NCBI GenBank assembly: GCA_965203805.1
Contig: OZ241917.1
Location: forward strand, 2,720,001 to 2,784,000
Source of the DNA: Candidatus Latescibacterota bacterium
GTDB lineage: Bacteria > Latescibacterota > UBA2968 > GCA-2709665
Reading direction: 5' to 3'
DNA: 64,000 nt
Shown: one piece after another, positions 1 through 64,000 of the stretch
How the letters are laid out: the number at the start of each line of letters is the position of its first letter
Numbering within the stretch: position 1 is the stretch's first letter
Translations under genes and position numbers: made by a program
The notes under the pieces: generated by a model
What the model was told of the DNA's origin: nothing
Database searches by the model: none
Seen by the model: only the letters and a program-made list of their open reading frames with translations

Positions 1-1578
1 GGAATATCTGAAGTCGATCTGGGGCTGAAACCGGTGCCGGATACCCCTCAGCCGTCCAATGTTTGGCTTAAAGATGCCATACAGCGCGGTACCGGTGGCG
101 AGACTGGCGTTGTAGGATTCCCGGCGCGTGCGCGCATCCTGGTTCAGACGCGAGGAGGACTGACTGACGTTGGCCCGATGGGCGAGATCCAGCCATCCGA
201 ATGGGCGGTGCTGGCCGCTGAGCCCGAACCGGGAGCTTAGCGTCAGGTTGTGCGTGTTGTCGGACTCGTCCTCGTTTCTTGTGAAGGCGTTCGTGAGGCC
301 GCCGGAAAGGTCGTAGTAGAACGCGTGGTACCAGTGGGCTTCCCGCGTTGTTTCAGGCTGGCCGAAAACACGACGCCTTCCCTGGCGGAACGACAGGCGG
401 GGAAATCCCTGAAACCGGTTCTGGTTCTGGTCGAGGTCCCGGTAGTAGTTGAGATTGATATCCAGGCTCCTTCTGGCTTCCGTCCAGCGCCTGTCCATGG
501 AAAAAGACGACCTGAGTTGTCGATTCAGATAACGATAGAGGTTGTTGGAATTGTGAAGGTCGAAACTGGAGCTGTTCGTAAAGTCCCCCCTGGCCCTCAT
601 GTTGAGCGTGGGATTCAGGCGGTGCTGATGGTGGAAGTTCAAACGCCAGGCGCGATGCGAATCACCCGACGGCCGCCGGCCCCGCTCAAAGGAAAGATTC
701 ATATAGCCGCTGAGTCGCCTGCGCACGGCGTAGTCGATGCCCGCGTCAAAGAGGAAACCGTTGCGCTCCCGCAGGGCCGTCTTCAACGTGGCGTCCCAGT
801 AGTCGCTGGGCGCCCAATAGTAGCCGATATTGCTTACGGTGATGCCGTCGCGGCTGTTGCTGCCGATGCGGGGCGTCAGAATTCCGGAACGCCGGCCCTG
901 CGTGAGCGGAAAGACGTAGAACGGCAGCCACATAATCGGGATCGGACCGACGCGAAAGGTAACGGAGCGTGCAATGGCCTTGTCGTTCTCAACCACCTTC
1001 AGCGCCTGGCACAAAAAGTCGTAGTGGGTGTGGTCTTTGTCGCAGGAGGACATGGAAATCGCGCGGGCGTGAAGTTCACGCAGGCGATCGAGGAGGATCT
1101 GCTCGCCCCGATAATATCGACGCCGGTGACGCGCCCGGCCACCTTGCACCCGGCCGCGGCCGGTCTCCAGGTGATAGACCATCGACGAACCGGTGAACCG
1201 CTCGCTGCCGCGGACGAACTCGGGCATTCCTATGGTTTTCGCCCCGGATGAATCCGGCAGAGCCTCGGCCTCCAGGCGCTTCGCATCCCGGTACAGGACG
1301 ATACGGCCGGCCCGCAGTTCCACGTCCTTATATTTGAGCGTGACGTTCCCCGTGAAGACGACGCGACCCGCTGCAACGTCCTCCTCAACCCGATCCGCCG
1401 AATACTCGTAAAGCATCGAGTCCATCGCGGTTGCCGCCGGACGGACGCGAGTCGGACCCGGTGCCATCTGCGCAAGCGCCGTACTGACAAGAAATGGCGC
1501 CAGGAACAGAAGCGCGCCGGATGCGCGGTGGATCGCCTTCAAGCGAGCAGTTGCAGGATGTATCGGATGCAAGTTCAT
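1..1578 (-). CDS. lptD: LPS-assembly outer membrane protein LptD (OstA), 3' end runs off the window
   Basis: Not in the ORF track because no stop lies in the window. Manual translation from ATG 1578 gives a signal-like N-terminus, then an OstA-type segment (YSADRVEEDVAAGRVVFTGNVTLKYKDVELRAGRI), SSCDKDHTHY, PIMWLPFYVFPLTQGRRSGILTP and NIGYYWAPSDYWDAT, all typical of LptD. Confidence 0.85.
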   Translation of the reverse strand, partial: MNLHPIHPATARLKAIHRASGALLFLAPFLVSTALAQMAPGPTRVRPAATAMDSMLYEYSADRVEEDVAAGRVVFTGNVTLKYKDVELRAGRIVLYRDAKRLEAEALPDSSGAKTIGMPEFVRGSERFTGSSMVYHLETGRGRVQGGRARHRRRYYRGEQILLDRLRELHARAISMSSCDKDHTHYDFLCQALKVVENDKAIARSVTFRVGPIPIMWLPFYVFPLTQGRRSGILTPRIGSNSRDGITVSNIGYYWAPSDYWDATLKTALRERNGFLFDAGIDYAVRRRLSGYMNLSFERGRRPSGDSHRAWRLNFHHQHRLNPTLNMRARGDFTNSSSFDLHNSNNLYRYLNRQLRSSFSMDRRWTEARRSLDINLNYYRDLDQNQNRFQGFPRLSFRQGRRRVFGQPETTREAHWYHAFYYDLSGGLTNAFTRNEDESDNTHNLTLSSRFGLSGQHRPFGWLDLAHRANVSQSSSRLNQDARTRRESYNASLATGTALYGIFKPNIGRLRGIRHRFQPQIDFRYS

Positions 1579-1757
1579 GTTCTCAAGGCGCCGCCTGTTT
1601 TCGCGAATGATCGAGAGGCATCCTGAAAAGACAGCGGCGACGCACCCCTGGAAGGACTCGGGGCGTAGAAGTTTTGCGACCTTGACGCCTGACTCTGCGT
1701 ACGCATCTACAGGCGCCGGACAGGAACGACACCGCGTTCGGTAGAAGACAAATGCAA

Positions 1758-1787
1758 TTGACTTTTTTGTGTATTTCACGTTATTTT
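1758..1787 (+). promoter_or_regulatory. Putative sigma70 promoter for tRNA-Leu
   Basis: TTGACT-18 nt-TATTTT in an AT-rich patch about 80 nt upstream of the tRNA. Confidence 0.45.
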
Positions 1788-1869
1788 AGGCGGTTGCGCT
1801 ATCGCACGACTTCGCTTTGAAATGATGTGCAGTGCGGGTGATTTCGAAGGGTAACGCGCTGTAATTCAT

Positions 1870-1955
1870 GCGGAAGTGGTGGAATTGGCAGACACGTCAG
1901 ATTTAGGATCTGGTGGGCATTGCCCGTGGGGGTTCGAATCCCCCCTTCCGCACCA
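1870..1955 (+). tRNA. tRNA-Leu (anticodon TAG)
   Basis: Acceptor stem GCGGAAG/CTTCCGC, D-loop GGAATTGGCAGAC, anticodon arm TCAGA-TTTAGGA-TCTGG, long variable arm, T-loop GGTTCGAATCC and an encoded CCA. Confidence 0.96.
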
Positions 1956-2132
1956 GTGTTGAAGCCGGTCGGCGGGCTCCGAAGGCTCGGGCCGTGCGCT
2001 GCTGCACTTCCGGCGCACGGCTTTCCCATTGTACCGACGGAATGCAGACCGGCCCGCAGCATCGGGTGATTTTATCAATATTCCGTTTTTCGGAAAGTGA
2101 GTCAAGCCGAATTCCGGCGATTCGAACCTCAG

Positions 2133-2347
2133 CAGCCCGTTGAAAAAGTCCATGCGGGCTGCCCTGCCTGGCCGGCAGACAGGCGCCCGGCCCTTGTGAC
2201 CGAATGACAGCGTTGCCTGCCTGCGCCAGCCAACGCGCGGCAGGCAGGCGCTTTCTCCCCGAATCCGGGGATTCGCGTCGGTCGCGCGCCTTGTCCTCGG
2301 CCACAGTGACTCGGCCTCGTCCGCAGAGCGACTTTATTAACGGACTG
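2133..2347. mobile_element. MITE (215 bp) with 18-bp imperfect TIRs and TCAG target duplication
   Basis: Left end CAGCCCGTTGAAAAAGTC (2133-2150) matches the reverse complement of 2330-2347, CAGTCCGTTAATAAAGTC, at 15/18. TCAG flanks both sides (2129-2132 and 2348-2351). Confidence 0.7.
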
Positions 2348-2360
2348 TCAGGGAGCGACG

Positions 2361-3647
2361 ATGGATCAACTTGCATTCTTGACCGAACAAAAAATCCGTG
2401 AGATCGGACGCCGGTTCGGCACGCCTGTCTTTGTCTATGACCAGGCGACTTTGGAGGCTCGGGCGAGGGACGTGCTGGATTTTCCGCATGCCTTTGGATT
2501 GACCGCCCGGTACGCAATGAAGGCGTTACCGACAGCGGCCGTTGTGCGGATTCTCAACGGGGCGGGGTTGCACATCGATGCCAGCAGCGGGTACGAAGTG
2601 GAGCGGGCGATGCGGGCCGGCGTACCTCCCGAGCAGATCCAGCTTACCGCTCAGCGGACGCCCGCAAATCTGGAAAGCCTGGTGAAACAGGGCGTCAGGT
2701 TCAATGCCTGTTCTCTGCAGCAGCTGCGGGACTACGGGGAACTGTTTCCCGGATGTTCCCTGACCGTTCGAATGAACCCCGGTCTGGGATCCGGCCATAG
2801 CAGGAAAACCAATGTGGGCGGTCCATCCGCCAGTTTCGGAATCTGGCACGAGCATCTGGATGACGTACTGGCAATTGCCGAGGCGTGCAGCTTGAGGATT
2901 TCGAGTATGCATACCCACATCGGTTCAGGCAGCGATCCCGAGGTCTGGGAGCACTGCGCGATGATCTCTCTGCGCATCGCTGCCAACCTGCCGGAGGTGG
3001 AAGTGCTCAGCCTTGGAGGCGGATTCAAGGTGGGACGCATGCCAGGGGAGGCGTCTACCGACCTGAAACGGATCGGTACGCATGTCATGGAAGCGTTTCG
3101 TGCCTTTCGAAGCGAGCATGGGCGCAGGCTACGGCTGGAGGTCGAACCCGGCACCTTCCTGGTAGCCAATGCTGGAGCGCTGATCTGTTCGGTGATCGAT
3201 TGTGTCGATACGGGCGGGGACGGGTACGAGTTCCTGAAGGTGGATGCCGGTATGACCGAACTATTGCGCATCAGCCTTTACGGTGCGCAGCACCCGATCA
3301 TGACCGTGCCCGCGCGGCCGGGGTCGCGGCGGCAGAGAGAATACCTGGTTGCCGGACATTGCTGCGAGAGCGGGGACGTGCTGACGCCGGCCCCTGGGGA
3401 TCCCGAGGGATTGCAGCCCCGCCTGCTTGCCGAAGCGAGGATCGGCGATCTGCTGGCGGTGGGCGGGTCCGGCGCGTACTGTTCCGGCATGGCGTCGAAG
3501 AATTACAATTCGTTTCCCGAGGCCGCAGAGGTTCTGCAGGCTTCCGACGGCACGCTGCACCTGATTCGGAAACGACAAACGCTTGAGCAGATCACGGCGA
3601 ACGAGGTGATGCCGGACCTGCCGGATACCGGGCCCGGCCGCCTCTGA
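2361..3647 (+). CDS. lysA: Diaminopimelate decarboxylase
   Basis: GTPVFVYD, YAMKA (PLP lysine), HIGSG, LGGGF, EPG, CCESGD and GAYC motifs. Confidence 0.93.
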   Translation: MDQLAFLTEQKIREIGRRFGTPVFVYDQATLEARARDVLDFPHAFGLTARYAMKALPTAAVVRILNGAGLHIDASSGYEVERAMRAGVPPEQIQLTAQRTPANLESLVKQGVRFNACSLQQLRDYGELFPGCSLTVRMNPGLGSGHSRKTNVGGPSASFGIWHEHLDDVLAIAEACSLRISSMHTHIGSGSDPEVWEHCAMISLRIAANLPEVEVLSLGGGFKVGRMPGEASTDLKRIGTHVMEAFRAFRSEHGRRLRLEVEPGTFLVANAGALICSVIDCVDTGGDGYEFLKVDAGMTELLRISLYGAQHPIMTVPARPGSRRQREYLVAGHCCESGDVLTPAPGDPEGLQPRLLAEARIGDLLAVGGSGAYCSGMASKNYNSFPEAAEVLQASDGTLHLIRKRQTLEQITANEVMPDLPDTGPGRL

Positions 3648-3786
3648 ACGCGTCACGTTTCTCAACCCAGGCGCGTTCCCCTGAGAAGACTGCCTGCCGA
3701 ATTTCCGTCCGACCCGCGTGCGGACAATCCACTCCCATCGTCAGCGGCTACTTCCCTTCAGGGAACGAAAGTGCATCCGTGATTTC

Positions 3787-5649
3787 CTACGCTTCCGGGA
3801 CCCTGTAGCTGTAAACGTGAGACCCGCTGCCGAAATAGATGCGGCCGTTGAGGATGTCTCCTCCCGGACCGATGGGCACGGGCGATTCCGCCAGCAACCG
3901 GATCGCGTATGTTTCGGGTTCCACGATGGCGATACCCTTCGTGAAGAGGATGTAAACGGCGCCGTCCGGCGCGGTGACGAACACCCTCGGGCCCTGTTGG
4001 GACGTTGTGGGACCGAACTCGGCTCCGAGCTCTTTCCGGTGGACCACCCTACTGGCTCCGGGATCGAAGACGAAAAAGCGCCTGCGGTCGACCACGCCGT
4101 AGACGACGCCATTCGGCCCCGAACACATGTCGGTGTACCCCTGCGCGCCGGCAAACACCGCGGCGTGCCAGTCGAGCCGCTTCGTTTCCATATCCATGAT
4201 ATAGAGTTCTGCTTCACGGGCTTTCTGTTCGCCGCCCGTACCGGCACTGGTCGTGGTGCCCCCCAGAAGCTTGCCATCGGGCAGGGGCGCCAGGCTCATT
4301 GTGGATTGGTCGGGCAGGATGTCGGTATGCTCGAGCAGGGTGTGCTCGCGGGTCTGCCTGTCCCAGAACAGCATCCCGCCGCCTGTCAACCCGTATCCGG
4401 GGGTACCGGCAAGCACGACGGTTCTCCCGTTCGGATGGGCAAGCAGCATGTGAGGCCGGTTGATGACCTCGTGGCATTCGTATAGCAGATCCGGATTGCA
4501 GCCGGCCTTGCCACGCTCGGTGTGTACCCACGGTCTGCCCGGGTCCCATTCTTCAAGCAGTCCGTGGGTGTATGCGCCAATGAAGAACATGCCGCCTTCT
4601 CTGGCGACGGTATTCCACTGCCCCAGTGCCGGACGATTGGTCCAGGTATCGGTTTCCGGATTGAAACTGAAGAAGTGCATGGGAAAGGCGGTTCCCCCGC
4701 AGACGGTATTGTCGGGAGCCGTCGCAACACCCATGATGTGGGCGCCTTCGCTGGAATAGTCGAATGAAACCCGGCGAGTGTTGCCGGAACGGGGATCCTC
4801 CACGGCCAGAATACGGTCCACCAGGCTGCATTCGACCATGCGTTTGCCGTCGGGAAAATCGGTGTGGAAGAGGCCCTGGCTGCCGGCGATAAAGGGCTTC
4901 TCACGTCTGTTTTCGATCCTGCCGACATCCGTTCTCACACCTCGATACAGTTCCATCCAACCGTCCTCGGATCCGCCGCTTGTATGCCCGTAGACCCTTC
5001 CGTTCAGGTCACGGTACACCGGCGCGTGGGCCTGGCTTCGCTCGCTTTCGACAAGGAGAGGTTCCGCCTTTCCGGTTTCCGGATCCAGGGAAACAATCTG
5101 ACTGGCGGTGCTGCCGATGCCGAAATAGACCCAACCGGTATCGTCGGCCGCGATCGCCCTGGGATACTGACGCCAGTTCTGGTCGTAGAGATTGCCGAAG
5201 TCGCGGAACTCCCCGGTCCGGGGGTTGTAGGATGCCACCGCGCTGTTCGGATACGTTCCGGACCAGATGCGGCCGTCGTCATCCTCGGTCATGCTCATGG
5301 CCATCTGCGGCACGGTCTTGTGATGGAAGGTGAATGCGCGCTCTACGGGGTCGAATTCCACAAAGTGGCTGTTGAAGTGGGTGTAGTACCTGTTTCGGCT
5401 GGACAGGATGGCCGCGAAGGGTCCGTCGCCGCCCGGCGGATACGGCATGGGGAATTCTTCGCTCTTGCCGGTTTCCGCATCGATCATGAGAAGTGCGTAT
5501 CCGCCGCGGTGGTCGTAAAGCCAGATCAGAACGACATTACGGCCCTCGCCGTCCGCCGTTACGGCCGTGCCGCGATGGTTGCTGATCGGGGTGGCGACGC
5601 CGTGATGAAAAAAGCCGTTTCCCATCGCTTCGGTATTGGAATCAGACAT
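3787..5649 (-). CDS. Hypothetical beta-propeller protein (620 aa)
   Basis: Long ORF with repeated blade-like motifs (DDDGRIWSGT, DDTGWVYFG, LPDGKLLGGT, APDGAVY). Confidence 0.7.
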   Translation of the reverse strand: MSDSNTEAMGNGFFHHGVATPISNHRGTAVTADGEGRNVVLIWLYDHRGGYALLMIDAETGKSEEFPMPYPPGGDGPFAAILSSRNRYYTHFNSHFVEFDPVERAFTFHHKTVPQMAMSMTEDDDGRIWSGTYPNSAVASYNPRTGEFRDFGNLYDQNWRQYPRAIAADDTGWVYFGIGSTASQIVSLDPETGKAEPLLVESERSQAHAPVYRDLNGRVYGHTSGGSEDGWMELYRGVRTDVGRIENRREKPFIAGSQGLFHTDFPDGKRMVECSLVDRILAVEDPRSGNTRRVSFDYSSEGAHIMGVATAPDNTVCGGTAFPMHFFSFNPETDTWTNRPALGQWNTVAREGGMFFIGAYTHGLLEEWDPGRPWVHTERGKAGCNPDLLYECHEVINRPHMLLAHPNGRTVVLAGTPGYGLTGGGMLFWDRQTREHTLLEHTDILPDQSTMSLAPLPDGKLLGGTTTSAGTGGEQKAREAELYIMDMETKRLDWHAAVFAGAQGYTDMCSGPNGVVYGVVDRRRFFVFDPGASRVVHRKELGAEFGPTTSQQGPRVFVTAPDGAVYILFTKGIAIVEPETYAIRLLAESPVPIGPGGDILNGRIYFGSGSHVYSYRVPEA

Positions 5650-5963
5650 CGGATTGCCTCCGTTGAGTTTCCGTACGGGCTCGGGTAGCGGACGGTTCAG
5701 ATGGAAGGATAAATCGACCGGGGCAAATATAATATCCGGACACCGACAGAAAAACCAAAATAGGCGGACGGTTGCTGATGACCCCGCGTCCGTCTACGGA
5801 TTCAGGATCGGGGTATCCCGGGTCGCATTTGCAGGGAGAACGGCCCGTAGATCCCTAAAACGACGTGGGCCCGCCGCGGGCGGTGGCAGGGAGGGATTGC
5901 GCTACCGGGGATGGTCGGGCGCACGCTTCGATACGACGTTCGCGGAGGCCGCAGCAGTTCAGT

Positions 5964-7160
5964 TCACCCTTGCAGCCGGACCCACTTTCCCACGATACGG
6001 CTCAGCCGCCGCGCGCGGACCCGCCCCACGAGGGGGTATACAGGAAGGAACAGGAGTTGGGGCCACATCGCCAATACGCGGGTTGGCGCCTGGTCCGGCA
6101 GATTCCGGTTTGGCGGAACGACGCAAAGAGACGGTGGCCACAGATGTGCGTCAAAGCCGGCGTCCCAGAGTTTCCGGCACAGGTCCGCGGCGTTTCCGGC
6201 ACGGACGACGAAGAGCCAGTAGGAGTGGTCCGCACGCCGACCCGGATAACAGAGTTCCGGTATGCTTCGGTGGAACGCCGTCGCCTCCGTACGGCAGCCT
6301 GTGCGCTCCAGTGCATTGGAGCGCAGTCTCCTGGACAATAAATGCAAAAGGGCGCCGCATGGTTGACGGCGGATTTTCTTGAGCAACTCCAGCCCCCGGA
6401 AACCCCTGGTAGCGCGGTAACTCACGGCATCGTGCGACAGGCCCAACAACCGGCACGCGGCGCATAGAAGCGTATAGGGACCGGGCCTGTTGAGCAGGAG
6501 AACGACGCCGTATTTCACGAGGCGTATGAAGAACCGCGCCTTGCCCTGGACCGGATAGCTGCGATGCAGCCGCCCGACCTCGCCTCTAAGGTCGGGATCG
6601 CGCACAAAGAGCAGGCCGCCGCCCAACGCGGTATTGTATTTGATCGGGCCGAAGCTGAACATGCGCACGTGGCTCTCCGGATGTCCTGTAAAGTCGTCAC
6701 CCCGATAGGCCTGGGCGCAGTCCTCAAACAGCACCAGGCCATGCTTCCTGGCGAAGCCTACCAGGGGATCCATGGAGATGCGGGCGCCGAACAAATGGGT
6801 GGCCAGCAGCGCAACGGCTCTTGGCGTAAGCCCGTTGTTCAGGCTGTCCGGATCGGGTTCGAGCGTTTGGGGATCCAGATCGACCGGAACGGGCACGAGA
6901 CCGTGGCTCCGGATGATTTCGAGTATGTCGGGGATCGTGACGGCGGACACGAGGACGTGCGACCCGCGCGGAAAACGGGCCGCCTGGAGAACGGCATCGA
7001 AGCCGCTGCGAAGCGAAAGAAAGAAAAGGGCCTCGTCCGGATTGCCGATGCTTTCGCGGCAGGCAGCGTGCCCTTTCGCACGGCGGTCGCCCGAGAGGCA
7101 TTGGCCCATTCCGAAGAGCAGGTCGCGCCAGCCGATATCCAATCTCTTTCGAGGAATCAT
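5964..7160 (-). CDS. DegT/DnrJ/EryC1/StrS family PLP-dependent aminotransferase
   Basis: THLFG, EDCAQA and FSFGPIKxxTALGGG motifs. Probable start is MIPRKRLD at 7160. Confidence 0.85.
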   Translation of the reverse strand: MIPRKRLDIGWRDLLFGMGQCLSGDRRAKGHAACRESIGNPDEALFFLSLRSGFDAVLQAARFPRGSHVLVSAVTIPDILEIIRSHGLVPVPVDLDPQTLEPDPDSLNNGLTPRAVALLATHLFGARISMDPLVGFARKHGLVLFEDCAQAYRGDDFTGHPESHVRMFSFGPIKYNTALGGGLLFVRDPDLRGEVGRLHRSYPVQGKARFFIRLVKYGVVLLLNRPGPYTLLCAACRLLGLSHDAVSYRATRGFRGLELLKKIRRQPCGALLHLLSRRLRSNALERTGCRTEATAFHRSIPELCYPGRRADHSYWLFVVRAGNAADLCRKLWDAGFDAHLWPPSLCVVPPNRNLPDQAPTRVLAMWPQLLFLPVYPLVGRVRARRLSRIVGKWVRLQG

Positions 7161-7514
7161 GGTCGATTCACTCGTTCGCCTGCGCGGTCGGGCAGTTGAG
7201 GAGGGTGTTGGGGAACCGATTCCACATGAACCGAGCGCTCTTTCGGGTAGAGCCTGAACTTCAGGCGCTGATAACTTGCATATCCTCAATGTCTGCGTTC
7301 TTACATTTTTACATCCTCCATAATACCCACATCCTGTTGCATACTGCAACACGTTAATTGACTTCGATATTGTGACGCCGAGGACGCCGGGGGGCGCTAT
7401 CAATGTTTCGTATCCGTGGATAGAAGGCGCGCGTTTCTTCCCGTGCTTCGTCCTTGTCCCGGGAGAGCGTCGTAGACGATTGCCCGTGCGAGGGCATCTG
7501 TGCGGGTCGTGCCA

Positions 7515-8342
7515 TCAGGCGGGATCCTGTTCACTGGGCGTTTCGACCGGCTTCGCTTCGCGCTGCGCCATTTGATTGAACCACCACAAACCGGCCACGG
7601 CCCCGACGATACCGCTCACAAACAACCACCAGGGAAGGAACTCTACAACATGCCAATCCTCGATAGGTCGGAATAACTCCATACGCACCGATATCAACGA
7701 CAGAAAATTGTTCAGCGCGTGACCGAACAACGCGGGCAGCAAGGAACCTGTGTGTATGACCCACCACGCAAATACGATACCCAGTATCATAGATACCGGA
7801 AATTGCCAGGGATTCATATGGAGCACGGCGAACAGTAACGCGGACCACAGAATGGCACGCCTCCGGGTACCATGGGCTAACAACCCGCCCAGAATGACGC
7901 CTCTGCAGAGGACCTCCTCGGTAAGCGGCGCTTGAATCGCCAGGACATAAAACGCAAGACCAAATGGTGTTTTACTGCCCATCAAATCAAGAAACACGTC
8001 GAGTATTACTTCGGGGATTGGAATCAGATATTGTACGAAGCTTGCAAGGTTGGATGAGAAAATGCCCAATCCCACGATCGAGACGGAAACGGGTAAGTAC
8101 ATTTTCCACGGAACTGTCTTGAAAAGCAGGATGTCGGACCACGGCCGACGGGATCGACGTTGCGCATATAGCACGATCAGACCAACGGCGGGCAGATTTA
8201 CAATCAATTTCAGGTAATCGAAGATCCGTGTCGCATTGCCCGACGCGACGCCGAGGAAATGAAGCACCAACCCCAATGCGTTCATTGCTACGAAAAGCAG
8301 GACCACCAACCAAACGGATTGCTTCAAATTCGGATAGGCCAT
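7515..8342 (-). CDS. CPBP (CAAX/Abi) family intramembrane glutamic endopeptidase
   Basis: EEVLCRG, FAVLH and GHALNN motifs; multi-pass hydrophobic; starts MAYPNLKQ after a strong RBS. Confidence 0.9.
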   Translation of the reverse strand: MAYPNLKQSVWLVVLLFVAMNALGLVLHFLGVASGNATRIFDYLKLIVNLPAVGLIVLYAQRRSRRPWSDILLFKTVPWKMYLPVSVSIVGLGIFSSNLASFVQYLIPIPEVILDVFLDLMGSKTPFGLAFYVLAIQAPLTEEVLCRGVILGGLLAHGTRRRAILWSALLFAVLHMNPWQFPVSMILGIVFAWWVIHTGSLLPALFGHALNNFLSLISVRMELFRPIEDWHVVEFLPWWLFVSGIVGAVAGLWWFNQMAQREAKPVETPSEQDPA

Positions 8343-8426
8343 TGATTTCCTCCCTTTCAAGCGGTCAGATGTTCGCACATCTGACGATCCGGATTCCCGG
8401 CGAGGGTCGTCGTCGGGGTTCCGTCA

Positions 8427-9254
8427 TCAGAACTGTTCCCGACCTTCCGGCGTCGCGACCTGTGTGCCTCCGCGCATGGACATCCCATTAAACCACCACA
8501 GTCCGATCAGGGCCAGAATCATGCCGGAACCATGCATCCACCAGGGAAGCATCATACCGGCGCTGACACCATCCGTGGATCCGAGGACGCCAAGATACGA
8601 GGCCGTCACGATCAGAAAGTTGTTCAGCGCGTGTCCGACGATGGCGGGCAGCAGGGAGCCGGTTTGTACGACAATCCATGCGAATACGATCCCCAACAGA
8701 AAAGCGGCGGGAAACTGCCATGGATCTATATGGATAATTGCAAACAGCACCGCCGACCAGACGATGGCTCGAGCCGGAGTCCGGTGGGCCAGCAGGCCGC
8801 CAAGTATAACGCCTCTGAAGAGGACTTCCTTTAAAAGCGGCGCCTGAATCACCATGGTATAAAATCTAAGCGGAAAGGGCTTCTCCTTCCTGGCCCGATC
8901 CCCGACCACATCGAGCATTCCTTCGGGCGGGGATATCAGGTGCCGCAGCAGGTTACCCAGGTCCGATCCGACGATTGCCAATCCGACGACGGCCACGACA
9001 AGCGGAATGTACAATTGTAACGAAACGGCCTTGAACGGCAAGATTTCGGACAAGGTCCGATCGGTTCGACGCTTTGCGTAAAGAACCGCCAGGATGAATC
9101 CGGTCAATATCGAGAGCTGGACGACGTATGGATTCTGGTTTAACTCCTGGCCGACAATCATGCCATGGACGGCAAACGGCACGGTGATTGTCAGGCTGAA
9201 CAGGAAAAACAGCACCACGAGCCATACGGATTGCTTCAAATTGGGATAGGCCAT
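8427..9254 (-). CDS. CPBP family intramembrane protease paralog (first catalytic Glu replaced by Lys)
   Basis: KEVLFRG, FAIIH and GHALNN motifs. Confidence 0.88.
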   Translation of the reverse strand: MAYPNLKQSVWLVVLFFLFSLTITVPFAVHGMIVGQELNQNPYVVQLSILTGFILAVLYAKRRTDRTLSEILPFKAVSLQLYIPLVVAVVGLAIVGSDLGNLLRHLISPPEGMLDVVGDRARKEKPFPLRFYTMVIQAPLLKEVLFRGVILGGLLAHRTPARAIVWSAVLFAIIHIDPWQFPAAFLLGIVFAWIVVQTGSLLPAIVGHALNNFLIVTASYLGVLGSTDGVSAGMMLPWWMHGSGMILALIGLWWFNGMSMRGGTQVATPEGREQF

Positions 9255-10081
9255 CTATTCCCTCCTCTTTTGGACGTCGTTTGCGGCAAATCCATATATC
9301 CGAATACCAGTGCGGTCGGGGAGTGTTCGTTATCGTCCATTGAATCGACATTCACGAACCGGGAACGGTCGGCGGACTTCTCGCTTTCACCATACAGGCA
9401 ATTTCCTTGCAGGGAACGGGTCATGTCTCCTCTCGCGATCGTGAACGACCCGAATCGACGTGCAAGAAACAGGCCAGACTTGAGAAATATGGCAACTTAT
9501 CGTCTATAACCTGAATAATTCACCTAGACAGGAACTTACATGGATGGACAGGATGAACAGGATAAAGACCCAGAGCAGGACAAATGCTCACGATTCCGGG
9601 CCAAACCGATGGATCCTTACCTCCGTGGACAACGAAACATGCCCCTGACCAATCACTTTCGTAATTCATGAAATGCTGACGCGTGATATTTCGCAGAATC
9701 TATTGAAAAACAACCCGTTATACATCAAGACCAGGGTTTTCGTGAATAATCCGCCGTAAATCGTTTAATTGAAGGATTCCGAATCGAAGGGTGCCCGGAG
9801 GTGTCGCAAAACGCGCCTGACTGCCGCGACGTGTATTCCAAATATGCGCGTGCGGAGGGACATAATTTGCGGTACGTGAAGAGATTTGGTCGGCAATCGA
9901 GGGGGCGTGCAAAAAAGCGATGCATTCTGCATCACGGGACGCGTTCTGCAACGATCGGCGCCGGTCGGAAACCGCTTGGAATCGCCAGGGACCGGGAGAC
10001 ACACAAAAAAAATCCCGCTCCATCCCCTCGCCATTCAGTGATGAACTTTCCGGCGGCACCCCGATTAAAGGGTGCCGGGCA

Positions 10082-10223
10082 GTGTCACCACTCACGCAGC
10101 TTTGAGGATGCGGGAAGGTCCTGCGTATTCGCCGGGAACGTGGGAGCTACCCATGCCCCTTTGAGTCGGCTGTTGTATTCGGCAGGCTACCCGACATACG
10201 GGTACTGCCCGAGTGGTGACAAC
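10082..10223 (-). ncRNA. Candidate structured non-coding RNA (about 140 nt)
   Basis: 11-bp perfect closing stem (TGTCACCACTC/GAGTGGTGACA), extensive internal pairing, a sigma70 promoter directly upstream and a GC hairpin directly downstream. Confidence 0.6.
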
Positions 10224-10226
10224 CCG

Positions 10227-10255
10227 AATATAGTGTCCGCTATTGAGAAAAACAA
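10227..10255 (-). promoter_or_regulatory. Putative sigma70 promoter of the ncRNA candidate
   Basis: TTGTTT-17 nt-TATATT on the minus strand; the predicted +1 falls at the start of the closing stem. Confidence 0.55.
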
Positions 10256-10456
10256 GGGGCAAATGAGGTCCGGAATTGGGAAGTCCACCCGTCGGAGGCA
10301 AGGGCGCGCGCCGGTCCCCGGCGTTGAGACGCCGCTGAACGTCGACTACAGATGGACCCCAGCCGGTACGTGAGAGCCGCGCCTTCAGAACGGAAGGATC
10401 GCCACAGGCGAAACACCCCATCAACCGCTTCCACTTCGTGAATGATGAAAGTCCTC

Positions 10457-11260
10457 CTATTCTGATTCCCTGACAGGATAGCAAATGTCCGCCTGTTGCA
10501 TCTCCGTTTGCAGCCAGTTGCTGAACAATGTGTGGCGAATCTCGCTGATGACGCGATCTGTCAGCCTCGCAGGATAGCTTCTCTGCAGCATATACAGTGC
10601 GAAGCCGCCAGGCGCTTTGTCGGGACCGAAGACCTCACCCGGCGCGGCAGCGAAGAGGCGCGCGGCAATGCCCTTCGGCAGATGTTCTCGCCGCAACCGC
10701 CCCCTAAACCCGCCGGCAGGCCGTGTGCGCTCGTCCTGAGAGAATTCGCGGGCTAATGCGCAGAAATCGGCGCCGTCTTCACGTATCTGAAATCGGATTT
10801 CGTCGATGACGCCTCTGTCCTTATGGAAAATCCAGCAGACCTCGGCCTCGTCGAAATCCAGCGTGTGCTGTGCGAAGTAGGGTTCAATCCGTCCCTCCGT
10901 GATTTTTCCGGACATCATGCGCTCCAATCGCCTTACCTGGGCGTCTTCGGCAACGTCACCCAGGGTTATGCCTCGGGACCGGAGCCAGGCTTCCGTGTCT
11001 TCCACGCGTTCCAGGCGATGTCGATACCGCCAGTCGTCGACGTCGCGCTGGATATCCTCAGCCTTCGCGTGGATGCCCTCCCTCTCCGCGAGCTGCCGCA
11101 CCAGCTCTCTTCGAGCGTACTCACCGAGGAATCCGAGGTTGTCTGCAACGCCCAGATGGCGCACAACCTGTTTCAGTGACACGGCGATTCCATTGACCCG
11201 AACCAGCGATAAGGCCCCGGCCTCGTTTGCGGGTTCGTGTTCATCCTGACGGCGCATCAC
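10457..11260 (-). CDS. PpiC/parvulin-type peptidyl-prolyl isomerase (foldase) associated with a type I peptide exporter
   Basis: DFCALAREFSQD-x-AGGFRG rotamase motif; overlaps the HlyD stop, as in cNMP-PCAT/HlyD/PpiC operons. Confidence 0.82.
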   Translation of the reverse strand: MMRRQDEHEPANEAGALSLVRVNGIAVSLKQVVRHLGVADNLGFLGEYARRELVRQLAEREGIHAKAEDIQRDVDDWRYRHRLERVEDTEAWLRSRGITLGDVAEDAQVRRLERMMSGKITEGRIEPYFAQHTLDFDEAEVCWIFHKDRGVIDEIRFQIREDGADFCALAREFSQDERTRPAGGFRGRLRREHLPKGIAARLFAAAPGEVFGPDKAPGGFALYMLQRSYPARLTDRVISEIRHTLFSNWLQTEMQQADICYPVRESE

Positions 11261-12657
11261 GTCTCGCCCTGGCGCGCGGACGGCGTTGTCGCGGCATCGT
11301 ACGTTGCGGACTCGTACAGCTTTCGCAAAGGACTCAGCAGCATCAGCAGGACCGACTGGCGGTCCGTCATGATCTCCGCCGTGCCCTTCATGCCGAAGAG
11401 GAGCGGCTTTTCCTGTCCTTTCACGGCCATGGTGGTCTCCTCCAATTCAACGACCCCTTTGAATATCGGCCCTACGGTCTCGTCGACGACGGCGTCCGGC
11501 GAGATCTGCTTGAGCAATCCGCGTTTAATTCCGAAGTCCTGGAACGCGAAAGCGTCGTATTTCAATTTGACGATCTGTCCCGGCTTGAGCAGGCCCACGT
11601 CCTTGTTCAAAACAGTCAGTTCGGCGACGATCGGCGCGGACGCCGGCGCCAGAGTCGCCAGAGCCTGTCCTTTGTTGATGACATGTCCGAGCGTATTCAC
11701 CTCCACGCGGGTTACAATTCCGGCCTCCGGGGCCAGAATCAGGTCCGATTCGGCATCGAGCTGGCGATCGACGCGTTTGCGCGCCTGATCCAGCCTCAGC
11801 CGCGCGGTCTTGTATGCGTGCCTGATCTGCGCGGCCTCGCGGCCGTGAGCGATGCGAGCCTCGAGAATCCGGCGCTTGAGGTCCTGCACCGCCGTTTCGT
11901 TCTTGTAGATTTCCGACATGCGTCCGGGAAGCTGCGCAAGGGCGGTCAGATATCTGACGCGCGCGCGATTGATCTCCGCCCTGCTGATCAGTTGGCGTTC
12001 GTACAGCATCTTCTGCTGCAGATAGTCTTGTTTCAAATGATCGATTTCGGCCTGACGAAAGCCGATTTGCGCCTGCAATTCCGCATCCGACGGGCCCGCT
12101 CCCCCTTCCTCGAGGGCGCCCACGTCGGCGTGGTAATCCTGCAAGGCATTCTGGTGGGCGACCATGAACCGCTCCAGAACGGACAGCCGTTTATTCAGCG
12201 AAGCGATCGTTTCCCGGTTCAATTCAGTCCTCTGGGGCAATACATGGTGATATTCGTACTCGGCCTTCTGAAACGCCATTTCCGCTTGTTCGAGTTCACG
12301 CAGGTCTCCCCAGGTTTCCCACGATTTGAGCTTGAACAGCAATTGGCCTTCTTCGATGTGGTCGCCTTCCGTAATACCGATGTATTCGATTTCACCGCCG
12401 CGACGGGCCTGCAACGTCTTCACTTTTCCGAGCGGTACGAGCCTGAACGGCGCTGACGCGACCACGTCCACCTTGCCCCACCACGCCCACACGACCGCGA
12501 TGCCGACAAACAGGAGCACGATATATAACAACGCCCGGCCCCAAAACGGTCGGAGGGACCCGATAAACGCGCGCATGTCTTCGGCCGCGTCGTCCCGGGG
12601 CCCGACAACGACAGTCGGCGCGGTACCGGGTGAGGATTTCAGCGGGTGTCCCGTCAC
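11257..12657 (-). CDS. HlyD family type I secretion membrane-fusion protein
   Basis: N-terminal TM helix, long coiled coil, ILAPEAGIV, DVGLLKPGQ-VKLKYDAF-FQDFG and GMKGTAEI motifs. Confidence 0.92.
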   Translation of the reverse strand: MTGHPLKSSPGTAPTVVVGPRDDAAEDMRAFIGSLRPFWGRALLYIVLLFVGIAVVWAWWGKVDVVASAPFRLVPLGKVKTLQARRGGEIEYIGITEGDHIEEGQLLFKLKSWETWGDLRELEQAEMAFQKAEYEYHHVLPQRTELNRETIASLNKRLSVLERFMVAHQNALQDYHADVGALEEGGAGPSDAELQAQIGFRQAEIDHLKQDYLQQKMLYERQLISRAEINRARVRYLTALAQLPGRMSEIYKNETAVQDLKRRILEARIAHGREAAQIRHAYKTARLRLDQARKRVDRQLDAESDLILAPEAGIVTRVEVNTLGHVINKGQALATLAPASAPIVAELTVLNKDVGLLKPGQIVKLKYDAFAFQDFGIKRGLLKQISPDAVVDETVGPIFKGVVELEETTMAVKGQEKPLLFGMKGTAEIMTDRQSVLLMLLSPLRKLYESATYDAATTPSARQGET

Positions 12658-12684
12658 GGGTACGGCTCCTCGCAGGCAGGTGGT

Positions 12685-15600
12685 TCAAGCCATCTGCAAC
12701 TGCTGGCTGGACATGTGGTAGTAAAGGCCGCGGCGATCCATGAGTTCTTCATGGGTTCCCGTGTCGACGATGTGGCCCTTTTCAAGCACGACAATCACGT
12801 CGGCATCCCGCACGGTACTCAAACGGTGAGCAATGATCATTGCGGTGCGGTTTTCGAGGAAAAGGTCCAGGTTTGCCTGGATCGCGCCTTCGGAGTCCGT
12901 ATCCAGTGCGTTTGTGGCTTCGTCGAAGATCAGGATTCCCGGATCACGGTACAGCGCTCTCGCGATCGCAATCCGTTGCCGCTGTCCGCCGGACAATCCG
13001 ATCCCCTGCTCGCCGACTTTTGTCTCATATCCCAGGGGCATCTCGGTCACAAAGTCCTGTACACAGGCCATTCTCGCCACCTCAAGGACCCGGTCCATAT
13101 CGGCGTCGGCTTCTCCAACCGCGATGTTCTCCGCAATCGTGCCGCTGAAAAGAAACGGATCCTGCATCACCATGCCCACCTGGCGCCGAAGCCAGTGCGG
13201 GTCCAGGTCGCGCACGTCCATCCCATCCAGCACCACCCTCCCTTCCGTGGGATCGAACAGGCGCGGCACCAGCTTCACCAGCGTGGTCTTGCCCGCCCCG
13301 CTCCGCCCGACAATGGCGACTTTGCGCCCCGGTTCGAGAATCAGGCTGATGTTGTTCAACACGTAAGGTTCGTCGGAGCCCACGCCGTATCTGAAAAACA
13401 CATCGTCGAATATAACGCGGCCTTCCACCCGTTTCAGTCTCATGCCGTGCCCGCGCTGGCGCGCATCCTCCATCTCTGCGTCGTACACGTCATTCAGCCT
13501 GTCCAGGGCGACGCGGGCTTCCTGCACCTCCGGCCAGACGCCGATCAACCCCATTACAGGTCCCATAACGTTGCCGATGAGCGCGTTGAACGCCATCAAC
13601 TGCCCCACGGACAGCTCCCCTTCCATAACCAGGGATGCGCCGTACCACAGGATCACGGTTGAACTCAGCAGATTGATCATACTGCCCCCCGCCCCGAACA
13701 GCATTTCCATTTTCAAACGCTTGAAACCGATCTGGATTTCTTTCGTGAACTTCCCTTCCCATTGCCACCTGGTGACGCGTTCGACGGCCTCGGCCTTCAC
13801 CACGTCGACGCCGTGCAATGAGTCGATCAGGACGGACGACTGCTCCGCGCGGGCAAGAAAGGCGCGCTGGCTGAACGACTTCAATATCGGGGTATAAATC
13901 AGCGTGAGACCCACGGAAAGCGGCACGAAGATCAACATCACGAGCGTCAGCTCCCAATTGTAATAGAACATCAGTCCCAGATAGACGAACAACATGATGA
14001 AGTCCAGTATTGCGGACACGGTCGTGTCGGTAAACAGGCGCTGGATCGTGGCGTTCTCCTTGAACCGCGTGGTCAAATCGCCGGTGCGCCTCAGCGCGAA
14101 GAATCGCATGGAAAGACCCAGCAGGTGCCGGTAGAACCTGCACAACATCGTAAGGCTGAGGCGCGCGCTGATATATCCGATGAGATATGCGCGCAAGGTC
14201 GACGTCCCCATCTGGAACAGCGCCACAACGACCATACCCGCCAGCATCAGGTTCAGCAGATCCCTGTCGTGATGCACAAGTACCTGGTCCACGATCGTCT
14301 GTGTGAATACCGGGGAGGCCAGTCCGAACAGACTGAGCACCAGAGACGCCAGCAACACCTCGATCAGGATGGGTGTATAAGGCTTGATCAACGGGAAGAA
14401 CCGCTTGAAGGAAGACCTGGAGGGTTCATTCTCGGACACCTGATCCGTGTATTCCAGCAGGAGGGCCATATTGGTCCAGCTCTTCTCGAATTCCGCACGG
14501 GACAACGTCCGGAGGCCCAGGGCGGGATCCGCGATCCTCACGTCTTTTCTGGTGATTTCGTACAGCACCACGAAATGGTTGCCTTCCCAGTGCAGGATCG
14601 CCGGCAGTCCGGTCCGCATCAGCGCTTCGTATCCCGTACGCACGCCGCGCGTGACGAACCCGAGCGTCTCCGCCGCTTCGGCCAGCGCCGCCATCGACGT
14701 GCCGTCGCGGGAAACGTTGCACATATCGCGCAGCCGGTTCAGCCCGATCGGCATCTTGTAATACTTGCAGATCATCCCCAGACACGCCGCCCCGCAATCG
14801 GACTGATCATGCTGTTTCAGGAATGGATAGCGGAACGAAGACGGCGCGCCGTTTCTTCCATCATCCGATTCACCGCTCCCGGTTCCGTCTGCCGGTCCGT
14901 TCGCGTCTGCGACGTTCTTCTTTTCCGGCGATCGGGCTTCGACCCTGGCGCGCACTTCGGAAGGACGGGTCCCGAGGGACGGTGACACGTTCGAATTCTC
15001 TCCTGCATGCAACTGACGCACCAGGGACGTGGCGGACCCGAACGCGGCAGCCGCGTCGCCAAGGTCACGAAAGTCGCTATCGGCGAGGTAAAACAGAACA
15101 CTATCCCGGGTACTGCGGACAACCGGGGGCCCGCCTTCGGAACGATCGGTTTCCTCGAAGAAATCACCCGCGACCAGACGACGGGCGACGCCATCCCCGG
15201 ACATCATCTCCAGCTCGCCGCTTCCCACCACGCAGAACCGCCCTCGCGACTGACCGGGACCGGAAACCGTCGCTCCCGTCGCAATCTCCTCACGCTTCAT
15301 ACGACGGAACAACCTCCGCATCGCATCCCCGGAAACGGACCCTTTCAGAAACCTCGTGAAATCCCGATATGGGATATTCGCCACCTGATCCTGGAGATGT
15401 GCTTTCAGTTCGGGTTCTTTTTTCGTCACGTTGACGAAGTCACCCCGCGACACACGCAAAACCTCGGAATCCTCCACCGCGCGCACCGATGCCCGATGTC
15501 CGCGGCCGGTCAGCAGCGCCCCCTCGCCGAAATGGTCGCCGGGATACAGGAAACCCAGGGTTTCAGGATGGCCGTCCGCATTTCGCCCGATCACTCGCAA

Positions 15601-15726
15601 CCGACCCGATCGCACGATGTAGAACGCATCGCCGGGTCTCCCCTGATCGAAGACGACCGACCCGAAGGGAAATCCGACCGGCTCTGACCGAATCGACATT
15701 TGAGAAATGAGGGATAGGACGTCCAT
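12685..15726 (-). CDS. Peptidase C39-containing ABC transporter (PCAT) with N-terminal cNMP-binding domains
   Basis: cNMP domain (GDHFGEGALL...RASVRA) and a second degenerate one; C39 domain QHDQSDCGAAC/HWEGNHFVV/IADP; TMD; NBD with GRSGAGKT, LSGGQRQR and DEATNALD. Confidence 0.95.
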   Translation of the reverse strand: MDVLSLISQMSIRSEPVGFPFGSVVFDQGRPGDAFYIVRSGRLRVIGRNADGHPETLGFLYPGDHFGEGALLTGRGHRASVRAVEDSEVLRVSRGDFVNVTKKEPELKAHLQDQVANIPYRDFTRFLKGSVSGDAMRRLFRRMKREEIATGATVSGPGQSRGRFCVVGSGELEMMSGDGVARRLVAGDFFEETDRSEGGPPVVRSTRDSVLFYLADSDFRDLGDAAAAFGSATSLVRQLHAGENSNVSPSLGTRPSEVRARVEARSPEKKNVADANGPADGTGSGESDDGRNGAPSSFRYPFLKQHDQSDCGAACLGMICKYYKMPIGLNRLRDMCNVSRDGTSMAALAEAAETLGFVTRGVRTGYEALMRTGLPAILHWEGNHFVVLYEITRKDVRIADPALGLRTLSRAEFEKSWTNMALLLEYTDQVSENEPSRSSFKRFFPLIKPYTPILIEVLLASLVLSLFGLASPVFTQTIVDQVLVHHDRDLLNLMLAGMVVVALFQMGTSTLRAYLIGYISARLSLTMLCRFYRHLLGLSMRFFALRRTGDLTTRFKENATIQRLFTDTTVSAILDFIMLFVYLGLMFYYNWELTLVMLIFVPLSVGLTLIYTPILKSFSQRAFLARAEQSSVLIDSLHGVDVVKAEAVERVTRWQWEGKFTKEIQIGFKRLKMEMLFGAGGSMINLLSSTVILWYGASLVMEGELSVGQLMAFNALIGNVMGPVMGLIGVWPEVQEARVALDRLNDVYDAEMEDARQRGHGMRLKRVEGRVIFDDVFFRYGVGSDEPYVLNNISLILEPGRKVAIVGRSGAGKTTLVKLVPRLFDPTEGRVVLDGMDVRDLDPHWLRRQVGMVMQDPFLFSGTIAENIAVGEADADMDRVLEVARMACVQDFVTEMPLGYETKVGEQGIGLSGGQRQRIAIARALYRDPGILIFDEATNALDTDSEGAIQANLDLFLENRTAMIIAHRLSTVRDADVIVVLEKGHIVDTGTHEELMDRRGLYYHMSSQQLQMA

Positions 15727-15818
15727 GGATTGATTCCCGCGATTCGCAGCGTTGTTCGAATCTCCGGATGTAGACCGGTGTCCAGCAGGCTACTGCACGT
15801 TGAATTTCGATCCCATAT

Positions 15819-15834
15819 ATACTATATATAGTAT
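15819..15834. promoter_or_regulatory. Perfect 16-bp palindrome upstream of the PCAT gene (candidate operator)
   Basis: ATACTATATATAGTAT about 90 bp upstream of the PCAT start. Confidence 0.35.
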
Positions 15835-15891
15835 GTCAGTGTGCGTGATCCGCTGTCTCGTGACGCAGCGATACGTCCCCAACCGGCGCGG

Positions 15892-16767
15892 CTACTTCGG
15901 AGGCAGTGAGCGCCCCACGAGTCCCGGCGTTGCATCCGTCCCGGGATCTTCAGGCGGGACCTCGCCCTCAGAAACGGGCTCAGCGGGCTTCGCAACCCGG
16001 GAAAACCACCACAGTCCCACAGCAGCGAGCGCCACCCCGGCCGCACTGAACCACCAGGGGTTGAACGCTACGTCGTTGAGGTCACCCGAAATGTCTATAT
16101 CCGATATATCAGAATGCAGAATCGTCACGGCGATTAGGTTGTTCAATGCGTGTCCGAACAGGGCGGGCAACAAGGATCCTGTACGGATAACCCACCACGC
16201 CCAGACCATGCCTGATATGAAGATAGGCACAAATGTCCACGGGTCCAGATGCAACATTCCAAACAAGACTGCTGACAATAGAACCGCGCAGACCCTTGAA
16301 TGATGTGCCAGCAGACCACTCAGGATAATGCCTCTGAATAGCAACTCTTCGCCCAGAGGCGCGATGACGGCTGCCCCGAAGACAGCCGACAGAAAAGACG
16401 TCTTGCGCAGGATCTCCGAACGATAGATTTCCTGCATCCACTCGGGAACGGGAGCAATCCGAATCGCGACTTTCATCAATTCGGTATCGAGCATCCCCAG
16501 GCCGACGACTGATATTGCAACGCAGGGCCATATCCGCCAATCAAACCGCGTGTTGAATAGAGGACGTATATATCGCCAGTCCAGATCCGTGCGCCGGTAA
16601 ACATAACCCAGAAGAATGACGAAATTCACCAGCAACAGAATTCCCATCAGGAAATCGTCTTCAAACTTCCACCGGTCGACAACGAGCACCGCCACCGCCA
16701 GGCCAACCTGAATCAACAGGAACAGAAACAGTAACCAGATCGTCTGTTTCAGGTTCGGATACGCCAT
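15892..16767 (-). CDS. CPBP family intramembrane protease
   Basis: EELLFRG, FGMLH and GHALNN motifs; N-terminus MAYPNLKQ. Confidence 0.9.
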   Translation of the reverse strand: MAYPNLKQTIWLLFLFLLIQVGLAVAVLVVDRWKFEDDFLMGILLLVNFVILLGYVYRRTDLDWRYIRPLFNTRFDWRIWPCVAISVVGLGMLDTELMKVAIRIAPVPEWMQEIYRSEILRKTSFLSAVFGAAVIAPLGEELLFRGIILSGLLAHHSRVCAVLLSAVLFGMLHLDPWTFVPIFISGMVWAWWVIRTGSLLPALFGHALNNLIAVTILHSDISDIDISGDLNDVAFNPWWFSAAGVALAAVGLWWFSRVAKPAEPVSEGEVPPEDPGTDATPGLVGRSLPPK

Positions 16768-16779
16768 ATGGATAACTTA

Positions 16780-17649
16780 TTATGTTGAGGATGAAGAACC
16801 CGGATCGTACCGCATTGGTTCGTGGGGTTCATCAACGCGTATTGTCGGCGCCTCTCTGGAGGACAAAACGTAGAATCCGGCTTCCGACGAATGATCCTGA
16901 ATCCAACTGTCATTGTCATATCTGCGAGCCTTTGAATAAACCATGACATCTCCCGCGCCTCCGGCAAACGTGGCACAAAGTAGCAAGACCGACCAGACCG
17001 CCGGATCAAACGACAGAATTAAAACCGCGGCGGGTGTTGTTACGATCAACGGGAGTAGCGCGAATGCCCGGTATGCGCTCAGTGTCATCGGTTTGTCAGC
17101 GTGGCAGTAAAAGGCCGTTAATCGCAAGTTGATTCCAAAGTGCAGCGAACTAAATGGAATTTTCCCCCACGCCATCGCGGCAATACCGTGAAGTGCTTCG
17201 TGAATCACAAACAAGGCGATTAGTCCTCCAATCAATTTCCATAGATCGACGAGAGGAAATCGCAGCTCTATCGCCCATGGAAGCAAGGCATCTGCCCCGA
17301 TGACAGACATTCCCGAAATCCAGAACATCAAAAAACACAAACTGTAAATCTCGTGTTTTTCAAGAATCACTTCAGTGACGTTAGAATCCTGGCCGGGTTC
17401 AATTCCGCCTGGATTCGACACACATAACCCGCCGACTGCGGTCACCATTCCCGCTGCGGTTTCATAGAGCTTTTTTCGAAAGATTATAAACGAGAATGCC
17501 TGAACAACCAGGACCGCCATCAGGATCACAAGATCGAATTGAATGACGTACCTGAGAATCAGCAAAGCAGGCGCAACGGAAAATAGCGCATACGATATGG
17601 CCGCGAGAATCCAACGACTCCACGTTCCCCCTGGGAGGACATCCTTCAT
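16780..17649 (-). CDS. DUF3267 family putative zincin membrane metallopeptidase
   Basis: HEALH in a TM context, FYCH, LLPLI, GGAGD and IQDH motifs. Confidence 0.8.
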   Translation of the reverse strand: MKDVLPGGTWSRWILAAISYALFSVAPALLILRYVIQFDLVILMAVLVVQAFSFIIFRKKLYETAAGMVTAVGGLCVSNPGGIEPGQDSNVTEVILEKHEIYSLCFLMFWISGMSVIGADALLPWAIELRFPLVDLWKLIGGLIALFVIHEALHGIAAMAWGKIPFSSLHFGINLRLTAFYCHADKPMTLSAYRAFALLPLIVTTPAAVLILSFDPAVWSVLLLCATFAGGAGDVMVYSKARRYDNDSWIQDHSSEAGFYVLSSREAPTIRVDEPHEPMRYDPGSSSST

Positions 17650-17748
17650 CCGGAACCTCCGATGCTGTGTCTATTGGTCTTTCTTGTGAATCAATGGACT
17701 ATTGCCTGATTTGTTCGTGTCACAAACTTAGAACTCTGCGATCTGCGG

Positions 17749-18603
17749 CTAGTCGCCGTCTGCTGGCGAATCTGCCGTCTCAGTCACGAGGGGGTTGGCT
17801 GATTGCGTCTTCTTCGATATCTGGCGAAACCACCAGAGTCCTAGTGTAGCCAATAACACGCCAGCGCCTGTCCACCACCAGGGATTGAAAAACACAACAT
17901 TGAAGTCTTCTGCTACCTCGAGATATGGTATTTCGAAGTGCAACGTCGTGACGCCGATGAGATTGTTCAATGCGTGGCCGAAAAGCGCAGGCCACAAGGA
18001 TCCAGTCCGGAAATACCACCAGGCGAATACGAGCCCGTACAATAGGGCCGGTGGAAATTGCCAGGGATTGAGATGACCCACGCCAAACAGAAACGCCGAC
18101 CAGAAAATCGCCCTGTTCCTGGTATAGTGTGCCAGCAAACCGGCAAATATCGCGCCTCTGTATAGCAACTCTTCAACGATCGGGGCGACAAACACGGCCC
18201 GGAACACGGCTGAGGAGTAAGATGTTTTGCGCCCGAACTCCGATTTAAAAATGTCCTGGATTAAATCGGGCATAGGAATCAACCGAATTACCGCTTTGTC
18301 CATTTCAAGTAGAACCATCCCGATACCAAAGATCGAAATTGCCACACAAGGCCACACACGCCAATCAAAGTTTGTGTTCAGCAATTGTGATGTGTCTCTC
18401 CAGGTTCGATCCGCGCGGCGGAATACGTAGCGCAAGTAGAGAAAGTAAACCACCAGAGTCGATATGCCTGTCAACAGGTTTTCGTGTCGAGAACTTTCGC
18501 CAAGGACGGTCTGTACAACGTAGATGATGAGTTCCAAAACCGACTCTGTTATCCAGAATAGAACCACTAACCAGATGGACTGCCGAATGTTCGGATACGT
18601 CAT
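17749..18603 (-). CDS. CPBP family intramembrane protease
   Basis: EELLYRG, FGVGH and GHALNN motifs; N-terminus MTYPNIRQ. Confidence 0.9.
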   Translation of the reverse strand: MTYPNIRQSIWLVVLFWITESVLELIIYVVQTVLGESSRHENLLTGISTLVVYFLYLRYVFRRADRTWRDTSQLLNTNFDWRVWPCVAISIFGIGMVLLEMDKAVIRLIPMPDLIQDIFKSEFGRKTSYSSAVFRAVFVAPIVEELLYRGAIFAGLLAHYTRNRAIFWSAFLFGVGHLNPWQFPPALLYGLVFAWWYFRTGSLWPALFGHALNNLIGVTTLHFEIPYLEVAEDFNVVFFNPWWWTGAGVLLATLGLWWFRQISKKTQSANPLVTETADSPADGD

Positions 18604-18910
18604 TCGAATATCCTATCGTAAGGCGTCGCGGACCGTGGTTTCACGTGGGGCCGAGATCTTTAGTTGGATTACGCCTAAAGAAGAAGTAGACGCAAGATAA
18701 TGATCTGGAAAGGTCACTCACACTGCAATCTAAACGTGCCTTCCGGCGCTCTATCCGGATTCCTGCATCGGCTTCCTCGGCAAATTACCAGAGTGAATGA
18801 GGCGTGATCTCGCCGTTCCTCCAGCCCTTTTGCAACCTTAGAGAATGCGAGCGATTGAATGCACTTGGGCCCAAACTCTCCGTGGGCCCTCCCCTCCTCG
18901 CATGGTTGAC

Positions 18911-19516
18911 TCACTCGACTGGGGTCTCGCCCTCCGGCCAAATGGTACAACCAGGTTCGGATGGATGATCTCTGACCCAGAGATTCTTGTCGTAGTCCTG
19001 GACTTTGAAATACATCAATACGTCCCCTGAACACCCTGAGAACGCCACACTGAAGAGTAATAGTGTCCAGATAGCTGGATCCAAAAGGATCACAAGACCG
19101 GTAACGAATGTAGTAACTAAAAGAGGCAGGAGCAGCAAGACACGAAAATTACCCATCCTCATCCGGCTCGAAAAATGGCAATAAGGGGCCAGCCATTTCC
19201 ATTTGAATCCGAAACGAACCGAACTGTATGGGACCTTGCCCCACTTCAGTGCGGCAAAGGCGTGTAGCGCCTCATGAAAGACGACGATGAGAATTGTACA
19301 AGCCAGAAACATCCAGCGGTCGCGATTGAGGAAGCGGAAATCGATTTTCCATAAATTGACTATATCGCCTACTAAAGCAAGAGTAAACGCGAAACAGAAC
19401 ATTACTAACGAAAAAACAACCATATAGACTTTGTCAACGCGAAACTCAAGAATCTCGTGTCCGATCTTATCTCGATCGAGTAATCGCCCCGAATCGGCTC
19501 CTTCATTCATCGGCAT
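18911..19516 (-). CDS. DUF3267 family putative zincin membrane metallopeptidase
   Basis: HEALH, APYCH, GCSGD and VRDHPSEPG motifs; paralog of 16780-17649. Probable ATG at 19516. Confidence 0.8.
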   Translation of the reverse strand: MPMNEGADSGRLLDRDKIGHEILEFRVDKVYMVVFSLVMFCFAFTLALVGDIVNLWKIDFRFLNRDRWMFLACTILIVVFHEALHAFAALKWGKVPYSSVRFGFKWKWLAPYCHFSSRMRMGNFRVLLLLPLLVTTFVTGLVILLDPAIWTLLLFSVAFSGCSGDVLMYFKVQDYDKNLWVRDHPSEPGCTIWPEGETPVE

Positions 19517-19731
19517 ACCATCCTCACGCTTCCGCGTTCGAATCAAGATTGCAGTGCCTACCAGGTCTCGTGATTGTGACCCCTGGATGGAGAAAATCGG
19601 AAGTCGCAAAGCAGAGTAGCACTTGGGTCTTATCGAATAGCAACGGCATCAGGACCGGTGCAGGCTCCCCCATGCAAACCTGCACCGGTCGCGTCAGACA
19701 CTGCCTACGGAATCTTTCCGATCTGTCGCTC

Positions 19732-20025
19732 TCAGAAATTCGATAGTCCGTCGGCCATGTCGGATATGAAGCCACCGGCAACGAAATCTACGGCGTCGTT
19801 AGCCCTATCCCAATACCACTGAGCCGCTTCCGCAGTACCTGTGGGATTTGTAATTGCACTGACTGTGATTCCAACCAGTACGCCTAGTACAAATGGAGCT
19901 AAACCTCCGGAAATTTCTGCCACTGATTCCCTAGCCAAATCCTCCTGCAGAATTGGTAAGGTAGAAAATGCTGACAACACTTGGCCAGCATCTGTCGCCA
20001 CTGGATTCGACAATACATGGGTCAT
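19732..20025 (-). CDS. Double-glycine-leader precursor peptide 1 (41-aa leader, 56-aa core)
   Basis: RBS AGGAGG; leader ends LPILQEDLARESVAEISGG; hydrophobic core with GxxxG. Confidence 0.8.
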   Translation of the reverse strand: MTHVLSNPVATDAGQVLSAFSTLPILQEDLARESVAEISGGLAPFVLGVLVGITVSAITNPTGTAEAAQWYWDRANDAVDFVAGGFISDMADGLSNF

Positions 20026-20454
20026 TTTATCCTCCTGAAGAGTAAAACGTTATTGCTGATTTGCAAACAAGTGGCTTGAATCTCGCGTTACGAAAACGGT
20101 GACTATTCCTGACGGTTACCGGGTTCGAGAATCGTGCTGTTCCTCTCGTCGGGATGTCAGGTCCGGTGCTCCTTCGATAGCCATGGCGGTCGATCGGGGT
20201 CTGATTATCGAAGGTCCATCGGACGCCAATGTAACACGCACCGTCACTTTATCACGCAGTTTATTCGTTCACTGGCGTGAGGCGCCGGCAAGTCCCGTCT
20301 CCCTACACTAAAGGGAACTTCGTTCATTCACTGTTGGGTTGGATCGCGGAAGATTCCGCGTTGACTTCCCGGAGTCTGCTGAGAAGCCCACTGCATCAGT
20401 AGTCGAGATTGGCAGGATGGATCACTTTCCGCCTGACAAACCCCGCACCGAGTT

Positions 20455-20655
20455 TCAGTCGCCGAAATAATCGGCGATGGCTTCTGCAATTTTCATGCCA
20501 ATCCATCTTGACATGAAACGCGGCCCCAAAGGTGGCACACCAATTCCACCCGATGCATTCGCCATCTCACGCCGCACAAGATTGGTTTCCCGGCCTGGAA
20601 GTTGGGCGCAGGTCGCGACGGCTAGCGCGGGCTGCAACTGAATTCGATCTGTCAT
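20455..20655 (-). CDS. Double-glycine-leader precursor peptide 2 (37-aa leader, 29-aa core)
   Basis: RBS GGAG; leader ends LPGRETNLVRREMANASGG; core IGVPPLGPRFMSRWIGMKIAEAIADYFGD. Confidence 0.72.
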   Translation of the reverse strand: MTDRIQLQPALAVATCAQLPGRETNLVRREMANASGGIGVPPLGPRFMSRWIGMKIAEAIADYFGD

Positions 20656-20736
20656 TTCTCCACGTCCTTTCTGTATTGTTTCTGGCACGAACACGTGAGT
20701 TTTCAATCCAGACTTAACCTGACTGCTTCAACTCCA

Positions 20737-20940
20737 CTACAGTGTACGGCTCGACCTGTCCGGCTCCGGCAAGGTTACGCCGAATATTTCAGCGACCCAA
20801 TTTCTGAGAAGGCGGCCCAGCCCGGCGTCGCCGCCGGAAATTCGTGCGGTCTGCCCTGCGGTCAGGTCTTCCGTCTGAACCGGCAGACGGGCCGGAACTT
20901 CGTGAGACGCCGCAGGGCTCGATGCGATTCTTCTGTTCAT
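20737..20940 (-). CDS. Double-glycine-leader precursor peptide 3 (37-aa leader, 30-aa core)
   Basis: RBS AAAGGAGGTG; leader ends LPVQTEDLTAGQTARISGG; core DAGLGRLLRNWVAEIFGVTLPEPDRSSRTL. Confidence 0.75.
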   Translation of the reverse strand: MNRRIASSPAASHEVPARLPVQTEDLTAGQTARISGGDAGLGRLLRNWVAEIFGVTLPEPDRSSRTL

Positions 20941-21352
20941 GTCTTTCACCTCCTTTCGTCGGCATCCTCGCGACGTCCGGACAATCGTGTTGCCCCTCCG
21001 ATAACCGGATTCGCGTCGCGCAGATGCATTGATGTCCGAAGCGTCTGTAACCCTTCTTCCTCCCGCGGCATACGCCCCGCGGGAGGCGGCTTCGGCTTTG
21101 AACCAAAGGGTGCGTTTTGCCACGGAACGCGAGCGCGGTCCGCAACGCTGTCGATGCATTGGAACCGCAAGGACTGTGCCACTCGCGACACCCCCCGGCA
21201 TAACTGACTGGCCTGCAAATGCGAATCGATTTGAAGACTTCCGGGAGGCCGATGTCTCTCGGCGAATCGTTGAAATATGTGTTCCATTCTGCGTCACTCG
21301 GGTGAAACCATGTTGCCTTTGGCGCCTCAGAGACCCTGTCTGGAACCGGCAC

Positions 21353-21384
21353 AAAAAAACACCGGCGACATAGGTCACCGGTGT
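21353..21384 (-). terminator. Rho-independent terminator in the region upstream of the precursor genes
   Basis: Minus strand ACACCGGTGAC-CTAT-GTCGCCGGTGT followed by a T run. Confidence 0.65.
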
Positions 21385-21655
21385 ATTCATTGAAAACATA
21401 GAGGGGTTACGTCATCTCGCGTTCCGCCGAGGTTGATCAGAGAGGCAAGAAGTCAACGAGAAGCGAAGGGGACCCGTGATCGGCCCATTCAAAACGACTG
21501 AATTCCAGTTGCCGAACTTCCGGGATATCGTTAAACTTGGGACAACGTTGTCAATCTTTCAGCGGAACGTACGTCAGAAATGTTCCTTCAGTCTCCAGAT
21601 TTATCGTTCACATACCGGGCTGCGGCCCTACACGATCTGCAACCGATCGATAACC

Positions 21656-22099
21656 ATGCCTCAATTCGGCAAATATCTGTCTCCAACGTTCGGAAAATTC
21701 CTGGTCACCGGTCTGGGCGGCGTGTTTGTCAACCTCGGTTCGTTTCAACTGATGCTCACGCTCGGCGTGCACCCGCTGCTGGCGTCGCCGATAGCGATCG
21801 AGCTGTCGATCATCTCCAATTTCCTCCTCAACAACTACTGGACCTTCCGCGACCGCTCGCTGTCCGGAAGACGACGGATTCGGGGTTTGAAGTATCATAT
21901 TGTTTCGTTTGTGACGCTGTTGCTGAGCTACGGCACCTTCGTGTTGCTCTCCGTGTTGTTCACGGATGTGCCGCTGATCATCCTGCAGGGATGCGCGATC
22001 GCCCCGGCCGGCGTGCTGAACTACTCCGCCAACTCGCTCTGGACGTTTCGCGAGGAAACTCGCGAGGGTCGAGACGACGTCCGGGGCGGAACGGGATGA
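21656..22099 (+). CDS. GtrA family membrane protein
   Basis: KFLVTGLGGVFVN, SNFLLNNYWTFRD and LNYSANSLWTF motifs; four TM helices. Confidence 0.88.
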   Translation: MPQFGKYLSPTFGKFLVTGLGGVFVNLGSFQLMLTLGVHPLLASPIAIELSIISNFLLNNYWTFRDRSLSGRRRIRGLKYHIVSFVTLLLSYGTFVLLSVLFTDVPLIILQGCAIAPAGVLNYSANSLWTFREETREGRDDVRGGTG

Positions 22100-22322
22100 C
22101 GGAATACCCGAATCCCCGTGTGCCCTCCTCCCGCTAGTCTCGGCTCCCGTTGCCTCTAACTCGTCTGAAATACGTGGATTACTTCCCCACTTCATTCACA
22201 GAGAAGCCTTGTGACTCGGGCCGATCGGACGCCTGTTCCAACGTAAAGCGGGGCGCATGAATTATCGTTAACAAGAGAGGACCGGCGAACGCAACAGGGG
22301 TGATTTTTCTTACTGCAATCAC

Positions 22323-22351
22323 TTGACACGGCGGAACAGGGTGGGTATTAT
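22323..22351 (+). promoter_or_regulatory. sigma70 promoter for the two-gene PIN operon
   Basis: TTGACA-17 nt-TATTAT. Confidence 0.65.
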
Positions 22352-22435
22352 CAAGGCGCGACCAGGATCGCAACCGCCTGACGATTCCGATAGATGAATG
22401 GGTAGGTTTTCCACGGGGTAGAAGCCAGTCGCGTC

Positions 22436-22903
22436 GTGGAGGTCCATACAGTGAGAAATGTCGATATTGCGGTGACCGGCGCCGATGGAACACTCCAGCT
22501 CGTCCTGGAAATCAAGAACGTGCCGGGTGCAACTGCCGAGTGGGTCATCCTGATGCGTCGCAACTTGCTTGCCCATTCGTTTCTGCCTCCGGCGCCATTC
22601 TTCCTGCTTGTGCTCCCGGACTTTTTGTACCTCTGGACAGGGTCCTCTACGTTAGATGGTTTGGCAAAACCTGACTATAAAATCGAAACCTCCGAAATGC
22701 TCGCGCCATATCTTAAATATAACCAATCCCTTATTGAACTAAGTCGATATGGGCTGGAAATGCTTACGGTGTCGTGGCTGGAAGATATACTTCATGCTGA
22801 CCTGAGACGAGACTCGGTTGACGGCAATCTCAGATGGATTTTTGACTCGGGGTTATATAGAGCAATTACAAACGGTTCCCTGGAACTCGAAGCGATGACA
22901 TGA
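22436..22903 (+). CDS. Hypothetical protein with a PD-(D/E)xK-like N-terminus
   Basis: VDIAV...LVLEIK motif; overlaps the following PIN gene (ATGA). Confidence 0.65.
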   Translation: MEVHTVRNVDIAVTGADGTLQLVLEIKNVPGATAEWVILMRRNLLAHSFLPPAPFFLLVLPDFLYLWTGSSTLDGLAKPDYKIETSEMLAPYLKYNQSLIELSRYGLEMLTVSWLEDILHADLRRDSVDGNLRWIFDSGLYRAITNGSLELEAMT

Positions 22904-23505
22904 TTGTATACCTTGAGTCAAATTTCGTACTTGAACTGGCATTTCTTCAAGCCGAGCATGAACATTGCTCGGCACTTTTGCGTCTATCGGAATCGGGAGA
23001 GATTCGCCTGGTTTTACCGGCATTCAGCATCGGTGAACCGTACGAAACGTGGGTGCGCCGCTCGAAGCGAAGACGAGACGTCCACGAGGAGTTGACTACC
23101 GCAATTCGAGAACTTTCCCGGTCAAGTCCTTACGAACGGGTAACCGACCATTTCCACGAACTCACTGGAATACTGATCCGAAGTGGTGAGGAGGAGAAGC
23201 GCCGTTTGGATGAAACCCTGGAAGACATCCTGAGAACCGTTGAAGTAATACCGATTGGATTGAGCATTATCAGAGCGGCCATAAATTACCAAAGGAAGCT
23301 AACCCTTTCGCCGCAAGATTCGATAGTTTACGCTTCGGTTCTCGATCACCTGAATCCAGAATCATCCGAGCCAGGCTGTTTCATAACCACGAACTCAAGA
23401 GATTTCGCCAATCCGGACATCGAAACCGAACTTACTGACCACAACTGCCGGCTGCTGACAAAATTCGCCGACGGCGTGGGGTATATCCGAAGTCAGTTGT
23501 CGTGA
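22900..23505 (+). CDS. PIN-domain protein
   Basis: VYLESNFVLE, QDSIVYAS and FITTNSRDF acidic PIN motifs. Confidence 0.82.
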   Translation: MIVYLESNFVLELAFLQAEHEHCSALLRLSESGEIRLVLPAFSIGEPYETWVRRSKRRRDVHEELTTAIRELSRSSPYERVTDHFHELTGILIRSGEEEKRRLDETLEDILRTVEVIPIGLSIIRAAINYQRKLTLSPQDSIVYASVLDHLNPESSEPGCFITTNSRDFANPDIETELTDHNCRLLTKFADGVGYIRSQLS

Positions 23506-23566
23506 TTGGAATTCATCCGCGCCTTGTCGGCACGACTGCTGACCTATGATCAGGCCGCGCGGTTCC

Positions 23567-23980
23567 TCAGCCGTGTATCCCGTCCAGCTCCGGCAGCAGC
23601 CGGACGCTTTCCTGCTCGTTCGGATCTGTGCGGGCGATCACGGCGGTGCAGCTCTCGGTCTCGCTGGCATTGTACGGCAGGTGGGGTACGCCGGGCGGGA
23701 TGTAGACAAAATCGCCGCTGTTGACGGACACGTGCTCCTCCAGGTTGTCTCCGTACCACATTCCTGAACGGCCGCTGATGACGTAGACGGCGGTCTCGTG
23801 GTCATCGTGCAGGTGTGCCCTGGCGCGTTCGCCGGGTGGGATGGACAGCAGGTGCATGCATAAACCGCGCGCGCCGGTGTTCTCGGCCATGACACCCTCG
23901 CGATAGGTAAATTCCTGCTTGCCCGTGTATTGTTTCCGCGATCGAATCAGCTTGCATGTCGGGGCGGTTGTCGACGGCAT
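23567..23980 (-). CDS. Cupin domain protein
   Basis: AHLHxxHE and GDFVYIPPGVPH motifs. Confidence 0.88.
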   Translation of the reverse strand: MPSTTAPTCKLIRSRKQYTGKQEFTYREGVMAENTGARGLCMHLLSIPPGERARAHLHDDHETAVYVISGRSGMWYGDNLEEHVSVNSGDFVYIPPGVPHLPYNASETESCTAVIARTDPNEQESVRLLPELDGIHG

Positions 23981-24052
23981 GATTTCAATCTCCCGGATTC
24001 AATGGTAGATGCGAATCGATACTGGCGGGTTCAGAAATTTCCGGCTTTCCGC

Positions 24053-24820
24053 TCATGTCTTCACCGCCCGACAACAGAAAACCGGCCAGTAAAACGCGAA
24101 GTCGTCGTCGCCCGAACGGCGAATCCCGAACTCGCTCTTGACCTTCTCCGGCGCGGCGGCAAAGTCCCGGTGCAATCCCTCAGAGGCCGCTGCAGGTGTC
24201 CCGGACCTGTCAACCCACTCCCGAAGCGTCATGTTCACCCGTGTGGCCGCGTCATGCGTGATGTCGAAGCCCGTGTCGGTCACGTAGCTGCGCCACTCCG
24301 ACGGTGACGCCGCCGTTGCATGCGTTGGGTCGCGCGCGACCTCGACCCGATGATGCCATGCGGCAACGGCGGGGTTTTCCGACGTCGTCGTGTCGCACAG
24401 CAGAAAGACACCTCCGGATCTCAACACCCGGTGGACCTCTGACAGAAACCTCCCGACGTCCTGAAAATGGTGAGGCGCGGTCCGGCAGGTGACCAGATCG
24501 ATCGATGCGTCCTGATACGGGATATCGCCCGCATCGATCGTCTCGAACCGGACGTTTGCAATGCCGCGTTCCGCCGCGAGCCTTCGGGCCTGCTCCAGCA
24601 TCCCCCGCGCGATGTCCGAAGCGACGATTGTGTCACAGAACGCCGCAACCGCGAACGCGGTAAATCCGGGACCGGTGGCGATGTCCAGACCCAGCCTGTA
24701 GCGATCGAGCGATGCCCACGCCTGCATGATGCACAGACTCTCGCCCGACGAATGCGCTTCGCTCACCGCGTATTTCGCCGCCTGGCGATGAAACTGCTCT
24801 CCAGCTGAATTCAATCGCAT
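24053..24820 (-). CDS. Class I SAM-dependent methyltransferase
   Basis: LDIATGPG, DLVTCRTAPHHF and RVLRSGG motifs. Confidence 0.88.
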   Translation of the reverse strand: MRLNSAGEQFHRQAAKYAVSEAHSSGESLCIMQAWASLDRYRLGLDIATGPGFTAFAVAAFCDTIVASDIARGMLEQARRLAAERGIANVRFETIDAGDIPYQDASIDLVTCRTAPHHFQDVGRFLSEVHRVLRSGGVFLLCDTTTSENPAVAAWHHRVEVARDPTHATAASPSEWRSYVTDTGFDITHDAATRVNMTLREWVDRSGTPAAASEGLHRDFAAAPEKVKSEFGIRRSGDDDFAFYWPVFCCRAVKT

Positions 24821-24889
24821 TTCCGAAGTTGAGATTTCGACATGAAAATGAGCGCCAATGATCCGGTACGGCCGCCGCCCCCATGCCGT

Positions 24890-26026
24890 TCACGCCGCGC
24901 CCAGGACCTCCCGCAGGCGGCGGGCGACGGCGCCCAGGTCTTCGTCCGTCAACGTGGGCACCGACACGTGGAGCGCGTTTGCGCTGTCCCCGAGAACGAT
25001 GCCCGGCCGTCCGGCCTTCAATTCGTCCAGGACCTGTGACCGGGTTTTTCCTACAGCGTTCTCATCGAACCGGATCAGCAGCCCGCTGCCGAGGCCGCGT
25101 CTTTCGGTGACGTGTTCGACTTCGATATCCGAAACTCCCTCCAACTTGCGGAATAGTTCGTCCGCCTTGCGCCGGTGATCGGCAAACCGCGCCTCGTGGT
25201 CCATTTCGAACCACTCCTTCAGGGCGGCCGTGACGGCGATCACCTCCTGGCGGTCCACCTTCATGGGACGTCCCACCGTGCGCCGTTCCTCGGTCTCGAA
25301 TCCGATGAAACCCTGCGTGAAGGCCGCGTCCACCAGGTCCTTCCGTCCGCACATGATCCCCGTGGAGTTGCACGACCCGAAATATTTCGCGCCGTACCCC
25401 ACCACGTCCGCGCCCATCCGGGGGTACCTGCACATCACGTCCAGCGGGAATATCTGGGAGGCCGCATCCACGATCACCGGAATGCCATGGTCCTTTGCAA
25501 TCGCCATCGCGTCTTCCAGCGGAACGACCCCCTCCCCTCCTCCGGGGGCGACGTAGAGCAGGCCGGCCGTGCGCTCGGTCATCGCCGTCCTCAACTGGCT
25601 CCCGGTAGTGCCCGACGCGTCGCCTACCTCTACCAGTTTCCCGCCGTACACAGTCACACAGCGTTCATACTTGTAACGCTGCCTGGCCTGAATCAGAAAC
25701 TCGTCGCGCATCCCCGTTGTATCGGGCAGCCGCTCCATCTTTCCGGTGTCGTTGCCCGTCATGCACGCCGCCGACCCCAGCGAAAGCACCGAGGCGCATC
25801 CGGGCGTAACCAGCGCCGCCTCCGCCCCCAGCATCCCGGCGATCACCTCGCCCGAACGCTTCAGCAGTTCCTTCATATCCACAAAATACCGGTTCGCGTC
25901 CTGCATGGCCCGGAGCACCCCCGGAGACAGCCGCGAGCCGCCCAGTACCGTCTGGCTGCCCATCGCGTTGATCACAGGGTTCACGCCCAGGTCTTCGTAG
26001 ATCCTGCGTCCTCTTTCGCTGTCCAT
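24890..26026 (-). CDS. SelA-like/DgaE family PLP-dependent enzyme
   Basis: VINAMGxxTxLGGS, VIVDAAS, GAKYFG and GRPMKVDRQE motifs. Probable start is MDSERG at 26026. Confidence 0.8.
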   Translation of the reverse strand: MDSERGRRIYEDLGVNPVINAMGSQTVLGGSRLSPGVLRAMQDANRYFVDMKELLKRSGEVIAGMLGAEAALVTPGCASVLSLGSAACMTGNDTGKMERLPDTTGMRDEFLIQARQRYKYERCVTVYGGKLVEVGDASGTTGSQLRTAMTERTAGLLYVAPGGGEGVVPLEDAMAIAKDHGIPVIVDAASQIFPLDVMCRYPRMGADVVGYGAKYFGSCNSTGIMCGRKDLVDAAFTQGFIGFETEERRTVGRPMKVDRQEVIAVTAALKEWFEMDHEARFADHRRKADELFRKLEGVSDIEVEHVTERRGLGSGLLIRFDENAVGKTRSQVLDELKAGRPGIVLGDSANALHVSVPTLTDEDLGAVARRLREVLGAA

Positions 26027-26160
26027 ACCCACCTCTTGTACGGGAAACATCCGTCGCGAAGACTGAAAATCGGCGGCGCCATTCGCTTCTGACACCGCCG
26101 ACAAGATAGCTTTGACAAATTAACCGATCAATTCCTTTCTGACAGCAGACCATACGACAA

Positions 26161-26186
26161 AGGGCGACCACAAGGGTCGCCCGTAC
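26161..26186. repeat. REP-like palindrome, copy 1
   Basis: GGGCGACC-ACAAG-GGTCGCCC; identical 22-mer at 32124-32145. Confidence 0.7.
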
Positions 26187-26322
26187 GAAGCATCGGCAAA
26201 CCGCCGGATGGCTCCACCCGTACGGATTGTGGATTCCACCAATTCTTCATCTGAACTCAGTTGAAACCCGGTGCTGTATACCTTCTCTCTCTCACGACAC
26301 GATCCCCTGACGTTGAGGTCAT

Positions 26323-28371
26323 TTAATGGTCTAAACCTGGAATACCGGATTCGAAGAGATACGCAAGTTTCGCGAATACGGCTCGATTACCCGGCCGGCC
26401 ATCCACGAATACGAAGTAAAAATGGCTTTCCGGGGTGAATTCGTAATCGAAGAGCGCATTGAAACTCAGGGACGCTTCATCTTGCAACCGTTCATCGATA
26501 TGCTCAATATAAATGCGCCAGCCGACCCGTCGAGTGAGCTGGTAGTTGCCGCGGAGCCGGAATACGATCGTGTTGCGAAATGAATTCCACGAAAGATAGC
26601 CAAGATCGACGTCCGCGGTAGTTTTGCCCAAGAGGTTGAGACCTGCAGAGAAACTCGAATATCGGCTGATTTCTCCTCGACGAAGCCCGATTCGACTGAA
26701 CATCCTGAGGTGCCACCGTTGTGCGGTGTATTTTATCTCTGAACCAATAAACCTGGAATCGAACAGTTCATCGACCTCGCGCAGGGCATTGAGTCCACCG
26801 AACGTGGAGAAATCAACTCGCCCAATTTCGACTTCGAACCGTAACTCGCTACGTCTTTCCCTCAGCTGCTGCTGTGCGTTGGTTTGGTATGCGTGGTACA
26901 TTCCAGCCGTCAATGACTGCACGAGGCTTGTCTCCGGCAACACGTAACTGTATCCCGCGCGTACACGTTTGCGATGGAATGCGTCATCTTCGAGACCAAT
27001 CTCATTGGGACGAAAGCCGTCTTGTATTTCCTCAATCCCGGTCTGGGCCATCCAACCTTCATGAATCCACGTCAGCGCGTGGTGGTACGCGCGATGGGCC
27101 TGGCCGCCAATGGAATTGACGGCAAATTGGGACGTTGCAGTCAAGTCTCTACGAAATCCAAAACGACCATTGAGAGACAGAAGCAACACCTCTCTGTCTG
27201 CCTGGTGTTTTTGGGCTCCCATGAATCCAACGACTGTTCGCTTACCAATGTCCCAGTTAACGCGACCGCCCACGAGATTCGCCTGCTTTTTCCGATCCTC
27301 ATCGTATCGGTCGATCATCTTTCCGTAAGTGTTGATCACCGCAAAATTGGCAGCTCGAAATCTGCCGGCTATCTTTGTCCCAATATCGATCTCCTGAACG
27401 CGGCGGGTATAGAACAGGTTCAGGGGCAACTTGAACAGATCGGCGCCCTCCCTGAAAAATGGCCTGCGTTCCGGGAGTGACAGCTCCCGGTCGTCAGTAA
27501 TGTTGATTCGCGTCGGGTCGCTTTCCAACTGAGAAAAGTCGGGGTTGAACGTCACATTCGAGGTAAAGTGGGTCGAGACCGGGACAATGAAGTCCACTCC
27601 CCCGTCGAAATCATCCTGATGGTCATCTATCGAACGATAAGTGGCGTAGGGAAGAATGCCGATTTTCGGTTCTATGTGGATTGATCCAAGATTCAATCCC
27701 GTCAGATCGCCGAATTCGGACACGCGGCCGAAATATGCAGTCGGCGCCCAGGAATAGGATTGACCGTTTATCGGATGTGTCCTCCAAAAGTTGATCCCCC
27801 ACGTCGTTTTGTCAGGATCAAATCGGAGGACTCGAAACGGGATCGCGAATTCGGCGGTCCATCCAAGTCGGTGTTTCCTTACCCTTGATTCCCATACGGC
27901 ATCCCAACTCATATCGAAAACACTCTCGTTACTTATCCGTTGGTCCATCTGTGTGCCAAGTGTATTTGTCGCAAAAACGTAACAATTGCGACGGTCGCGA
28001 TAAGTGTCCAGCATCACTTCTACGCAGTCATTGTGCCACACACGGGAATCCCGTCGGGTCATTGTTTCCCGCAGATTCCCCATCTCCGGTTCGTCACAGT
28101 AGATGCCGATATAGAGCGCTTCATCGTCGTACAGGATTCTGACTTCAGTTTTCAGGCTCGATGGGTGAATACTTCCCTCCTTTACACGGAAAAAGCCGGT
28201 CGCAATCGACGCTTGTTGCCATACGGCATCGGAAAGATCGCCATCTATAACCGGTGCGGTTTTCACCCTTACGGCCTGAGCGGCCCGGGTCCGGTCCCGA
28301 TCGTCAGCCCACGTCGATACCGGCAAGAACAACGTTACGACGATACTGCAAATGTGTACCCACTGTTTCAT
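26323..28371 (-). CDS. Secreted/outer-membrane DUF5916-like protein with a CBM9-like N-terminal domain
   Basis: Signal peptide, PVIDGDLSD-W, WTAEFAIPF, NPDFSQLESD and ERRPFFREG motifs; beta-rich C-terminus. Confidence 0.8.
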   Translation of the reverse strand: MKQWVHICSIVVTLFLPVSTWADDRDRTRAAQAVRVKTAPVIDGDLSDAVWQQASIATGFFRVKEGSIHPSSLKTEVRILYDDEALYIGIYCDEPEMGNLRETMTRRDSRVWHNDCVEVMLDTYRDRRNCYVFATNTLGTQMDQRISNESVFDMSWDAVWESRVRKHRLGWTAEFAIPFRVLRFDPDKTTWGINFWRTHPINGQSYSWAPTAYFGRVSEFGDLTGLNLGSIHIEPKIGILPYATYRSIDDHQDDFDGGVDFIVPVSTHFTSNVTFNPDFSQLESDPTRINITDDRELSLPERRPFFREGADLFKLPLNLFYTRRVQEIDIGTKIAGRFRAANFAVINTYGKMIDRYDEDRKKQANLVGGRVNWDIGKRTVVGFMGAQKHQADREVLLLSLNGRFGFRRDLTATSQFAVNSIGGQAHRAYHHALTWIHEGWMAQTGIEEIQDGFRPNEIGLEDDAFHRKRVRAGYSYVLPETSLVQSLTAGMYHAYQTNAQQQLRERRSELRFEVEIGRVDFSTFGGLNALREVDELFDSRFIGSEIKYTAQRWHLRMFSRIGLRRGEISRYSSFSAGLNLLGKTTADVDLGYLSWNSFRNTIVFRLRGNYQLTRRVGWRIYIEHIDERLQDEASLSFNALFDYEFTPESHFYFVFVDGRPGNRAVFAKLAYLFESGIPGLDH

Positions 28372-28425
28372 CGTGTGAACCGATTCAATCGCTTTAACCT
28401 CCCAATGAACGAGTGTTTGGGATTT

Positions 28426-30255
28426 TTATCCGCTTGCTTGCGAGTTTAAATCTCCGTGCCACAGCCGCTGCATCTCTTCGCAGTTTTCGAGGAGAGCGTC
28501 CAATGTACCCTCCGCGCAGATGCGCCCGTCCTTGAGGACGATGATATTGTCGGCGCGCCGCAAGGCGGCTCGACGATGCGATACCAAGAGATACGTGCCG
28601 ACGTAGGGGGCGGTCGCGGTCAACCCCCGCTGGTCAAATACCCGCTCCCACAATACCCGCTCCGTCTCGACGTCGAGGGCGCTGGAGAGGTCGTCGAACA
28701 CGACCAGTTCCGGTTCACGCACAAACGTCCGCGCGGCTGCCGTCCGAAGAACCTGCCCGCCTGAGAGTTTTGCGCCACTCGGCCCAATCAACGTATCCAA
28801 TCCGTTTCCAAGCGCCTCCAAATCGTCTTCCATCACAGCCTTGCCAATTGCCGCAGGGAGATCAACACGATCTTCACGCAACCCCAGAAGAATGTTGTCT
28901 CGAAGCGTGTCGCTGAACAGGCGCGGAACCTGGGGCGTATATGCACATCGCGGAGGGACGAGGAACGACGCCGGGTGCGGCACGTGCTCGCCATTCCAGT
29001 AGATGTCTCCCGCATCCCCGGGCAGGTAACCCAACAGGGACTCCAGAAGCGTGGTCTTGCCGGATCCAATTTGTCCGGTGATCACCGTTACGGTCCCGGC
29101 TTCCAGAAACAGATCTATCCCTTCGATTCCCCGTCGGGTCTCCGGATGACGATAGCTCAAGCCTTCCACGCACAGGTGCCGTAAAGAGTGAAACCTCATT
29201 TTTCTGATATACGGAACGGGTGGAAGATCACCCCGCAGGTAAGCCGGGCCGGGTCGGACAAGGGTATCTTGAGCAATGCCCGGCAACAGTTCACGGAGTC
29301 GCTCGAAGGAAACGCAGGCCTGTTTGTGCGCGGCCAACAACGCTCCCAGGCGGTCTGCAAATGCCAAAACGGTAAATTCACCCATGGCGATGTAACTGAC
29401 AAACAGCGCGAAATCACCGACGGTAAAGTCCCCTTCTCTCATCCGTTCGGCGGCAAATATCAGAATTACGCCGGTCGCCAGGTTGATTGTCGTGGAATTC
29501 ATCGATGCCAGCAGCCGGTTGAAGAGCCGTTCCCTGATTGCCGCTCTACGCCTTGCTTCGTTCAGCCCGTCGAAACGCAGGACGGCGTGCGTCTCGCTGT
29601 CTGCAGCCTTTACTGCCAGTACCGCCGCGAAGAGATCTCCGAGGAATCCAGTGACGCGGCCCGTGCTTTCCCGGCTTTCATGCCTGTATGACCTGATTCG
29701 CCTTCCCAATCCGTTTGCAAGGAGTAAAATAGCTGTCATCGGTATGAATGCCATAAGCGTGATATACCGATTGACACTCAAGAGCACGGCCAAGGCAAAC
29801 ACGGCGGCGAGCGCATTCCCGGTGAGAGAGAGTAAATTGGTTATGGGGGCCACCGCGCCATCGATATCGTCATCCAATCGGTTGACGATATCGCCCGACC
29901 CATGTTCGGCACGGCTTTGCGCGTCCTGCAGGAGACTCTCGAACAGATTCGCGCGGATACGTGTCTTCAGTTTCCCCTCGAAATACGCGTAGGTCGCGGC
30001 ATATCCCTGCTCGGCGACCTGCACGGCGAATCGGGTGGCAAGAAAGAGGATCACAAGGGTCGAGATACCGAAGCGGACATCCGTGTCCCGTGTCAGGGCG
30101 TTGAAGAACTCACGCAGGATCAGGCCGACGATCAGGGGAAACCCGAAATAGCCCAGAGACAGGATGACACCAAGCAAGAAAAGCCAGGGACTGAATCGTA
30201 TCAGCGCCAGGTAATACGGGCCCCTGCCTGCTGCCTCTTGGACTGTTGATATCAC
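28426..30255 (-). CDS. ABC exporter, fused TMD-NBD (heterodimer subunit)
   Basis: [13 protein letters not shown] and DDLSSALD (degenerate Walker B). Confidence 0.92.
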
Positions 30256-31997
30256 GACTGTTTCCCCTCCAGTCCCGTTCGCAACAGTCCGTAAAGGACG
30301 GAATTGGGATTCTCCGCCAGATCCGCGTACGCCCCGGTTTCCTGGATTCGTCCTTCGTCCAGAATCATGACTTCGTCCGCCCGATGCACGGTCGAAAGAC
30401 GGTGCGCGATGATAATCGCGGTCCGATTCCGGAGGAGTTCGTCCATTGCCCGGACAAGGCGGCTCTCGGTTACCGCGTCCAGGCGCGCAGTAGCTTCGTC
30501 CAGAATCAGCAAACCAGGCTCCCTCAGGAAAACCCGCGTAAATGCCAACAACTGCGCCTCACCCGCGGAGAGGCCACCGCCACCCGGCGGCATTCGCGTA
30601 TCGAGACCCTCAGGAAGCGACTCGTACCATACATTCAGTCCCAATGCCCGAAGCCCAGCCAGAACGCAATCATCCTGAATCGATCGATCGAACAAAGTCA
30701 GGTTGTCGCGAACCGATGACTGGAACAGCTGTACGTCCTGCGTGACCAATCCAACGCGCCGGCGAAGTTCGGACAGCCGCGGTTTGAGGATGTCTGTGCC
30801 GCCGATGAAAATCGATCCGCGACTGGCGTCGTACAGGCGAAACAGAAGTCGGGACAGCGTTGTCTTCCCGCACCCGGTACGTCCCAGCAGGCCAAGTACT
30901 TTGCCCGAATCCAGCTGAAACGTGAGATGATCCAGTACCGTTTTTCCGTGCTCGTAGGAAAAGCAGACGTTCCGGCACTCGACGGAAAGCGCGCCCGACG
31001 GGAGAATGGCTCCGGGGCCGTCCTGAATCCCTGTTCCGGTCGCCCTGAGTTCTTCGATGCGCTCAGCGCCAACCCTGATCCGCTGGAAGACTTCAACCTG
31101 CCTTTGAATCCGGTTCAGGGGCGTGTGCAGCATCTGAAGGTAATGGAGCACGAGATAGACGGTGCCGATGGTAATGGCGTTCGCCCCAAACAGAATTGCT
31201 CCATACGCCATCGCCACGGCGAAACCGGCCGCGAACACGATGTTCGATATGGACCATCCCGCATCCGTGATCACGTCGGCCTTGAACGCCGTTGTGAACG
31301 CCCGCCTCACAGCCTCGTGGAAGCGGCGCATCGTATAGGGGATTGCGCCGGCTGCCCGTATGTCCCGCAGACCCGCAAGACGTTCCTCCAGAAAACCGGA
31401 CAGCTCTGCGCCGGCTTGCCTTTCGGCATGCCAGAACGACACCGACATTTGTTGGGCGCGAATGTGAACCGTCAGATATACGGCTGCAAATGCGCCGAGC
31501 ATTGCGCCCAGTCGCCAGTCTTCCACCGTGAGCACGATCAACACGCCAAGCGTCACCAGGAGGCCGCCAATCAGTTCAATCACGAAATCCGAAAAAAAAG
31601 CGCCGAGTCGACTCACGTCGCCGTCAACGCGCTCAATCAGTTCGCCTGGTGTGCGCTTGTTGTGAAAAGACATATCCAGGCTCAGGATGTGACCCGTCAG
31701 ATCGGACCGCAGGCGGTTGGTCGCACGCCAGCTCACGTCGCTGCAAACGTAGCCTGCCAGGGCGGACACGGTCTGGTGAATCATCCCCACGCTAATGAAC
31801 AACAAGCCCGCGCGGATGAGCTGCTCCAGTGATCCTCCCTCCCGTGCTGTATCGATGAAGAAACGCATGATCAGAGGGTTGATGAGCTGCAGACCGATCC
31901 CGCCTGACAACAGTAGCGCCATCACCAGAACCCTCGGCCACTGCGGCTTGAGATAGCGAACGAGCAACTTCAAATACTGGCTCACCGGTTCTTTCAT
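30252..31997 (-). CDS. ABC exporter, fused TMD-NBD (heterodimer subunit)
   Basis: [15 protein letters not shown] and DEATARLD motifs. Probable start is MKEPVSQ at 31997. Confidence 0.92.
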
Positions 31998-32123
31998 AGC
32001 GAATCTCTGTCGATTCTTGTAAAATCCGACAGTTACGGGATCGTGCGTCCATCTGACATCTCCGTCGCACTTACACCCTGAAGGATGCACTTCGGCAAGC
32101 CCCTTCAAGACCCACAACAACAC

Positions 32124-32149
32124 AGGGCGACCACAAGGGTCGCCCCTGC
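32124..32149. repeat. REP-like palindrome, copy 2
   Basis: Same AGGGCGACCACAAGGGTCGCCC sequence as at 26161. Confidence 0.7.
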
Positions 32150-32213
32150 ATCCGAACAGGCAACAGCGCGACGGTTTCATCTTGCAAGGCAGTTCACCCG
32201 CCCCGCTGCAACG

Positions 32214-33350
32214 TCATCTCTCGCCAACGGGCTTCCAGCGTCGGTCCGTCGCGCCGACGTATTCCGCCCGCGGCCGGATGATCCGGTCCTGCGCCCGCTG
32301 CTCGAGTCCGTGCGCCGTCCACCCGCCCACGCGACCCACCGCAAACGTGGGCGTGAACAGCGCGGACGGCAGGCCCAGACCGTGCAGGAGCAGCGCCGTG
32401 TAAAACTCCACGTTCGTCTCCAGATTCCGCCCGGGTTTGTATTCGGCCAGCAAGCGCACCGCGGTACGCTCCACCTCGAGGGCGAGATCGTACATCTTCC
32501 GGTCGCCTTCTTCGCTGAAGAACCGCGCCGCCTCCGCTGCGAGCACGTCCGCACGCGGGTCCCGCACCCGGTAGACCGCGTGGCCGAACCCCATCAGCCG
32601 CTCCCCGCGATCCAGTTTCGCCCGAAGGTACGGCTCGACGTTCTCGATGCTTCCGATCTCGAACACCATATCCAGCGCCGGGCCAGGAGCACCGCCGTGC
32701 AACGGCCCCTTCAACGCGCCAAGGGCGCCCGTCACCGCGGAGATCATATCCGATTGCGTGGAGATGATTACCCGCGCCGTAAAGGTGGACGCATTCATCC
32801 CGTGGTCCATCACGGTATTCAGGTACGTTTCCATTGCGCGGTTTCGCGCCGGGCTGGATTCCTCCCCGGTCAGCATATAGAGATAGTTCGCCGAATGCCC
32901 CAGGTCTCGTCGCGGCGCTAACGGCTCCTCGCCGTTCAACGACCTCCAATACGAGGCAACCAGCGTGGGAAACCGGGCGACCGCCGTCAATGCGCCGGCG
33001 CATTCGTCAGCAGTGTCGATGGACCCGAGGCTCAACGTGGCCGCGCCCATTCTGAGCGCGTCGATTACCGGCGCGCGCTCCGCTGCAGCCGCCCGGAGTG
33101 CCGCGTGGGTCGCCTCGGGAATCCCTCGCCGCATTGCCAGCGCCTCCGTGACGTCGTTCAACTCTCCGGCATCCGGAAGCCGATCGTACCAAAGCAGGTA
33201 GAGCATCTCTTCGAACGACGCGTTGCAAGCCAGCGACTCCAGCGGATAACCTGCAACGGTCAATTTCCCCTTGTCGCCGTCGATGCTGCTCAGCCGCGTC
33301 CGCGCCGCGATCACGCCCTTAAGGCCGGGAACGAAATCATTCAGTGTCAT
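32214..33350 (-). CDS. Citrate synthase / methylcitrate synthase
   Basis: GLKGV, DHGMNASTF, GPLHGGA, MGFGHAVY, DPRA and NVEFY motifs. Confidence 0.93.
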   Translation of the reverse strand: MTLNDFVPGLKGVIAARTRLSSIDGDKGKLTVAGYPLESLACNASFEEMLYLLWYDRLPDAGELNDVTEALAMRRGIPEATHAALRAAAAERAPVIDALRMGAATLSLGSIDTADECAGALTAVARFPTLVASYWRSLNGEEPLAPRRDLGHSANYLYMLTGEESSPARNRAMETYLNTVMDHGMNASTFTARVIISTQSDMISAVTGALGALKGPLHGGAPGPALDMVFEIGSIENVEPYLRAKLDRGERLMGFGHAVYRVRDPRADVLAAEAARFFSEEGDRKMYDLALEVERTAVRLLAEYKPGRNLETNVEFYTALLLHGLGLPSALFTPTFAVGRVGGWTAHGLEQRAQDRIIRPRAEYVGATDRRWKPVGER

Positions 33351-33434
33351 ATGAACCTCCTGTACTGGGCGCGCATCCGCACGCGTTGTACAAACACCGG
33401 AACGAACTGTCCGAACATTTCGCTTTTGTCCTGA

Positions 33435-33493
33435 AATCTATGCAATTGCTATATATTGTCAATCTTGATTATACAATCAATATATACTATATT
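33435..33493. promoter_or_regulatory. Back-to-back promoters with an inverted-repeat operator
   Basis: Palindrome TTGATT-ATAC-AATCAA (33465-33480). Plus-strand promoter TTGATT-17-TATATT; minus-strand promoter TTGACA-16-TAGATT. Confidence 0.6.
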
Positions 33494-33522
33494 GTAGCGT
33501 GACCACAGAAAGGGGTCCGGCC

Positions 33523-34764
33523 ATGAAGAACGCCCGATATCTCACCGCCAGGGAGGCGGCAGGTGAATTGAACATCTCCGTGGACAGCCTCTACGCCTAT
33601 GTGAGCCGCGGACTGATCCGCTCCGAAGCGACCGGACACAATCGTCGATCCCGCCGGTACTACGCCGAGGACGTGCGCAAACTCAGAACGAGAAAAAGAG
33701 GCCGCCGGGACCCGGAGACCGTCGCGGAAGACGCCTTGCACGCCGGTGCGCCTGTCCTCGAATCGGCCATAACCCTCATCACCGACGACTGTGTCTACTA
33801 CCGGGGCCGCAACGCGCTGGTGCTCGCCCGGCAGCGCAGCATCGAACAGGTAGCGGCGCTCATCTGGACGGGCAATCCTGAGACGAAAATCCCCGCGATA
33901 GTCTCTCCCGATGCCAGTCCAATCTCGGCGAGCATTCATGCCACTGTGCGGCAACTTCCGGATATAAGACCCTTGGAAGCCTTTCAGATTCTGCTCCCGC
34001 TGGCCGCGCGGGAGGACCTCTCGGCCTACGACCTGCGGACGGAGTCCGCCGTCCGGACAGGCAGCCGAATCCTCTGCCTGCTCTCCACTCTCGCGGCCGG
34101 CAAAGAGGCCACGGGCACCGGCATCGCGAGTATGCTCGGGGACGCCTGGGCCCCGGACAACGACCACGCCGAGTTTCTCATCAATGCCGCGCTCATTCTC
34201 TGCGCAGACCACGAACTCAACGCTTCGGCCTTCACGGCGCGCTGCGCGGCCTCCACATGCGCGACCCTCTACGCCGTCGTCACGGCCGCGCTTAGCGCCT
34301 TCCAGGGCCACAGACACGGCGGCGCCAGCGAACAGGTCGAGGCCCTCTTCCTGGAAATGGAGAGCCGACGGGACTTGCGGCAGGCCATGCGCGACCGCCT
34401 CAAACGAGGCGAAACCCTGCCGGGATTCGGTCACGTCATCTACCGGGAAGTCGACCCGCGGGGAAAGCTCCTGCTCCGCATGCTCCAGGAAACCCACGGG
34501 GAGCATCCTGACGTGCGCCTCGCAGCCGCGATCATCCAGGCGGCCGCGGACGTCACCAGCCTCCCGTACAACGTCGACCTTGCGCTGGCAACGCTCGCCC
34601 GCGTTCTCAGCCTGCCGCCAGGGGGCGCGATGACGCTGTTCGCGATGGGCAGAACCGTGGGCTGGATCGGCCACGCCATAGAACAGTACCGGATCGGACG
34701 GGTCATCCGCCCCCGCGCGCGGTACGTGGGCGAACTCCCGGAGGAAACGACGTCAATCGGATAG
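33523..34764 (+). CDS. HTH-citrate-synthase fusion, probable transcriptional regulator
   Basis: N-terminal MerR/excisionase-like HTH (LTAREAAGELNISVDSLYAYVSRGLI) fused to a CS-like domain (DHELNAS, HGGA, GFGH, NVD). Confidence 0.88.
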   Translation: MKNARYLTAREAAGELNISVDSLYAYVSRGLIRSEATGHNRRSRRYYAEDVRKLRTRKRGRRDPETVAEDALHAGAPVLESAITLITDDCVYYRGRNALVLARQRSIEQVAALIWTGNPETKIPAIVSPDASPISASIHATVRQLPDIRPLEAFQILLPLAAREDLSAYDLRTESAVRTGSRILCLLSTLAAGKEATGTGIASMLGDAWAPDNDHAEFLINAALILCADHELNASAFTARCAASTCATLYAVVTAALSAFQGHRHGGASEQVEALFLEMESRRDLRQAMRDRLKRGETLPGFGHVIYREVDPRGKLLLRMLQETHGEHPDVRLAAAIIQAAADVTSLPYNVDLALATLARVLSLPPGGAMTLFAMGRTVGWIGHAIEQYRIGRVIRPRARYVGELPEETTSIG

Positions 34765-34842
34765 GGCATGAAAAACGGGGATTCCGTTCCCGATCCATTG
34801 GAAGGAATCCCCATGCTATTCGTGCCTTCAATCGGCTCTTTG

Positions 34843-36000
34843 CTATAGCCGAGGGCGGCTGCCCGTCCCGTACCCCACGAGTTCCACGTATCCCCGCCCC
34901 ATTGGGATGCCATTCAGGCCGATGATCTCCACCGCGCCTTCCCAGTAGAACATGGACTTCATCAGGTCACTGCGATTCTCCTGGTCCGCCATCACGGGCC
35001 GGAGGAACATTCGCAATCCCTCGCCCGGGATCGCGACCTCCCATCGCGCGGGGTAGACCGCGTCGGTCTCCGGGCTCTCCCACGTCTCCGTCGCGCGAAT
35101 GGAAAACGCCTCCGGCACCAGGTAGCGGGCGTACCCGCCCGCCAATACCATCGTCCCCCGCGAAAAATCCACGGCGCCAGTCGTATCGCGAAGCATGTAC
35201 AGCATTGCCTCACGTCCATCGTCAAGCTGCAGGCTGAACCAGTCCCACCCCGCCTGGTGGGGTTCGAGTTGTTGCGACCCGAATTCCTTGTCCATCCAGC
35301 TCCGGCCGGTTACCGCCAATCGCTCATCGGCCAGCCTGATCTCGCCGGTCGTCGCCAGGCGCGTAAAGCTGTAATACTGGCTGGCGGACGACGGTCCCTG
35401 CCCCTTCCTGCTGTACCCGGCCGGTCCCTGAAACACCAGCGGCTTCGCGGGTCGGGTCGACAGCGAAAACGCGATTCCCTGCCGGCTGTCCGTCATCGAA
35501 AGATCGAAACCGAACCCGTTCCAACGCAGGGTCCACGTCCCGTCCGTACCCGCTGGCGCCCGGCTCCAGGCGATGAGCGTATCGGGATACGCGCCGAACC
35601 CGCCCAGCAGCGGCGTGACCCGGTAGATGACCTCGCTGAACCAATGCCGTCCCGTAGCCGGATCGCCGATGGCCGCGTGGCCCATGATCAGATCGCCGGT
35701 CGCCCATTCCGACGCCAGCGAAGGCGTACGGGGCAACATCCCGACCCTGAAGAAGGTGAACTGGTACCCGAAACGCCGGCCGTCCGCGGACGCCAGATGC
35801 CCCGTAAAGTACCACCATTCGGTCTTGTATCCAGCCCTGGCCCAGTGATCGCGCGGGAAGGACCACGCGTAATCGGGGCGCGCCGCCTTCCAGTCCCCGG
35901 CATGGACCGAAGTTGCGGCGGCCAGCAGGCAAAAAGCAAGCGCGACCCTAATTCTGTTAACCGACGAGGAGGCGCGCTTCAGTATCATGATCGATTTCAC
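34843..36000 (-). CDS. Lipocalin-like AttH/CrtC family secreted protein
   Basis: FPRDH, EWWYFTG, WMDKEF, GWDWFSLQL, YWEG and GYVEL motifs; signal peptide. Start is uncertain (36000 or 35988). Confidence 0.88.
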   Translation of the reverse strand: MKSIMILKRASSSVNRIRVALAFCLLAAATSVHAGDWKAARPDYAWSFPRDHWARAGYKTEWWYFTGHLASADGRRFGYQFTFFRVGMLPRTPSLASEWATGDLIMGHAAIGDPATGRHWFSEVIYRVTPLLGGFGAYPDTLIAWSRAPAGTDGTWTLRWNGFGFDLSMTDSRQGIAFSLSTRPAKPLVFQGPAGYSRKGQGPSSASQYYSFTRLATTGEIRLADERLAVTGRSWMDKEFGSQQLEPHQAGWDWFSLQLDDGREAMLYMLRDTTGAVDFSRGTMVLAGGYARYLVPEAFSIRATETWESPETDAVYPARWEVAIPGEGLRMFLRPVMADQENRSDLMKSMFYWEGAVEIIGLNGIPMGRGYVELVGYGTGSRPRL

Positions 36001-36015
36001 GGTTCTTCGACTCGC

Positions 36016-36735
36016 CTAACGAAATACGGAGCTGAAGCGTCTCTTGACGCGGGGCTTTGCTTTCGTTTCCGGTTCAGTTGGAGGTTCCCCTTCTGGTTCC
36101 GGCGGAAGATCCTCCTCCGAGGGTTCTTTGAGATTTGTCCGGACGACGACGGTACCGGCAACGAAGTCGTGAATAGCCCGGCGTCTTCTGTTCGTGAGCA
36201 TGGTAATTAACTCGGCCACATACCATGCAATGACGACCCCAAAAGCCCACGCGCCGGCCGTAGAGAACTCGCCGGACGGCCACGTTTCGTTCCTCATCCT
36301 CAGAGTTACAAGCTCGTACGTGTCATTGGCCACAAACGGGATCGTGAAGAGAATCGGGATGCAATCCCGAAGGAAGGCATGCCTGAACGATATGGCGCTG
36401 TAGGTTTTGGCGTCGACGATCCGAACTCGCGTGACCATCTTGCCGAGTGTCTGCCCAAACCTGCCATGCATGAATATCGAGTAAGCCCAGTGAGTTGAAT
36501 TGTACGTCAGAATAGCCGTGACGCACACCCAGATCGGGGCATCGAATCGAAGGACGTAGTAATGGATCGTGCTCAACGGCCAAAACACCATGCCGTCAAC
36601 AAAAACCGCCAGGAACCTTGGCCAGAACGTCAGATACCGTTTTTCGGGCGAAACGGTTCTGTTTTCGTATCGCCACAACGCGATTAACGATGGCACGAGG
36701 AAGACAACCAATAACGTCGAATCCGTTTCTGTCAT
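36016..36735 (-). CDS. RDD family membrane protein
   Basis: FWPRFLAVFVD, GQTLGK and RRAIHDFVAGTVV motifs. Confidence 0.88.
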   Translation of the reverse strand: MTETDSTLLVVFLVPSLIALWRYENRTVSPEKRYLTFWPRFLAVFVDGMVFWPLSTIHYYVLRFDAPIWVCVTAILTYNSTHWAYSIFMHGRFGQTLGKMVTRVRIVDAKTYSAISFRHAFLRDCIPILFTIPFVANDTYELVTLRMRNETWPSGEFSTAGAWAFGVVIAWYVAELITMLTNRRRRAIHDFVAGTVVVRTNLKEPSEEDLPPEPEGEPPTEPETKAKPRVKRRFSSVFR

Positions 36736-38189
36736 ACGGACTCACTTTTTCCAACCCCCAGGAAGCCTGCCCGCCCGCGGCGGAAGAGTTCCCGCACGTC
36801 TTCGCGCTGACGGTCGGTGTTGTAACGTCCCCAGGTGTCGATCCATTTCAGCGAGTCGTCGATGCCGTTAATAAAATACCGGGCGGAATCCACGCGTTCG
36901 GCGGAGGGACGGCCGCACGAAAAATAGACCGGACTGCTGTGGGCGTAGATGGACTGGTCGAAACTGTCGCGCCCGTCCCCCCAGAGCCGCGCGGCGATCC
37001 AGCCGTCGCGATCGACCTCCACGCGGTGGCGGACGGCGCCTTTGCGTCTGCCTTCCGCCTCGCTATCGCTGTGAATCACGCGGCCGTTCATCACAATCTC
37101 CACGCGATGAACGGGATAGAAGGACGTATAATTCGCCTCGACGTCGAGCGAACCGCCGTTGGGCAACTGAACGGTTGATCCCATCGGCTGATCGTTGACG
37201 CGCAGATCGATGGCGGGGCCATTGGTGATGAACGTATTGCCCGCCTTCATGCCGGCGATCCAGTTCTCGTAAGAGAACGTATCGCTGGTGTTGACGTACA
37301 CGCGGTTGTTGGAGCAGACGAACCAGTCCGTGCCGGTGGAAGCGGGCAGGGCGATTCCGCAGTTTAGCAGCTTGTACCAGAGATCGTATTCGGGGTCCAT
37401 CCAGAAGGGATCGAAGAGGTTAAAGGCGTCCAGCTTCCCCAGCACCGCGGCAACCGGGGCTTCCATCCCGCGGCCGTTGTGGCACCAGATGACAATGCCG
37501 CCCTGGTCGCGGGCCTCGTCGCAACAGAAGCACAGGGGAGGGTAGTCCGGGTCGAACTGCGCGGTGAGGATATGGCCGCGGCTGACGGGCTGGACGAGGT
37601 TCCGGATGTTGAGAAACATCACGTGTCCGTATCCGAAACCCCATGGCGAGTTTTCGCCGTAGTGGCGGTTCTCTTCGCCGATGTCCAGGACGTGATGGGC
37701 GGTGGTGAAGTCGTTCATCACGCCGATGGGATATTTGTTGCTGGCGTACGGAAGTTGCCTTCTGTCCAGAACGCTGACGGCGGTCACATTATAGCCTTCG
37801 ACGCCGCAGTCGATGGCCAGCCTGTCGTCGGGGCGCGTTTCCTTTTCGTCGTAGTGGATGTGGGTGTTACCGGGATACCAGTTGTGTTCCTGCGGGAAAT
37901 ACCACCGGTTCAGGACGATCTCGACGTCCTTCGCCCCGTGTTCGGGCATGTCGACAATCGTGCGCAGGGGCTCGTATTCGGTTCCGCGCTCCACCAGTAC
38001 GTCGGTACGGCCCCGACCCGTCCGGACCTCGAAGGAACCCTCGCTAAAGAAAAACGGCGTGCCGGGGCCCCGCTTGAGCACGGCTTCGCGTGGATGCGTA
38101 AAACGGCCGTCGGAAGTCAGCACGTGGACCTTGGCGTCGATTGGCTCGCCGGTCGCGCCGTCGACAATGTGCCCTCGCAGGATGCCCAT
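36732..38189 (-). CDS. CehA/McbA family (PHP-like) metallohydrolase
   Basis: ERGTEY, GNTHIH, WYKLLNCG, GTD, FITNGP and AHSSPVY motifs. Confidence 0.82.
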   Translation of the reverse strand: MGILRGHIVDGATGEPIDAKVHVLTSDGRFTHPREAVLKRGPGTPFFFSEGSFEVRTGRGRTDVLVERGTEYEPLRTIVDMPEHGAKDVEIVLNRWYFPQEHNWYPGNTHIHYDEKETRPDDRLAIDCGVEGYNVTAVSVLDRRQLPYASNKYPIGVMNDFTTAHHVLDIGEENRHYGENSPWGFGYGHVMFLNIRNLVQPVSRGHILTAQFDPDYPPLCFCCDEARDQGGIVIWCHNGRGMEAPVAAVLGKLDAFNLFDPFWMDPEYDLWYKLLNCGIALPASTGTDWFVCSNNRVYVNTSDTFSYENWIAGMKAGNTFITNGPAIDLRVNDQPMGSTVQLPNGGSLDVEANYTSFYPVHRVEIVMNGRVIHSDSEAEGRRKGAVRHRVEVDRDGWIAARLWGDGRDSFDQSIYAHSSPVYFSCGRPSAERVDSARYFINGIDDSLKWIDTWGRYNTDRQREDVRELFRRGRAGFLGVGKSESV

Positions 38190-38219
38190 CGTAGACTCCA
38201 AGGTTGAACTTACGCCCGC

Positions 38220-39380
38220 CTACCCGCCGAAAGCTTTCGCAAAGATCAGAAAATCGCCGAATCCTATGTCGCCGTCCCCGTCAAGATCATATCCCGCGTC
38301 ATAGCCCGCATCGCCTCGATTCAGCCCGTAGTTCGCGGCAAACTGCACGAAGTCGGCAAAGTCGACGGCGCCGTTGCCATCGAAGTCCGCAATGGCGGTT
38401 GGAGGGGCGATGCGCGGCGCCAGATTCCACAGCACAATCGTGCTGTCCTCGCTTCCACTGGCGAGAATCCTCCCGTCGGGAGAAATCGCCACGCTGATGA
38501 CAGGACCTGTATGCCCTCGCAGCGTGGCTTTCTCCTGACCACTGGCCACGTCCCACAATCGAACCGTACGGTCTTCACTCCCACTCGCGAGTGTATTCCC
38601 GTCCGGTGAAAATGACACAGAAACGACGTCCCCCGTATGCCCGATTAACTGGGTTCTTCGTTGACCACTGGCCACGTCCCACAGGCGAATCGTAGCGTCC
38701 TCGGTTCCACCGGCGAGAATCGTTCCGTCCGGAGAGAACGCCACGGACGAAATCCCGCGTTGATGACGCCAGAACGTGGCTTTCTGCTGACCCTTCTCCA
38801 CGTCCCATAGTCGAATCACACCGTCACGTCCTCCACTGGCGAGCGTCTTCCCGTCAGGCGAGAACGTCACGTAATAGAGATTCATACCCTGCCCGCGGAG
38901 CATGGCTTTCTCCTGACCGCCGGCCACGTCCCACAATAGAATATCCACAAGACAGACTGCGAGCGTACTTCCATCCGGAGAGTACGACAAGGAGACCGGA
39001 ACACTTATATACCCCTGTACCGACGTCTTTTCCTTACGGCTGGCCACATCCCACAACCGCACGACTCCGCTGGCGCTGGCCAGGGTTCTCCCATCCGGCG
39101 AGAACGAAACGGCATAGACATACCATGTATTCCCCGTAAGCCTGGCCTGCTCCCGCCCAACGGCCACGTCCCACAATCGAATCGTGCGGTCCCAACTGCC
39201 ACTGGCGAGCGTACTTCCGTCCGGTGAGAACGACAAGGACCAAACCCGGCCGGTATGCCCTCGAAGTGTGGCGCCGCGTTCGGGAAGACTGATGGGGTTA
39301 TTGTCTTGAGCGAGGCTGGTCTGCGCCAGCAGGACACACACAAACAGGACGGCAAATTCGAATCCATAGCTCTTTTTCAT
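38220..39380 (-). CDS. Secreted WD40-repeat protein with a C-terminal EF-hand/dockerin-like pair
   Basis: Signal peptide; seven GH...FSPDG..LAS....LWD repeats; DFDGNGAVDFADF and DLDGDGDIGFGDF. Confidence 0.93.
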   Translation of the reverse strand: MKKSYGFEFAVLFVCVLLAQTSLAQDNNPISLPERGATLRGHTGRVWSLSFSPDGSTLASGSWDRTIRLWDVAVGREQARLTGNTWYVYAVSFSPDGRTLASASGVVRLWDVASRKEKTSVQGYISVPVSLSYSPDGSTLAVCLVDILLWDVAGGQEKAMLRGQGMNLYYVTFSPDGKTLASGGRDGVIRLWDVEKGQQKATFWRHQRGISSVAFSPDGTILAGGTEDATIRLWDVASGQRRTQLIGHTGDVVSVSFSPDGNTLASGSEDRTVRLWDVASGQEKATLRGHTGPVISVAISPDGRILASGSEDSTIVLWNLAPRIAPPTAIADFDGNGAVDFADFVQFAANYGLNRGDAGYDAGYDLDGDGDIGFGDFLIFAKAFGG

Positions 39381-39449
39381 AGGCCGACCCTATTTTTTCA
39401 AATGTGGACCTCTCCCCCAGCCCCGCCTTCATATCGCCTGTGCGAACGC

Positions 39450-40616
39450 CTACTTGCCGAACGCTCTGGCAAAGAGGAGAAAGTCGGCGAATTCAATAGC
39501 GCCGTTGCCGTCTATATCATAACCCGTATAGTATCCGACGTCGCCGAAACTCAACCCGAAATGCGCAGCAAGCTGTAAGAAGTCGGCAAAGTCAACGGCG
39601 CCATTGCCGTCGAAATCCGGATCGGCGGGCTGCGGGGTGATATGCGGGGACATATTCCACAGGACAATCGTGCCGTCCTTACTCGCACTCGCGAGAATCC
39701 TCCCGTCCGGTGAGAACGACACGGTCCCAACCCAATCCGTGTGTCCCCGGAGGGTGACCATCTCTTCTCCGCTGGCCGGATCCCACAAGCGGACCGTATG
39801 GTCTTCGCCTCCGCTGGCGAGAGTACTCCCGTCCGGTGAGAACGACAGGGCCGAAACCCAGCCCGTATGCCCCCGTAAATGCACCTTCTTCCGTCCGGTG
39901 GCCACGTCCCGCAATCGAACCGTATCGTAGTTGCCGGTACTGGCGAGAATCCTCCCGTCCGGCGAGAACAACACGGTCCCAACCGAGCTCGCATAATCCC
40001 AATATGTGGCTCTCTGCCGACCCGTTTCTGCGTCCCACAATCGAACCGTAGCGTCATTGCCTCCGCTTGCCAGAGTACTCCCGTCCGGAGACCACGCCAC
40101 GGAATAAGCACTGGGCGGCCCTCGCAGCCTGGCCGTCTCCCGACGGCTGGCCACGTCCCACAAATGAACATCTGCAAGACAGGCGGCGAGCGTACTTCCG
40201 TCCGGCGAAAACGTCAATTCAGAAAAGGCCCTCGCATGCCCCTCCAGCGGCTCCTTCTGCCGACCGCTGGCCACGTCCCACAATCGAACGTCTTCGTTGC
40301 TGCTGGCCAGGGTTTTCCCGTCGGGCGAGAACGCCACGGAATTGACAAGCCCCGCGTGCCCCGTCAGTCTGCCCTTCTCCCGAAGTGCGACCACGTCCCA
40401 CAATCGGATCGTCGTGTCATTGCCCCCACTGGCAAGCGTTCGCCCGTCCGGCGAAAACGACACGGACGAAACCCCTGAGGTGTGCCCCCGCAGCACAGCT
40501 TTCTCCCGCCCGTTGGCCGGCGATCCCCCCTCCTGCGAAAACGATAAGGAACCCGCATGCGCCGACAGGGCGCAGACTAACAAAAAGCAGAAAACAAACC
40601 TGTAACGCTTACTCAT
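39450..40616 (-). CDS. Secreted WD40-repeat protein with a C-terminal EF-hand/dockerin-like pair (tandem paralog)
   Basis: Same architecture as 38220-39380. Confidence 0.93.
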   Translation of the reverse strand: MSKRYRFVFCFLLVCALSAHAGSLSFSQEGGSPANGREKAVLRGHTSGVSSVSFSPDGRTLASGGNDTTIRLWDVVALREKGRLTGHAGLVNSVAFSPDGKTLASSNEDVRLWDVASGRQKEPLEGHARAFSELTFSPDGSTLAACLADVHLWDVASRRETARLRGPPSAYSVAWSPDGSTLASGGNDATVRLWDAETGRQRATYWDYASSVGTVLFSPDGRILASTGNYDTVRLRDVATGRKKVHLRGHTGWVSALSFSPDGSTLASGGEDHTVRLWDPASGEEMVTLRGHTDWVGTVSFSPDGRILASASKDGTIVLWNMSPHITPQPADPDFDGNGAVDFADFLQLAAHFGLSFGDVGYYTGYDIDGNGAIEFADFLLFARAFGK

Positions 40617-40734
40617 CGGTTAACTCCTTTACGATTTCAGATGACGGGATATTCACGAGCACTTCACGCCTTCCTGGCGTCAACCCGCCTATGAATACGA
40701 CAATCCGGACAGCCAGCAGATCGTGACGCACCGA

Positions 40735-40930
40735 CCAAAACCTGCAATGCGCGCACGTCCAAACCGAATCGCCGTGCGACTTTTAGCGGGTCAACTTCAT
40801 GCCGTGGCGAAGGGCGCGAATCCGTTCGGCGGTTGGGTCATCTACGATTCGGCACGCACATGGGCGAGCACTTCACCAAGTGCGGTCTCGATCGTATTTC
40901 CCAATGGAGTCTGTTCAGTCGTTTCCTTGA
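40735..40930 (-). pseudogene. Decayed XRE/HTH (YiaG/NadS-like) antitoxin-type regulator
   Basis: Fragments in shifting frames: TPLGNTIETALGEVLAHVR / CRIVDDPTAERIRALRHGMKLTR* / ARRFGLDVRALQ. Confidence 0.5.
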
Positions 40931-41002
40931 ATCCCAAACTGACCCTCCCAGTGTTGTGTCTCAACACCGAAGCGGCGGAGTCCAGATGAGGGCTGCGTGT
41001 TG

Positions 41003-43663
41003 TCAAGATTGGACCGGCTCCCAATTGAACCCTCGGATTTTCTCAATCAACTGTTCTCGAGCGTCGCGCCCGTCGACAGTTTTCTCCGCGACGATGAAGA
41101 GACCCTTCCCCTCGCTCGCTTTCTCCCATAGTTCGCCAATGGTGCGCTTTTCAGCGGTATCCATCCCATCAGCAATATGCGCGCCTTTGTATTCGACCAT
41201 CAAGAGGCGACTATCCGACAATTGCGCAACGAAGTCCGGATAGAACTTACCCGTCGCTGTCGGCAACCAGAACGAATCCGGATGACGTGCCACGTTTCGA
41301 ATCCAGTACGTGACTTCCGGGAGGCTGTCTATTATCTGAGCGCACTGGACCTCCTCACCCTCTTCAGCGCCGTCAAAGGCCGGAACGTTATCTGAACCCA
41401 AATAGTGCTTTCTCGGTATCCAGCGCCCGCGATAATGTTTTTGATCCCGGTACATTCCGGCTTGGAACGAGAATGCGGTATCGAACGAAACAGAAACTCT
41501 GGATTCGGGTGCAAATAGGTAGCTCTGGTAGACACTGTGCCGTTCCTGGAGCCGAATCGTGTTAATTTTGTCTTGGATCTTCCTGGCAAGCAGGTATTTG
41601 CACCGCATCAGCGCAGAGATGCGCAAGCTCCGTGCGTTAAGCAAATGGGCAACCAATTCGCGCAGCCATCTCAAGAGTTCGCGCTGGTGAATATCCATCT
41701 GGCGCACCTGTCGGTCGAGCCAAAGGACGAGTGCTTCTGGTGTCCACCCTTCCACGTCGACGTTCAGCGTCATTTGTTCCTCGGCGCTGGCGAAGCGGTA
41801 GGAAATGCGCCTGCCATCAAGGTCGATCTCAAAGCTGCGTGCCGTCTCATGGATCGTAAACTCGTGCTCATCAAACTTTGGAGAATGGTCGAGCAACGAC
41901 CATTCGTGATATTCCATGTACACGTCGGTATCGGCGAATTCAAGCTTCCCTTGGACATTCGACATCAAACGCGGAACCTTGAATTCCCGGCCCTGTTCGG
42001 CCGGTGAAACTTGATCCTTGACGTTGACGCGATAGTTCGCAACGGCATTGGCGAAAGCCTTTCTCTCTGGCCCAGGCAACTTCTCGCAAATAGCCTTCTC
42101 GCTGCTTTCGCTGATCCAGCCCGTAATCGCGATTTCGACCTTCCCGTCAGCCGTTTCGCGCACCAGCATTTTCTCGTGGTTCACCTCCTTGAGTGCATAC
42201 AAGACTTCGGTTTTCGCCGTGACCTCGTGAGCAAACACCGGCTCCGGCTCGTCCTGTGTGCGATAGAGGTCACCCTGGTCGTCGAATGTGTGCTGAACCT
42301 GTTCGATATTTTCCAGGGCCTCGTCTTCCTCAAAACCCATGGCCACCAGTTTGTCAGCAAGCCCACGCGCGGCCTGTCCAAAGGACGGTTCGGAAAGGAA
42401 GGCATAAGCCTTATTGAGATCTGCATCCTCTCGCCTCGTCGCGTACGGCATCCGAAGCACGCGACCGAGCAGCTGCTCCACGTCTTTCGCGCTCTGAATA
42501 CGCGACACGGAGCAGAAAACGTACGCGAACGAACAGTCCCACCCTTCCTTGAGCGCCTCAACCGTAATGAGGTACTCGATAGGACAGACCGGGTTGAAAA
42601 GGTCAATGCCGTCGAGCTGCCGCTGTTCGCCGGTTGCGACGGCAATCTTCTCTTCGGTTACATGCTCGACGTCAATCAGATGCGTTTTCAACGCCTGGAC
42701 CGGAACGTCCTGATTTCTCGCCTGCGCCTGGAAGAGGACGATTGGACGAATGTAGTCTGAGTCATCCCGGGCTTTTTCCGACAACGCGGCACGGGCCGCC
42801 ACCGCGCCGTTTACTGCGCTCTGCCAAGTGTCGTACTCGGAAAGTGCAATCGGCAGTTTGATCATCTCCTCACGCTTGATTTCGAGCGCGGAAACGCTGT
42901 GCAGAATGTTTGATCTTTTCTGTGGCGTAGCCGTAAACTCGATAATCCCGCACGGGTTTACTCGCGCCTGCATCTCCCTGGTTAGCCCGGTCACGGCGTT
43001 GTGTGCCTCGTCGACCACCATCAATGGGCGATGCAGATGCAGCAAGTTGGCAAAGGAGAATTTGACAGTCCCGTTATTCAGCACCTCCAGACCAGCCGCT
43101 GTGTGTTGCGCCATGGCGAAGTGCGGTTCCATCTCTTCGCTGTGCGCGTAGACCTTGCGTCCTTCTGTGCTTTTTACCCTCAACGTCTGGATCGTACCGA
43201 CCACAATACAACATCGGTCCCGCAGGTCGTGAGGGCGGATGTGTGTGAAATCTGAAATGTCAAATATCCGCACTCGACCATCGAAGGCCTCGTCGAGTAC
43301 CTGCCGATACGCATGGCGTGTGTTCTTCAGTGCGTCGACCGTCTGCCGACGTATGGTATTCGTCGGCACCAGCCACAGGACCAACGGATAGTCCCTCTCA
43401 ATCCAGGTGCCTTGGGCAATGGAAACGGAATGCGCAGCCAGGATGGTCTTGCCACCACCCGTGGGCAGACGCAGGCAGATATAGGGGACGTCCGGCAATT
43501 CCAATAAGGGTACATATGCTCCGCAATATCCGCCAAGCCGCGCGGCCTGCTCCGGTTCCCTCGTTATCGCTTCGTAGGCGTTCTTCGGCCCGGCGACACG
43601 CGCCTCCTCAAAAAACCGGCGCAGGACTGAGAGTGTCTCGATCTGAAATCGTTTGAGTTGCAT
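41003..43663 (-). CDS. res: Type III restriction-modification Res subunit (SF2 helicase plus nuclease)
   Basis: LPTGGGKT, DEAH, EFTATP, EGWD, QLLGRVLR and C-terminal FYPDF...VEYKG motifs. Confidence 0.9.
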   Translation of the reverse strand: MQLKRFQIETLSVLRRFFEEARVAGPKNAYEAITREPEQAARLGGYCGAYVPLLELPDVPYICLRLPTGGGKTILAAHSVSIAQGTWIERDYPLVLWLVPTNTIRRQTVDALKNTRHAYRQVLDEAFDGRVRIFDISDFTHIRPHDLRDRCCIVVGTIQTLRVKSTEGRKVYAHSEEMEPHFAMAQHTAAGLEVLNNGTVKFSFANLLHLHRPLMVVDEAHNAVTGLTREMQARVNPCGIIEFTATPQKRSNILHSVSALEIKREEMIKLPIALSEYDTWQSAVNGAVAARAALSEKARDDSDYIRPIVLFQAQARNQDVPVQALKTHLIDVEHVTEEKIAVATGEQRQLDGIDLFNPVCPIEYLITVEALKEGWDCSFAYVFCSVSRIQSAKDVEQLLGRVLRMPYATRREDADLNKAYAFLSEPSFGQAARGLADKLVAMGFEEDEALENIEQVQHTFDDQGDLYRTQDEPEPVFAHEVTAKTEVLYALKEVNHEKMLVRETADGKVEIAITGWISESSEKAICEKLPGPERKAFANAVANYRVNVKDQVSPAEQGREFKVPRLMSNVQGKLEFADTDVYMEYHEWSLLDHSPKFDEHEFTIHETARSFEIDLDGRRISYRFASAEEQMTLNVDVEGWTPEALVLWLDRQVRQMDIHQRELLRWLRELVAHLLNARSLRISALMRCKYLLARKIQDKINTIRLQERHSVYQSYLFAPESRVSVSFDTAFSFQAGMYRDQKHYRGRWIPRKHYLGSDNVPAFDGAEEGEEVQCAQIIDSLPEVTYWIRNVARHPDSFWLPTATGKFYPDFVAQLSDSRLLMVEYKGAHIADGMDTAEKRTIGELWEKASEGKGLFIVAEKTVDGRDAREQLIEKIRGFNWEPVQS

Positions 43664-43685
43664 GGATCAGTACCGAAAATCCTCT

Positions 43686-44219
43686 CTAAATCGCAGGCGA
43701 CTCTGAGAGTACCGCGGCTTCTTTGAGGCCGAGGTCGTACAGCAGATCCCTGGCTCTCTCGATCCGTCCACCCGCCGCTTTGAGAGGCTTGCGCATTTTC
43801 AACTCTTCAATTGGCCGGTCGCCATAGCCATTTTCCTTCAGAAATACGATAGTAGCGGCGAGTTCCAATACGACATCCGATGCATCCGCCATTTTCTGTA
43901 GTCGTTCCCGAGCATCGGCAGCTGAAAGTTCACCCAAGTTATCCGGATAGGCATCAGTGGCTTTCTTCTTGAAACTCAGGTAAGAGACATCGTACCGGCC
44001 GAGCTTTTGCTTGATTTCAATCCGATCTTCGGCCTGTGCGTCGGCCCATCCATCCGCAAGCTCAAAGGAATACGGACCGTGATGGTAATAGAAGAACGAG
44101 ATCCCGAATTCCGCCCCGCAGCGATCCAGCAGGTAGGCTTCCCTCTGCAGCCGGGTCTGACCGTTCAATTCGTGACCGCTCAGTTTAACCAAATCGACTA
44201 CGACGTCTTTTGCGTTCAT
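43686..44219 (-). CDS. YwgA/SocA-like (Panacea-type) wHTH protein
   Basis: GQTRLQREAYLL, FFYYHHGPYSFEL and LELAATI motifs; overlaps the HD gene (ATGA). Confidence 0.7.
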   Translation of the reverse strand: MNAKDVVVDLVKLSGHELNGQTRLQREAYLLDRCGAEFGISFFYYHHGPYSFELADGWADAQAEDRIEIKQKLGRYDVSYLSFKKKATDAYPDNLGELSAADARERLQKMADASDVVLELAATIVFLKENGYGDRPIEELKMRKPLKAAGGRIERARDLLYDLGLKEAAVLSESPAI

Positions 44220-45574
44220 TTGTTGATCTCCTCCATCATTCGAGTGATTTCTTCTATTTGGCGTTGTTCCGGGGCGTAAACCCGCTGAATACGCTCTACG
44301 TCACGAAGCGCAGGTACAATGCTCGACATGTTGGCAATATCCTTTGGTTCGTGATCTTCGGCGCGCGTCTTTACGAGTATTTTATTGAGTGCCGAAGAAT
44401 CCTCAAAACTGTACCATTCGTAAAGCGTGACCGAAGCGTCGTCGAACAAAAGGCTGTCGAAACCCGAGTATCGATCACTCAATTCTCGCCGGAAGCGGAG
44501 ATATAGATTACCTTGTGCGTCGCCCCGTGCCTGCATTCCGACATCCAGGCACTTGTAAAGACGGCGTTCGCGCAGACGGCTTGCTAACTCAGCGATGTGG
44601 GTGTGGGATGAAGAAGCAAGAGCGGACAGGGTTGTCCAAACTGAGGCATCGTCAAGTTCGAGATACGAACCCAACGACGGCGATTCGTCCGTAAAATACC
44701 GCAAGAATGGCTCTTGCTGTGCCAGTTGGCTCTCTCGACAATCCTGCGTGAAGGTTCTTAGCATAGCGCCAAGCATCTTCTCGGCCGCCCGTGTAGTTTT
44801 GTGCATATAGACCGCTTTGTAGAGGCGGAAACGGGCCTCCAGATATTCCTCCGCCACCTGCAGACCCTTGAAATTGAGATATAGACAAGGTACTCTTACC
44901 GGAGCATCCTCATCTACAGTGACCGAGCCGACCTCCAGACAGTCGAACAGCCAGTCACGATCGAGATGCGCGAACTCGACTCCAGTCATCAGGCGGTCCC
45001 GCTGCAGGTAGTCGAGTCGGTCGGCGTCGAACTGACTGGAAACCACAGTGGCGTAGATGTCCTTTGGCTCTTCCTCCTTAATAACCGCGCTAATGTCTCC
45101 CGGCAGCTCCGTGTCCACCTCTTGCAATATGCTCTTGACCTCCGTATCTCCCTGGAGGATCTCCGCACTCCAGTCTTCATGGCGTTTCCTTCCGCCCGTG
45201 GCCTGAACAACCTGTTCGAAGACGTGACTCAAAGGCCCATGTCCGATATCGTGCAGTAGCGCTGCTAACAGCGCTACCCTCGCTCGTTCCTTGTCAAACT
45301 CCTTGTTTTTCAGGCGGCGTCTGATCACTTCAATGAGTAGCCGTGCAGTGTGATAGACACCGACAGCGTGTGCGAATCGGCTATGTGTCGCGCCGGGATA
45401 CACCAGGTCGGAGAATCCCAAATGACGGATTTGGCGCAACCGCTGAAACTCGGGCGTGTTGAGCAAACGCCAAGCGATTTCATCTGTCTCGTTCTGGGCT
45501 TTGTCATTTCCGTCCCCGAACACAATTAGGCCATGAACCGGGTCGCGGATGCGCCATGTTTCACTATCGATCAT
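44216..45574 (-). CDS. HD-domain phosphohydrolase (YwfO/SAMHD1-like dNTPase family)
   Basis: RDPVHG, FQRLRQI, YPGATHSRFAH, LLHDIGHGPLSH, DADRLDYL-RD and VYMHKT motifs. Start is 45574 or 45616. Confidence 0.9.
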   Translation of the reverse strand: MIDSETWRIRDPVHGLIVFGDGNDKAQNETDEIAWRLLNTPEFQRLRQIRHLGFSDLVYPGATHSRFAHAVGVYHTARLLIEVIRRRLKNKEFDKERARVALLAALLHDIGHGPLSHVFEQVVQATGGRKRHEDWSAEILQGDTEVKSILQEVDTELPGDISAVIKEEEPKDIYATVVSSQFDADRLDYLQRDRLMTGVEFAHLDRDWLFDCLEVGSVTVDEDAPVRVPCLYLNFKGLQVAEEYLEARFRLYKAVYMHKTTRAAEKMLGAMLRTFTQDCRESQLAQQEPFLRYFTDESPSLGSYLELDDASVWTTLSALASSSHTHIAELASRLRERRLYKCLDVGMQARGDAQGNLYLRFRRELSDRYSGFDSLLFDDASVTLYEWYSFEDSSALNKILVKTRAEDHEPKDIANMSSIVPALRDVERIQRVYAPEQRQIEEITRMMEEINK

Positions 45575-46298
45575 CCACTCTCCTCTTGAATGCTCCTCGG
45601 TTTTTATCAGCGTCACGTAGAATTACAACCACGCCCAGACGCATTCTGCCGTTTCATTTGCTTACCTTCACATCATAAGGTGTTTGCTTGAAAACGATGC
45701 CCTCACGGTCGAGAGTCGCAGGCGTTAAGCGCGACTGCTCGCCATATACTGTCAGTGGACCGTCGAAACTCGCATCGCGCCGCGCGATCTCCGTACGAAT
45801 AGTCGCCAGAGTCCTTCGGGTCAAGACATTGCCGCGGCCCGGTTGCCCGTCACCGAGGATGCCGTCGTACAGCAGAGCGTAGGCGCGACCATCGTGCAGA
45901 CCGAGGAGTGGCGAAGCGTCGTTGCCGAGCCACGGACTCCCCGTCTCGCTGAAATAGATATGGGCGGCTAACACAGAAAAGTTTATATCCGATCGAATAT
46001 GCCCGTCCTCGTCGAAGACCGGCGGCCCTAGCCGATAGAAGCGAAACCCACCTCCGCCGTGCCAATTAACGATCTTGGAGATGCCACCCTGTTCGCCGTC
46101 AATAACTTTCCTCAAACGCGGGACACAATGTGTCACAGCGTGCTCACCCATTTCTATGCCGATGTACCGCCGACCCATCTTGTGCGCCACCGCTGCCGTG
46201 GTACCGGAGCCGAGGAAGGAATCGATGACCAGATCACCAGGACTAGTAAAGAGTTCCAAGACACGCTTAATGAGTGCCTCCGGCTTTTTACCCTTCGG

Positions 46299-46587
46299 CA
46301 CTGCTGTCCAAGAACCGTCGGATTCTCAGAGATAAGGTTCGAAATATAGCTTCAATTGGCGATTTTGGACGGGTTTGACCCGGATAATGAAAACCAGGTT
46401 GCCATCGTCTGCGCAATGCTGTCCAAGAACAAAGTGACTCATCCAGTGGCCATAATCGTGCTGTTCCCGTCTCATTAAGCCCGTGAAATAGGCACTTTTT
46501 GAAACTCACGCTACCTTGGTCGAAGCGCTGCTTCGCGGAAGTGAACCAGATGCTGTCCAAGACAGAAACCGATTTTGGACAGGTGTG
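46299..46587. mobile_element. Non-autonomous 289-bp MITE with a 9-bp TSD
   Basis: TSD ACCCTTCGG at 46290-46298 and 46588-46596. TIRs CACTGCTGTCCAAGA and CACACCTGTCCAAAA (reverse complement). Confidence 0.82.
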
Positions 46588-46974
46588 ACCCTTCGGGAAT
46601 TTTACGCCACCTTCATTGTGAAGGTTATTCGAACGGAGGTCGTCCCAAAGATTGGTTAGCGGTTCGCCTGATACCAACTCACCATCAATATCTTTGAGTT
46701 TGTCTCGATAAAAAAGCCAGCGCTTACCGTTACACAGGTAAATGTCAGAATAACCCTGCCGAACTTGACAATATACGCGGTTCGGATTATTCCGGGAGAT
46801 GTCGATCATTTTTCGGGTCTCTTGACCTACACCATCATACGCTGGCGGGACCGGCTGAACCACCCTGTCTGCATTCCCTAGCACGAATTCGTCAAGCGCA
46901 TTCTCATACTGATCTCCAAGACGCCTCTTCTGTTCGCTAGAGGTCTCGTTTGATGACTTAGAGAAAGCCCTTAA

Positions 46975-48655
46975 CCCGACCTATTCATGAAATTGACCGG
47001 AACAGTATTTTTGGAAGTAGGAAGTGTTCTGTAGAAGAGAAAACAATAGAATGAGGTGTTGTTGGCGGGTTGATGAGTGATTTTGGTTGGGCCGTCAGCA
47101 TCAAGGGGTGTCGAGTTCGTGAATTTGTGGTTTGAGAGGACGGACGGATGCCTTGGTCTTACCTGGCGGCTATGATCAAGGGATGGCGGGACCTGCGTGA
47201 AGCGGCGTTATGGAACTGCCATTGCCAAATTACAGAGGATGGTGTCATAGAGGTGTTTCAAGGGAAATGAGGTTGGCAAATGGAGTTTGATTTTGGTTTT
47301 GAGTTCGGACACGCTCCCTGCGACTTTGAGGATGCGATTCTGAATGGTATTAAACTGGGCGTGCGTCCATTGGGTGGTCCGGAGTCCTTTTTCGGTAAGG
47401 GTGTGCATCAAGACATAAGCGGCACTATGCAGCAGGAGACGGAAGTGATTGGCTTCGAAGGTGTGGCAGGAGGTGCGATCGGAATGGAGAAAGGTTTTGT
47501 GATTCTTGATGAAGTTTTCCATCCTGCCGCGCGCACAATAGACGGTTTTGTAGATGAATGAGGGCTGGCTACTTTTCAGGTTGGTGACGACAAAGCGTGT
47601 ATTGGCTTGCCCCGAGGCGGTGATTTCAGCTTTGTAGATGATGCGTCTTGGCACGGCCCAAGTCGTTGCCTGGTAATCGAAACTGGCAAATAACTGCACG
47701 GGCTGTCCGGTTTCCCGATACCGGGCCTTTGCCTGCTCGATCAACGCGTGTCCCCGTTGTGCAAGCCTGGCATTGCCCGTCTGTCCCAGCGTAAAATACA
47801 CCGCTTGCTCGTCGCAAAAGTCGTGGACCTCAGGACAGGAAAAATGGCCATCGCCACGTAAATAGATACCCACGTCCGGCCACGCCTCACGAAGCATTTT
47901 CACCAGTCGCTTGAGAATGCTGACAATCTGTTTGCCGGTAGGACGGGCGCCCGGACGCAAAAGCGTCGTGATCAGTCTTCCTGTCCGGCCTTCATAAATG
48001 TGCAAGGGACAATAACAGCGTTCATTGTAATAGCCATTGAAAAACGACAACTGTTGCTTGCCGTGAACCTCGTCATCGGTGTCATCGATATCCAGAACGA
48101 CCCCTTCGGGAGGCCTATCGTAGGACGCGATGAATCCGTCCACAAGGGCCTCGGCAATGCGATATAAGTCCCGGCGACGAATGCCGTTTTCCAATCGACT
48201 CATCGTGGGTTGGCTGGCCAACGGCGCCCCTGATATCGGCAACCGATCACAGGCCGCCTTGAACGCAGGGTCAAAGCGCAGCAAATTGCAATCGTTCGCA
48301 TCCTCATACGCGCACGCGATCTGAAAGACACGCTGGCTGATCAGATCCGCCATCGGGTGATCCACGTAACTGGGATGCCGACGGTCCGGCAACGCCTCGA
48401 CGATCCGAGACAGGATGCCGTTTTTGGACTCCACCTCTCGAAGCAGCATCAAACCCATATCGCTGGTGAGCACACCGCCATCGAAGACCGCTTCTACCTG
48501 CTTGCCAGAAATACTTGCGAAAGGAAGTGCGGCTTGTTTATCTTGAACTTCCACGGTAGTTTCCTCCTGTTTCATTGTGTTATGGTTATTTGCGTAACCA
48601 CAATATAATACAATGACTTGGGTATGGAAACTACCTTTTTTGTGAATAATTGGGG
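46975..48655 (-). mobile_element. IS1380-family insertion sequence (1681 bp)
   Basis: TTAA duplicated at 46971-46974 and 48656-48659. TIRs CCCGACCTATTCATGAA and CCCCAATTATTCACAAA. Confidence 0.9.
47208..48554 (-). CDS. IS1380-family DDE transposase
   Basis: FDGGVLTSD, YEDANDC, SQPTMSRLEN, LDIDDTDD, LRGDGHF and YCARGRMENFIK motifs; GTG start after AGGAGG. Confidence 0.92.
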   Translation of the reverse strand: MEVQDKQAALPFASISGKQVEAVFDGGVLTSDMGLMLLREVESKNGILSRIVEALPDRRHPSYVDHPMADLISQRVFQIACAYEDANDCNLLRFDPAFKAACDRLPISGAPLASQPTMSRLENGIRRRDLYRIAEALVDGFIASYDRPPEGVVLDIDDTDDEVHGKQQLSFFNGYYNERCYCPLHIYEGRTGRLITTLLRPGARPTGKQIVSILKRLVKMLREAWPDVGIYLRGDGHFSCPEVHDFCDEQAVYFTLGQTGNARLAQRGHALIEQAKARYRETGQPVQLFASFDYQATTWAVPRRIIYKAEITASGQANTRFVVTNLKSSQPSFIYKTVYCARGRMENFIKNHKTFLHSDRTSCHTFEANHFRLLLHSAAYVLMHTLTEKGLRTTQWTHAQFNTIQNRILKVAGSVSELKTKIKLHLPTSFPLKHLYDTILCNLAMAVP

Positions 48656-49279
48656 TTAAGAGCGGAATTAGCCTCCACTTTGAATATTCATCTTCGAAGT
48701 TTTCTATGAAGGAAGAATATCTGACGTCTCGATTTCGTTTCGTAAAGACCCGATTTGGCCTCCAATGCCTAGACTTATCCCGAGCATACATAACTATGTA
48801 ATTCGTAACTGTAACCACACCGGGATTGATCGCTTTGTGCCCGACTGCTGCAGCCTGACGAAATGTGCATAAATTGATGCGGTTTTTCCTTCCAAAGATC
48901 TCATCCAGTATAACGATGCAGTAGGCAAGTTCTTCATCGTCAAGGTGAACGACAATTGTACCGGTCGGAGCAAGCAAATCGCGTAGCAACTCAAGGCGGG
49001 GGCACATCATGCCGAGCCAGATTGAGTGTTCCATATTGTCGTCATAGTGCTGAAACGCCTGACCCGTGTTGAATGGTGGATCAATGTATATACAATTCAC
49101 CTGCCCGGCAAAGAAAGGCAGAAGCGCCTTCAGTGCTTGCAGATTATCACCCTGGATGAGCAGATTACCTTCGTCCAATTTCCCGGTGGAAAGGTCGGAG
49201 GCTTCTTCCAGCAGTCGAAAGGGCACCTGTGATGTAACTTGAATGTCGGCTTCTCGTGTCAACCAGCTAAGGGTTGGCA

Positions 49280-50500
49280 TCAGCTATCCTCCTCAGTTAT
49301 TCCCGACATGGCTTCTTCGTACACGGCAATCCATTTATCGGCTTCTTTTTCCGTGTAGGCCCCCGTAACGGCTTCACTGTATCCTGCCGGTAGTTCATCT
49401 CTCTTCGGCTGACCAATGTGCGGTTGCAACTTCCCTCGAAGCTTTTCTGCTCCTTCGTCAGGCAAGTCTTTGGCGAAGGAGTCCACTTGCTCCCGACTCA
49501 GGTCACCCGCGAAGATTACGTCGTGTAGTTCGGTTTTTTTGCCAATTTGATTCCGCATACGATCTGCAAACTTGTGAGGTGCACGGCCACCACATACACC
49601 CTGTAGTTGCGCTTGGAAGAGATCGGCCCCTTGCAGGTGCACCCCGGTAAATCTGGCGCCTTGCAAACATGCTAGGTATAGCCTGGCGCCTTGCATCTGC
49701 GCGCCAAAGAGCTCGGCGCCTATCAGGCACGCCGTGAAAAGTTGAGCCCCCTGCATGTGCGCCTCAATAAAATCAGCCGCCTGCAGGTGTGCCATTTCAA
49801 GATTAGCCCCTTGCAGATGCGCCTCCCGAAAATTGGCTCTTTGCAGGTGTGCCTTATAGAAAATGGTCCCTTGCAGGTGCGCATTTGCCAGGTCAGCCTT
49901 TTCCAAATGCGCTTCCCTGACGTCCGCACCGTTCAGGTAGCTTTCCTTTAAGTTTACGTGGAGACCTCTGAAGATCTCATGGTTCTTAACGAACAGCAGG
50001 GTCAGTAGACTCTGCACTTCCTCCGAGGGTTTCGACTTTTGCTTTTTCCGATATTCATCCTCGCCTGTCGTCTGACGAATATGAGCGCAGAGAATGTCCT
50101 GTACCGTCTGTCTCAATGCGGCAGTATCGTCCGCCAGATGGACGAGTTCGTAGGCCCCGCCCAGCCGAACTGATTCGGATACGTGTCCCAGATGTTCAAT
50201 GGCATTCTTCATGCGCTCTTGCAGCAGTCCTTGTTCAGCGGATACAGTTCTATCCTCCATCGCTTTTGCACGTCTGTTAGAAGCATGAGCTTGCAGGGCG
50301 ATCAGAATTCCGCCCATGGCTATTCCAACGAACTTTAGGATTTCAGATTTTTCGGAAACTCCAAGATGCTCAGAGACCTTTGTCTCGAAACTATCGAAGA
50401 AAAGAACACCCACGAAAACCGCGAGAGTCAGAACAAGCACGGCGATCAACGTGTTCTGAAGAGTGCAATGTCCGGTAATCACATAACTAAGGCGTTCCAT
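49280..50500 (-). CDS. Membrane-anchored pentapeptide-repeat protein
   Basis: Two N-terminal TM helices, AIEHLG...VRLGGAYEL and A(H/Q)LQGA repeats. Confidence 0.9.
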   Translation of the reverse strand: MERLSYVITGHCTLQNTLIAVLVLTLAVFVGVLFFDSFETKVSEHLGVSEKSEILKFVGIAMGGILIALQAHASNRRAKAMEDRTVSAEQGLLQERMKNAIEHLGHVSESVRLGGAYELVHLADDTAALRQTVQDILCAHIRQTTGEDEYRKKQKSKPSEEVQSLLTLLFVKNHEIFRGLHVNLKESYLNGADVREAHLEKADLANAHLQGTIFYKAHLQRANFREAHLQGANLEMAHLQAADFIEAHMQGAQLFTACLIGAELFGAQMQGARLYLACLQGARFTGVHLQGADLFQAQLQGVCGGRAPHKFADRMRNQIGKKTELHDVIFAGDLSREQVDSFAKDLPDEGAEKLRGKLQPHIGQPKRDELPAGYSEAVTGAYTEKEADKWIAVYEEAMSGITEEDS

Positions 50501-50564
50501 AACTGACCTCGTAGGAATTCAAATTGCATATCGTGCAATACATCCGTCTGCCCTGATCTCGCCA

Positions 50565-51827
50565 TCAGCCTTCCTCCTCCGACTCGGCCGCGGTGGCATC
50601 CCCGTATTCCGCGATCCACTTTTCGGCTTCTTCGTCGGTGTAGGCGCCAACGACCGCGCCACAGTGTTCCGGAAGTTCGTAGGACGTCGTCTTGCCGACG
50701 TGGGGCGTCAACTTCTCCCTTAAAGCGTTCGCGGTTTCGTGGTACATCCCGTCCACAATGGACTCCACCTCCTCCAGTGTCATGCCGCCACCGAAAATCG
50801 CCCCGCTCAGGTCGGTCTCTTCGCCGATAGACTGTGCGATTCGCTGCTCGAAGGAGTCGGGGTAATCCACGTGACTCCTTACGCCCTGGAACTGCGCCTC
50901 CGTGAGATCCGCGCCCTGCAGGTTCGCCCCGACAATGAAGGCGCCTTGCAGATGCGTGCGGGACAGTACGGCGCCGCGCAACGTCGAACGGGCAAGATCG
51001 GCCCCGTGGAGATTCGCCCGGGAAAGGCTCGCGGCATCGAGTCGCGCACCAACCAGGTCGGCGCCCTGCAGCCTCGCCCATGAGAGACCGGCGCTCTGCA
51101 GGTGCGCCCACGACAGGTCCGCGCCCTGGAGTTGCGCCCCAACCAGGTCCGCGCCCTGCAGCCTCGCCTCCGCGAGATTTGCGCCGCAAAGGTACGCGGC
51201 GCACAGCGTGGCGCCATTCAACCAGCTTCCCTGCAGGTCGATTTGAAGACCTTCGCAGAACCCGCGACGGGAGGCGAACAGCAGACTGAGCAGGCTCTGG
51301 ACCTCCACCGAAGGATTCGACCTGTGCGTTCTCCGATATGTGTCCTGTCCCGTGGTACGGCGTATATGCGAGCAGAGAATGTCCAGCACCGGCTGTCGCA
51401 GCGTTTCAGTATCCTCCGCAAGGTGGAAGAGTTCATAAGCGCCGCCCAGGCGAACGGCTACCGACTCGTGCCCCAGGTGTTCGACGCCGTTGTGCAGGCG
51501 TTCATGTCTCCGCCCCTGCTCCGCGTCGCGCCTTGCCAGCGCCACCTCCGTTGCGGCCCTGGCCTGCTCAGAAGCAGCCTCGGCCTGTGCCTTCGCGACC
51601 GCTTCCATTTCCCTGGCGCGCTTATAGGCCATAAGTGCGTTCAGCGCTACCAGGAGACCCGCGACGCCGATGCCGAAGAACTTAAGCGTTTCGGTTTTCG
51701 GGTATAGACCCAGAACCGCGGATATTTGCGTCCCCGCGTAAGGAATGAACAGGAGACACACGAGGGCGCCCAGCGCAAGGACGAGCAGGGCAATCAGGAT
51801 GTTCTGCAGGATCGTGAAGAGATTCAT
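50565..51827 (-). CDS. Membrane-anchored pentapeptide-repeat protein (paralog)
   Basis: Same architecture as 49280-50500. Probable start is MNLFTIL at 51827 with a GGAGG RBS. Confidence 0.9.
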   Translation of the reverse strand: MNLFTILQNILIALLVLALGALVCLLFIPYAGTQISAVLGLYPKTETLKFFGIGVAGLLVALNALMAYKRAREMEAVAKAQAEAASEQARAATEVALARRDAEQGRRHERLHNGVEHLGHESVAVRLGGAYELFHLAEDTETLRQPVLDILCSHIRRTTGQDTYRRTHRSNPSVEVQSLLSLLFASRRGFCEGLQIDLQGSWLNGATLCAAYLCGANLAEARLQGADLVGAQLQGADLSWAHLQSAGLSWARLQGADLVGARLDAASLSRANLHGADLARSTLRGAVLSRTHLQGAFIVGANLQGADLTEAQFQGVRSHVDYPDSFEQRIAQSIGEETDLSGAIFGGGMTLEEVESIVDGMYHETANALREKLTPHVGKTTSYELPEHCGAVVGAYTDEEAEKWIAEYGDATAAESEEEG

Positions 51828-51990
51828 AGGGTCCTCCCGTTTAAATGGCGGTATTCGAAGGTGAGATCCGACCGTCTGCCTGCGCCCCCGATATGCGAGA
51901 ATTCGGAGCAGCATGGCGACCGGGTCGCGATGCTGGAAATATCCCGCCACATTCTCTCGTTGGCAAACAGAATCCGAGGTGCGCCGCGCT

Positions 51991-54522
51991 TCACGCCACC
52001 AGGTCGTCCCGGCCCAACTCGGCGGCCGGTGTACGGCTCGCGCGCATTGCCGGATAGAGACTTGCCAGCAAGGCCGCGCCCAGGATGGCCGACACCTGCT
52101 GAAGGACAGGTCCCCACGGCCAGTAAACCTGTATGGTCCATCCGAAATACGCCCGGTTGATCTCGAATACCAGAACGCCGGCCAGAAGGACGCCCCCCAC
52201 AAGCCCCAGCCCCAAACCCAGCAATCCGAATCCCAGACCCTGGCCCAGGAATATCCCGAAAACCTGCCTGCGCTTCGCGCCCACCGCGCGATACAACGCC
52301 AATTCGGTCATCTGCTCGCGCACGAGCACAAGCAGCATCAACATAATCCCGCATACGGCAATCAGCAGACTCATGCCCTGAAGAACGCGTGTGACCAGAA
52401 ACGTCTGGTCGAATATCCGGAACACCTCGTCTCTGAGCCGGCGATTGCTGCGAATCTGAAGCGGCGCCTCTGAAAAGCGGGCCTCAAGACCCTGGATGAC
52501 GGCATCTCCGTCCCAGCCTGATTTCAGATATAGCGCCGCTCCGTTGACCGGTCCCGGGCCGATGAAGGCCTCCAGGGTTGCCAGATCCATAACGACCGCG
52601 CCGCCGCCGGTATGGTAGTCGTAATACACGCCCGCCACGGAAAACCGGACCTCCCCTTCCGGCCCGGCAACCGCGATTTTGTCGCCGGTCCATATGTTGA
52701 CCCCCCGGGCCAGCGTTTCGCCGACGAGAACCGCTCCCTCCTCACGTACCCGCCGAAACGCTTCATCCACATGCCCATCCAGCAGCGGAAAACGCACCTC
52801 GCCCCCGGGGAGCGCCATGTCCACGCCCGCCATTCCGATCTGACGGTCGCCGGACCACGCCGGGAAACCGCGGAGGCGGTCCACCGCCGCCACGCCCGGA
52901 TGACTTGCCAGGGCCTCGACCAGTTCATCCTCCAGAATGCCCGCGGTGCCGCGTCCCCGCCACGACGCGGGCGAAATGTATACATCCGCCCGGATCGACG
53001 CGTTGACCCACACCTCCACGGTCCGGCGGAAACTCCCGATCATCAGCGTAATACCCACCAGCATGCTTACAGCAATGGCCAACGACGCCACTGCGAACGA
53101 CGCCGTGCGGATCCGGATGCTCAGCCCTCTCAGGCTGTAACCCGGCCCGAATCCCGTTACACGCACCCGTCCGCAAACCTGGCGGATGGCGAACGGCGCA
53201 CACAACGGCAGCCCGATCAGGAGCGCGACGCAGAGTACGAACCCCGCGTGTTTCCATTCCTTTCCCCATCCCGCGTACCAGAAACCCGCCGCCGCCAGAA
53301 TGCCCGCGCCCGCTGCAAAAAGACGGATCACCTGCGATTCCGTCCGCTCCTGAAGCGGAACCGCCGAAAGCAAAGCGCGGGGTTCCCGCCGGCTCATATC
53401 GAGCGCGGGGGCCAGGGCGCCCGCCAGGGCGCCGCCCATTCCGATCGCCGCACCCAACCCGTACAGCCATTGAGGCAGCGCCAGAGATGAAATCTCCTCC
53501 AGCAGGTACAGATTCGTTAGCGTCGCGCTCACTACCTCGAGGTTCGCACCGGCGGCCCAGTACCCCAGCGGCAGCCCAAGCAACACCCCCAGCGCTCCCA
53601 GTAGCGCCACCTCCCAAAGGATCAGCGCCAGGACCTGAGTCCTTGAGGCGCCCAGAGATCGCAGCAGCCCGAATTCCGTCCGGCGCCGTATCAGCCCCGC
53701 CTGCGTGCTGCTGTAAACGAGGAACAGCCCTGCAAACAGGCTGATAAGGCTCATCGCCGACAGGTTCAGCCGAAACGCCGAAAGCAGTCCTTCCGCCTGC
53801 TCCGAACGCTGCCCGGGCGTAACAACCCGCATCCCCGGGCCGAGGCGGTCCTGCAGCCGTCTCCGGACCCCTTCGGCGTCCGCGCCGTGAGCCGTACGCA
53901 CATCGATCTGATGGAGTTCGCCTCGCCGCCCCAGCAGCGCCTGCGCCTGCGCGATATCCATCACCACCAGCTTCCGGCTGGCCAGCGGGCTCAACTTCTG
54001 GAAGTCCACCATGGCCCCAACGCGCAGCCGCACCCGTCGAACACCGCTGTGGACTACGAACGTATCGCCCACGGCCCAGCCGAAACGCGCCGCAAGGACC
54101 GGCGTTACCGCACTCCATCCATCCCCCGCCAGCGCAGCCGAGATGTCGTCCGGGTCGCCGCGCCACGGGATCCGCATGGGCGTAAAGAAGTCGACTCCCA
54201 ACACCTCAAGATAGAACCTCTCCCGGTCCGCCAGCGCCACGTCCGCCCTATAGAGCGGCCATGCCGCCGCCACTCCCTCCACGGACAGCACCTCCGCATA
54301 CCGTTGCTCCGAAAACGCCGGCGTTCTTCCGAAGACGCTTATTTCGGCCTCCCCGCTGACGGCCCGCACCGTCCCCTCGAATGCGGCCAGTGCGTTGTAA
54401 TTCACTATCTGAATGGAGAGCACCGACGCAACGCCCAGCGCCACGCCGAAAACCGTCAGCAGATAAAGGCTGCCTCCCGAGCGAAGTTGCGCGCACAGCG
54501 AATTTGCAAAATATCGGACCAA
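51991..54522 (-). CDS. FtsX-like (MacB-type/AttFG) ABC transporter permease
   Basis: Duplicated FtsX/MacB layout (GVALGVA, RRTEFGLLRSLG, ELALYRAVG). Start is uncertain; the ORF extends to 54639. Confidence 0.9.
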   Translation of the reverse strand: MVRYFANSLCAQLRSGGSLYLLTVFGVALGVASVLSIQIVNYNALAAFEGTVRAVSGEAEISVFGRTPAFSEQRYAEVLSVEGVAAAWPLYRADVALADRERFYLEVLGVDFFTPMRIPWRGDPDDISAALAGDGWSAVTPVLAARFGWAVGDTFVVHSGVRRVRLRVGAMVDFQKLSPLASRKLVVMDIAQAQALLGRRGELHQIDVRTAHGADAEGVRRRLQDRLGPGMRVVTPGQRSEQAEGLLSAFRLNLSAMSLISLFAGLFLVYSSTQAGLIRRRTEFGLLRSLGASRTQVLALILWEVALLGALGVLLGLPLGYWAAGANLEVVSATLTNLYLLEEISSLALPQWLYGLGAAIGMGGALAGALAPALDMSRREPRALLSAVPLQERTESQVIRLFAAGAGILAAAGFWYAGWGKEWKHAGFVLCVALLIGLPLCAPFAIRQVCGRVRVTGFGPGYSLRGLSIRIRTASFAVASLAIAVSMLVGITLMIGSFRRTVEVWVNASIRADVYISPASWRGRGTAGILEDELVEALASHPGVAAVDRLRGFPAWSGDRQIGMAGVDMALPGGEVRFPLLDGHVDEAFRRVREEGAVLVGETLARGVNIWTGDKIAVAGPEGEVRFSVAGVYYDYHTGGGAVVMDLATLEAFIGPGPVNGAALYLKSGWDGDAVIQGLEARFSEAPLQIRSNRRLRDEVFRIFDQTFLVTRVLQGMSLLIAVCGIMLMLLVLVREQMTELALYRAVGAKRRQVFGIFLGQGLGFGLLGLGLGLVGGVLLAGVLVFEINRAYFGWTIQVYWPWGPVLQQVSAILGAALLASLYPAMRASRTPAAELGRDDLVA

Positions 54523-54580
54523 TGGATCTGCCCTGATCTTCAGAAGAAGCACTGCAGCCCGATACGCGGCCGCGGGCGGG

Positions 54581-55291
54581 TCACGCGGAGGGGTGGGGCG
54601 GGAGACCCATCTTGCCGCTGTGCAGTTCCCATACGTCATCGGCCAGCGAGGCGAACTCCCGGCTGTGGGTCACGTAGACCAGCGTCGCGCCCTCCTTCTC
54701 AACCAGGTCCATCATCAGGTTCATCACCCGCCGCCCGTTTTCGTCGTCCAGATTGCCGGTCGGTTCATCTGCCAGCAACAGACCGGGCCGGCGCAACAGC
54801 GCCCTGCAGATGGCCACCCGCTGCTGTTCGCCGCCGGAGAGCTTCTGCACCGGGTCCTGCGCCCGATCCGCCAGTTCCACGCGATTCAGAAGCTCCCGGA
54901 CCCGCGGGCGGTACGTTCGCGGCTTCTCCCCGGCGATCATCGCGGGCAACGCGACGTTCTCGGCAACCGGCAGGTGCGGCATCAGATAGAAGAATTGAAA
55001 GATAAGGCCTACCTCGTCCCGTCTCACCATCGTTCGCGCTTCTTCAGACAATGCGCTCAGGTTCCGTTGTCGCACCCGCACCACCCCTTCGGTGGGGACG
55101 TCAATACCCGCCGCAAGGTGCAGCAAGGTGGATTTCCCGCTGCCGCTGCGCCCCACCACGGCCACCCTTCGGCCGGGCTCGACGTCGAAGGACACGTCCC
55201 GCAGCGCGTAACGCAGCCCGCTTCCCGCGTCGTATGCCCTGGAAACGCGCTCGAACGAGAGCGCGGGCGCCGTGTCAGTTTTAACCTTCAT
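54581..55291 (-). CDS. ABC transporter ATP-binding protein (LolD/AttE-like)
   Basis: GRSGSGKS, LSGGEQQR, DEPTGNLD and VTH motifs. Confidence 0.92.
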   Translation of the reverse strand: MKVKTDTAPALSFERVSRAYDAGSGLRYALRDVSFDVEPGRRVAVVGRSGSGKSTLLHLAAGIDVPTEGVVRVRQRNLSALSEEARTMVRRDEVGLIFQFFYLMPHLPVAENVALPAMIAGEKPRTYRPRVRELLNRVELADRAQDPVQKLSGGEQQRVAICRALLRRPGLLLADEPTGNLDDENGRRVMNLMMDLVEKEGATLVYVTHSREFASLADDVWELHSGKMGLPPHPSA

Positions 55292-55437
55292 CAGGAACCA
55301 TACCGGGGAGAACGGGCGGAACCGGGCCGGAGATCCGGCTGGTGTTCGCCGTTGGATTGGGGTTGCGATCGGGGGGGTTTTCCCGTATGCTGTCTCGATA
55401 TCGACCGCGATACATGTCAACTTCAGGAGGCGTCCGG

Positions 55438-56496
55438 GTGTCTTCTCTTTTCAGAAAAAAAAACACCCTTACAGGCCTTGCGCGAACCTGCGGCTGAGCG
55501 GCCAAAGTCAGTCCGGTCGGACTGAAGCAACTTCTGGACCGCCTGCCTCAAAACGTCGATCCGAACCTGTTGGTGGGATTTCATACCAGCGACGACGCCG
55601 GTATCTACCGGATAGACGATGAGACGGCGCTCGTGCTCACGGCGGACTTTATCACGCCGCCGGTGGACGATCCGTACCTGTTCGGCCAGATCGGCGCGGC
55701 CAACGCACTCAGCGACGTCTACGCGATGGGCGGCCGGCCCGTCGCGTGCCTGAACCTCATCGGATTTCCATCCCGACGCCTGGGTCCGGAGGTGCTGGAG
55801 GGCATCGTCGAGGGGGCGCTGAGCAAGATCACGGAAGCCGGAGCCGTGCTGGCGGGCGGGCACACCACCGACGACGAAGAACCCAAATTCGGCCTTTCCG
55901 TAACCGGGGTCGTGCACCCCGATGAATATTGGCACAACGCCGGCGCCCGTCCGGGAGACCTGCTCATCCTGACCAAACCCGTTGGCAGCGGCGTTCTCTT
56001 CAATGCAAATCTCAAAGGATGGGTCTCGGATGCGGCGATGCGGGAATGCCTGGACACCACTGCCGCGCTCAACAGAACCGCGGCTGAGGTCATGGCCGGG
56101 TTCGACATTCACGCGGCCACCGACGTCACCGGCTTCGGACTGGCCGGCCACGCCCTGGAAATCGCCAGGGGCTCGGGCATCACCCTGGAGATCTCAACCG
56201 GCGACGTCCCCATCATGCCGGAGGCGTTCGAGATGTACGGGAGAGGCGTGGGCACGGGCGCCAACGCCGCCAACCGGGAACTCATCCGTGAAGCGGTACG
56301 TTTTGACGCGGCCGAGGCTGAACGTCACAGTGAGATATTTGTCGATCCCCAGACCAGCGGAGGTCTGCTGGTCTCGGTTCCCGCCGATCAGGCCCATGGC
56401 CTCCTGTCCGCCCTGAACGACGCGGGGGAGGCCGGCGCACGCGTCATCGGATCCGCCAGACCCCTGGACGGCGCCGCGCAGATCGTCTTTGCCTGA
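55438..56496 (+). CDS. selD: Selenophosphate synthetase (selenide, water dikinase), selenocysteine-containing
   Basis: GTG at 55438 after AGGAGG reads ...ARTCG-UGA(55495-55497)-AAKVSP in frame with the ORF at 55570. That ORF has DDAG, ANALSDVYAMGG, GGHT, TDVTGFGL and DPQTSGGLL. Confidence 0.93.
55498..55525 (+). promoter_or_regulatory. Bacterial SECIS element
   Basis: Hairpin TCAGTCC-GGTC-GGACTGA (55508-55525) starting 11 nt after the in-frame UGA, with a G-rich apical loop. Confidence 0.8.
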
Positions 56497-56543
56497 TCGC
56501 CGTATCAGAAAACCGGACGAAGCGACCCGCCCCTGTAAGGCGC

Positions 56544-57563
56544 CTATCGCCCCACCGCGCTTTCCGCCACCCTCAGCCCGGAGCATTTCGCAAGGACCAG
56601 TTCTCCCACCCTGCCCACCGCCTGCTTCACCCCCCAGGTGGGCCGCGGCTGCCCGATCGGGGACAATTTAACCAGCACCCGGTTTCCGGGGCGCGCCAGA
56701 ACCAGAACGCCAAAGTGCTGGGAGAACGCGCCCTCCTTCACCATCGTCTCCACCAGGCAGTCCCGGTTCCGGTCCATGTACACGGCCACCAGCTTGATCA
56801 CCACGTTCACGCCGTGGTGATCCGTCTGCCACGAACAGGGCTCAAAACCCGCCGGCAACCGGGCGCGGTCGTACTTCCCTTCCAGCAACATATTCGGCAT
56901 CGTTCCGACCTTTTCAACGGGCTTCGGGAGCGTCGCGCGGGCATCTCGCCGCCAGACAAAATAACTGACGGGCACGCCGGCATCCAGGGCCTTCCGTTCG
57001 TATTTCGTGGGCTTCCGTCCCCGCAGCCCCGACACCGACGCGGACGGGAAGACGGATCGCAGAAGCGGCTGAGCTTCCAGCACCTCTGAAATCCAGGACG
57101 CGTATTCCCCGTGGTCCGTTGCCACGGTCACCTCGCCGCCCGGAGACAGACGTTCCGCCAGTGCCTTGGCGAATGCCGGCTGAATGAGGCGCCTGCCGTG
57201 ATGCCGCTCCTTCGGCCAGGGATCCGGGAAGTTGATATAGGCCTCTGCGACGCTATTCACCGGGAAGAGGCGTTCGAACGCAAAATCCGCCGCGCCGTGA
57301 ACCACGCGCACATTCTTCGGACGCCCCCGGTCCAATCGCCTGAACAACCTCTGAACGGATACCCATGACCGCTCGATCCCAACGAAATCCATCTCCGGAC
57401 ACGCAAGGGCCCGATCCACCAGAAACTCGCCGGTGCCGAAGCCGATCTCCACGACCAGCGGCCCCGAACGGCCGAAGATCGCCGCCCAATCCGGCGGCCA
57501 GTTCAACCTGGTCCAGGAGACCATATAATTCAGAATGGCTTCGCTAAGCGGGCTGACGGCCAT
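56544..57563 (-). CDS. trmB: tRNA (guanine-N7)-methyltransferase with a C-terminal extension
   Basis: VEIGFGTG, NFPDPWPKERH, ATDH-EY and TKYERK motifs. Confidence 0.9.
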   Translation of the reverse strand: MAVSPLSEAILNYMVSWTRLNWPPDWAAIFGRSGPLVVEIGFGTGEFLVDRALACPEMDFVGIERSWVSVQRLFRRLDRGRPKNVRVVHGAADFAFERLFPVNSVAEAYINFPDPWPKERHHGRRLIQPAFAKALAERLSPGGEVTVATDHGEYASWISEVLEAQPLLRSVFPSASVSGLRGRKPTKYERKALDAGVPVSYFVWRRDARATLPKPVEKVGTMPNMLLEGKYDRARLPAGFEPCSWQTDHHGVNVVIKLVAVYMDRNRDCLVETMVKEGAFSQHFGVLVLARPGNRVLVKLSPIGQPRPTWGVKQAVGRVGELVLAKCSGLRVAESAVGR

Positions 57564-57837
57564 AACACCGCTCCATGCGGGAGAATGCCTTTCTCGCAAT
57601 CATGGTTGAATTTAGTGGATAAGAGACCCCGAATCAAGGGGCGCGTTCTCCCGATCCCGACGCCGCGGAAAACCATTGACATCGGAATTCTCCCAATGCA
57701 TTTTTTGTACGGCACGAAGTTTCTGGATAGAAATTGAATAAAATCAACCAGATAAGAAATTCATCAAGCTTTACCGACGCCTGTCCTGCACGCAAACGCG
57801 GATTCCAGGGGTCAGGTTTTCCACAGGAGGCATTGCG

Positions 57838-58476
57838 ATGAACGTGTTGGTCCTTTCGGGAGCGAATCACGGGTTCGATCAGAGCGCCGGGCTGATACGG
57901 GGCTTTCTGGATTCACAGGCCGATATCTCGGTGGACTTGAGCGTGGACAAGGACCTGCTCGCGGGCGGGATGGACCTGTACGACGTCTGCGTGTTCGGGA
58001 CGGGTTTCACCCGCACGGTAAAGCGGGAGGACGGTTCGATCGCGCGTGAGCCGGACCTGACCCCCGCCCAGGAGGAAGGTCTCTTCGGATTCGTTGCGGG
58101 CGGCAAGGGCCTGGTTGGGATTCACGGATCGGGATGGTGGATCGGCGGACGCGCGGCGGATCTGCTCGGCGGGCATGCCAATTGGCACCCGCCCGGGTTG
58201 ACGTTCACCGTCCGGGTGGAAGACGAGGCCCACCCCGCGATGGAAGGTATTCAGGATTTCGAGGTGGACGACGAAATCTACATATCGGCGTATGAACCCC
58301 GGCTGCAAATCCTCGCGTCCGCCCAATGGCACGGCGGCACGTTTCCGGTTGTATGGGTGAAAACGTACGGATCGGGGCGGATCTTCTACACGGCGCTTGG
58401 CCACGGCCCCGGGACGTTCGCGAGGCCCCCGGTCCAGACGATGCTCTGCCAGGGCGTGCGCTGGGCCGCGGGCTGA
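57838..58476 (+). CDS. ThuA (trehalose utilisation) domain protein
   Basis: GKGLVGIH, HPP, DEIY and GSGRIFYTALGH motifs. Confidence 0.85.
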   Translation: MNVLVLSGANHGFDQSAGLIRGFLDSQADISVDLSVDKDLLAGGMDLYDVCVFGTGFTRTVKREDGSIAREPDLTPAQEEGLFGFVAGGKGLVGIHGSGWWIGGRAADLLGGHANWHPPGLTFTVRVEDEAHPAMEGIQDFEVDDEIYISAYEPRLQILASAQWHGGTFPVVWVKTYGSGRIFYTALGHGPGTFARPPVQTMLCQGVRWAAG

Positions 58477-58581
58477 ACGTCACGGACCGAAGGTCGCGCC
58501 AGGGGCGGCGTCGAAAACCGCTCACCGGATCCGTTTGCGTGGGGAACCTCAACGTTGGTTGGCAGGCAAGGAGGAATCGAA

Positions 58582-59367
58582 ATGCTGGAGTTGAATCTGT
58601 CGGGCAGAGTAGCGCTTGTGACGGGAGGCAGCGAGGGCATTGGAAAAGGGATCGCCCGCAAGTTGGCCGAGGAGGGGTGCAGGGTTGCCGTGTGCGCGCG
58701 GCGCCGGGACGTTCTCGCGGACGCGGCCCGGGCCATCAGGTTGGAATCCGGCGCCGAGGTGCTTGCGGTGCAGGCGGACGTGACGCAAGCGGCGGACCTG
58801 GAGCGGTTGGTGAACGCGGCGGTGTCCGAGTTCGGCGGTATCGATATTCTCGTGAATAACGCGGGCCGTTCGGAAGGCCATCACTTCGAGGATGCGGCCG
58901 AGTCCGTCTGGCTGTCGGACTTCGATCTGAAGTTCTGGGCGGCTGTTCGCAGTTCGAAACTCGCCGTTCCGCATATGAAGGCCCGCGGCGGGGGCAGCAT
59001 CGTGAATATCACTCATCCGGGAGGCAAGGCACCCGGACCGGGCTCCGTGCCCACGTCGGTGAGCCGGGCCGCCGGTATCGCTTTGACCAAAGCCATGTCC
59101 AAGGATCTGGCGCAATATCTGATCCGCGTGAACACGGTATGTCTGACGAACATCAGGTCCGCTCAGGCACAGCGGGCGTGGACGGCGTCCGGCAGCGACC
59201 TGGGATTCGATGCCTGGTGCAAAGAACTCGGAAAGGACGTCCCACTGGGCCGGATGGGCGAGCCCGGCGAGGTGGCCGATCTGGTCGCGTTTCTGGTGTC
59301 CGACCGGGGCGCCTTCATTACCGGCGCGGCGATCAATATCGACGGCGGATCGGGAGAGACGGTCTAG
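58582..59367 (+). CDS. SDR family oxidoreductase
   Basis: TGGSEGIG, NNAG, PLGRMG and ITGAAINIDGG motifs; atypical catalytic motif (TSVSR). Confidence 0.9.
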   Translation: MLELNLSGRVALVTGGSEGIGKGIARKLAEEGCRVAVCARRRDVLADAARAIRLESGAEVLAVQADVTQAADLERLVNAAVSEFGGIDILVNNAGRSEGHHFEDAAESVWLSDFDLKFWAAVRSSKLAVPHMKARGGGSIVNITHPGGKAPGPGSVPTSVSRAAGIALTKAMSKDLAQYLIRVNTVCLTNIRSAQAQRAWTASGSDLGFDAWCKELGKDVPLGRMGEPGEVADLVAFLVSDRGAFITGAAINIDGGSGETV

Positions 59368-59372
59368 ACGAA

Positions 59373-60146
59373 TTATATGGACAACTGGTGCGCCCGCGTA
59401 AAGCAGCGACGCCGGACGACGTGCACGACGATCAAGGAACCGATGGCGGTGGCGGCGACAATCATCAGCATCACGATAATCTGATACTTGATCGCGGTCA
59501 TCGGATCCGAGCCGGCCAGAATCTGGCCGGTCATCATCCCGGGAAGGGAGACGAGACCAACGGTCATCAGGGCGTTGATGGAGGGAATCATGCCGGCTTT
59601 CACCACGTCGCGCAGGATGGTGGTCGTGGCTTCCTGGTAGGTGGCGCCGAGGCAGAGGGCGAGTTCGATCCGGGCTCTTTGTTTCCGCAAATCGGAGAAG
59701 AGGCGTTCCAGCGCAATGGTAACCGCGTTCATGGAATTGCCGACGATCATGCCGCCCAGGGGAATGAAGTACTGCGGCGTGTACCAGGGTTTGACCTGCA
59801 CGATTGCGGCGGTGACCAGGATGGACACGGTGGTGTAGCTGGCGACCATGGAAATGAAGGTGGGCACGAAGTAGGCCACCTCCTTTTCTTTCACCCGGCC
59901 GCGAATGGCGTGCGCGGCCCAGAAGACCATCCATACGAAGAGGATGAGAATCAGGTACGGGTTGTTGATCTGAAATATGTACTTGAGGACGTAGCCGACC
60001 AGGAAGAGTTGCGCGAAGGTGCGCACCGTGCCCCACGCGAGGTCCTTTTCCAGGTTCAGCCGGAAGATGACAGAGCCCGTGCCCGCGATCAGGACGAATA
60101 CGAGGCACAGCAGCAGTTGCAGCGGGGAGATCTCGATCAGGTTCAT
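59373..60146 (-). CDS. fetB: Iron export ABC permease FetB (YbbM/UPF0014)
   Basis: RTFAQL, IPLGGMIVGNSM, GLVSLPGMMTGQIL and YQIIVM motifs. Confidence 0.88.
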   Translation of the reverse strand: MNLIEISPLQLLLCLVFVLIAGTGSVIFRLNLEKDLAWGTVRTFAQLFLVGYVLKYIFQINNPYLILILFVWMVFWAAHAIRGRVKEKEVAYFVPTFISMVASYTTVSILVTAAIVQVKPWYTPQYFIPLGGMIVGNSMNAVTIALERLFSDLRKQRARIELALCLGATYQEATTTILRDVVKAGMIPSINALMTVGLVSLPGMMTGQILAGSDPMTAIKYQIIVMLMIVAATAIGSLIVVHVVRRRCFTRAHQLSI

Positions 60147-60805
60147 CCGCAGACCTCCTGCAGACCGCCGTCGAGCCGGTAACGCCGGGCCCTGATGCGC
60201 TCCGGCCTGAAGTCCAGATGCGTGACCTTCACGATGCCGATATTCTGCTCCAGCGCGAGGCGTTCCAGCCAGGTCTCGACCACCGATTTGGACTCGGGGT
60301 CGAGGGCTGACGTGGGTTCGTCGCAAAGGAGAAAACGGGGTTCGGACAACAGCGTCCGGATGAGGGCAATACGTTGCTTCTGGCCCATTGAGAGGGTTTC
60401 CGCGTCGTCGTCGAGGTCCACGTCCTGGAGCAGAAAATCGTCCAGAAGGGTTCGAAGCATGTTTTCGTCCGGCAATCGCTTTTCGCGTGCGGCCCTGAAC
60501 GTGAACGACAGGGTCAGGTTGGAACGCACGGCGCCGCCGGCCATTTCAGGTGTCTGCTGCACGTATCCGACCGTTCGCCGCAGTTCGGTGACGTCGCGCC
60601 GCCTCACGGACCGGCCGTCCAGCAGGATCTCGCCGGAGGCCGGTTCCTGTAGCCGGCTGGGCAGTCTGAGGAAGCTGGATTTCCCGCTTCCCGACGGACC
60701 GTGAATGAGAACGAAGTCCCCGCTGTCAACGGTAAGGTTTACCCCCTCGAACAGCGGCTTTTTCGTGCCGTACCGGAGCGAAAGGTTTTTGATCTCAAGG
60801 CGCAT
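60143..60805 (-). CDS. fetA: ABC ATP-binding protein FetA (YbbL-like)
   Basis: GPSGSGKS, LSMGQKQR and DEPTSALD motifs; real start is MRLEIKNL at 60805; overlaps fetB. Confidence 0.82.
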   Translation of the reverse strand: MRLEIKNLSLRYGTKKPLFEGVNLTVDSGDFVLIHGPSGSGKSSFLRLPSRLQEPASGEILLDGRSVRRRDVTELRRTVGYVQQTPEMAGGAVRSNLTLSFTFRAAREKRLPDENMLRTLLDDFLLQDVDLDDDAETLSMGQKQRIALIRTLLSEPRFLLCDEPTSALDPESKSVVETWLERLALEQNIGIVKVTHLDFRPERIRARRYRLDGGLQEVCG

Positions 60806-60828
60806 GGCTGCCTGATATTCGCGAGCGG

Positions 60829-62214
60829 TTACGCGCTTTCGAGCACATCGAGCACGTCGATTATGCTCAGGCCCGTGTGATATCCCGGATCCGCATCGGC
60901 GGTGGCCGGAATGACCGGCGCCACCCGCCCGGACTCGTCGCGGGTCTGGTAGGCCATCAGATGAAGGTCCGGGCGCACGTAGTGCCTCGTGAAGGCGTTG
61001 TGGCATGCGCTGAATACGCCGAGGGCGTTCTTCCGATGCGCCCCGGTTCGGGCGATCGAAAAGCAGTACGCGGCGGCGCGCAGCGTCTCGGGCAGGTTCC
61101 ACCAGGGCATATCGGTATTGGCTGGCGTGCGGGAGACCAGGTCGAACATCTTGCAGATGCCGCCGGGAACGGGCTGGAACCCCCCCGCAAAGGTATGTGA
61201 CAACAGATCGGGCATAATGGATTCGACGCCGTCGATTTCCTCGCTCCGGGCAGCATCCGCCAGGCCGTTCTTTCGGACGGCCGAGGTGAATTTCAGCGTC
61301 AGGCCGATGAATTCGAGAACGTGCCCCGGATCGGAAAGGACCCTCCCGTTTTCCTCGAAGGGCCGCCCGTCGTCGTCCACGGCCTCCCAGAAGTCGTACT
61401 CCCGGAGACGCGGAACCCGTCCATCCAGGTTGACGTAGGTCTGCAATTCGTGACGGATGAGGCGGAGACCCATCTCCACGCCGTCGCAAACGCCGTGTTC
61501 CGCCAGCAGCGCCGCGGCGCCGATCTGAATCATATACGCGCCGTGAGGGTGGCGCCCCGGCCGGGGTCCTGCGGGATTTTTGGGGTCCAGCGAAATCTGA
61601 TCGGTGGAAAAACGACCCTCGTGAATGGCGTCGTCCACGCGGCGGCAGTATTCCATGGCTTCCGTTTCGGCATCCCGCAACCCAAGGTATCTCGCCGCGG
61701 CAACCATGCCCTTGGCGCTGAAGAGGTCGCTGAACCCGTAGCTCGACGCCTCCGAGAACTTCAACGTCCGGATCCGGCCTTCCCCGTCCGGCGCAAACGG
61801 ATTCCCTCGCGGCGACATGAAGAACGAAAGGTGGCCGGCGTTTCGGGCGCGAATGTCGAGCAGCGCCGCGAGCACGTCGGCCGCGATGCGTTCCAGGCGG
61901 CGCCGGAGTTCCGCGTTCAGGTTGTGGCGGCGCATCCAGCGGCAGTGCCCGGCAAGAGATTCCAGCCCGCGCCCCTGAATCCATCCGGAGACCGCGTCCG
62001 GACCCTTCAGAGGATCGTCCGCATCGAAGTCCTCACCGGTAATGAGATCCAGTTTGGTATCGATAAAGGGGTACCCGGGGGTGCGTTCGTAGCGGTCCGC
62101 GATGGCGGCCATCACGGCAAGCAGCATGGCCCGGTAGTCCGGCAGGACCGACTTGACGTCGGCGGCGGCAGGGCATTCCGGCAGGAGAATTCCCCGGTAC
62201 ACGACTTCCGGCAT
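60829..62214 (-). CDS. AGE (N-acylglucosamine 2-epimerase)-like alpha/alpha-barrel protein
   Basis: WIQGR, DPGHVLEF, WWNLPETLRA and DPGYH motifs. Confidence 0.65.
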   Translation of the reverse strand: MPEVVYRGILLPECPAAADVKSVLPDYRAMLLAVMAAIADRYERTPGYPFIDTKLDLITGEDFDADDPLKGPDAVSGWIQGRGLESLAGHCRWMRRHNLNAELRRRLERIAADVLAALLDIRARNAGHLSFFMSPRGNPFAPDGEGRIRTLKFSEASSYGFSDLFSAKGMVAAARYLGLRDAETEAMEYCRRVDDAIHEGRFSTDQISLDPKNPAGPRPGRHPHGAYMIQIGAAALLAEHGVCDGVEMGLRLIRHELQTYVNLDGRVPRLREYDFWEAVDDDGRPFEENGRVLSDPGHVLEFIGLTLKFTSAVRKNGLADAARSEEIDGVESIMPDLLSHTFAGGFQPVPGGICKMFDLVSRTPANTDMPWWNLPETLRAAAYCFSIARTGAHRKNALGVFSACHNAFTRHYVRPDLHLMAYQTRDESGRVAPVIPATADADPGYHTGLSIIDVLDVLESA

Positions 62215-62302
62215 GGCGGCGGCTCCAGGGATCCGCTTGTATTGCTTTCTGGCAAGGAACGCGTTGCGAGACCGGCTACGGAGCACGGGCTGCGGATGTG
62301 CG

Positions 62303-63136
62303 CTACGCCCAGACGTAAATCTCGCCATCGTCATCGGAATAGCCGATGAATACGGCCAGGACAATTCTGGGATCGGTTCCCTCAACCGCGGGGACTTCGT
62401 GGATGCAGCGGGTGTTGAAGAAGTACAGGTCGCCCTGTTCAAGGTCGACCCGGCAGCGCTCGACGTTGTTCAGCCCGGCGTATTCGTGAAAGGCGTTCGC
62501 GGCAATATGGACCTCGACGTCCTCCGTCCACAGGCAGCGGTGCAGGATGGCCTGGGTGGCCGGCCCGGCCTGGTCCGCGTTTTGAAAGCACAGCACGCCC
62601 GCAAACTGGTGCTCGAACCGGGAGACCTCGTAATTGAAACGTCTTTCACGAAGCGAGACGTGGTCGATGTGCGGCCGGTAGGTGTGGTGGGTGTAGTGGA
62701 CGCGGAAGATGGCGGGACCGTAGCGGCGGCCGTCCGGTTCGCGCGCCGTCATCACCCGTTTGCCGCCGGCAAGCGCGGCGAGGCTGTTGTAGACGACGTC
62801 GATCGGATTGTCGAAACCGTCGAAGAGATGTTCGAACAGGTCGTGGGTCTGCGCGGCGTGTTTGAAAAAATCCGCCTGGTCGCCGCCCCTGTTTCCAAGA
62901 CTGGTGCCAATGTCGATACGGGTGCGTGTATCGCCGGACGCGGTGTCCGCCGGATCCCGCATCAGGCCGCTGTCGATAAACCGGCGGATCAGGCCGTCGC
63001 AGTGGGCCGGACTGAACCCCCGCTTCACAAGGATGGCCGGGATCTCGGCCGTTGAAAGGGCCCGGAGCGGGTTCGCGTATCGGGATGCGACGGACTCGAG
63101 GTCCGAACCGACCGGCAGCCAGTCGGCGGCGGGCAT
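62303..63136 (-). CDS. Putative 2OG-Fe(II) oxygenase
   Basis: PHID...GDLYFFNTRCIHEV...RIVL gives an HxD...H...R arrangement. Confidence 0.6.
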   Translation of the reverse strand: MPAADWLPVGSDLESVASRYANPLRALSTAEIPAILVKRGFSPAHCDGLIRRFIDSGLMRDPADTASGDTRTRIDIGTSLGNRGGDQADFFKHAAQTHDLFEHLFDGFDNPIDVVYNSLAALAGGKRVMTAREPDGRRYGPAIFRVHYTHHTYRPHIDHVSLRERRFNYEVSRFEHQFAGVLCFQNADQAGPATQAILHRCLWTEDVEVHIAANAFHEYAGLNNVERCRVDLEQGDLYFFNTRCIHEVPAVEGTDPRIVLAVFIGYSDDDGEIYVWA

Positions 63137-63148
63137 AGTAGATTCCCC

Positions 63149-63643
63149 TCAGGCGAGATCCTTGAACTCGATGTGCACGTGCTCCCGGTGCCCGGTAAGT
63201 TGCCGGTACTCGACGCCGGCGCTGTCGAACATACGTCTGGATGCCCTGACCGGATCGGTCTCGGCGTATTTGTCCGCCAGGTAGATGACTTCCCGAATGC
63301 CGGACTGAATGATGACTTTGGCGCATTCGTTGCAGGGAAAGTGGGTGACATAGATCGTGCAATTGTACAGGTTGGTGTCGATCTTGTTCAGGATCGCGTT
63401 GAGTTCGGCGTGGCAGATGTACGGATACTTGGTGTTGAGAAAGTCGCCCTCTCTCGCCCACGGATACTCGTCGTCCGAACAGCCGAGGGGCAGCCCATTG
63501 TAACCGATTCCGACGATTTTCTTCTTCTCGTTGATGATACAGGCGCCCACGCGGGTGTTGGGGTCCTTGCTCCGGAGCGCGGAAAGCAACGCAACGCCCA
63601 TGAAATATTCGTCCCAGGACAGATAATCTTCGCGTTTGTTCAT
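63149..63643 (-). CDS. dCMP deaminase
   Basis: WDEYFM, RSKDP, CHAELNAI and FPCNEC motifs. Confidence 0.93.
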   Translation of the reverse strand: MNKREDYLSWDEYFMGVALLSALRSKDPNTRVGACIINEKKKIVGIGYNGLPLGCSDDEYPWAREGDFLNTKYPYICHAELNAILNKIDTNLYNCTIYVTHFPCNECAKVIIQSGIREVIYLADKYAETDPVRASRRMFDSAGVEYRQLTGHREHVHIEFKDLA

Positions 63644-63881
63644 TTATATTCCGGGCGGCGCGTCAACGCACCTGGTGTGGATGCTCTCCGTTGGAACCCG
63701 AGAACCGTGAATGACCGGATCCGGGGCTGCCATCGTGCCGTCATGCGAGCCGGTGTAATATGCTTCGCGTATATACGGATTGCAACCGTTTCTTTGTCCG
63801 CGAAGCACAGATAGCGCCTTCGAGCCGGCGCCTGGCTCCGTTCGGTTCGGACCGACGGATGAGGAGCACGCGGAAGGACAC

Positions 63882-63913
63882 AAAAAAGCGAGGCGCGAAG
63901 AATCGCGCCTCGC
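63882..63913 (-). terminator. Rho-independent terminator
   Basis: Minus strand GCGAGGCGCGA-TTCT-TCGCGCCTCGC followed by TTTTTT. Confidence 0.75.
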
Positions 63914-64000
63914 AACGGACCTGCGGCCACCACCGGGCAGAAACCGACCGGTACGCAGATTCCGAAATTTAATCGTCCGTGGCCCGGGAGACATTTCGAC

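Follow-up and report, generated by a model that had tools for sequence, protein, structure and literature searches.

The locus lies in a 64-kb stretch of DNA (the window) from Candidatus Latescibacterota, an uncultured marine bacterial lineage. All twelve of its reported genes are on the minus strand, and ORF lists and Pfam bore out the positions, gene order and domain calls given in the initial annotation. The features are:

7515..8342, minus strand: CPBP_a, Rce1-like intramembrane protease (PF02517, E 1e-18; CPBP motifs intact)
8427..9254, minus strand: CPBP_b, Rce1-like, with a K-E motif 1 (PF02517, E 1e-20)
10006..10256, minus strand: structured small RNA (conservation, copies, RNAalifold)
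10457..11260, minus strand: PpiC/SurA-like rotamase protein (PF00639, 3e-10)
11257..12657, minus strand: HlyD-type periplasmic adaptor (PF13437, HlyD_3, 1e-12)
12685..15726, minus strand: PCAT, 1013 aa (Pfam: cNMP_binding in two stretches, Peptidase_C39 6e-40, ABC_membrane, ABC_tran)
15892..16767, minus strand: CPBP_c, Rce1-like intramembrane protease (PF02517, E 2e-21; motifs intact)
16780..17649, minus strand: DUF3267_a, long form with an additional hydrophobic stretch at its N-terminus (PF11667, E 4e-15)
17749..18603, minus strand: CPBP_d, Rce1-like intramembrane protease of the upstream super-clade in the tree (PF02517, E 3e-21)
18911..19609, minus strand: DUF3267_b, S2P-like intramembrane zincin (PF11667, E 1e-16)
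19732..20025, minus strand: pep1 precursor, 97 aa (ORF list)
20455..20655, minus strand: pep2 precursor, 66 aa (ORF list)
20737..20940, minus strand: pep3 precursor, 67 aa (within the longer ORF 20737..21399)

The start of CPBP_a is the ATG at 8342, which aligns with the paralogue N-termini (the other three CPBPs share this N-terminus); that of pep2 is the ATG at 20655, aligned with orthologue starts (an upstream TTG was discounted), and DUF3267_b probably starts at the ATG at 19516. Genome-wide searches place the only C39 match, both DUF3267 genes, four of the six CPBP genes and all three leader-type peptides at this locus, whereas seven TolC-like genes map outside it. The cluster is followed 112 nt downstream, on its own strand, by a DegT-type sugar aminotransferase gene, and a GtrA-like gene also flanks it; both are syntenic throughout the genus.

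Each precursor has a leader of 37-41 residues ending in SGG, in keeping with the original call of three GG-leader peptides. In pep3 a 37-aa leader precedes a 30-aa amphipathic core (net charge 0), and in pep2 a leader of the same length precedes a 29-aa core with an acidic C-terminus (net charge 0). The 41-aa leader of pep1 is followed by a 56-aa core (net charge -5) that starts with a predicted transmembrane (TM) helix (Kyte-Doolittle segment, residues 34-60). None of the cores contains Cys. Are these small ORFs real? A ribosome-binding site of the AGGAGG/GGAG type precedes each ATG (n = 3), that of pep3 being preceded by AAGGAGGTG, and mismatches at codon positions 1/2/3 of the leaders (720/686/1114, 1719/2015/3491 and 1577/1344/2035) are always most frequent at the third. 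Judged by their Shine-Dalgarno sites and the excess of third-position change, the small ORFs are genuine genes.

Comparison with related genomes points the same way. Of 168 genomes from the phylum, 41 have orthologues, all of them in two families of one order. The leader HMM (54 bits for pep3, 66 bits for pep2) retrieved 64 peptides from 21 loci, 57 of them with an xGG leader end; pep3 had tblastn matches in 16 of 19 relatives' loci, and the pep1 alignment took in 19 relatives. The ORFs are uninterrupted and hold the same positions across these loci, so the lack of conservation that had been named beforehand as a possible refutation was not what we found. Same-genus loci have two to four precursors and never none. 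No match to pep2 or pep3 was found in Pfam or NCBIfam, and the leader family matched neither NHLP, Nif11 nor any other family. Leaders are more conserved than cores (mean identities 61/43, 55/36 and 47/29%), and the cores of 99 representatives are very diverse; this pattern, like the domains, motifs and synteny, comes directly from computation. The three leader families co-occur and keep a fixed order, which suggests one multi-component product and not independent toxins.

The PCAT has two N-terminal cNMP-binding domains, then a C39 peptidase, an ABC transmembrane domain and an ATPase. It scores just under the cut-off of TIGR01193 (511.1 against 523.85 bits) and matches PCAT1 (4ry2; E 4e-129) over residues 299-1008. 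The HlyD adaptor has one N-terminal TM segment (residues 37-67) and scores 205.7 bits against TIGR01843 (cut-off 208.65). The PpiC/SurA-like protein has no signal peptide and, by hydropathy, no hydrophobic or predicted TM segment; it gives 89.5 bits against TIGR04500, 'putative peptide maturation system protein' (cut-off 180). PCAT, HlyD and PpiC follow in this order, with leader-type peptides upstream, in 18 of 19 relatives' loci. The transporter matches HlyB (E 3e-141) slightly better than PCAT1, and its best NCBIfam model, under its cut-off, is type_I_sec_HlyB, as might be expected if its cargo were something else, for instance a large RTX-type protein, with the small ORFs incidental. That is very improbable. 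The C39-like domain of HlyB-type transporters is inactive, unlike C39 domains that keep Cys, His and Asp, and here these are retained (Q305, C311, H384 and D400, which we take to be the catalytic positions). The ORF list shows no large repeat protein inside the cluster, and precursors with conserved xGG leaders adjoin the exporter in all 19 relatives' loci, where the initial annotation had allowed that orthologous exporters might prove tied to a different substrate. The intact C39 site and the SGG leader ends uphold its view of a double-glycine-leader peptide locus with a PCAT.

We infer a pathway in which the three precursors are made ribosomally, the C39 domain of the genome's sole PCAT would bind their 37-41-residue leaders and cleave after Gly-Gly, and the cores would leave by way of the PCAT and the HlyD adaptor, crossing the outer membrane in a TolC-type channel encoded at an unlinked site. 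Export could be made responsive to a cyclic nucleotide by the N-terminal pair of cNMP-binding domains, and the PpiC/SurA-like protein might act as a precursor chaperone. That the GG-leader peptides are exported is very likely, and the locus probably secretes three small, fast-evolving peptides via a cyclic-nucleotide-sensing pump.

The trio had been called cyanobacterial in type, which agrees with groups I, II and VI of Wang et al. 2011 (PMC3140520, PMC4558948). Group I (Wang, Fewer and Sivonen 2011) has the same long-type ABC transporter with N-terminal CAP_ED domains and C39, the same type I HlyD and SurA/rotamase proteins, double-glycine precursors nearby and no tailoring enzyme in the cluster. 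Its hosts, however, are cyanobacteria, and it averages 0.35 precursors per cluster (PMC3140520), whereas precursors are always present in the same-genus loci here and have a leader family of their own. The CPBP and DUF3267 arrays also set the present locus apart; the words CAAX, Abi and immunity are absent from Wang et al. 2011 (PMC3140520). The NHLP/Nif11 cassette (TIGR03794, TIGR03796, TIGR03797) is more distant: the matches of PCAT and HlyD to its models are long but partial (589 and 31 bits) and stay under the curated cut-offs (853 and 156 bits), a second ABC subunit is missing, and the precursors are not of NHLP or Nif11 type.

Are the peptides modified? The claim that the locus has no tailoring enzyme holds for the cluster and window: none of the 24 radical SAM matches in the genome falls within the 64 kb, YcaO has no match anywhere in the genome, and Pfam finds only DegT, GtrA, PIN, methyltransferase and similar domains in ten flanking ORFs (1903 to 28371). 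LanC-like proteins also gave no match in the genome, a weak search because control genomes were equally silent. The claim may not extend to the system as a whole. In a sister family, two glycosyltransferase genes (GT28_C-type and GT1-type; 82-92% identity among loci) lie directly upstream of the precursors in all seven loci examined, so peptides of the wider system may be modified. These genes, and the syntenic DegT-type and GtrA-like flanks, would suit glycosylated or otherwise modified RiPPs whose enzymes this genus would encode away from the cluster core. We consider this unlikely, since tblastn found neither glycosyltransferase in the window or in 13 same-genus loci, conserved flanks are expected anyway in close relatives, and the window's cores have no Cys whereas the sister cores adjoining glycosyltransferases often start with it.

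The six membrane proteases first reported are, by Pfam, four Rce1-like/CPBP and two DUF3267/PF11667 proteins. CPBP_d has intact EExxxR, FxxxH and HxxxN motifs; in CPBP_b, K-E replaces the E-E of motif 1, as in all nine members of its clade, and judging from this motif the protein is possibly inactive. DUF3267_a belongs to clade A in the tree and has HEALH at residue 150. A model of DUF3267_b (AF2, pLDDT 79.4) has site-2 proteases as four of its top six structural matches (Z 5.4-7.1: SpoIVFB 7.1, RseP 6.4 and 5.5, mjS2P 5.4). Loci carry three to seven intact proteases, with frequent gene fragments and in-frame stops, a turnover to be expected of immunity-type genes. The loss of the first motif 1 Glu throughout the CPBP_b clade, and the retention of clade-A DUF3267 in seven loci that lack a Cys-tail peptide, fit the same picture. 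CPBP/Abi proteins confer bacteriocin immunity in Firmicutes; to our knowledge such immunity is confined to monoderm bacteria.

We favor the interpretation, with a probability of about 0.55, that the locus encodes a bacteriocin-like system, restricted to this lineage, that secretes several peptides and whose proteases are mainly protective. In its favor are the domains, the concentration of genes at one locus, synteny, the peptide family, protease turnover and the group I precedent. The four CPBP and two DUF3267 proteins would mainly shield the producer's inner membrane by binding or cutting peptide that inserts into or re-enters it, the DUF3267 adjoining pep1 being dedicated to that membrane-spanning peptide. 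Toxicity and immunity are attributed to the peptides and proteases by inference, and a mainly protective role for the latter has roughly an even chance. Against it, HExxH, the distal Asp and further DUF3267 residues do not vary among the 20 aligned sequences, and the only DUF3267 protein characterized is a processing enzyme and not an immunity protein (PMC13712780). The one-product pattern of the leader families and the limitation of known CPBP immunity to monoderm bacteria also weigh against it.

That enzyme belongs to the TMcins, Gram-positive bacteriocins with a TM helix, for which experiments (2025-26) showed that DUF3267 is the intramembrane leader protease (PMC13712780). TmcP (DUF3267) cuts a 45-residue leader off membrane-inserted TmcA, and the mature form starts with the TM helix (PMC13712780, PMC12328743). 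The proteases here could likewise be biosynthetic: pep1 would enter the inner membrane via the helix that starts right after Gly-Gly, the adjacent DUF3267 would cut its leader in the membrane, the CPBPs would cut pep2 or pep3, and the PCAT would then export the products. The layout of pep1 is the same, a 41-aa leader and then a TM helix. In 13 of 15 loci a DUF3267 gene comes straight after the TM-helix precursor (9/9 with a WY.DR-type core, 4/6 with a Cys-tail core). DUF3267 sub-clades track core type (B2 with one type in 3/3 loci, B1 with another in 4/4), the catalytic residues are invariant, the model has the S2P fold, and the sole same-genus genome without DUF3267 also lacks the TM-helix precursor type. 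We nevertheless regard this pathway as possible but clearly less probable than protection. An intact C39 and xGG leaders suffice for leader removal, seven loci retain clade-A DUF3267 without the matching Cys-tail peptide, six proteases for three peptides are more than processing requires, the pair of conserved cysteines by which TMcins are defined is missing from pep1, and linked inheritance alone could give the co-variation because the genomes are close kin. TMcin clusters (Bacillota, Actinomycetota; PMC12328743, PMC13712780) share, by layout only, a leader of ~40-45 residues, TM helix and short C-terminal domain, and have the same DUF3267/PF11667 S2P-like zincin and an ABC exporter beside the precursor. 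The present locus differs in having a diderm host, PCAT plus HlyD as exporter in place of TmcBC, a Gly-Gly leader end with a C39 peptidase present and, in addition, four CPBP genes and two more peptide families; neither a DsbA-like gene nor a recognizable TmcE was found.

Class II bacteriocin loci of lactic acid bacteria encode unmodified double-glycine peptides, often two or more, with a PCAT, an accessory protein and Abi/CPBP proteins. The present locus likewise has a PCAT, double-glycine-leader peptides and CPBP-family genes, but it belongs to a diderm cell with an HlyD adaptor and unlinked TolC-type channel, its transporter has cNMP domains, and it adds DUF3267 and a PpiC-like protein. The match of pep1 to TIGR03949 (class IIb lactobin A/cerein 7B) is weak and sub-threshold (14.9 bits, cut-off 21.5). 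Typical class II bacteriocins are cationic, which counts against the bacteriocin-like interpretation, the cores here being neutral to acidic (0, 0 and -5). Such charges would suit secreted signals (quorum sensing or host/symbiont communication) that the CPBPs process and whose release the cNMP domains tie to cell state; PCATs also export signalling peptides, for example ComC via ComA, ComA is among the transporter's PDB matches (E 3e-115), and NCBIfam gives a weak match to its MroQ model. Signalling seems unlikely all the same. Pfam showed no gene for a two-component sensor or any other receptor in the cluster or scanned flanks, cores of 29-56 residues including a TM helix are unlike known autoinducing peptides, the MroQ scores (24-33 bits) are far under the cut-off of 270, and extreme core diversity and accessory-gene turnover fit conflict better. 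The initial suggestion of a class II bacteriocin-like or signalling system in an undescribed combination thus survives for the exported GG-leader locus and for the whole, fast-evolving peptides with a cNMP pump and six membrane proteases not having been described before; it has to be revised for the parts, which have precedents (DUF3267 in TMcins, the trio in group I).

The ncRNA candidate proves to be a genuine structured RNA, though not a component specific to the cluster. It has its own TTG...TATATT promoter-like hexamers and T-run, is 87-93% identical across 11 same-genus loci, and has four further copies in the same genome. RNAalifold gives 48 pairs, 13 with compensatory changes. It is an independent multi-copy sRNA family; it scores 24-28 bits against RF02221 (gathering score 53) and resembles sRNA-Xcc1.

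By ORF lists and Pfam, every long minus-strand ORF between 7515 and 20940 carries the domain that the initial annotation had named for it, and the gene order stands as it was read there. The window is a portion of a single 5.87-Mb contig. In transcription order the cluster consists of the following.

20737-20940, minus strand: pep3, small ORF, first in transcription order
20455-20655, minus strand: pep2, small ORF, second in transcription order
19732-20025, minus strand: pep1, small ORF, third in transcription order
18911-19609, minus strand: DUF3267_b, DUF3267 protease
17749-18603, minus strand: CPBP_d, CPBP protease
16780-17649, minus strand: DUF3267_a, DUF3267 protease
15892-16767, minus strand: CPBP_c, CPBP protease
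12685-15726, minus strand: 1013-residue transporter (PCAT) with two cNMP-binding stretches, a C39 peptidase, an ABC membrane domain and an ATPase
11257-12657, minus strand: HlyD
10457-11260, minus strand: PpiC-type rotamase protein, followed by a 1.2-kb gap
10006-10256, minus strand: small RNA, within that gap
8427-9254, minus strand: CPBP_b, CPBP protease
7515-8342, minus strand: CPBP_a, CPBP protease

Are the three small ORFs genes? A Shine-Dalgarno-like site precedes the ATG of each, the ORFs are found again upstream of the same exporter in 19 loci from relatives, and the third codon position is the most variable one in the leader codons. These signs bear out the earlier call of three GG-leader genes: pep1, pep2 and pep3 are real genes. 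Searches of Pfam and NCBIfam gave no significant match for any of the three; pep1 reached 14.9 bits (E 0.017) against TIGR03949, the class IIb lactobin A/cerein 7B family, which is below the cut-off of 21.5 and covers residues 35-58 only. In a signal scan of 7000-21600, 4 promoter-like sites turned up where 8.0 were expected and 17 terminator-like sites where 14.8 were expected, with two strong hairpins. One strong hairpin lies upstream of pep3 (21359-21384, minus strand; an 11-bp stem with seven G-C pairs, then a T-run). It probably terminates the transcript that comes before on the minus strand and would thus set the upstream boundary of the cluster.

A leader HMM built from the small ORFs recovered 64 peptides in 21 loci, mostly two to four per locus. 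Of the 64 leaders, 57 have xGG as their last residues, which in 43 cases are SGG. Within the genus, mean identity is higher in the leader than in the core for each of three leader families (61 vs 43, 55 vs 36 and 47 vs 29%), and the 64 peptides include several unrelated core types. In the window, pep1 has a single hydrophobic segment of helix length that starts directly after the Gly-Gly, and its core carries a net charge of -5; pep2 and pep3 have no such segment and their cores have a net charge of 0. A profile of the 64 peptides matched 42 proteins in a collection of 5.8 billion sequences, all unnamed or 'hypothetical' and none with a Pfam domain, and 99 cluster representatives among 1.84 billion, of which 98 are 54-168 residues long and whose cores are very diverse. 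In this family from uncultured Latescibacterota, a single leader type is joined to roughly a hundred natural cores of great diversity. Within the phylum the peptides are present in 41 of 168 genomes and are confined to a single order, where two families have them (in 17 of 21 genomes and in 23 of 31, vs none of 115 across twelve other families). That such cores serve as signals is one of the weaker explanations for the locus. An alternative core of the pep1 type (loci L026-L031; proteins including P0019 and P0022) combines a long hydrophobic stretch with a C-terminal Cys-rich basic tail, and the gene after it is usually the long form of DUF3267.

The C39 domain of the transporter (PF03412, E 6e-40) retains Q305, C311, H384 and D400, which we take to be the catalytic set, as in ComA and PCAT1; HlyB-type domains lack the cysteine. 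The transporter also matches ABC_membrane (3e-53) and ABC_tran (2e-33) in Pfam, aligns with PCAT1 over residues 299-1008 (E 4e-129), and scores 511.1 bits against the NCBIfam bacteriocin model TIGR01193, just under the curated cut-off of 523.85. The HlyD protein likewise falls just under the NCBIfam cut-off of a type I secretion model (205.7 vs 208.65 bits), and the rotamase protein aligns with positions 83-335 of the 340 in TIGR04500 ('putative peptide maturation system protein', PpiC-related) at 89.5 bits, below the cut-off of 180. No outer-membrane factor is encoded in the cluster; seven TolC-like genes lie elsewhere in the genome. Judged from these domains, C39 would recognize the leader and cleave at the Gly-Gly, the cores would leave by way of the PCAT, the HlyD protein and a channel of the TolC type, and a cyclic nucleotide would act as an input to export. 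This export part of the mechanism, and with it the earlier proposal that a PCAT exports the GG-leader peptides, is well supported by the anatomy of the locus. The transporter is the sole C39 match in the genome. A weaker alternative is that the exporter serves a different cargo; the small ORFs keep their place upstream of it in relatives.

The export core is of a known kind. Among the cyanobacterial bacteriocin clusters of Wang et al. 2011, groups I, II and VI combine a long CAP_ED-C39 transporter with HlyD and a SurA/rotamase protein; group I is this trio by itself, with few precursors identified, and few substrates have ever been identified for the cyanobacterial group I relatives (PMC3140520, PMC4558948). 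Since the trio in the window is identical in make-up to that of these groups, the initial annotation was right to attribute it to cyanobacteria. By gene and domain content and without tailoring enzymes, it fits the definition of group I, although its host is a member of the Latescibacterota and not a cyanobacterium. The locus ties a widespread, still uncharacterized cNMP-PCAT/HlyD/SurA cassette to a clear, conserved precursor family.

The earlier statement that no modifier is present holds for the window but may not hold for the system as a whole. All 24 radical-SAM matches in the genome lie outside the window, and the genome has no YcaO match; it has no LanC-like match either, in a search whose control genomes were likewise silent. 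The flanks scanned with Pfam encode DegT, GtrA, a methyltransferase and a PIN protein. Throughout the genus, the flanks with DegT and GtrA keep their synteny; close relatives are expected to show this, and it is no evidence of a functional link. Modification by enzymes encoded elsewhere is again a weaker explanation. In the second family of the order, by contrast, two glycosyltransferase genes (GT28_C-type and GT1-type) lie directly upstream of the precursors in all seven loci (L020-L025 and L044; e.g. L021:5934-8789), and in some of these a DUF3267 gene flanks the two on their other side. Both genes are absent from the window and from 13 loci of the same genus. Many of the sister-family cores beside the glycosyltransferases begin with Cys. 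These loci could represent the system in a form whose products are glycosylated.

Both of the genome's DUF3267 genes sit in the locus. Across 20 aligned DUF3267 proteins the HExxH motif and a distal Asp never vary, nor do some further residues. With an AlphaFold2 model of DUF3267_b (pLDDT 79.4), an all-against-representatives structural search placed site-2 proteases at ranks 1, 2, 4 and 6, with middling Z scores (SpoIVFB 7.1, RseP 6.4 and 5.5, mjS2P 5.4); Foldseek against the PDB returned nothing at E <= 0.001, the top match being 3b4r at E 0.55. These matches agree with a recent paper on TmcP, a DUF3267 protein: it is an S2P-clan intramembrane protease that cleaves off the 45-residue leader of membrane-inserted TmcA, so that mature TmcA begins with a transmembrane helix (mBio 2026, PMC13712780). 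TmcA is the precursor of the TMcins, which are described, in the part of the source covered, as known only from Bacillota and Actinomycetota (PMC12328743). The TMcin papers were the only relevant ones among those found for DUF3267, whose sole known role, in Gram-positive bacteria, was published in 2025-26; here DUF3267 intramembrane proteases lie beside a transmembrane-helix peptide in a diderm.

How far does the likeness to TMcins go? The window encodes a DUF3267/PF11667 intramembrane zincin with HExxH and distal Asp, and pep1 shares the architecture of TmcA. However, the pep1 core has a transmembrane helix but no cysteine, whereas TMcin precursors have two universally conserved, disulfide-forming cysteines, and the only transporter in the cluster is the PCAT with HlyD, TMcin clusters having a TmcBC-type ABC exporter and an escort protein, TmcE. 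No 2-TM gene of unassigned family was seen. DUF3267 is the very next gene in nine of nine loci, from both families, that have a helix plus WY.DR-type core; after a helix plus Cys-rich-tail core it is the next gene in four of six, and CPBP in the other two. The DUF3267 sub-clades follow core type when the tree is compared with the peptide cores, and the only same-genus genome lacking DUF3267 has a reduced locus that is also without a helix-type precursor. These linkage counts overstate independence because the genomes are kin, and clade-A DUF3267 is kept in seven loci without the peptide type that accompanies it elsewhere. A complex prediction for DUF3267_b (residues 32-232) with pep1 scored 0.01 against a mark of 0.32, which speaks neither for nor against binding. 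Outside the lineage, none of 23 DUF3267 loci (Bacillus, Bacteroidales, Flavobacteriia, Anaerolineae and others) has C39, HlyD, PpiC, CPBP or leader-peptide neighbours, and three of them have generic ABC-ATPase matches only. We regard TMcin-like processing of pep1 by the adjacent DUF3267 as rather unlikely.

The CPBP genes are also concentrated here: four of the genome's six sit in the locus, and all four products pass the PF02517 cut-off. The EExxxR, FxxxH and HxxxN/D motifs occur in CPBP_a, CPBP_c and CPBP_d; CPBP_b has K-E in motif 1. In the CPBP tree, which has upstream and downstream super-clades and several sub-clades, 43 of 53 proteins have E-E in the first motif. CPBP_b (8427-9254, minus strand) and its eight orthologues form a clade in which all nine members have Lys for the first Glu of EExxxR, which suggests a non-catalytic paralogue. 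A sister-family CPBP (L023:5624-6490) shows D-E in motif 1 and no longer has either of the motif histidines. Intact proteases number three to seven per locus, copy number varies between species, and gene fragments and in-frame stops are frequent across the relatives' loci. Abi/CPBP proteins have a precedent as immunity factors. This precedent, the turnover of the proteases, the orphan copies and the altered-motif clade lead us to favour producer self-protection: the six proteases would protect the producer itself. Self-protection and TMcin-like processing are not mutually exclusive.

We can also conceive of a diderm counterpart of the recently described membrane-embedded bacteriocin pathway. 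The transmembrane-helix peptide would be matured in the inner membrane by its dedicated S2P-like DUF3267. A PCAT/HlyD/TolC system gated by a cyclic nucleotide would then draw the peptide out of the bilayer and drive it through both membranes; with two amphipathic partner peptides it would make up a three-component membrane-active product, the CPBP array providing further processing or escort. We consider this improbable. If it is true, TMcin-type biosynthesis would no longer be confined to Gram-positives, and PCATs would gain a role in membrane extraction.

Irrespective of these readings, the locus is a Wang group I exporter with a private GG-leader peptide family, a TMcin-like DUF3267/helix-peptide pair and CPBP arrays, in a diderm lineage. 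The initial annotation had not recognized the combination as a described system. Each of its parts has a precedent, but the assembly is absent from the literature searched; cluster tables in the supplements to Wang 2011 and to the TMcin papers may be relevant to this point. The portions covered of the literature on Latescibacterota bacteriocins hold no description of the locus, and those on CPBP, bacteriocin immunity and double-glycine peptides hold nothing similar. The locus would allow tests of whether a PCAT copes with membrane-spanning cargo, of control by the cNMP domains, and of CPBP/DUF3267 arrays as immunity or processing enzymes.

The suspected noncoding RNA between the rotamase gene and CPBP_b also proved genuine, from its conservation, extra copies and compensatory changes. 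In 11 same-genus loci the element at 10006-10256 (minus strand) keeps 87-93% nucleotide identity, far above the neighbouring protein genes, but the locus (L030) of the relative with exporter genes closest to those in the window lacks it. The genome holds four further copies, five in all, and between one and six copies occur in 26 of the 41 relatives. Promoter-like hexamers are common to all 16 aligned RNAs (12 orthologues and four paralogues), the window copy also having a T-run, and compensatory changes support 13 of the 48 pairs in the consensus fold. Rfam sRNA-Xcc1 (RF02221) is matched along its entire model (positions 1-87) by the window copy and by three of the four paralogues, at 24-28 bits, with large loop insertions and below the gathering threshold of 53; the copy in L074 gave no RF02221 match at E <= 1. 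Two paralogues adjoin IS1595 transposase genes. A cis-regulatory link to the cluster was rejected because none of the cluster's proteins is encoded in the neighbourhoods of the four paralogues, and the ORFs just downstream of them have no Pfam match. The element belongs to a genuine family of small RNAs and is a conserved copy that happens to lie in the locus. No gene remnant was found in the gap itself (9255-10456) by blastx against the cluster's own proteins (best E 1.6).

Several relatives have disrupted or reduced loci. In L018 (genome G014; locus positions 9277-10304) the PCAT is detectable for only about its first 345 residues, and the next 9 kb lack HlyD, PpiC and the downstream CPBP genes; four precursors, one DUF3267 gene and two CPBP genes are intact. 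In L024 (G026; 6650-10960) the PCAT match is broken into three, with two TGA codons in frame and about 1.3 kb separating query residues 779 and 777; the gene looks disrupted or interrupted by an insertion. The same-genus locus L082 (G012; 12656-15173) lacks pep2, pep1, both DUF3267 genes and CPBP_c, and its CPBP_d is truncated at the N-terminus; in place of the missing genes there is a Gly/Ala-rich peptide whose leader ends in IDG, as in the sister family.

Outside the cluster, the minus strand at 3787-5649 encodes a 620-residue protein without a Pfam match that is 87-95% identical to its counterparts in same-genus relatives. On the plus strand at 22436-23505, a gene with a PIN_12 domain is overlapped at its start by a 155-residue ORF that matches no family; the two together look like a toxin-antitoxin pair, which is conserved in four same-genus loci.

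Follow-up and report, generated by a model that had tools for sequence, protein, structure and literature searches.

In the class II microcins of the colicin V/CvaAB type, unmodified and often anionic or hydrophobic cores follow a double-glycine (GG) leader with hydrophobic residues at positions -4, -7 and -12, multiple precursors occur per locus, and a PCAT with an active-type C39 domain is combined with a membrane fusion protein in a locus of Gram-negative type. By prediction, these features recur in a locus of the window, i.e., the whole 64,000-nucleotide stretch of Candidatus Latescibacterota DNA that was analyzed. The locus differs from that type in its leaders, which measure 37-41 aa versus ∼15-20 aa, in the two cNMP-binding domains of its PCAT, in its candidate immunity genes, which encode DUF3267 and CPBP proteases rather than small membrane proteins, and in the presence of a fixed PpiC/SurA-like gene and a sigma-54 promoter.

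The PCAT has the same domain order (cNMP-C39-ABC membrane-ATPase) as HetC of Nostoc PCC 7120, a protein of ∼1000 aa near which, according to its description, no GG cargo gene is recognized (PMC10986499). Here, the cargo is adjacent and Pfam detects two cNMP stretches; the likeness to HetC is one of domain architecture, the best NCBIfam matches being generic. In the TMcin systems (TmcA/TmcP/TmcBC/TmcD/TmcE), the mature part opens with a transmembrane-length helix (PMC12328743, PMC13712780) and the precursor lies beside a DUF3267 protease of the S2P clan with HExxH and a distal Asp (PMC13712780); precursor P1 of the present locus likewise lies beside a DUF3267 gene, and its core opens with a hydrophobic segment of helix length. 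In contrast to the TMcins, which are reported only from Gram-positive phyla (PMC12328743), the locus has a GG-type leader and a PCAT, lacks the Cys pair, and contains no recognized DsbA-like or TmcE-like gene. CPBP genes with all three motifs have been placed beside double-glycine peptide genes in the context of Abi immunity (Kjos et al. 2010, as cited in PMC8692603). They are also found in such a position here, where the CPBP genes of this Gram-negative-type lineage number four, are paired with DUF3267 genes and represent candidate immunity only. Finally, the gene of the SurA/PpiC-like protein MirC (TIGR04500) in the rosaritide graspetide cluster lies beside those of a PCAT and a GG precursor (PMC13097080), likewise a feature of the present locus, whereas an ATP-grasp ligase was found neither in the locus nor in the genome.

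A literature search produced no description of this locus; the TMcin supplements may list DUF3267 clusters from non-Gram-positive bacteria. So far, the peptide-export locus is confined to one order of uncultured bacteria, the DNA of which occurs in sponge metagenomes: six of the ten sequencing runs containing at least half of the window's words, in two of the four studies, are labeled sponge metagenome, a habitat label that comes only from the run records. No RNA run was among those listed.

Precursor genes, leaders and cores

An earlier note on this DNA had proposed three small ORFs with a common leader register, and all three were located on the minus strand at the place proposed (P1, P2 and P3, Table 1). 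The suggestion that two of them are hidden in over-long ORF calls was also correct. P2 begins at an internal ATG within an 83-aa ORF and P3 at one within a 220-aa ORF, and these codons match the starts of the orthologues, which are 62-68 aa long and initiate at the corresponding Met. The open frame extending upstream of the P3 orthologue ranges from 73 to 187 aa, depending on the genome; because of this variation and the shared Met, the short forms are taken as the real genes. Each gene has its own RBS, as the note had held: those of P1 and P3 are strong and of the AGGAGG type, the latter unchanged across the alignment of 15 of 15 genus loci, while P2 has a weaker GGAG near its ATG. No Pfam match was obtained for any of the three.

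Table 1. Features of the locus, with positions in the window
Feature	Position	Strand	Description
CPBP_D	7515-8378	minus	Pfam; downstream of export genes
CPBP_C	8427-9254	minus	Pfam; downstream of export genes
PpiC/SurA-like protein	10457-11260	minus	TIGR04500 89.5 bits (cut-off 180); Pfam Rotamase E 3e-10
HlyD-family membrane fusion protein	11257-12657	minus	TIGR01843 205.7 bits (cut-off 208.65); Pfam HlyD_3
PCAT	12685-15726	minus	1013 aa; C39, ABC membrane domain and ATPase, preceded by two cNMP-binding stretches (Pfam)
CPBP_B	15892-16767	minus	Pfam E 2e-21; motifs present
DUF3267_B	16780-17649	minus	Pfam E 4e-15; N-terminal extension of ∼80 aa
CPBP_A	17749-18603	minus	Rce1-like/Abi-type intramembrane protease; Pfam PF02517 E 3e-21
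DUF3267_A	18911-19516	minus	PF11667, membrane metalloprotease-like; Pfam E 1e-16; directly downstream of P1
P1 precursor	19732-20025	minus	97 aa; gamma-type leader of 41 aa, core of 56 aa
P2 precursor	20455-20655	minus	66 aa; beta-type leader of 37 aa, net-neutral core of 29 aa
P3 precursor	20737-20940	minus	67 aa; alpha-type leader of 37 aa, net-neutral core of 30 aa; heads the operon
Conserved 5' UTR structure	20948-21044	minus	RNAalifold
16-bp 5' UTR hairpin	21014-21029 with 20960-20975	minus	inside outer helix
Outer 5' UTR helix	21038-21044 with Shine-Dalgarno 20948-20953	minus	encloses hairpin
Predicted sigma-54 type -24/-12 promoter	21166-21181	minus	TGGCAC-N5-TTGC; 226 nt upstream of P3 start
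Conserved block	21269-21318	minus	∼100 nt upstream of promoter; near-invariant alignment columns 121-170
Terminator-like GC hairpin and T-run	21352-21384	minus	upstream of promoter

The three leaders align without gaps in a single register, exactly as claimed, with LP at -19/-18, L at -12 and SGG at -3 to -1 in all of them, I/A/I at -4 and V/M/T at -7. The claim of double-glycine spacing likewise held, as positions -4, -7 and -12 agree with those at which, in the co-crystal of LahT150, leader side chains occupy the groove of the C39 domain (PMC6363468); Thr -7 of P3 is a weak fit to the hydrophobic docking criterion. Among 39 aligned leaders, the GG and the -4/-7/-12 register are gapless, with no exception to L-19 or G-2 and hardly any to L-12 or G-1 (G-1 in at least 90%). 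A genome scan with a leader HMM, which the note had proposed, recovered exactly three precursors: a profile built from 69 leaders of other genomes, excluding those of P1, P2 and P3, and run on 106,774 six-frame pieces of the 5.87-Mb genome matched only these three (E 1e-16, 6e-15 and 1e-8), with the next best match at E 0.15. In a large protein collection, 49 related small proteins formed three orthologous groups, and only 77 cluster representatives among 1.84 billion proteins match the leader family. Of 168 genomes from the phylum, 41 were found to contain it, every one of them from a single order. The NHLP/Nif11 leader families did not match P1, P2 or P3 at E ≤ 0.1. By these sequence comparisons, the leaders represent a new double-glycine leader family, restricted to a single bacterial order among the genomes searched.

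Thirty orthologues of P3 were aligned, with full-length matches in all 14 of the other genus genomes. In the 17 orthologues of P2, the leader and an acidic-aromatic C-terminus are conserved and the middle of the core is variable, and nine relatives of P1 were aligned. The dN/dS values are rough because dS is high: it amounts to 0.55-1.2 for the P2- and P3-type sequences and reaches 2.6 for P1, where three sequences were compared. The values were 0.30 (leader) and 0.10 (core) in P3, 0.26 (leader) and 0.15 (C-terminal motif) in P2, and 0.15-0.29 in the P1 core. Purifying selection on the leaders, the lack of which the note had said would count against its proposal, is evident from dN/dS, which was 0.13-0.16 over positions -19 to -1 and 0.26-0.31 over the full leader length. 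As judged from these alignments, P1, P2 and P3 each have orthologues under purifying selection (dN/dS ∼0.1-0.3) and are real precursor genes.

The description of the cores as unrelated, Cys-free and Trp-containing was confirmed by composition (net charge -5, 0 and 0; two, one and one Trp in P1, P2 and P3) and by BLASTP, in which two pairs gave no alignment and the third E = 0.19. The P1 core consists of a hydrophobic, helix-length segment followed by an acidic tail, and its residues 1-17, directly after the predicted cut site, have a mean Kyte-Doolittle value of 2.34. AlphaFold2 modeled P1 poorly (mean pLDDT 47.8), with a helix over the hydrophobic segment at pLDDT ∼55. Within the family, cores of the P1 type are long and hydrophobic, as are the Gly-rich ones, and many unrelated, mostly anionic cores share the leader family. 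Net-negative cores account for 31 of 50 in the genus itself and for 35 of 36 in the sister genus, where the charge extends down to -13 (median -7) and several cores terminate in Cys runs. The non-cationic character noted earlier is therefore real and extends to the family, but it is less unusual than had been implied, as class II microcins of Gram-negative bacteria are frequently anionic.

No sequence similarity of P1, P2 or P3 to curated bacteriocin families was detected at cut-off. P1 scored 14.9 bits (E 0.017) against TIGR03949 (class IIb bacteriocin, lactobin A/cerein 7B), below the curated cut-off of 21.5, and was not assigned to it; P2 and P3 gave no match to this model. A protein-atlas look-up of P1 returned a top score of 0.86, below the 0.9 level, and 12% of the members of a cluster at 0.83 were Bacteriocin_IIc, which is a lead only.

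Export genes and protease cassettes

Downstream of the precursors are two DUF3267 and two CPBP genes, followed by the PCAT (4 kb from the precursors), HlyD and PpiC/SurA-like genes. In the PCAT, Pfam recognizes C39 (E 6e-40) and, ahead of it, the two cNMP-binding stretches (E 2e-27). LahT150 (6mpz, E 7e-23) and PCAT1 (4ry2) both align with the C39 part, in which Cys, His and Asp are kept; over its full length, the protein matches PCAT1 at E 4e-129. The PCAT does not reach the curated cut-offs set for TIGR01846, TIGR03796 and TIGR01193; membership in the NHLP/Nif11 system (TIGR03796/03797 transporters) was rejected on a score of 589 bits versus the TIGR03796 cut-off of 853 and the lack of a leader-family match. 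The PpiC/SurA-like protein was not accepted as a TIGR04500 member either, since its match, which falls short of the cut-off and spans profile positions 83-335 of 340, is without the N-terminal domain of the model. That the PCAT, HlyD and PpiC-like proteins all score under the named NCBIfam cut-offs is a point against the microcin-like reading set out below.

The layout is common to this locus and the 27 others examined, allowing for missing genes. The note had also considered that a lack of leader homologues near PCAT genes in relatives would tell against it; among the 28 mapped loci, which contain two to four precursors upstream, a full-length PCAT gene was found downstream in 25, fragments in two and none in the fetched stretch of one, with HlyD in 26 and the PpiC-like gene in 25, although such counts overstate independence because the compared genomes are kin and their loci non-independent. 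Between species, the number of precursors and the set of proteases vary, while the export genes are 72-93% identical; the G+C content of the variable block is ∼50% versus ∼60% for the export genes. Among the scanned ORFs of the locus, there was no match to ATP-grasp, LanM, radical-SAM or YcaO, and TIGR04187 had no match anywhere in the genome. In the locus, no outer-membrane channel gene was identified and no small immunity-type protein was recognized.

The start of DUF3267_A at 19516 was selected from its RBS and the alignment of orthologues (the ORF list has a TTG at 19609). Its HExxH and distal Asp-Pro motifs are invariant in seven orthologues, and both are retained in DUF3267_B, which is 36% identical. 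A DUF3267_A-type gene directly follows the P1-type precursor in eight of eight cases; in loci without a P1-type core, it was detected in only one of 20 and is split there. AlphaFold2 modeled DUF3267_A poorly (pLDDT 43.7), and prediction of its complex with the P1 precursor, run without controls on alignments of 7-10 rows, scored 0.01 versus a mark of 0.32, which counts neither for nor against such a complex. The motif set of CPBP proteases comprises EExxxR, FxxxH and HxxxN, all of which are present in CPBP_A, CPBP_B and CPBP_D; in CPBP_C, Lys replaces the first Glu of EExxxR. In 14 of the 15 genus loci, the export genes are followed by CPBP genes; the remaining locus has lost its export genes. 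Five g6 loci are without any DUF3267 or CPBP gene, so that general maturation does not depend on these proteases.

Predicted promoter and leader RNA

A perfect sigma-54 element is located 226-230 nt ahead of the first precursor in 15 of 15 genus loci (16 observed matches versus 1.6 expected) and is invariant in the alignment. With GG at -24, GC at -12 and conserved, fixed spacing, it is predicted from sequence to be a promoter, and the genome contains 13 genes for sigma-54 activators. A sigma-70 scan of positions 19500-21600 yielded no sites, and an Rfam scan of the same region a chance-level match only (E 0.82). The conserved block further upstream is possibly an activator (bEBP) binding site, and all but one of the 15 rows keep the terminator-like hairpin, in which G-U and compensatory changes are seen. 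The first reading of the sequence had mentioned neither the sigma-54 promoter nor the cNMP domains of the PCAT, nor the protease cassettes.

In all 15 genus loci, the 5' UTR ahead of the first precursor is predicted to fold such that the RBS is paired. In the alignment from which both the structure and the pair counts were derived, 95.7% of cells are paired, versus 41-60% when the partners are slid, and two-sided changes occur at four pairs (16 cells).

Proposed export and function of the peptides

P1, P2 and P3 are, with high probability, real cargo of the PCAT. Transcription would proceed from the predicted sigma-54 promoter, the sequence and conservation of which are observed, and the covariation-supported fold of the leader RNA, in pairing with the P3 RBS, may serve a regulatory role. 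By analogy with LahT150, the last 19 leader residues would form a helix, the -4, -7 and -12 side chains of which dock in the C39 domain; with its triad intact, this domain would then cleave after the GG. The PCAT and HlyD, together with some outer-membrane partner, would export the mature cores, and a ligand of the two cNMP-type domains may gate this step. The peptides are probably unmodified, because no modifying enzyme is encoded in the locus, and the PpiC/SurA-like protein is, by comparison with MirC, probably a precursor chaperone.

The best reading, which we consider reasonably probable, is that the peptides are microcin-like, unmodified and exported by the PCAT, and that the accompanying cassettes provide immunity or processing of a protease type. 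The variable block of precursor, DUF3267 and CPBP genes resembles toxin-plus-immunity cassettes, and the peptides may therefore be read as antagonistic and the proteases as self-protection; the chances of this more specific proposal are about even. Against antagonism, the cores are mostly anionic, unlike the cationic peptides usual in membrane attack. CPBP/Abi proteins are cited as candidates for bacteriocin immunity (PMC8692603, citing Kjos 2010), while TmcP, the only characterized DUF3267 protein, is a maturation protease (PMC13712780), which speaks against immunity.

The peptides could instead be signals, such as pheromones or autoinducers, released by a second-messenger-gated, HetC-like PCAT and trimmed or sensed by the CPBP and DUF3267 proteins, although we consider this unlikely. 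It would accord with the small, net-neutral P2 and P3 cores conserved in the genus (core dN/dS 0.10-0.15), with the predicted tight sigma-54 control and RBS-pairing leader RNA, and with the role of MroQ, a CPBP protease, in the maturation of a staphylococcal pheromone. The shared cNMP-C39-ABC architecture points the same way, since HetC is reported to bind ppGpp and is discussed as a possible exporter of a signaling or regulatory peptide (PMC10986499). However, the locus contains no sensor kinase or receptor gene, its two to four differing precursors, with cores that swap and membrane-protein cassettes to match, form a pattern typical of antagonism loci, and the long, hydrophobic P1-type and Gly-rich cores fit signaling poorly. 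For P1 only, and compatible with the microcin-like reading of P2 and P3, a Gram-negative counterpart of the TMcins may be envisaged as another unlikely alternative: its helix would lie in the producer membrane, DUF3267_A would be a biosynthetic enzyme that matures or releases it, and the PCAT would extract it. Both the hydrophobic 17-aa segment right at the start of the P1 core and the strict pairing of P1-type genes with DUF3267_A, its motifs invariant, are consistent with such a scheme, in which DUF3267_A would parallel TmcP, reported to cut the leader off a membrane-inserted TMcin precursor (PMC13712780). Conversely, P1 retains the full GG register of P2 and P3, and the C39 domain is thus the obvious leader protease; moreover, P1 is Cys-free, versus the two conserved Cys and DsbA-like gene of the TMcins, which are reported from Bacillota and Actinomycetota only (PMC12328743), and the transporter is a PCAT rather than a TmcBC-type ABC.

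The strongly negative cores of the sister genus, several ending in Cys runs, and the sponge metagenome labels would suit secreted polyanionic or Cys-rich peptides directed at the host, metals or minerals. This seems very improbable, as P2 and P3 have neither a net charge nor any Cys in their cores, the habitat derives from run labels, and the locus offers no hint of a host target. Chance open frames with a coincidental common motif, to which the location of two of the three genes within longer ORFs and the lack of Pfam matches might have pointed, have a practically negligible probability and were ruled out by the independent profile, the orthologues under purifying selection and the conserved synteny.

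Under the preferred reading of microcin-like peptides exported by the PCAT, a new leader family carries many unrelated, mostly anionic cores, and the locus joins a HetC-type, cNMP-bearing PCAT to visible cargo genes, which renders the cargo and gating of such transporters directly testable. The S2P-type DUF3267 and CPBP proteins appear in precursor-matched cassettes beyond the Gram-positive phyla, providing a clean system in which to ask whether they mature the peptides or protect the producer. A bolder and decidedly unlikely proposal is that of a lineage-specific system, in which the sigma-54 promoter, an RBS-masking RNA and a nucleotide-sensing PCAT would gate changing polyanionic peptides, and S2P-type DUF3267 proteins would handle the P1-type peptides within the membrane. 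If true, it would constitute a Gram-negative, Cys-free counterpart of TMcin biosynthesis merged with the double-glycine/PCAT route, and the first HetC-type cNMP-PCAT with cargo and leader rules that can be read from the genome.

Three conserved precursor genes

The three small ORFs to which the earlier note had drawn attention (P1, P2 and P3) were found where it had placed them. Two of them are indeed hidden in over-extended calls: the internal ATG that opens P2 lies in an 83-aa ORF, and that of P3 in a 220-aa ORF. The leaders align without gaps, with LP at positions -19/-18 (counted back from the presumed cut site), L at -12 and a terminal SGG, and each ORF has its own ribosome-binding site, which is strong and of the AGGAGG type for P1 and P3 and a weaker GGAG for P2. 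The cores, i.e., the parts following the GG, are mutually dissimilar in BLASTP comparisons, lack Cys and all contain Trp; their charges, anionic for core 1 and neutral for the other two, are also as first described.

Features of the peptide locus and its surroundings in the window
Feature	Position	Strand	Description
P1	19732-20025	minus	97 aa; 41-aa leader (gamma-type); 56-aa core, net charge -5
P2-P1 spacer	20026-20454	minus	430 nt, unusually long
P2	20455-20655	minus	66 aa; 37-aa leader (beta-type); 29-aa core, net charge 0
Second sigma-54-like element	20485-20500	minus	one mismatch; within 3' end of P2, ~460 nt upstream of P1
P3	20737-20940	minus	67 aa; 37-aa leader (alpha-type); 30-aa core, net charge 0
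5' UTR segment	21038-21044		pairs to Shine-Dalgarno sequence in the consensus fold
Sigma-54 element	21166-21181	minus	TGGCAC-N5-TTGC, perfect; 226 nt upstream of P3
50-nt block	21269-21318	minus	near-invariant; ~100 nt upstream of sigma-54 promoter; holds GGAAC...TTCA element
155-aa ORF and PIN_12-domain gene	22436-23505	plus	ORF without family match overlaps start of PIN_12 gene (Pfam E 3e-11)
Two ABC half-transporter genes	28426-32180	minus	neighbouring; 609 and 642 aa; ABC_membrane and ABC_tran, without peptidase domain

The leader scan proposed in the earlier note was carried out with a profile of 69 leaders, all from other genomes and excluding those of the window, against 106,774 six-frame pieces covering the whole 5.87-Mb genome. 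P1, P2 and P3 were the only scorers (E 1e-16, 6e-15 and 1e-8), the next match having E 0.15, and leaders were present in the loci of relatives. A large protein collection, queried with the three-sequence alignment, yielded 49 small proteins out of 192 candidates, which form three orthologous groups, one for each peptide of the window; these orthologues are 62-68 or 97 aa in length and start from the same Met.

Within the genus, pairwise Nei-Gojobori dN/dS was well under 1 for every part of the precursors that was estimated. The values are rough, since dS spans 0.55-1.2 for the P2- and P3-type sequences and reaches 2.6 in the P1 set. For P3, dN/dS was 0.30 in the leader (0.53 in its N-terminal half, 0.13 at positions -19 to -1) and 0.10 in the core; for P2, it was 0.26 in the leader and 0.15 in the conserved C-terminal motif; the P1 core gave 0.15-0.29 (three sequences only). 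The leaders of P2 and P3 are thus under purifying selection, on which the earlier note had made its reading depend. P1, P2 and P3 are real, conserved genes.

The spacer between P2 and P1 gave weak tblastn matches to leaders of the beta and alpha types from elsewhere in the family (E 0.08-0.45, one with an internal stop), and could be what is left of a fourth precursor. A second beta-type gene occupies this place in sister species.

Distribution and organization of the leader family

All 14 other genomes of the genus contain a full-length match to the P3 profile, which also matched 11 of 21 genomes in a second genus (same order, another family), about half of them via the leader alone; none of the 25 genomes sampled across 15 other genera was matched. 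The leader profile was positive in 41 of the 168 genomes of the phylum, all within one order, whose two families contributed 17/21 and 23/31 positive genomes, and in none of the 115 genomes from 12 other families. Among 1.84 billion proteins it retrieved only 77 cluster representatives, nearly all small and matched at the N-terminus.

Twenty-seven loci from relatives were fetched and mapped using the window's proteins and the leader profile. Together with the window they contain 91 leader-bearing small ORFs (excluding one spurious match, L039_1573), with 2-4 precursors per locus. The precursors are followed by 0-4 genes for DUF3267 (PF11667, membrane metalloprotease-like) or CPBP (Abi/Rce1-type protease) proteins, then by the C39-bearing ABC exporter (PCAT), an HlyD-family adaptor and a PpiC-like protein; loci of the window's own genus have up to three extra CPBP genes past the export genes. 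This synteny holds over two genera. Leader homologues near PCAT genes in relatives, the other point on which the earlier note would have its reading judged, were found, a full PCAT being present in 25 of the 28 loci. The exceptions are two decayed loci, one with its PCAT split into three pieces with a 1.1-kb gap (L017, genome G026) and one with two PCAT fragments only and no HlyD or PpiC genes (L026, G014), and an orphan cluster, the second in its genome, in which four precursors and a CPBP gene stand without a transporter within 16 kb (L023, G023).

Four leader subtypes were distinguished, three of which are represented once each in the window. In the fourth, IDG (once SEG or ING) takes the place of GG, in the same register; this subtype occurs in L015, L017, L018, L020, L022-L025 and L037-L039, where the cores it precedes are either Gly-rich and hydrophobic or long and acidic. 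A gapless alignment of 39 leaders showed no variation at L-19 and G-2 and almost none at L-12 and G-1.

Most cores are acidic. Of 50 cores in the window's genus, 31 carry a net negative charge, 9 are neutral and 10 are positive; in the sister genus 35 of 36 are negative (median -7, minimum -13). Five more, visibly acidic precursors stand outside these counts because the cut-site pattern missed them. Among the cores are short, amphipathic-looking ones, Gly-rich hydrophobic ones, ones composed of a hydrophobic helix with an acidic tail (the P1 type) and ones terminated by Cys runs. Some gamma-leader precursors, with a hydrophobic segment and a tail bearing runs of 3-7 Cys (L013, L014, L019, L029, L036 and others), might be metal-binding or lipid-anchored.

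Putative upstream regulatory region

In all 15 loci of the genus, the window's perfect sigma-54 element recurs upstream of the first precursor, at a distance of 226-230 nt (16 hits observed versus 1.6 expected). Thirteen sigma-54 activator genes are encoded in the genome, none of them in the window; the near-invariant 50-nt block is a candidate activator site. The upstream alignment also contains a conserved terminator-like hairpin and an invariant ribosome-binding site. RNAalifold placed a 16-bp hairpin within the helix that engages the Shine-Dalgarno sequence, and 95.7% of cells were paired versus 41-60% with partners slid, counts biased towards the structure, which was derived from the same alignment; both sides had changed at 4 pairs (16 cells). 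No Rfam family matches this region. Conservation extends to both the promoter element and the pairing in the UTR.

Export genes, proteases and possible function

On the same strand, downstream of the precursors, lie DUF3267_A, CPBP_A, DUF3267_B, CPBP_B, the PCAT, the HlyD-family adaptor and a PpiC/SurA-like gene, followed after a 1.2-kb gap by two further CPBP genes. The PCAT (1013 aa) comprises two cNMP-binding stretches, a C39 peptidase, an ABC membrane domain and an ATPase. Alignment of the C39 part to LahT150 and PCAT1 showed its catalytic Cys, His and Asp to be intact, and the GG register is common to P1, P2 and P3; the precursors are very probably its cargo. HExxH and the distal Asp-Pro are retained in the DUF3267 genes, and three of the four CPBP genes have the full set of three protease motifs. 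A search of the locus genes gave no modifying enzyme, and the graspetide ligase family TIGR04187 had zero matches in the genome.

The G+C content is about 50% in the 16-23 kb block versus about 60% in the export genes. The 155-aa ORF and PIN_12 gene, which may be a toxin-antitoxin-like pair, lie in the low-GC stretch beside the peptide locus, and the same pair adjoins the locus in L029. The two ABC half-transporters showed no relation to it.

CPBP/CAAX proteases have been cited as candidates for bacteriocin immunity (PMC8692603); HetC is a ppGpp-binding cNMP-C39-ABC PCAT without known cargo (PMC10986499); MirC, which belongs to TIGR04500, partners a graspetide ligase in a chaperone-like role (PMC13097080); and in the TMcin system the DUF3267 protein TmcP, an intramembrane protease of the S2P clan, removes the leader of a membrane-inserted precursor (PMC13712780). 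A transmembrane helix, a pair of conserved Cys and a DsbA-like gene characterize the TMcins, which are reported from Bacillota and Actinomycetota only (PMC12328743). All scores fell under the cut-offs of the curated bacteriocin, NHLP/Nif11 and TIGR04500 families, so that the locus stands outside them, and literature searches found no published description of it. Functionally, this double-glycine/PCAT locus most resembles those of the class II microcins.

There is about an even chance that the products are antagonistic peptides with protease-type immunity; that they serve as signalling peptides is improbable. A TMcin-like maturation of P1 in the membrane by DUF3267_A, compatible with the antagonistic reading for P2 and P3, also seems unlikely. 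A DUF3267_A-type gene directly follows the P1-type precursor in 8 of 8 cases, and loci lacking a P1-type core have DUF3267_A-like ORFs in 1 of 20 (the gene being split there), although these are not independent events because the genomes are kin. The Cys pair of TMcins is absent from the P1 core. Five sister-genus loci entirely lack DUF3267 and CPBP genes; these proteases are therefore not general maturation factors of the leader family. Structure models of P1 and DUF3267_A were both of low confidence.

In the proposed mechanism, transcription would be sigma-54-dependent, with UTR pairing masking the ribosome-binding site. The leader helix would dock in the C39 domain for cleavage after GG, and the peptides would leave through PCAT-HlyD and an outer-membrane partner in a step under the control of a nucleotide ligand, with the PpiC-like protein as a possible chaperone and the DUF3267 and CPBP proteases providing self-protection.

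The locus is set apart by a family of 37-41-aa leaders that, among the genomes searched, occurs in a single order; by predominantly anionic cores; by a putatively cNMP-gated PCAT with visible cargo and a ligase-less PpiC-like partner; and by matched DUF3267/CPBP cassettes under what would be sigma-54 control.
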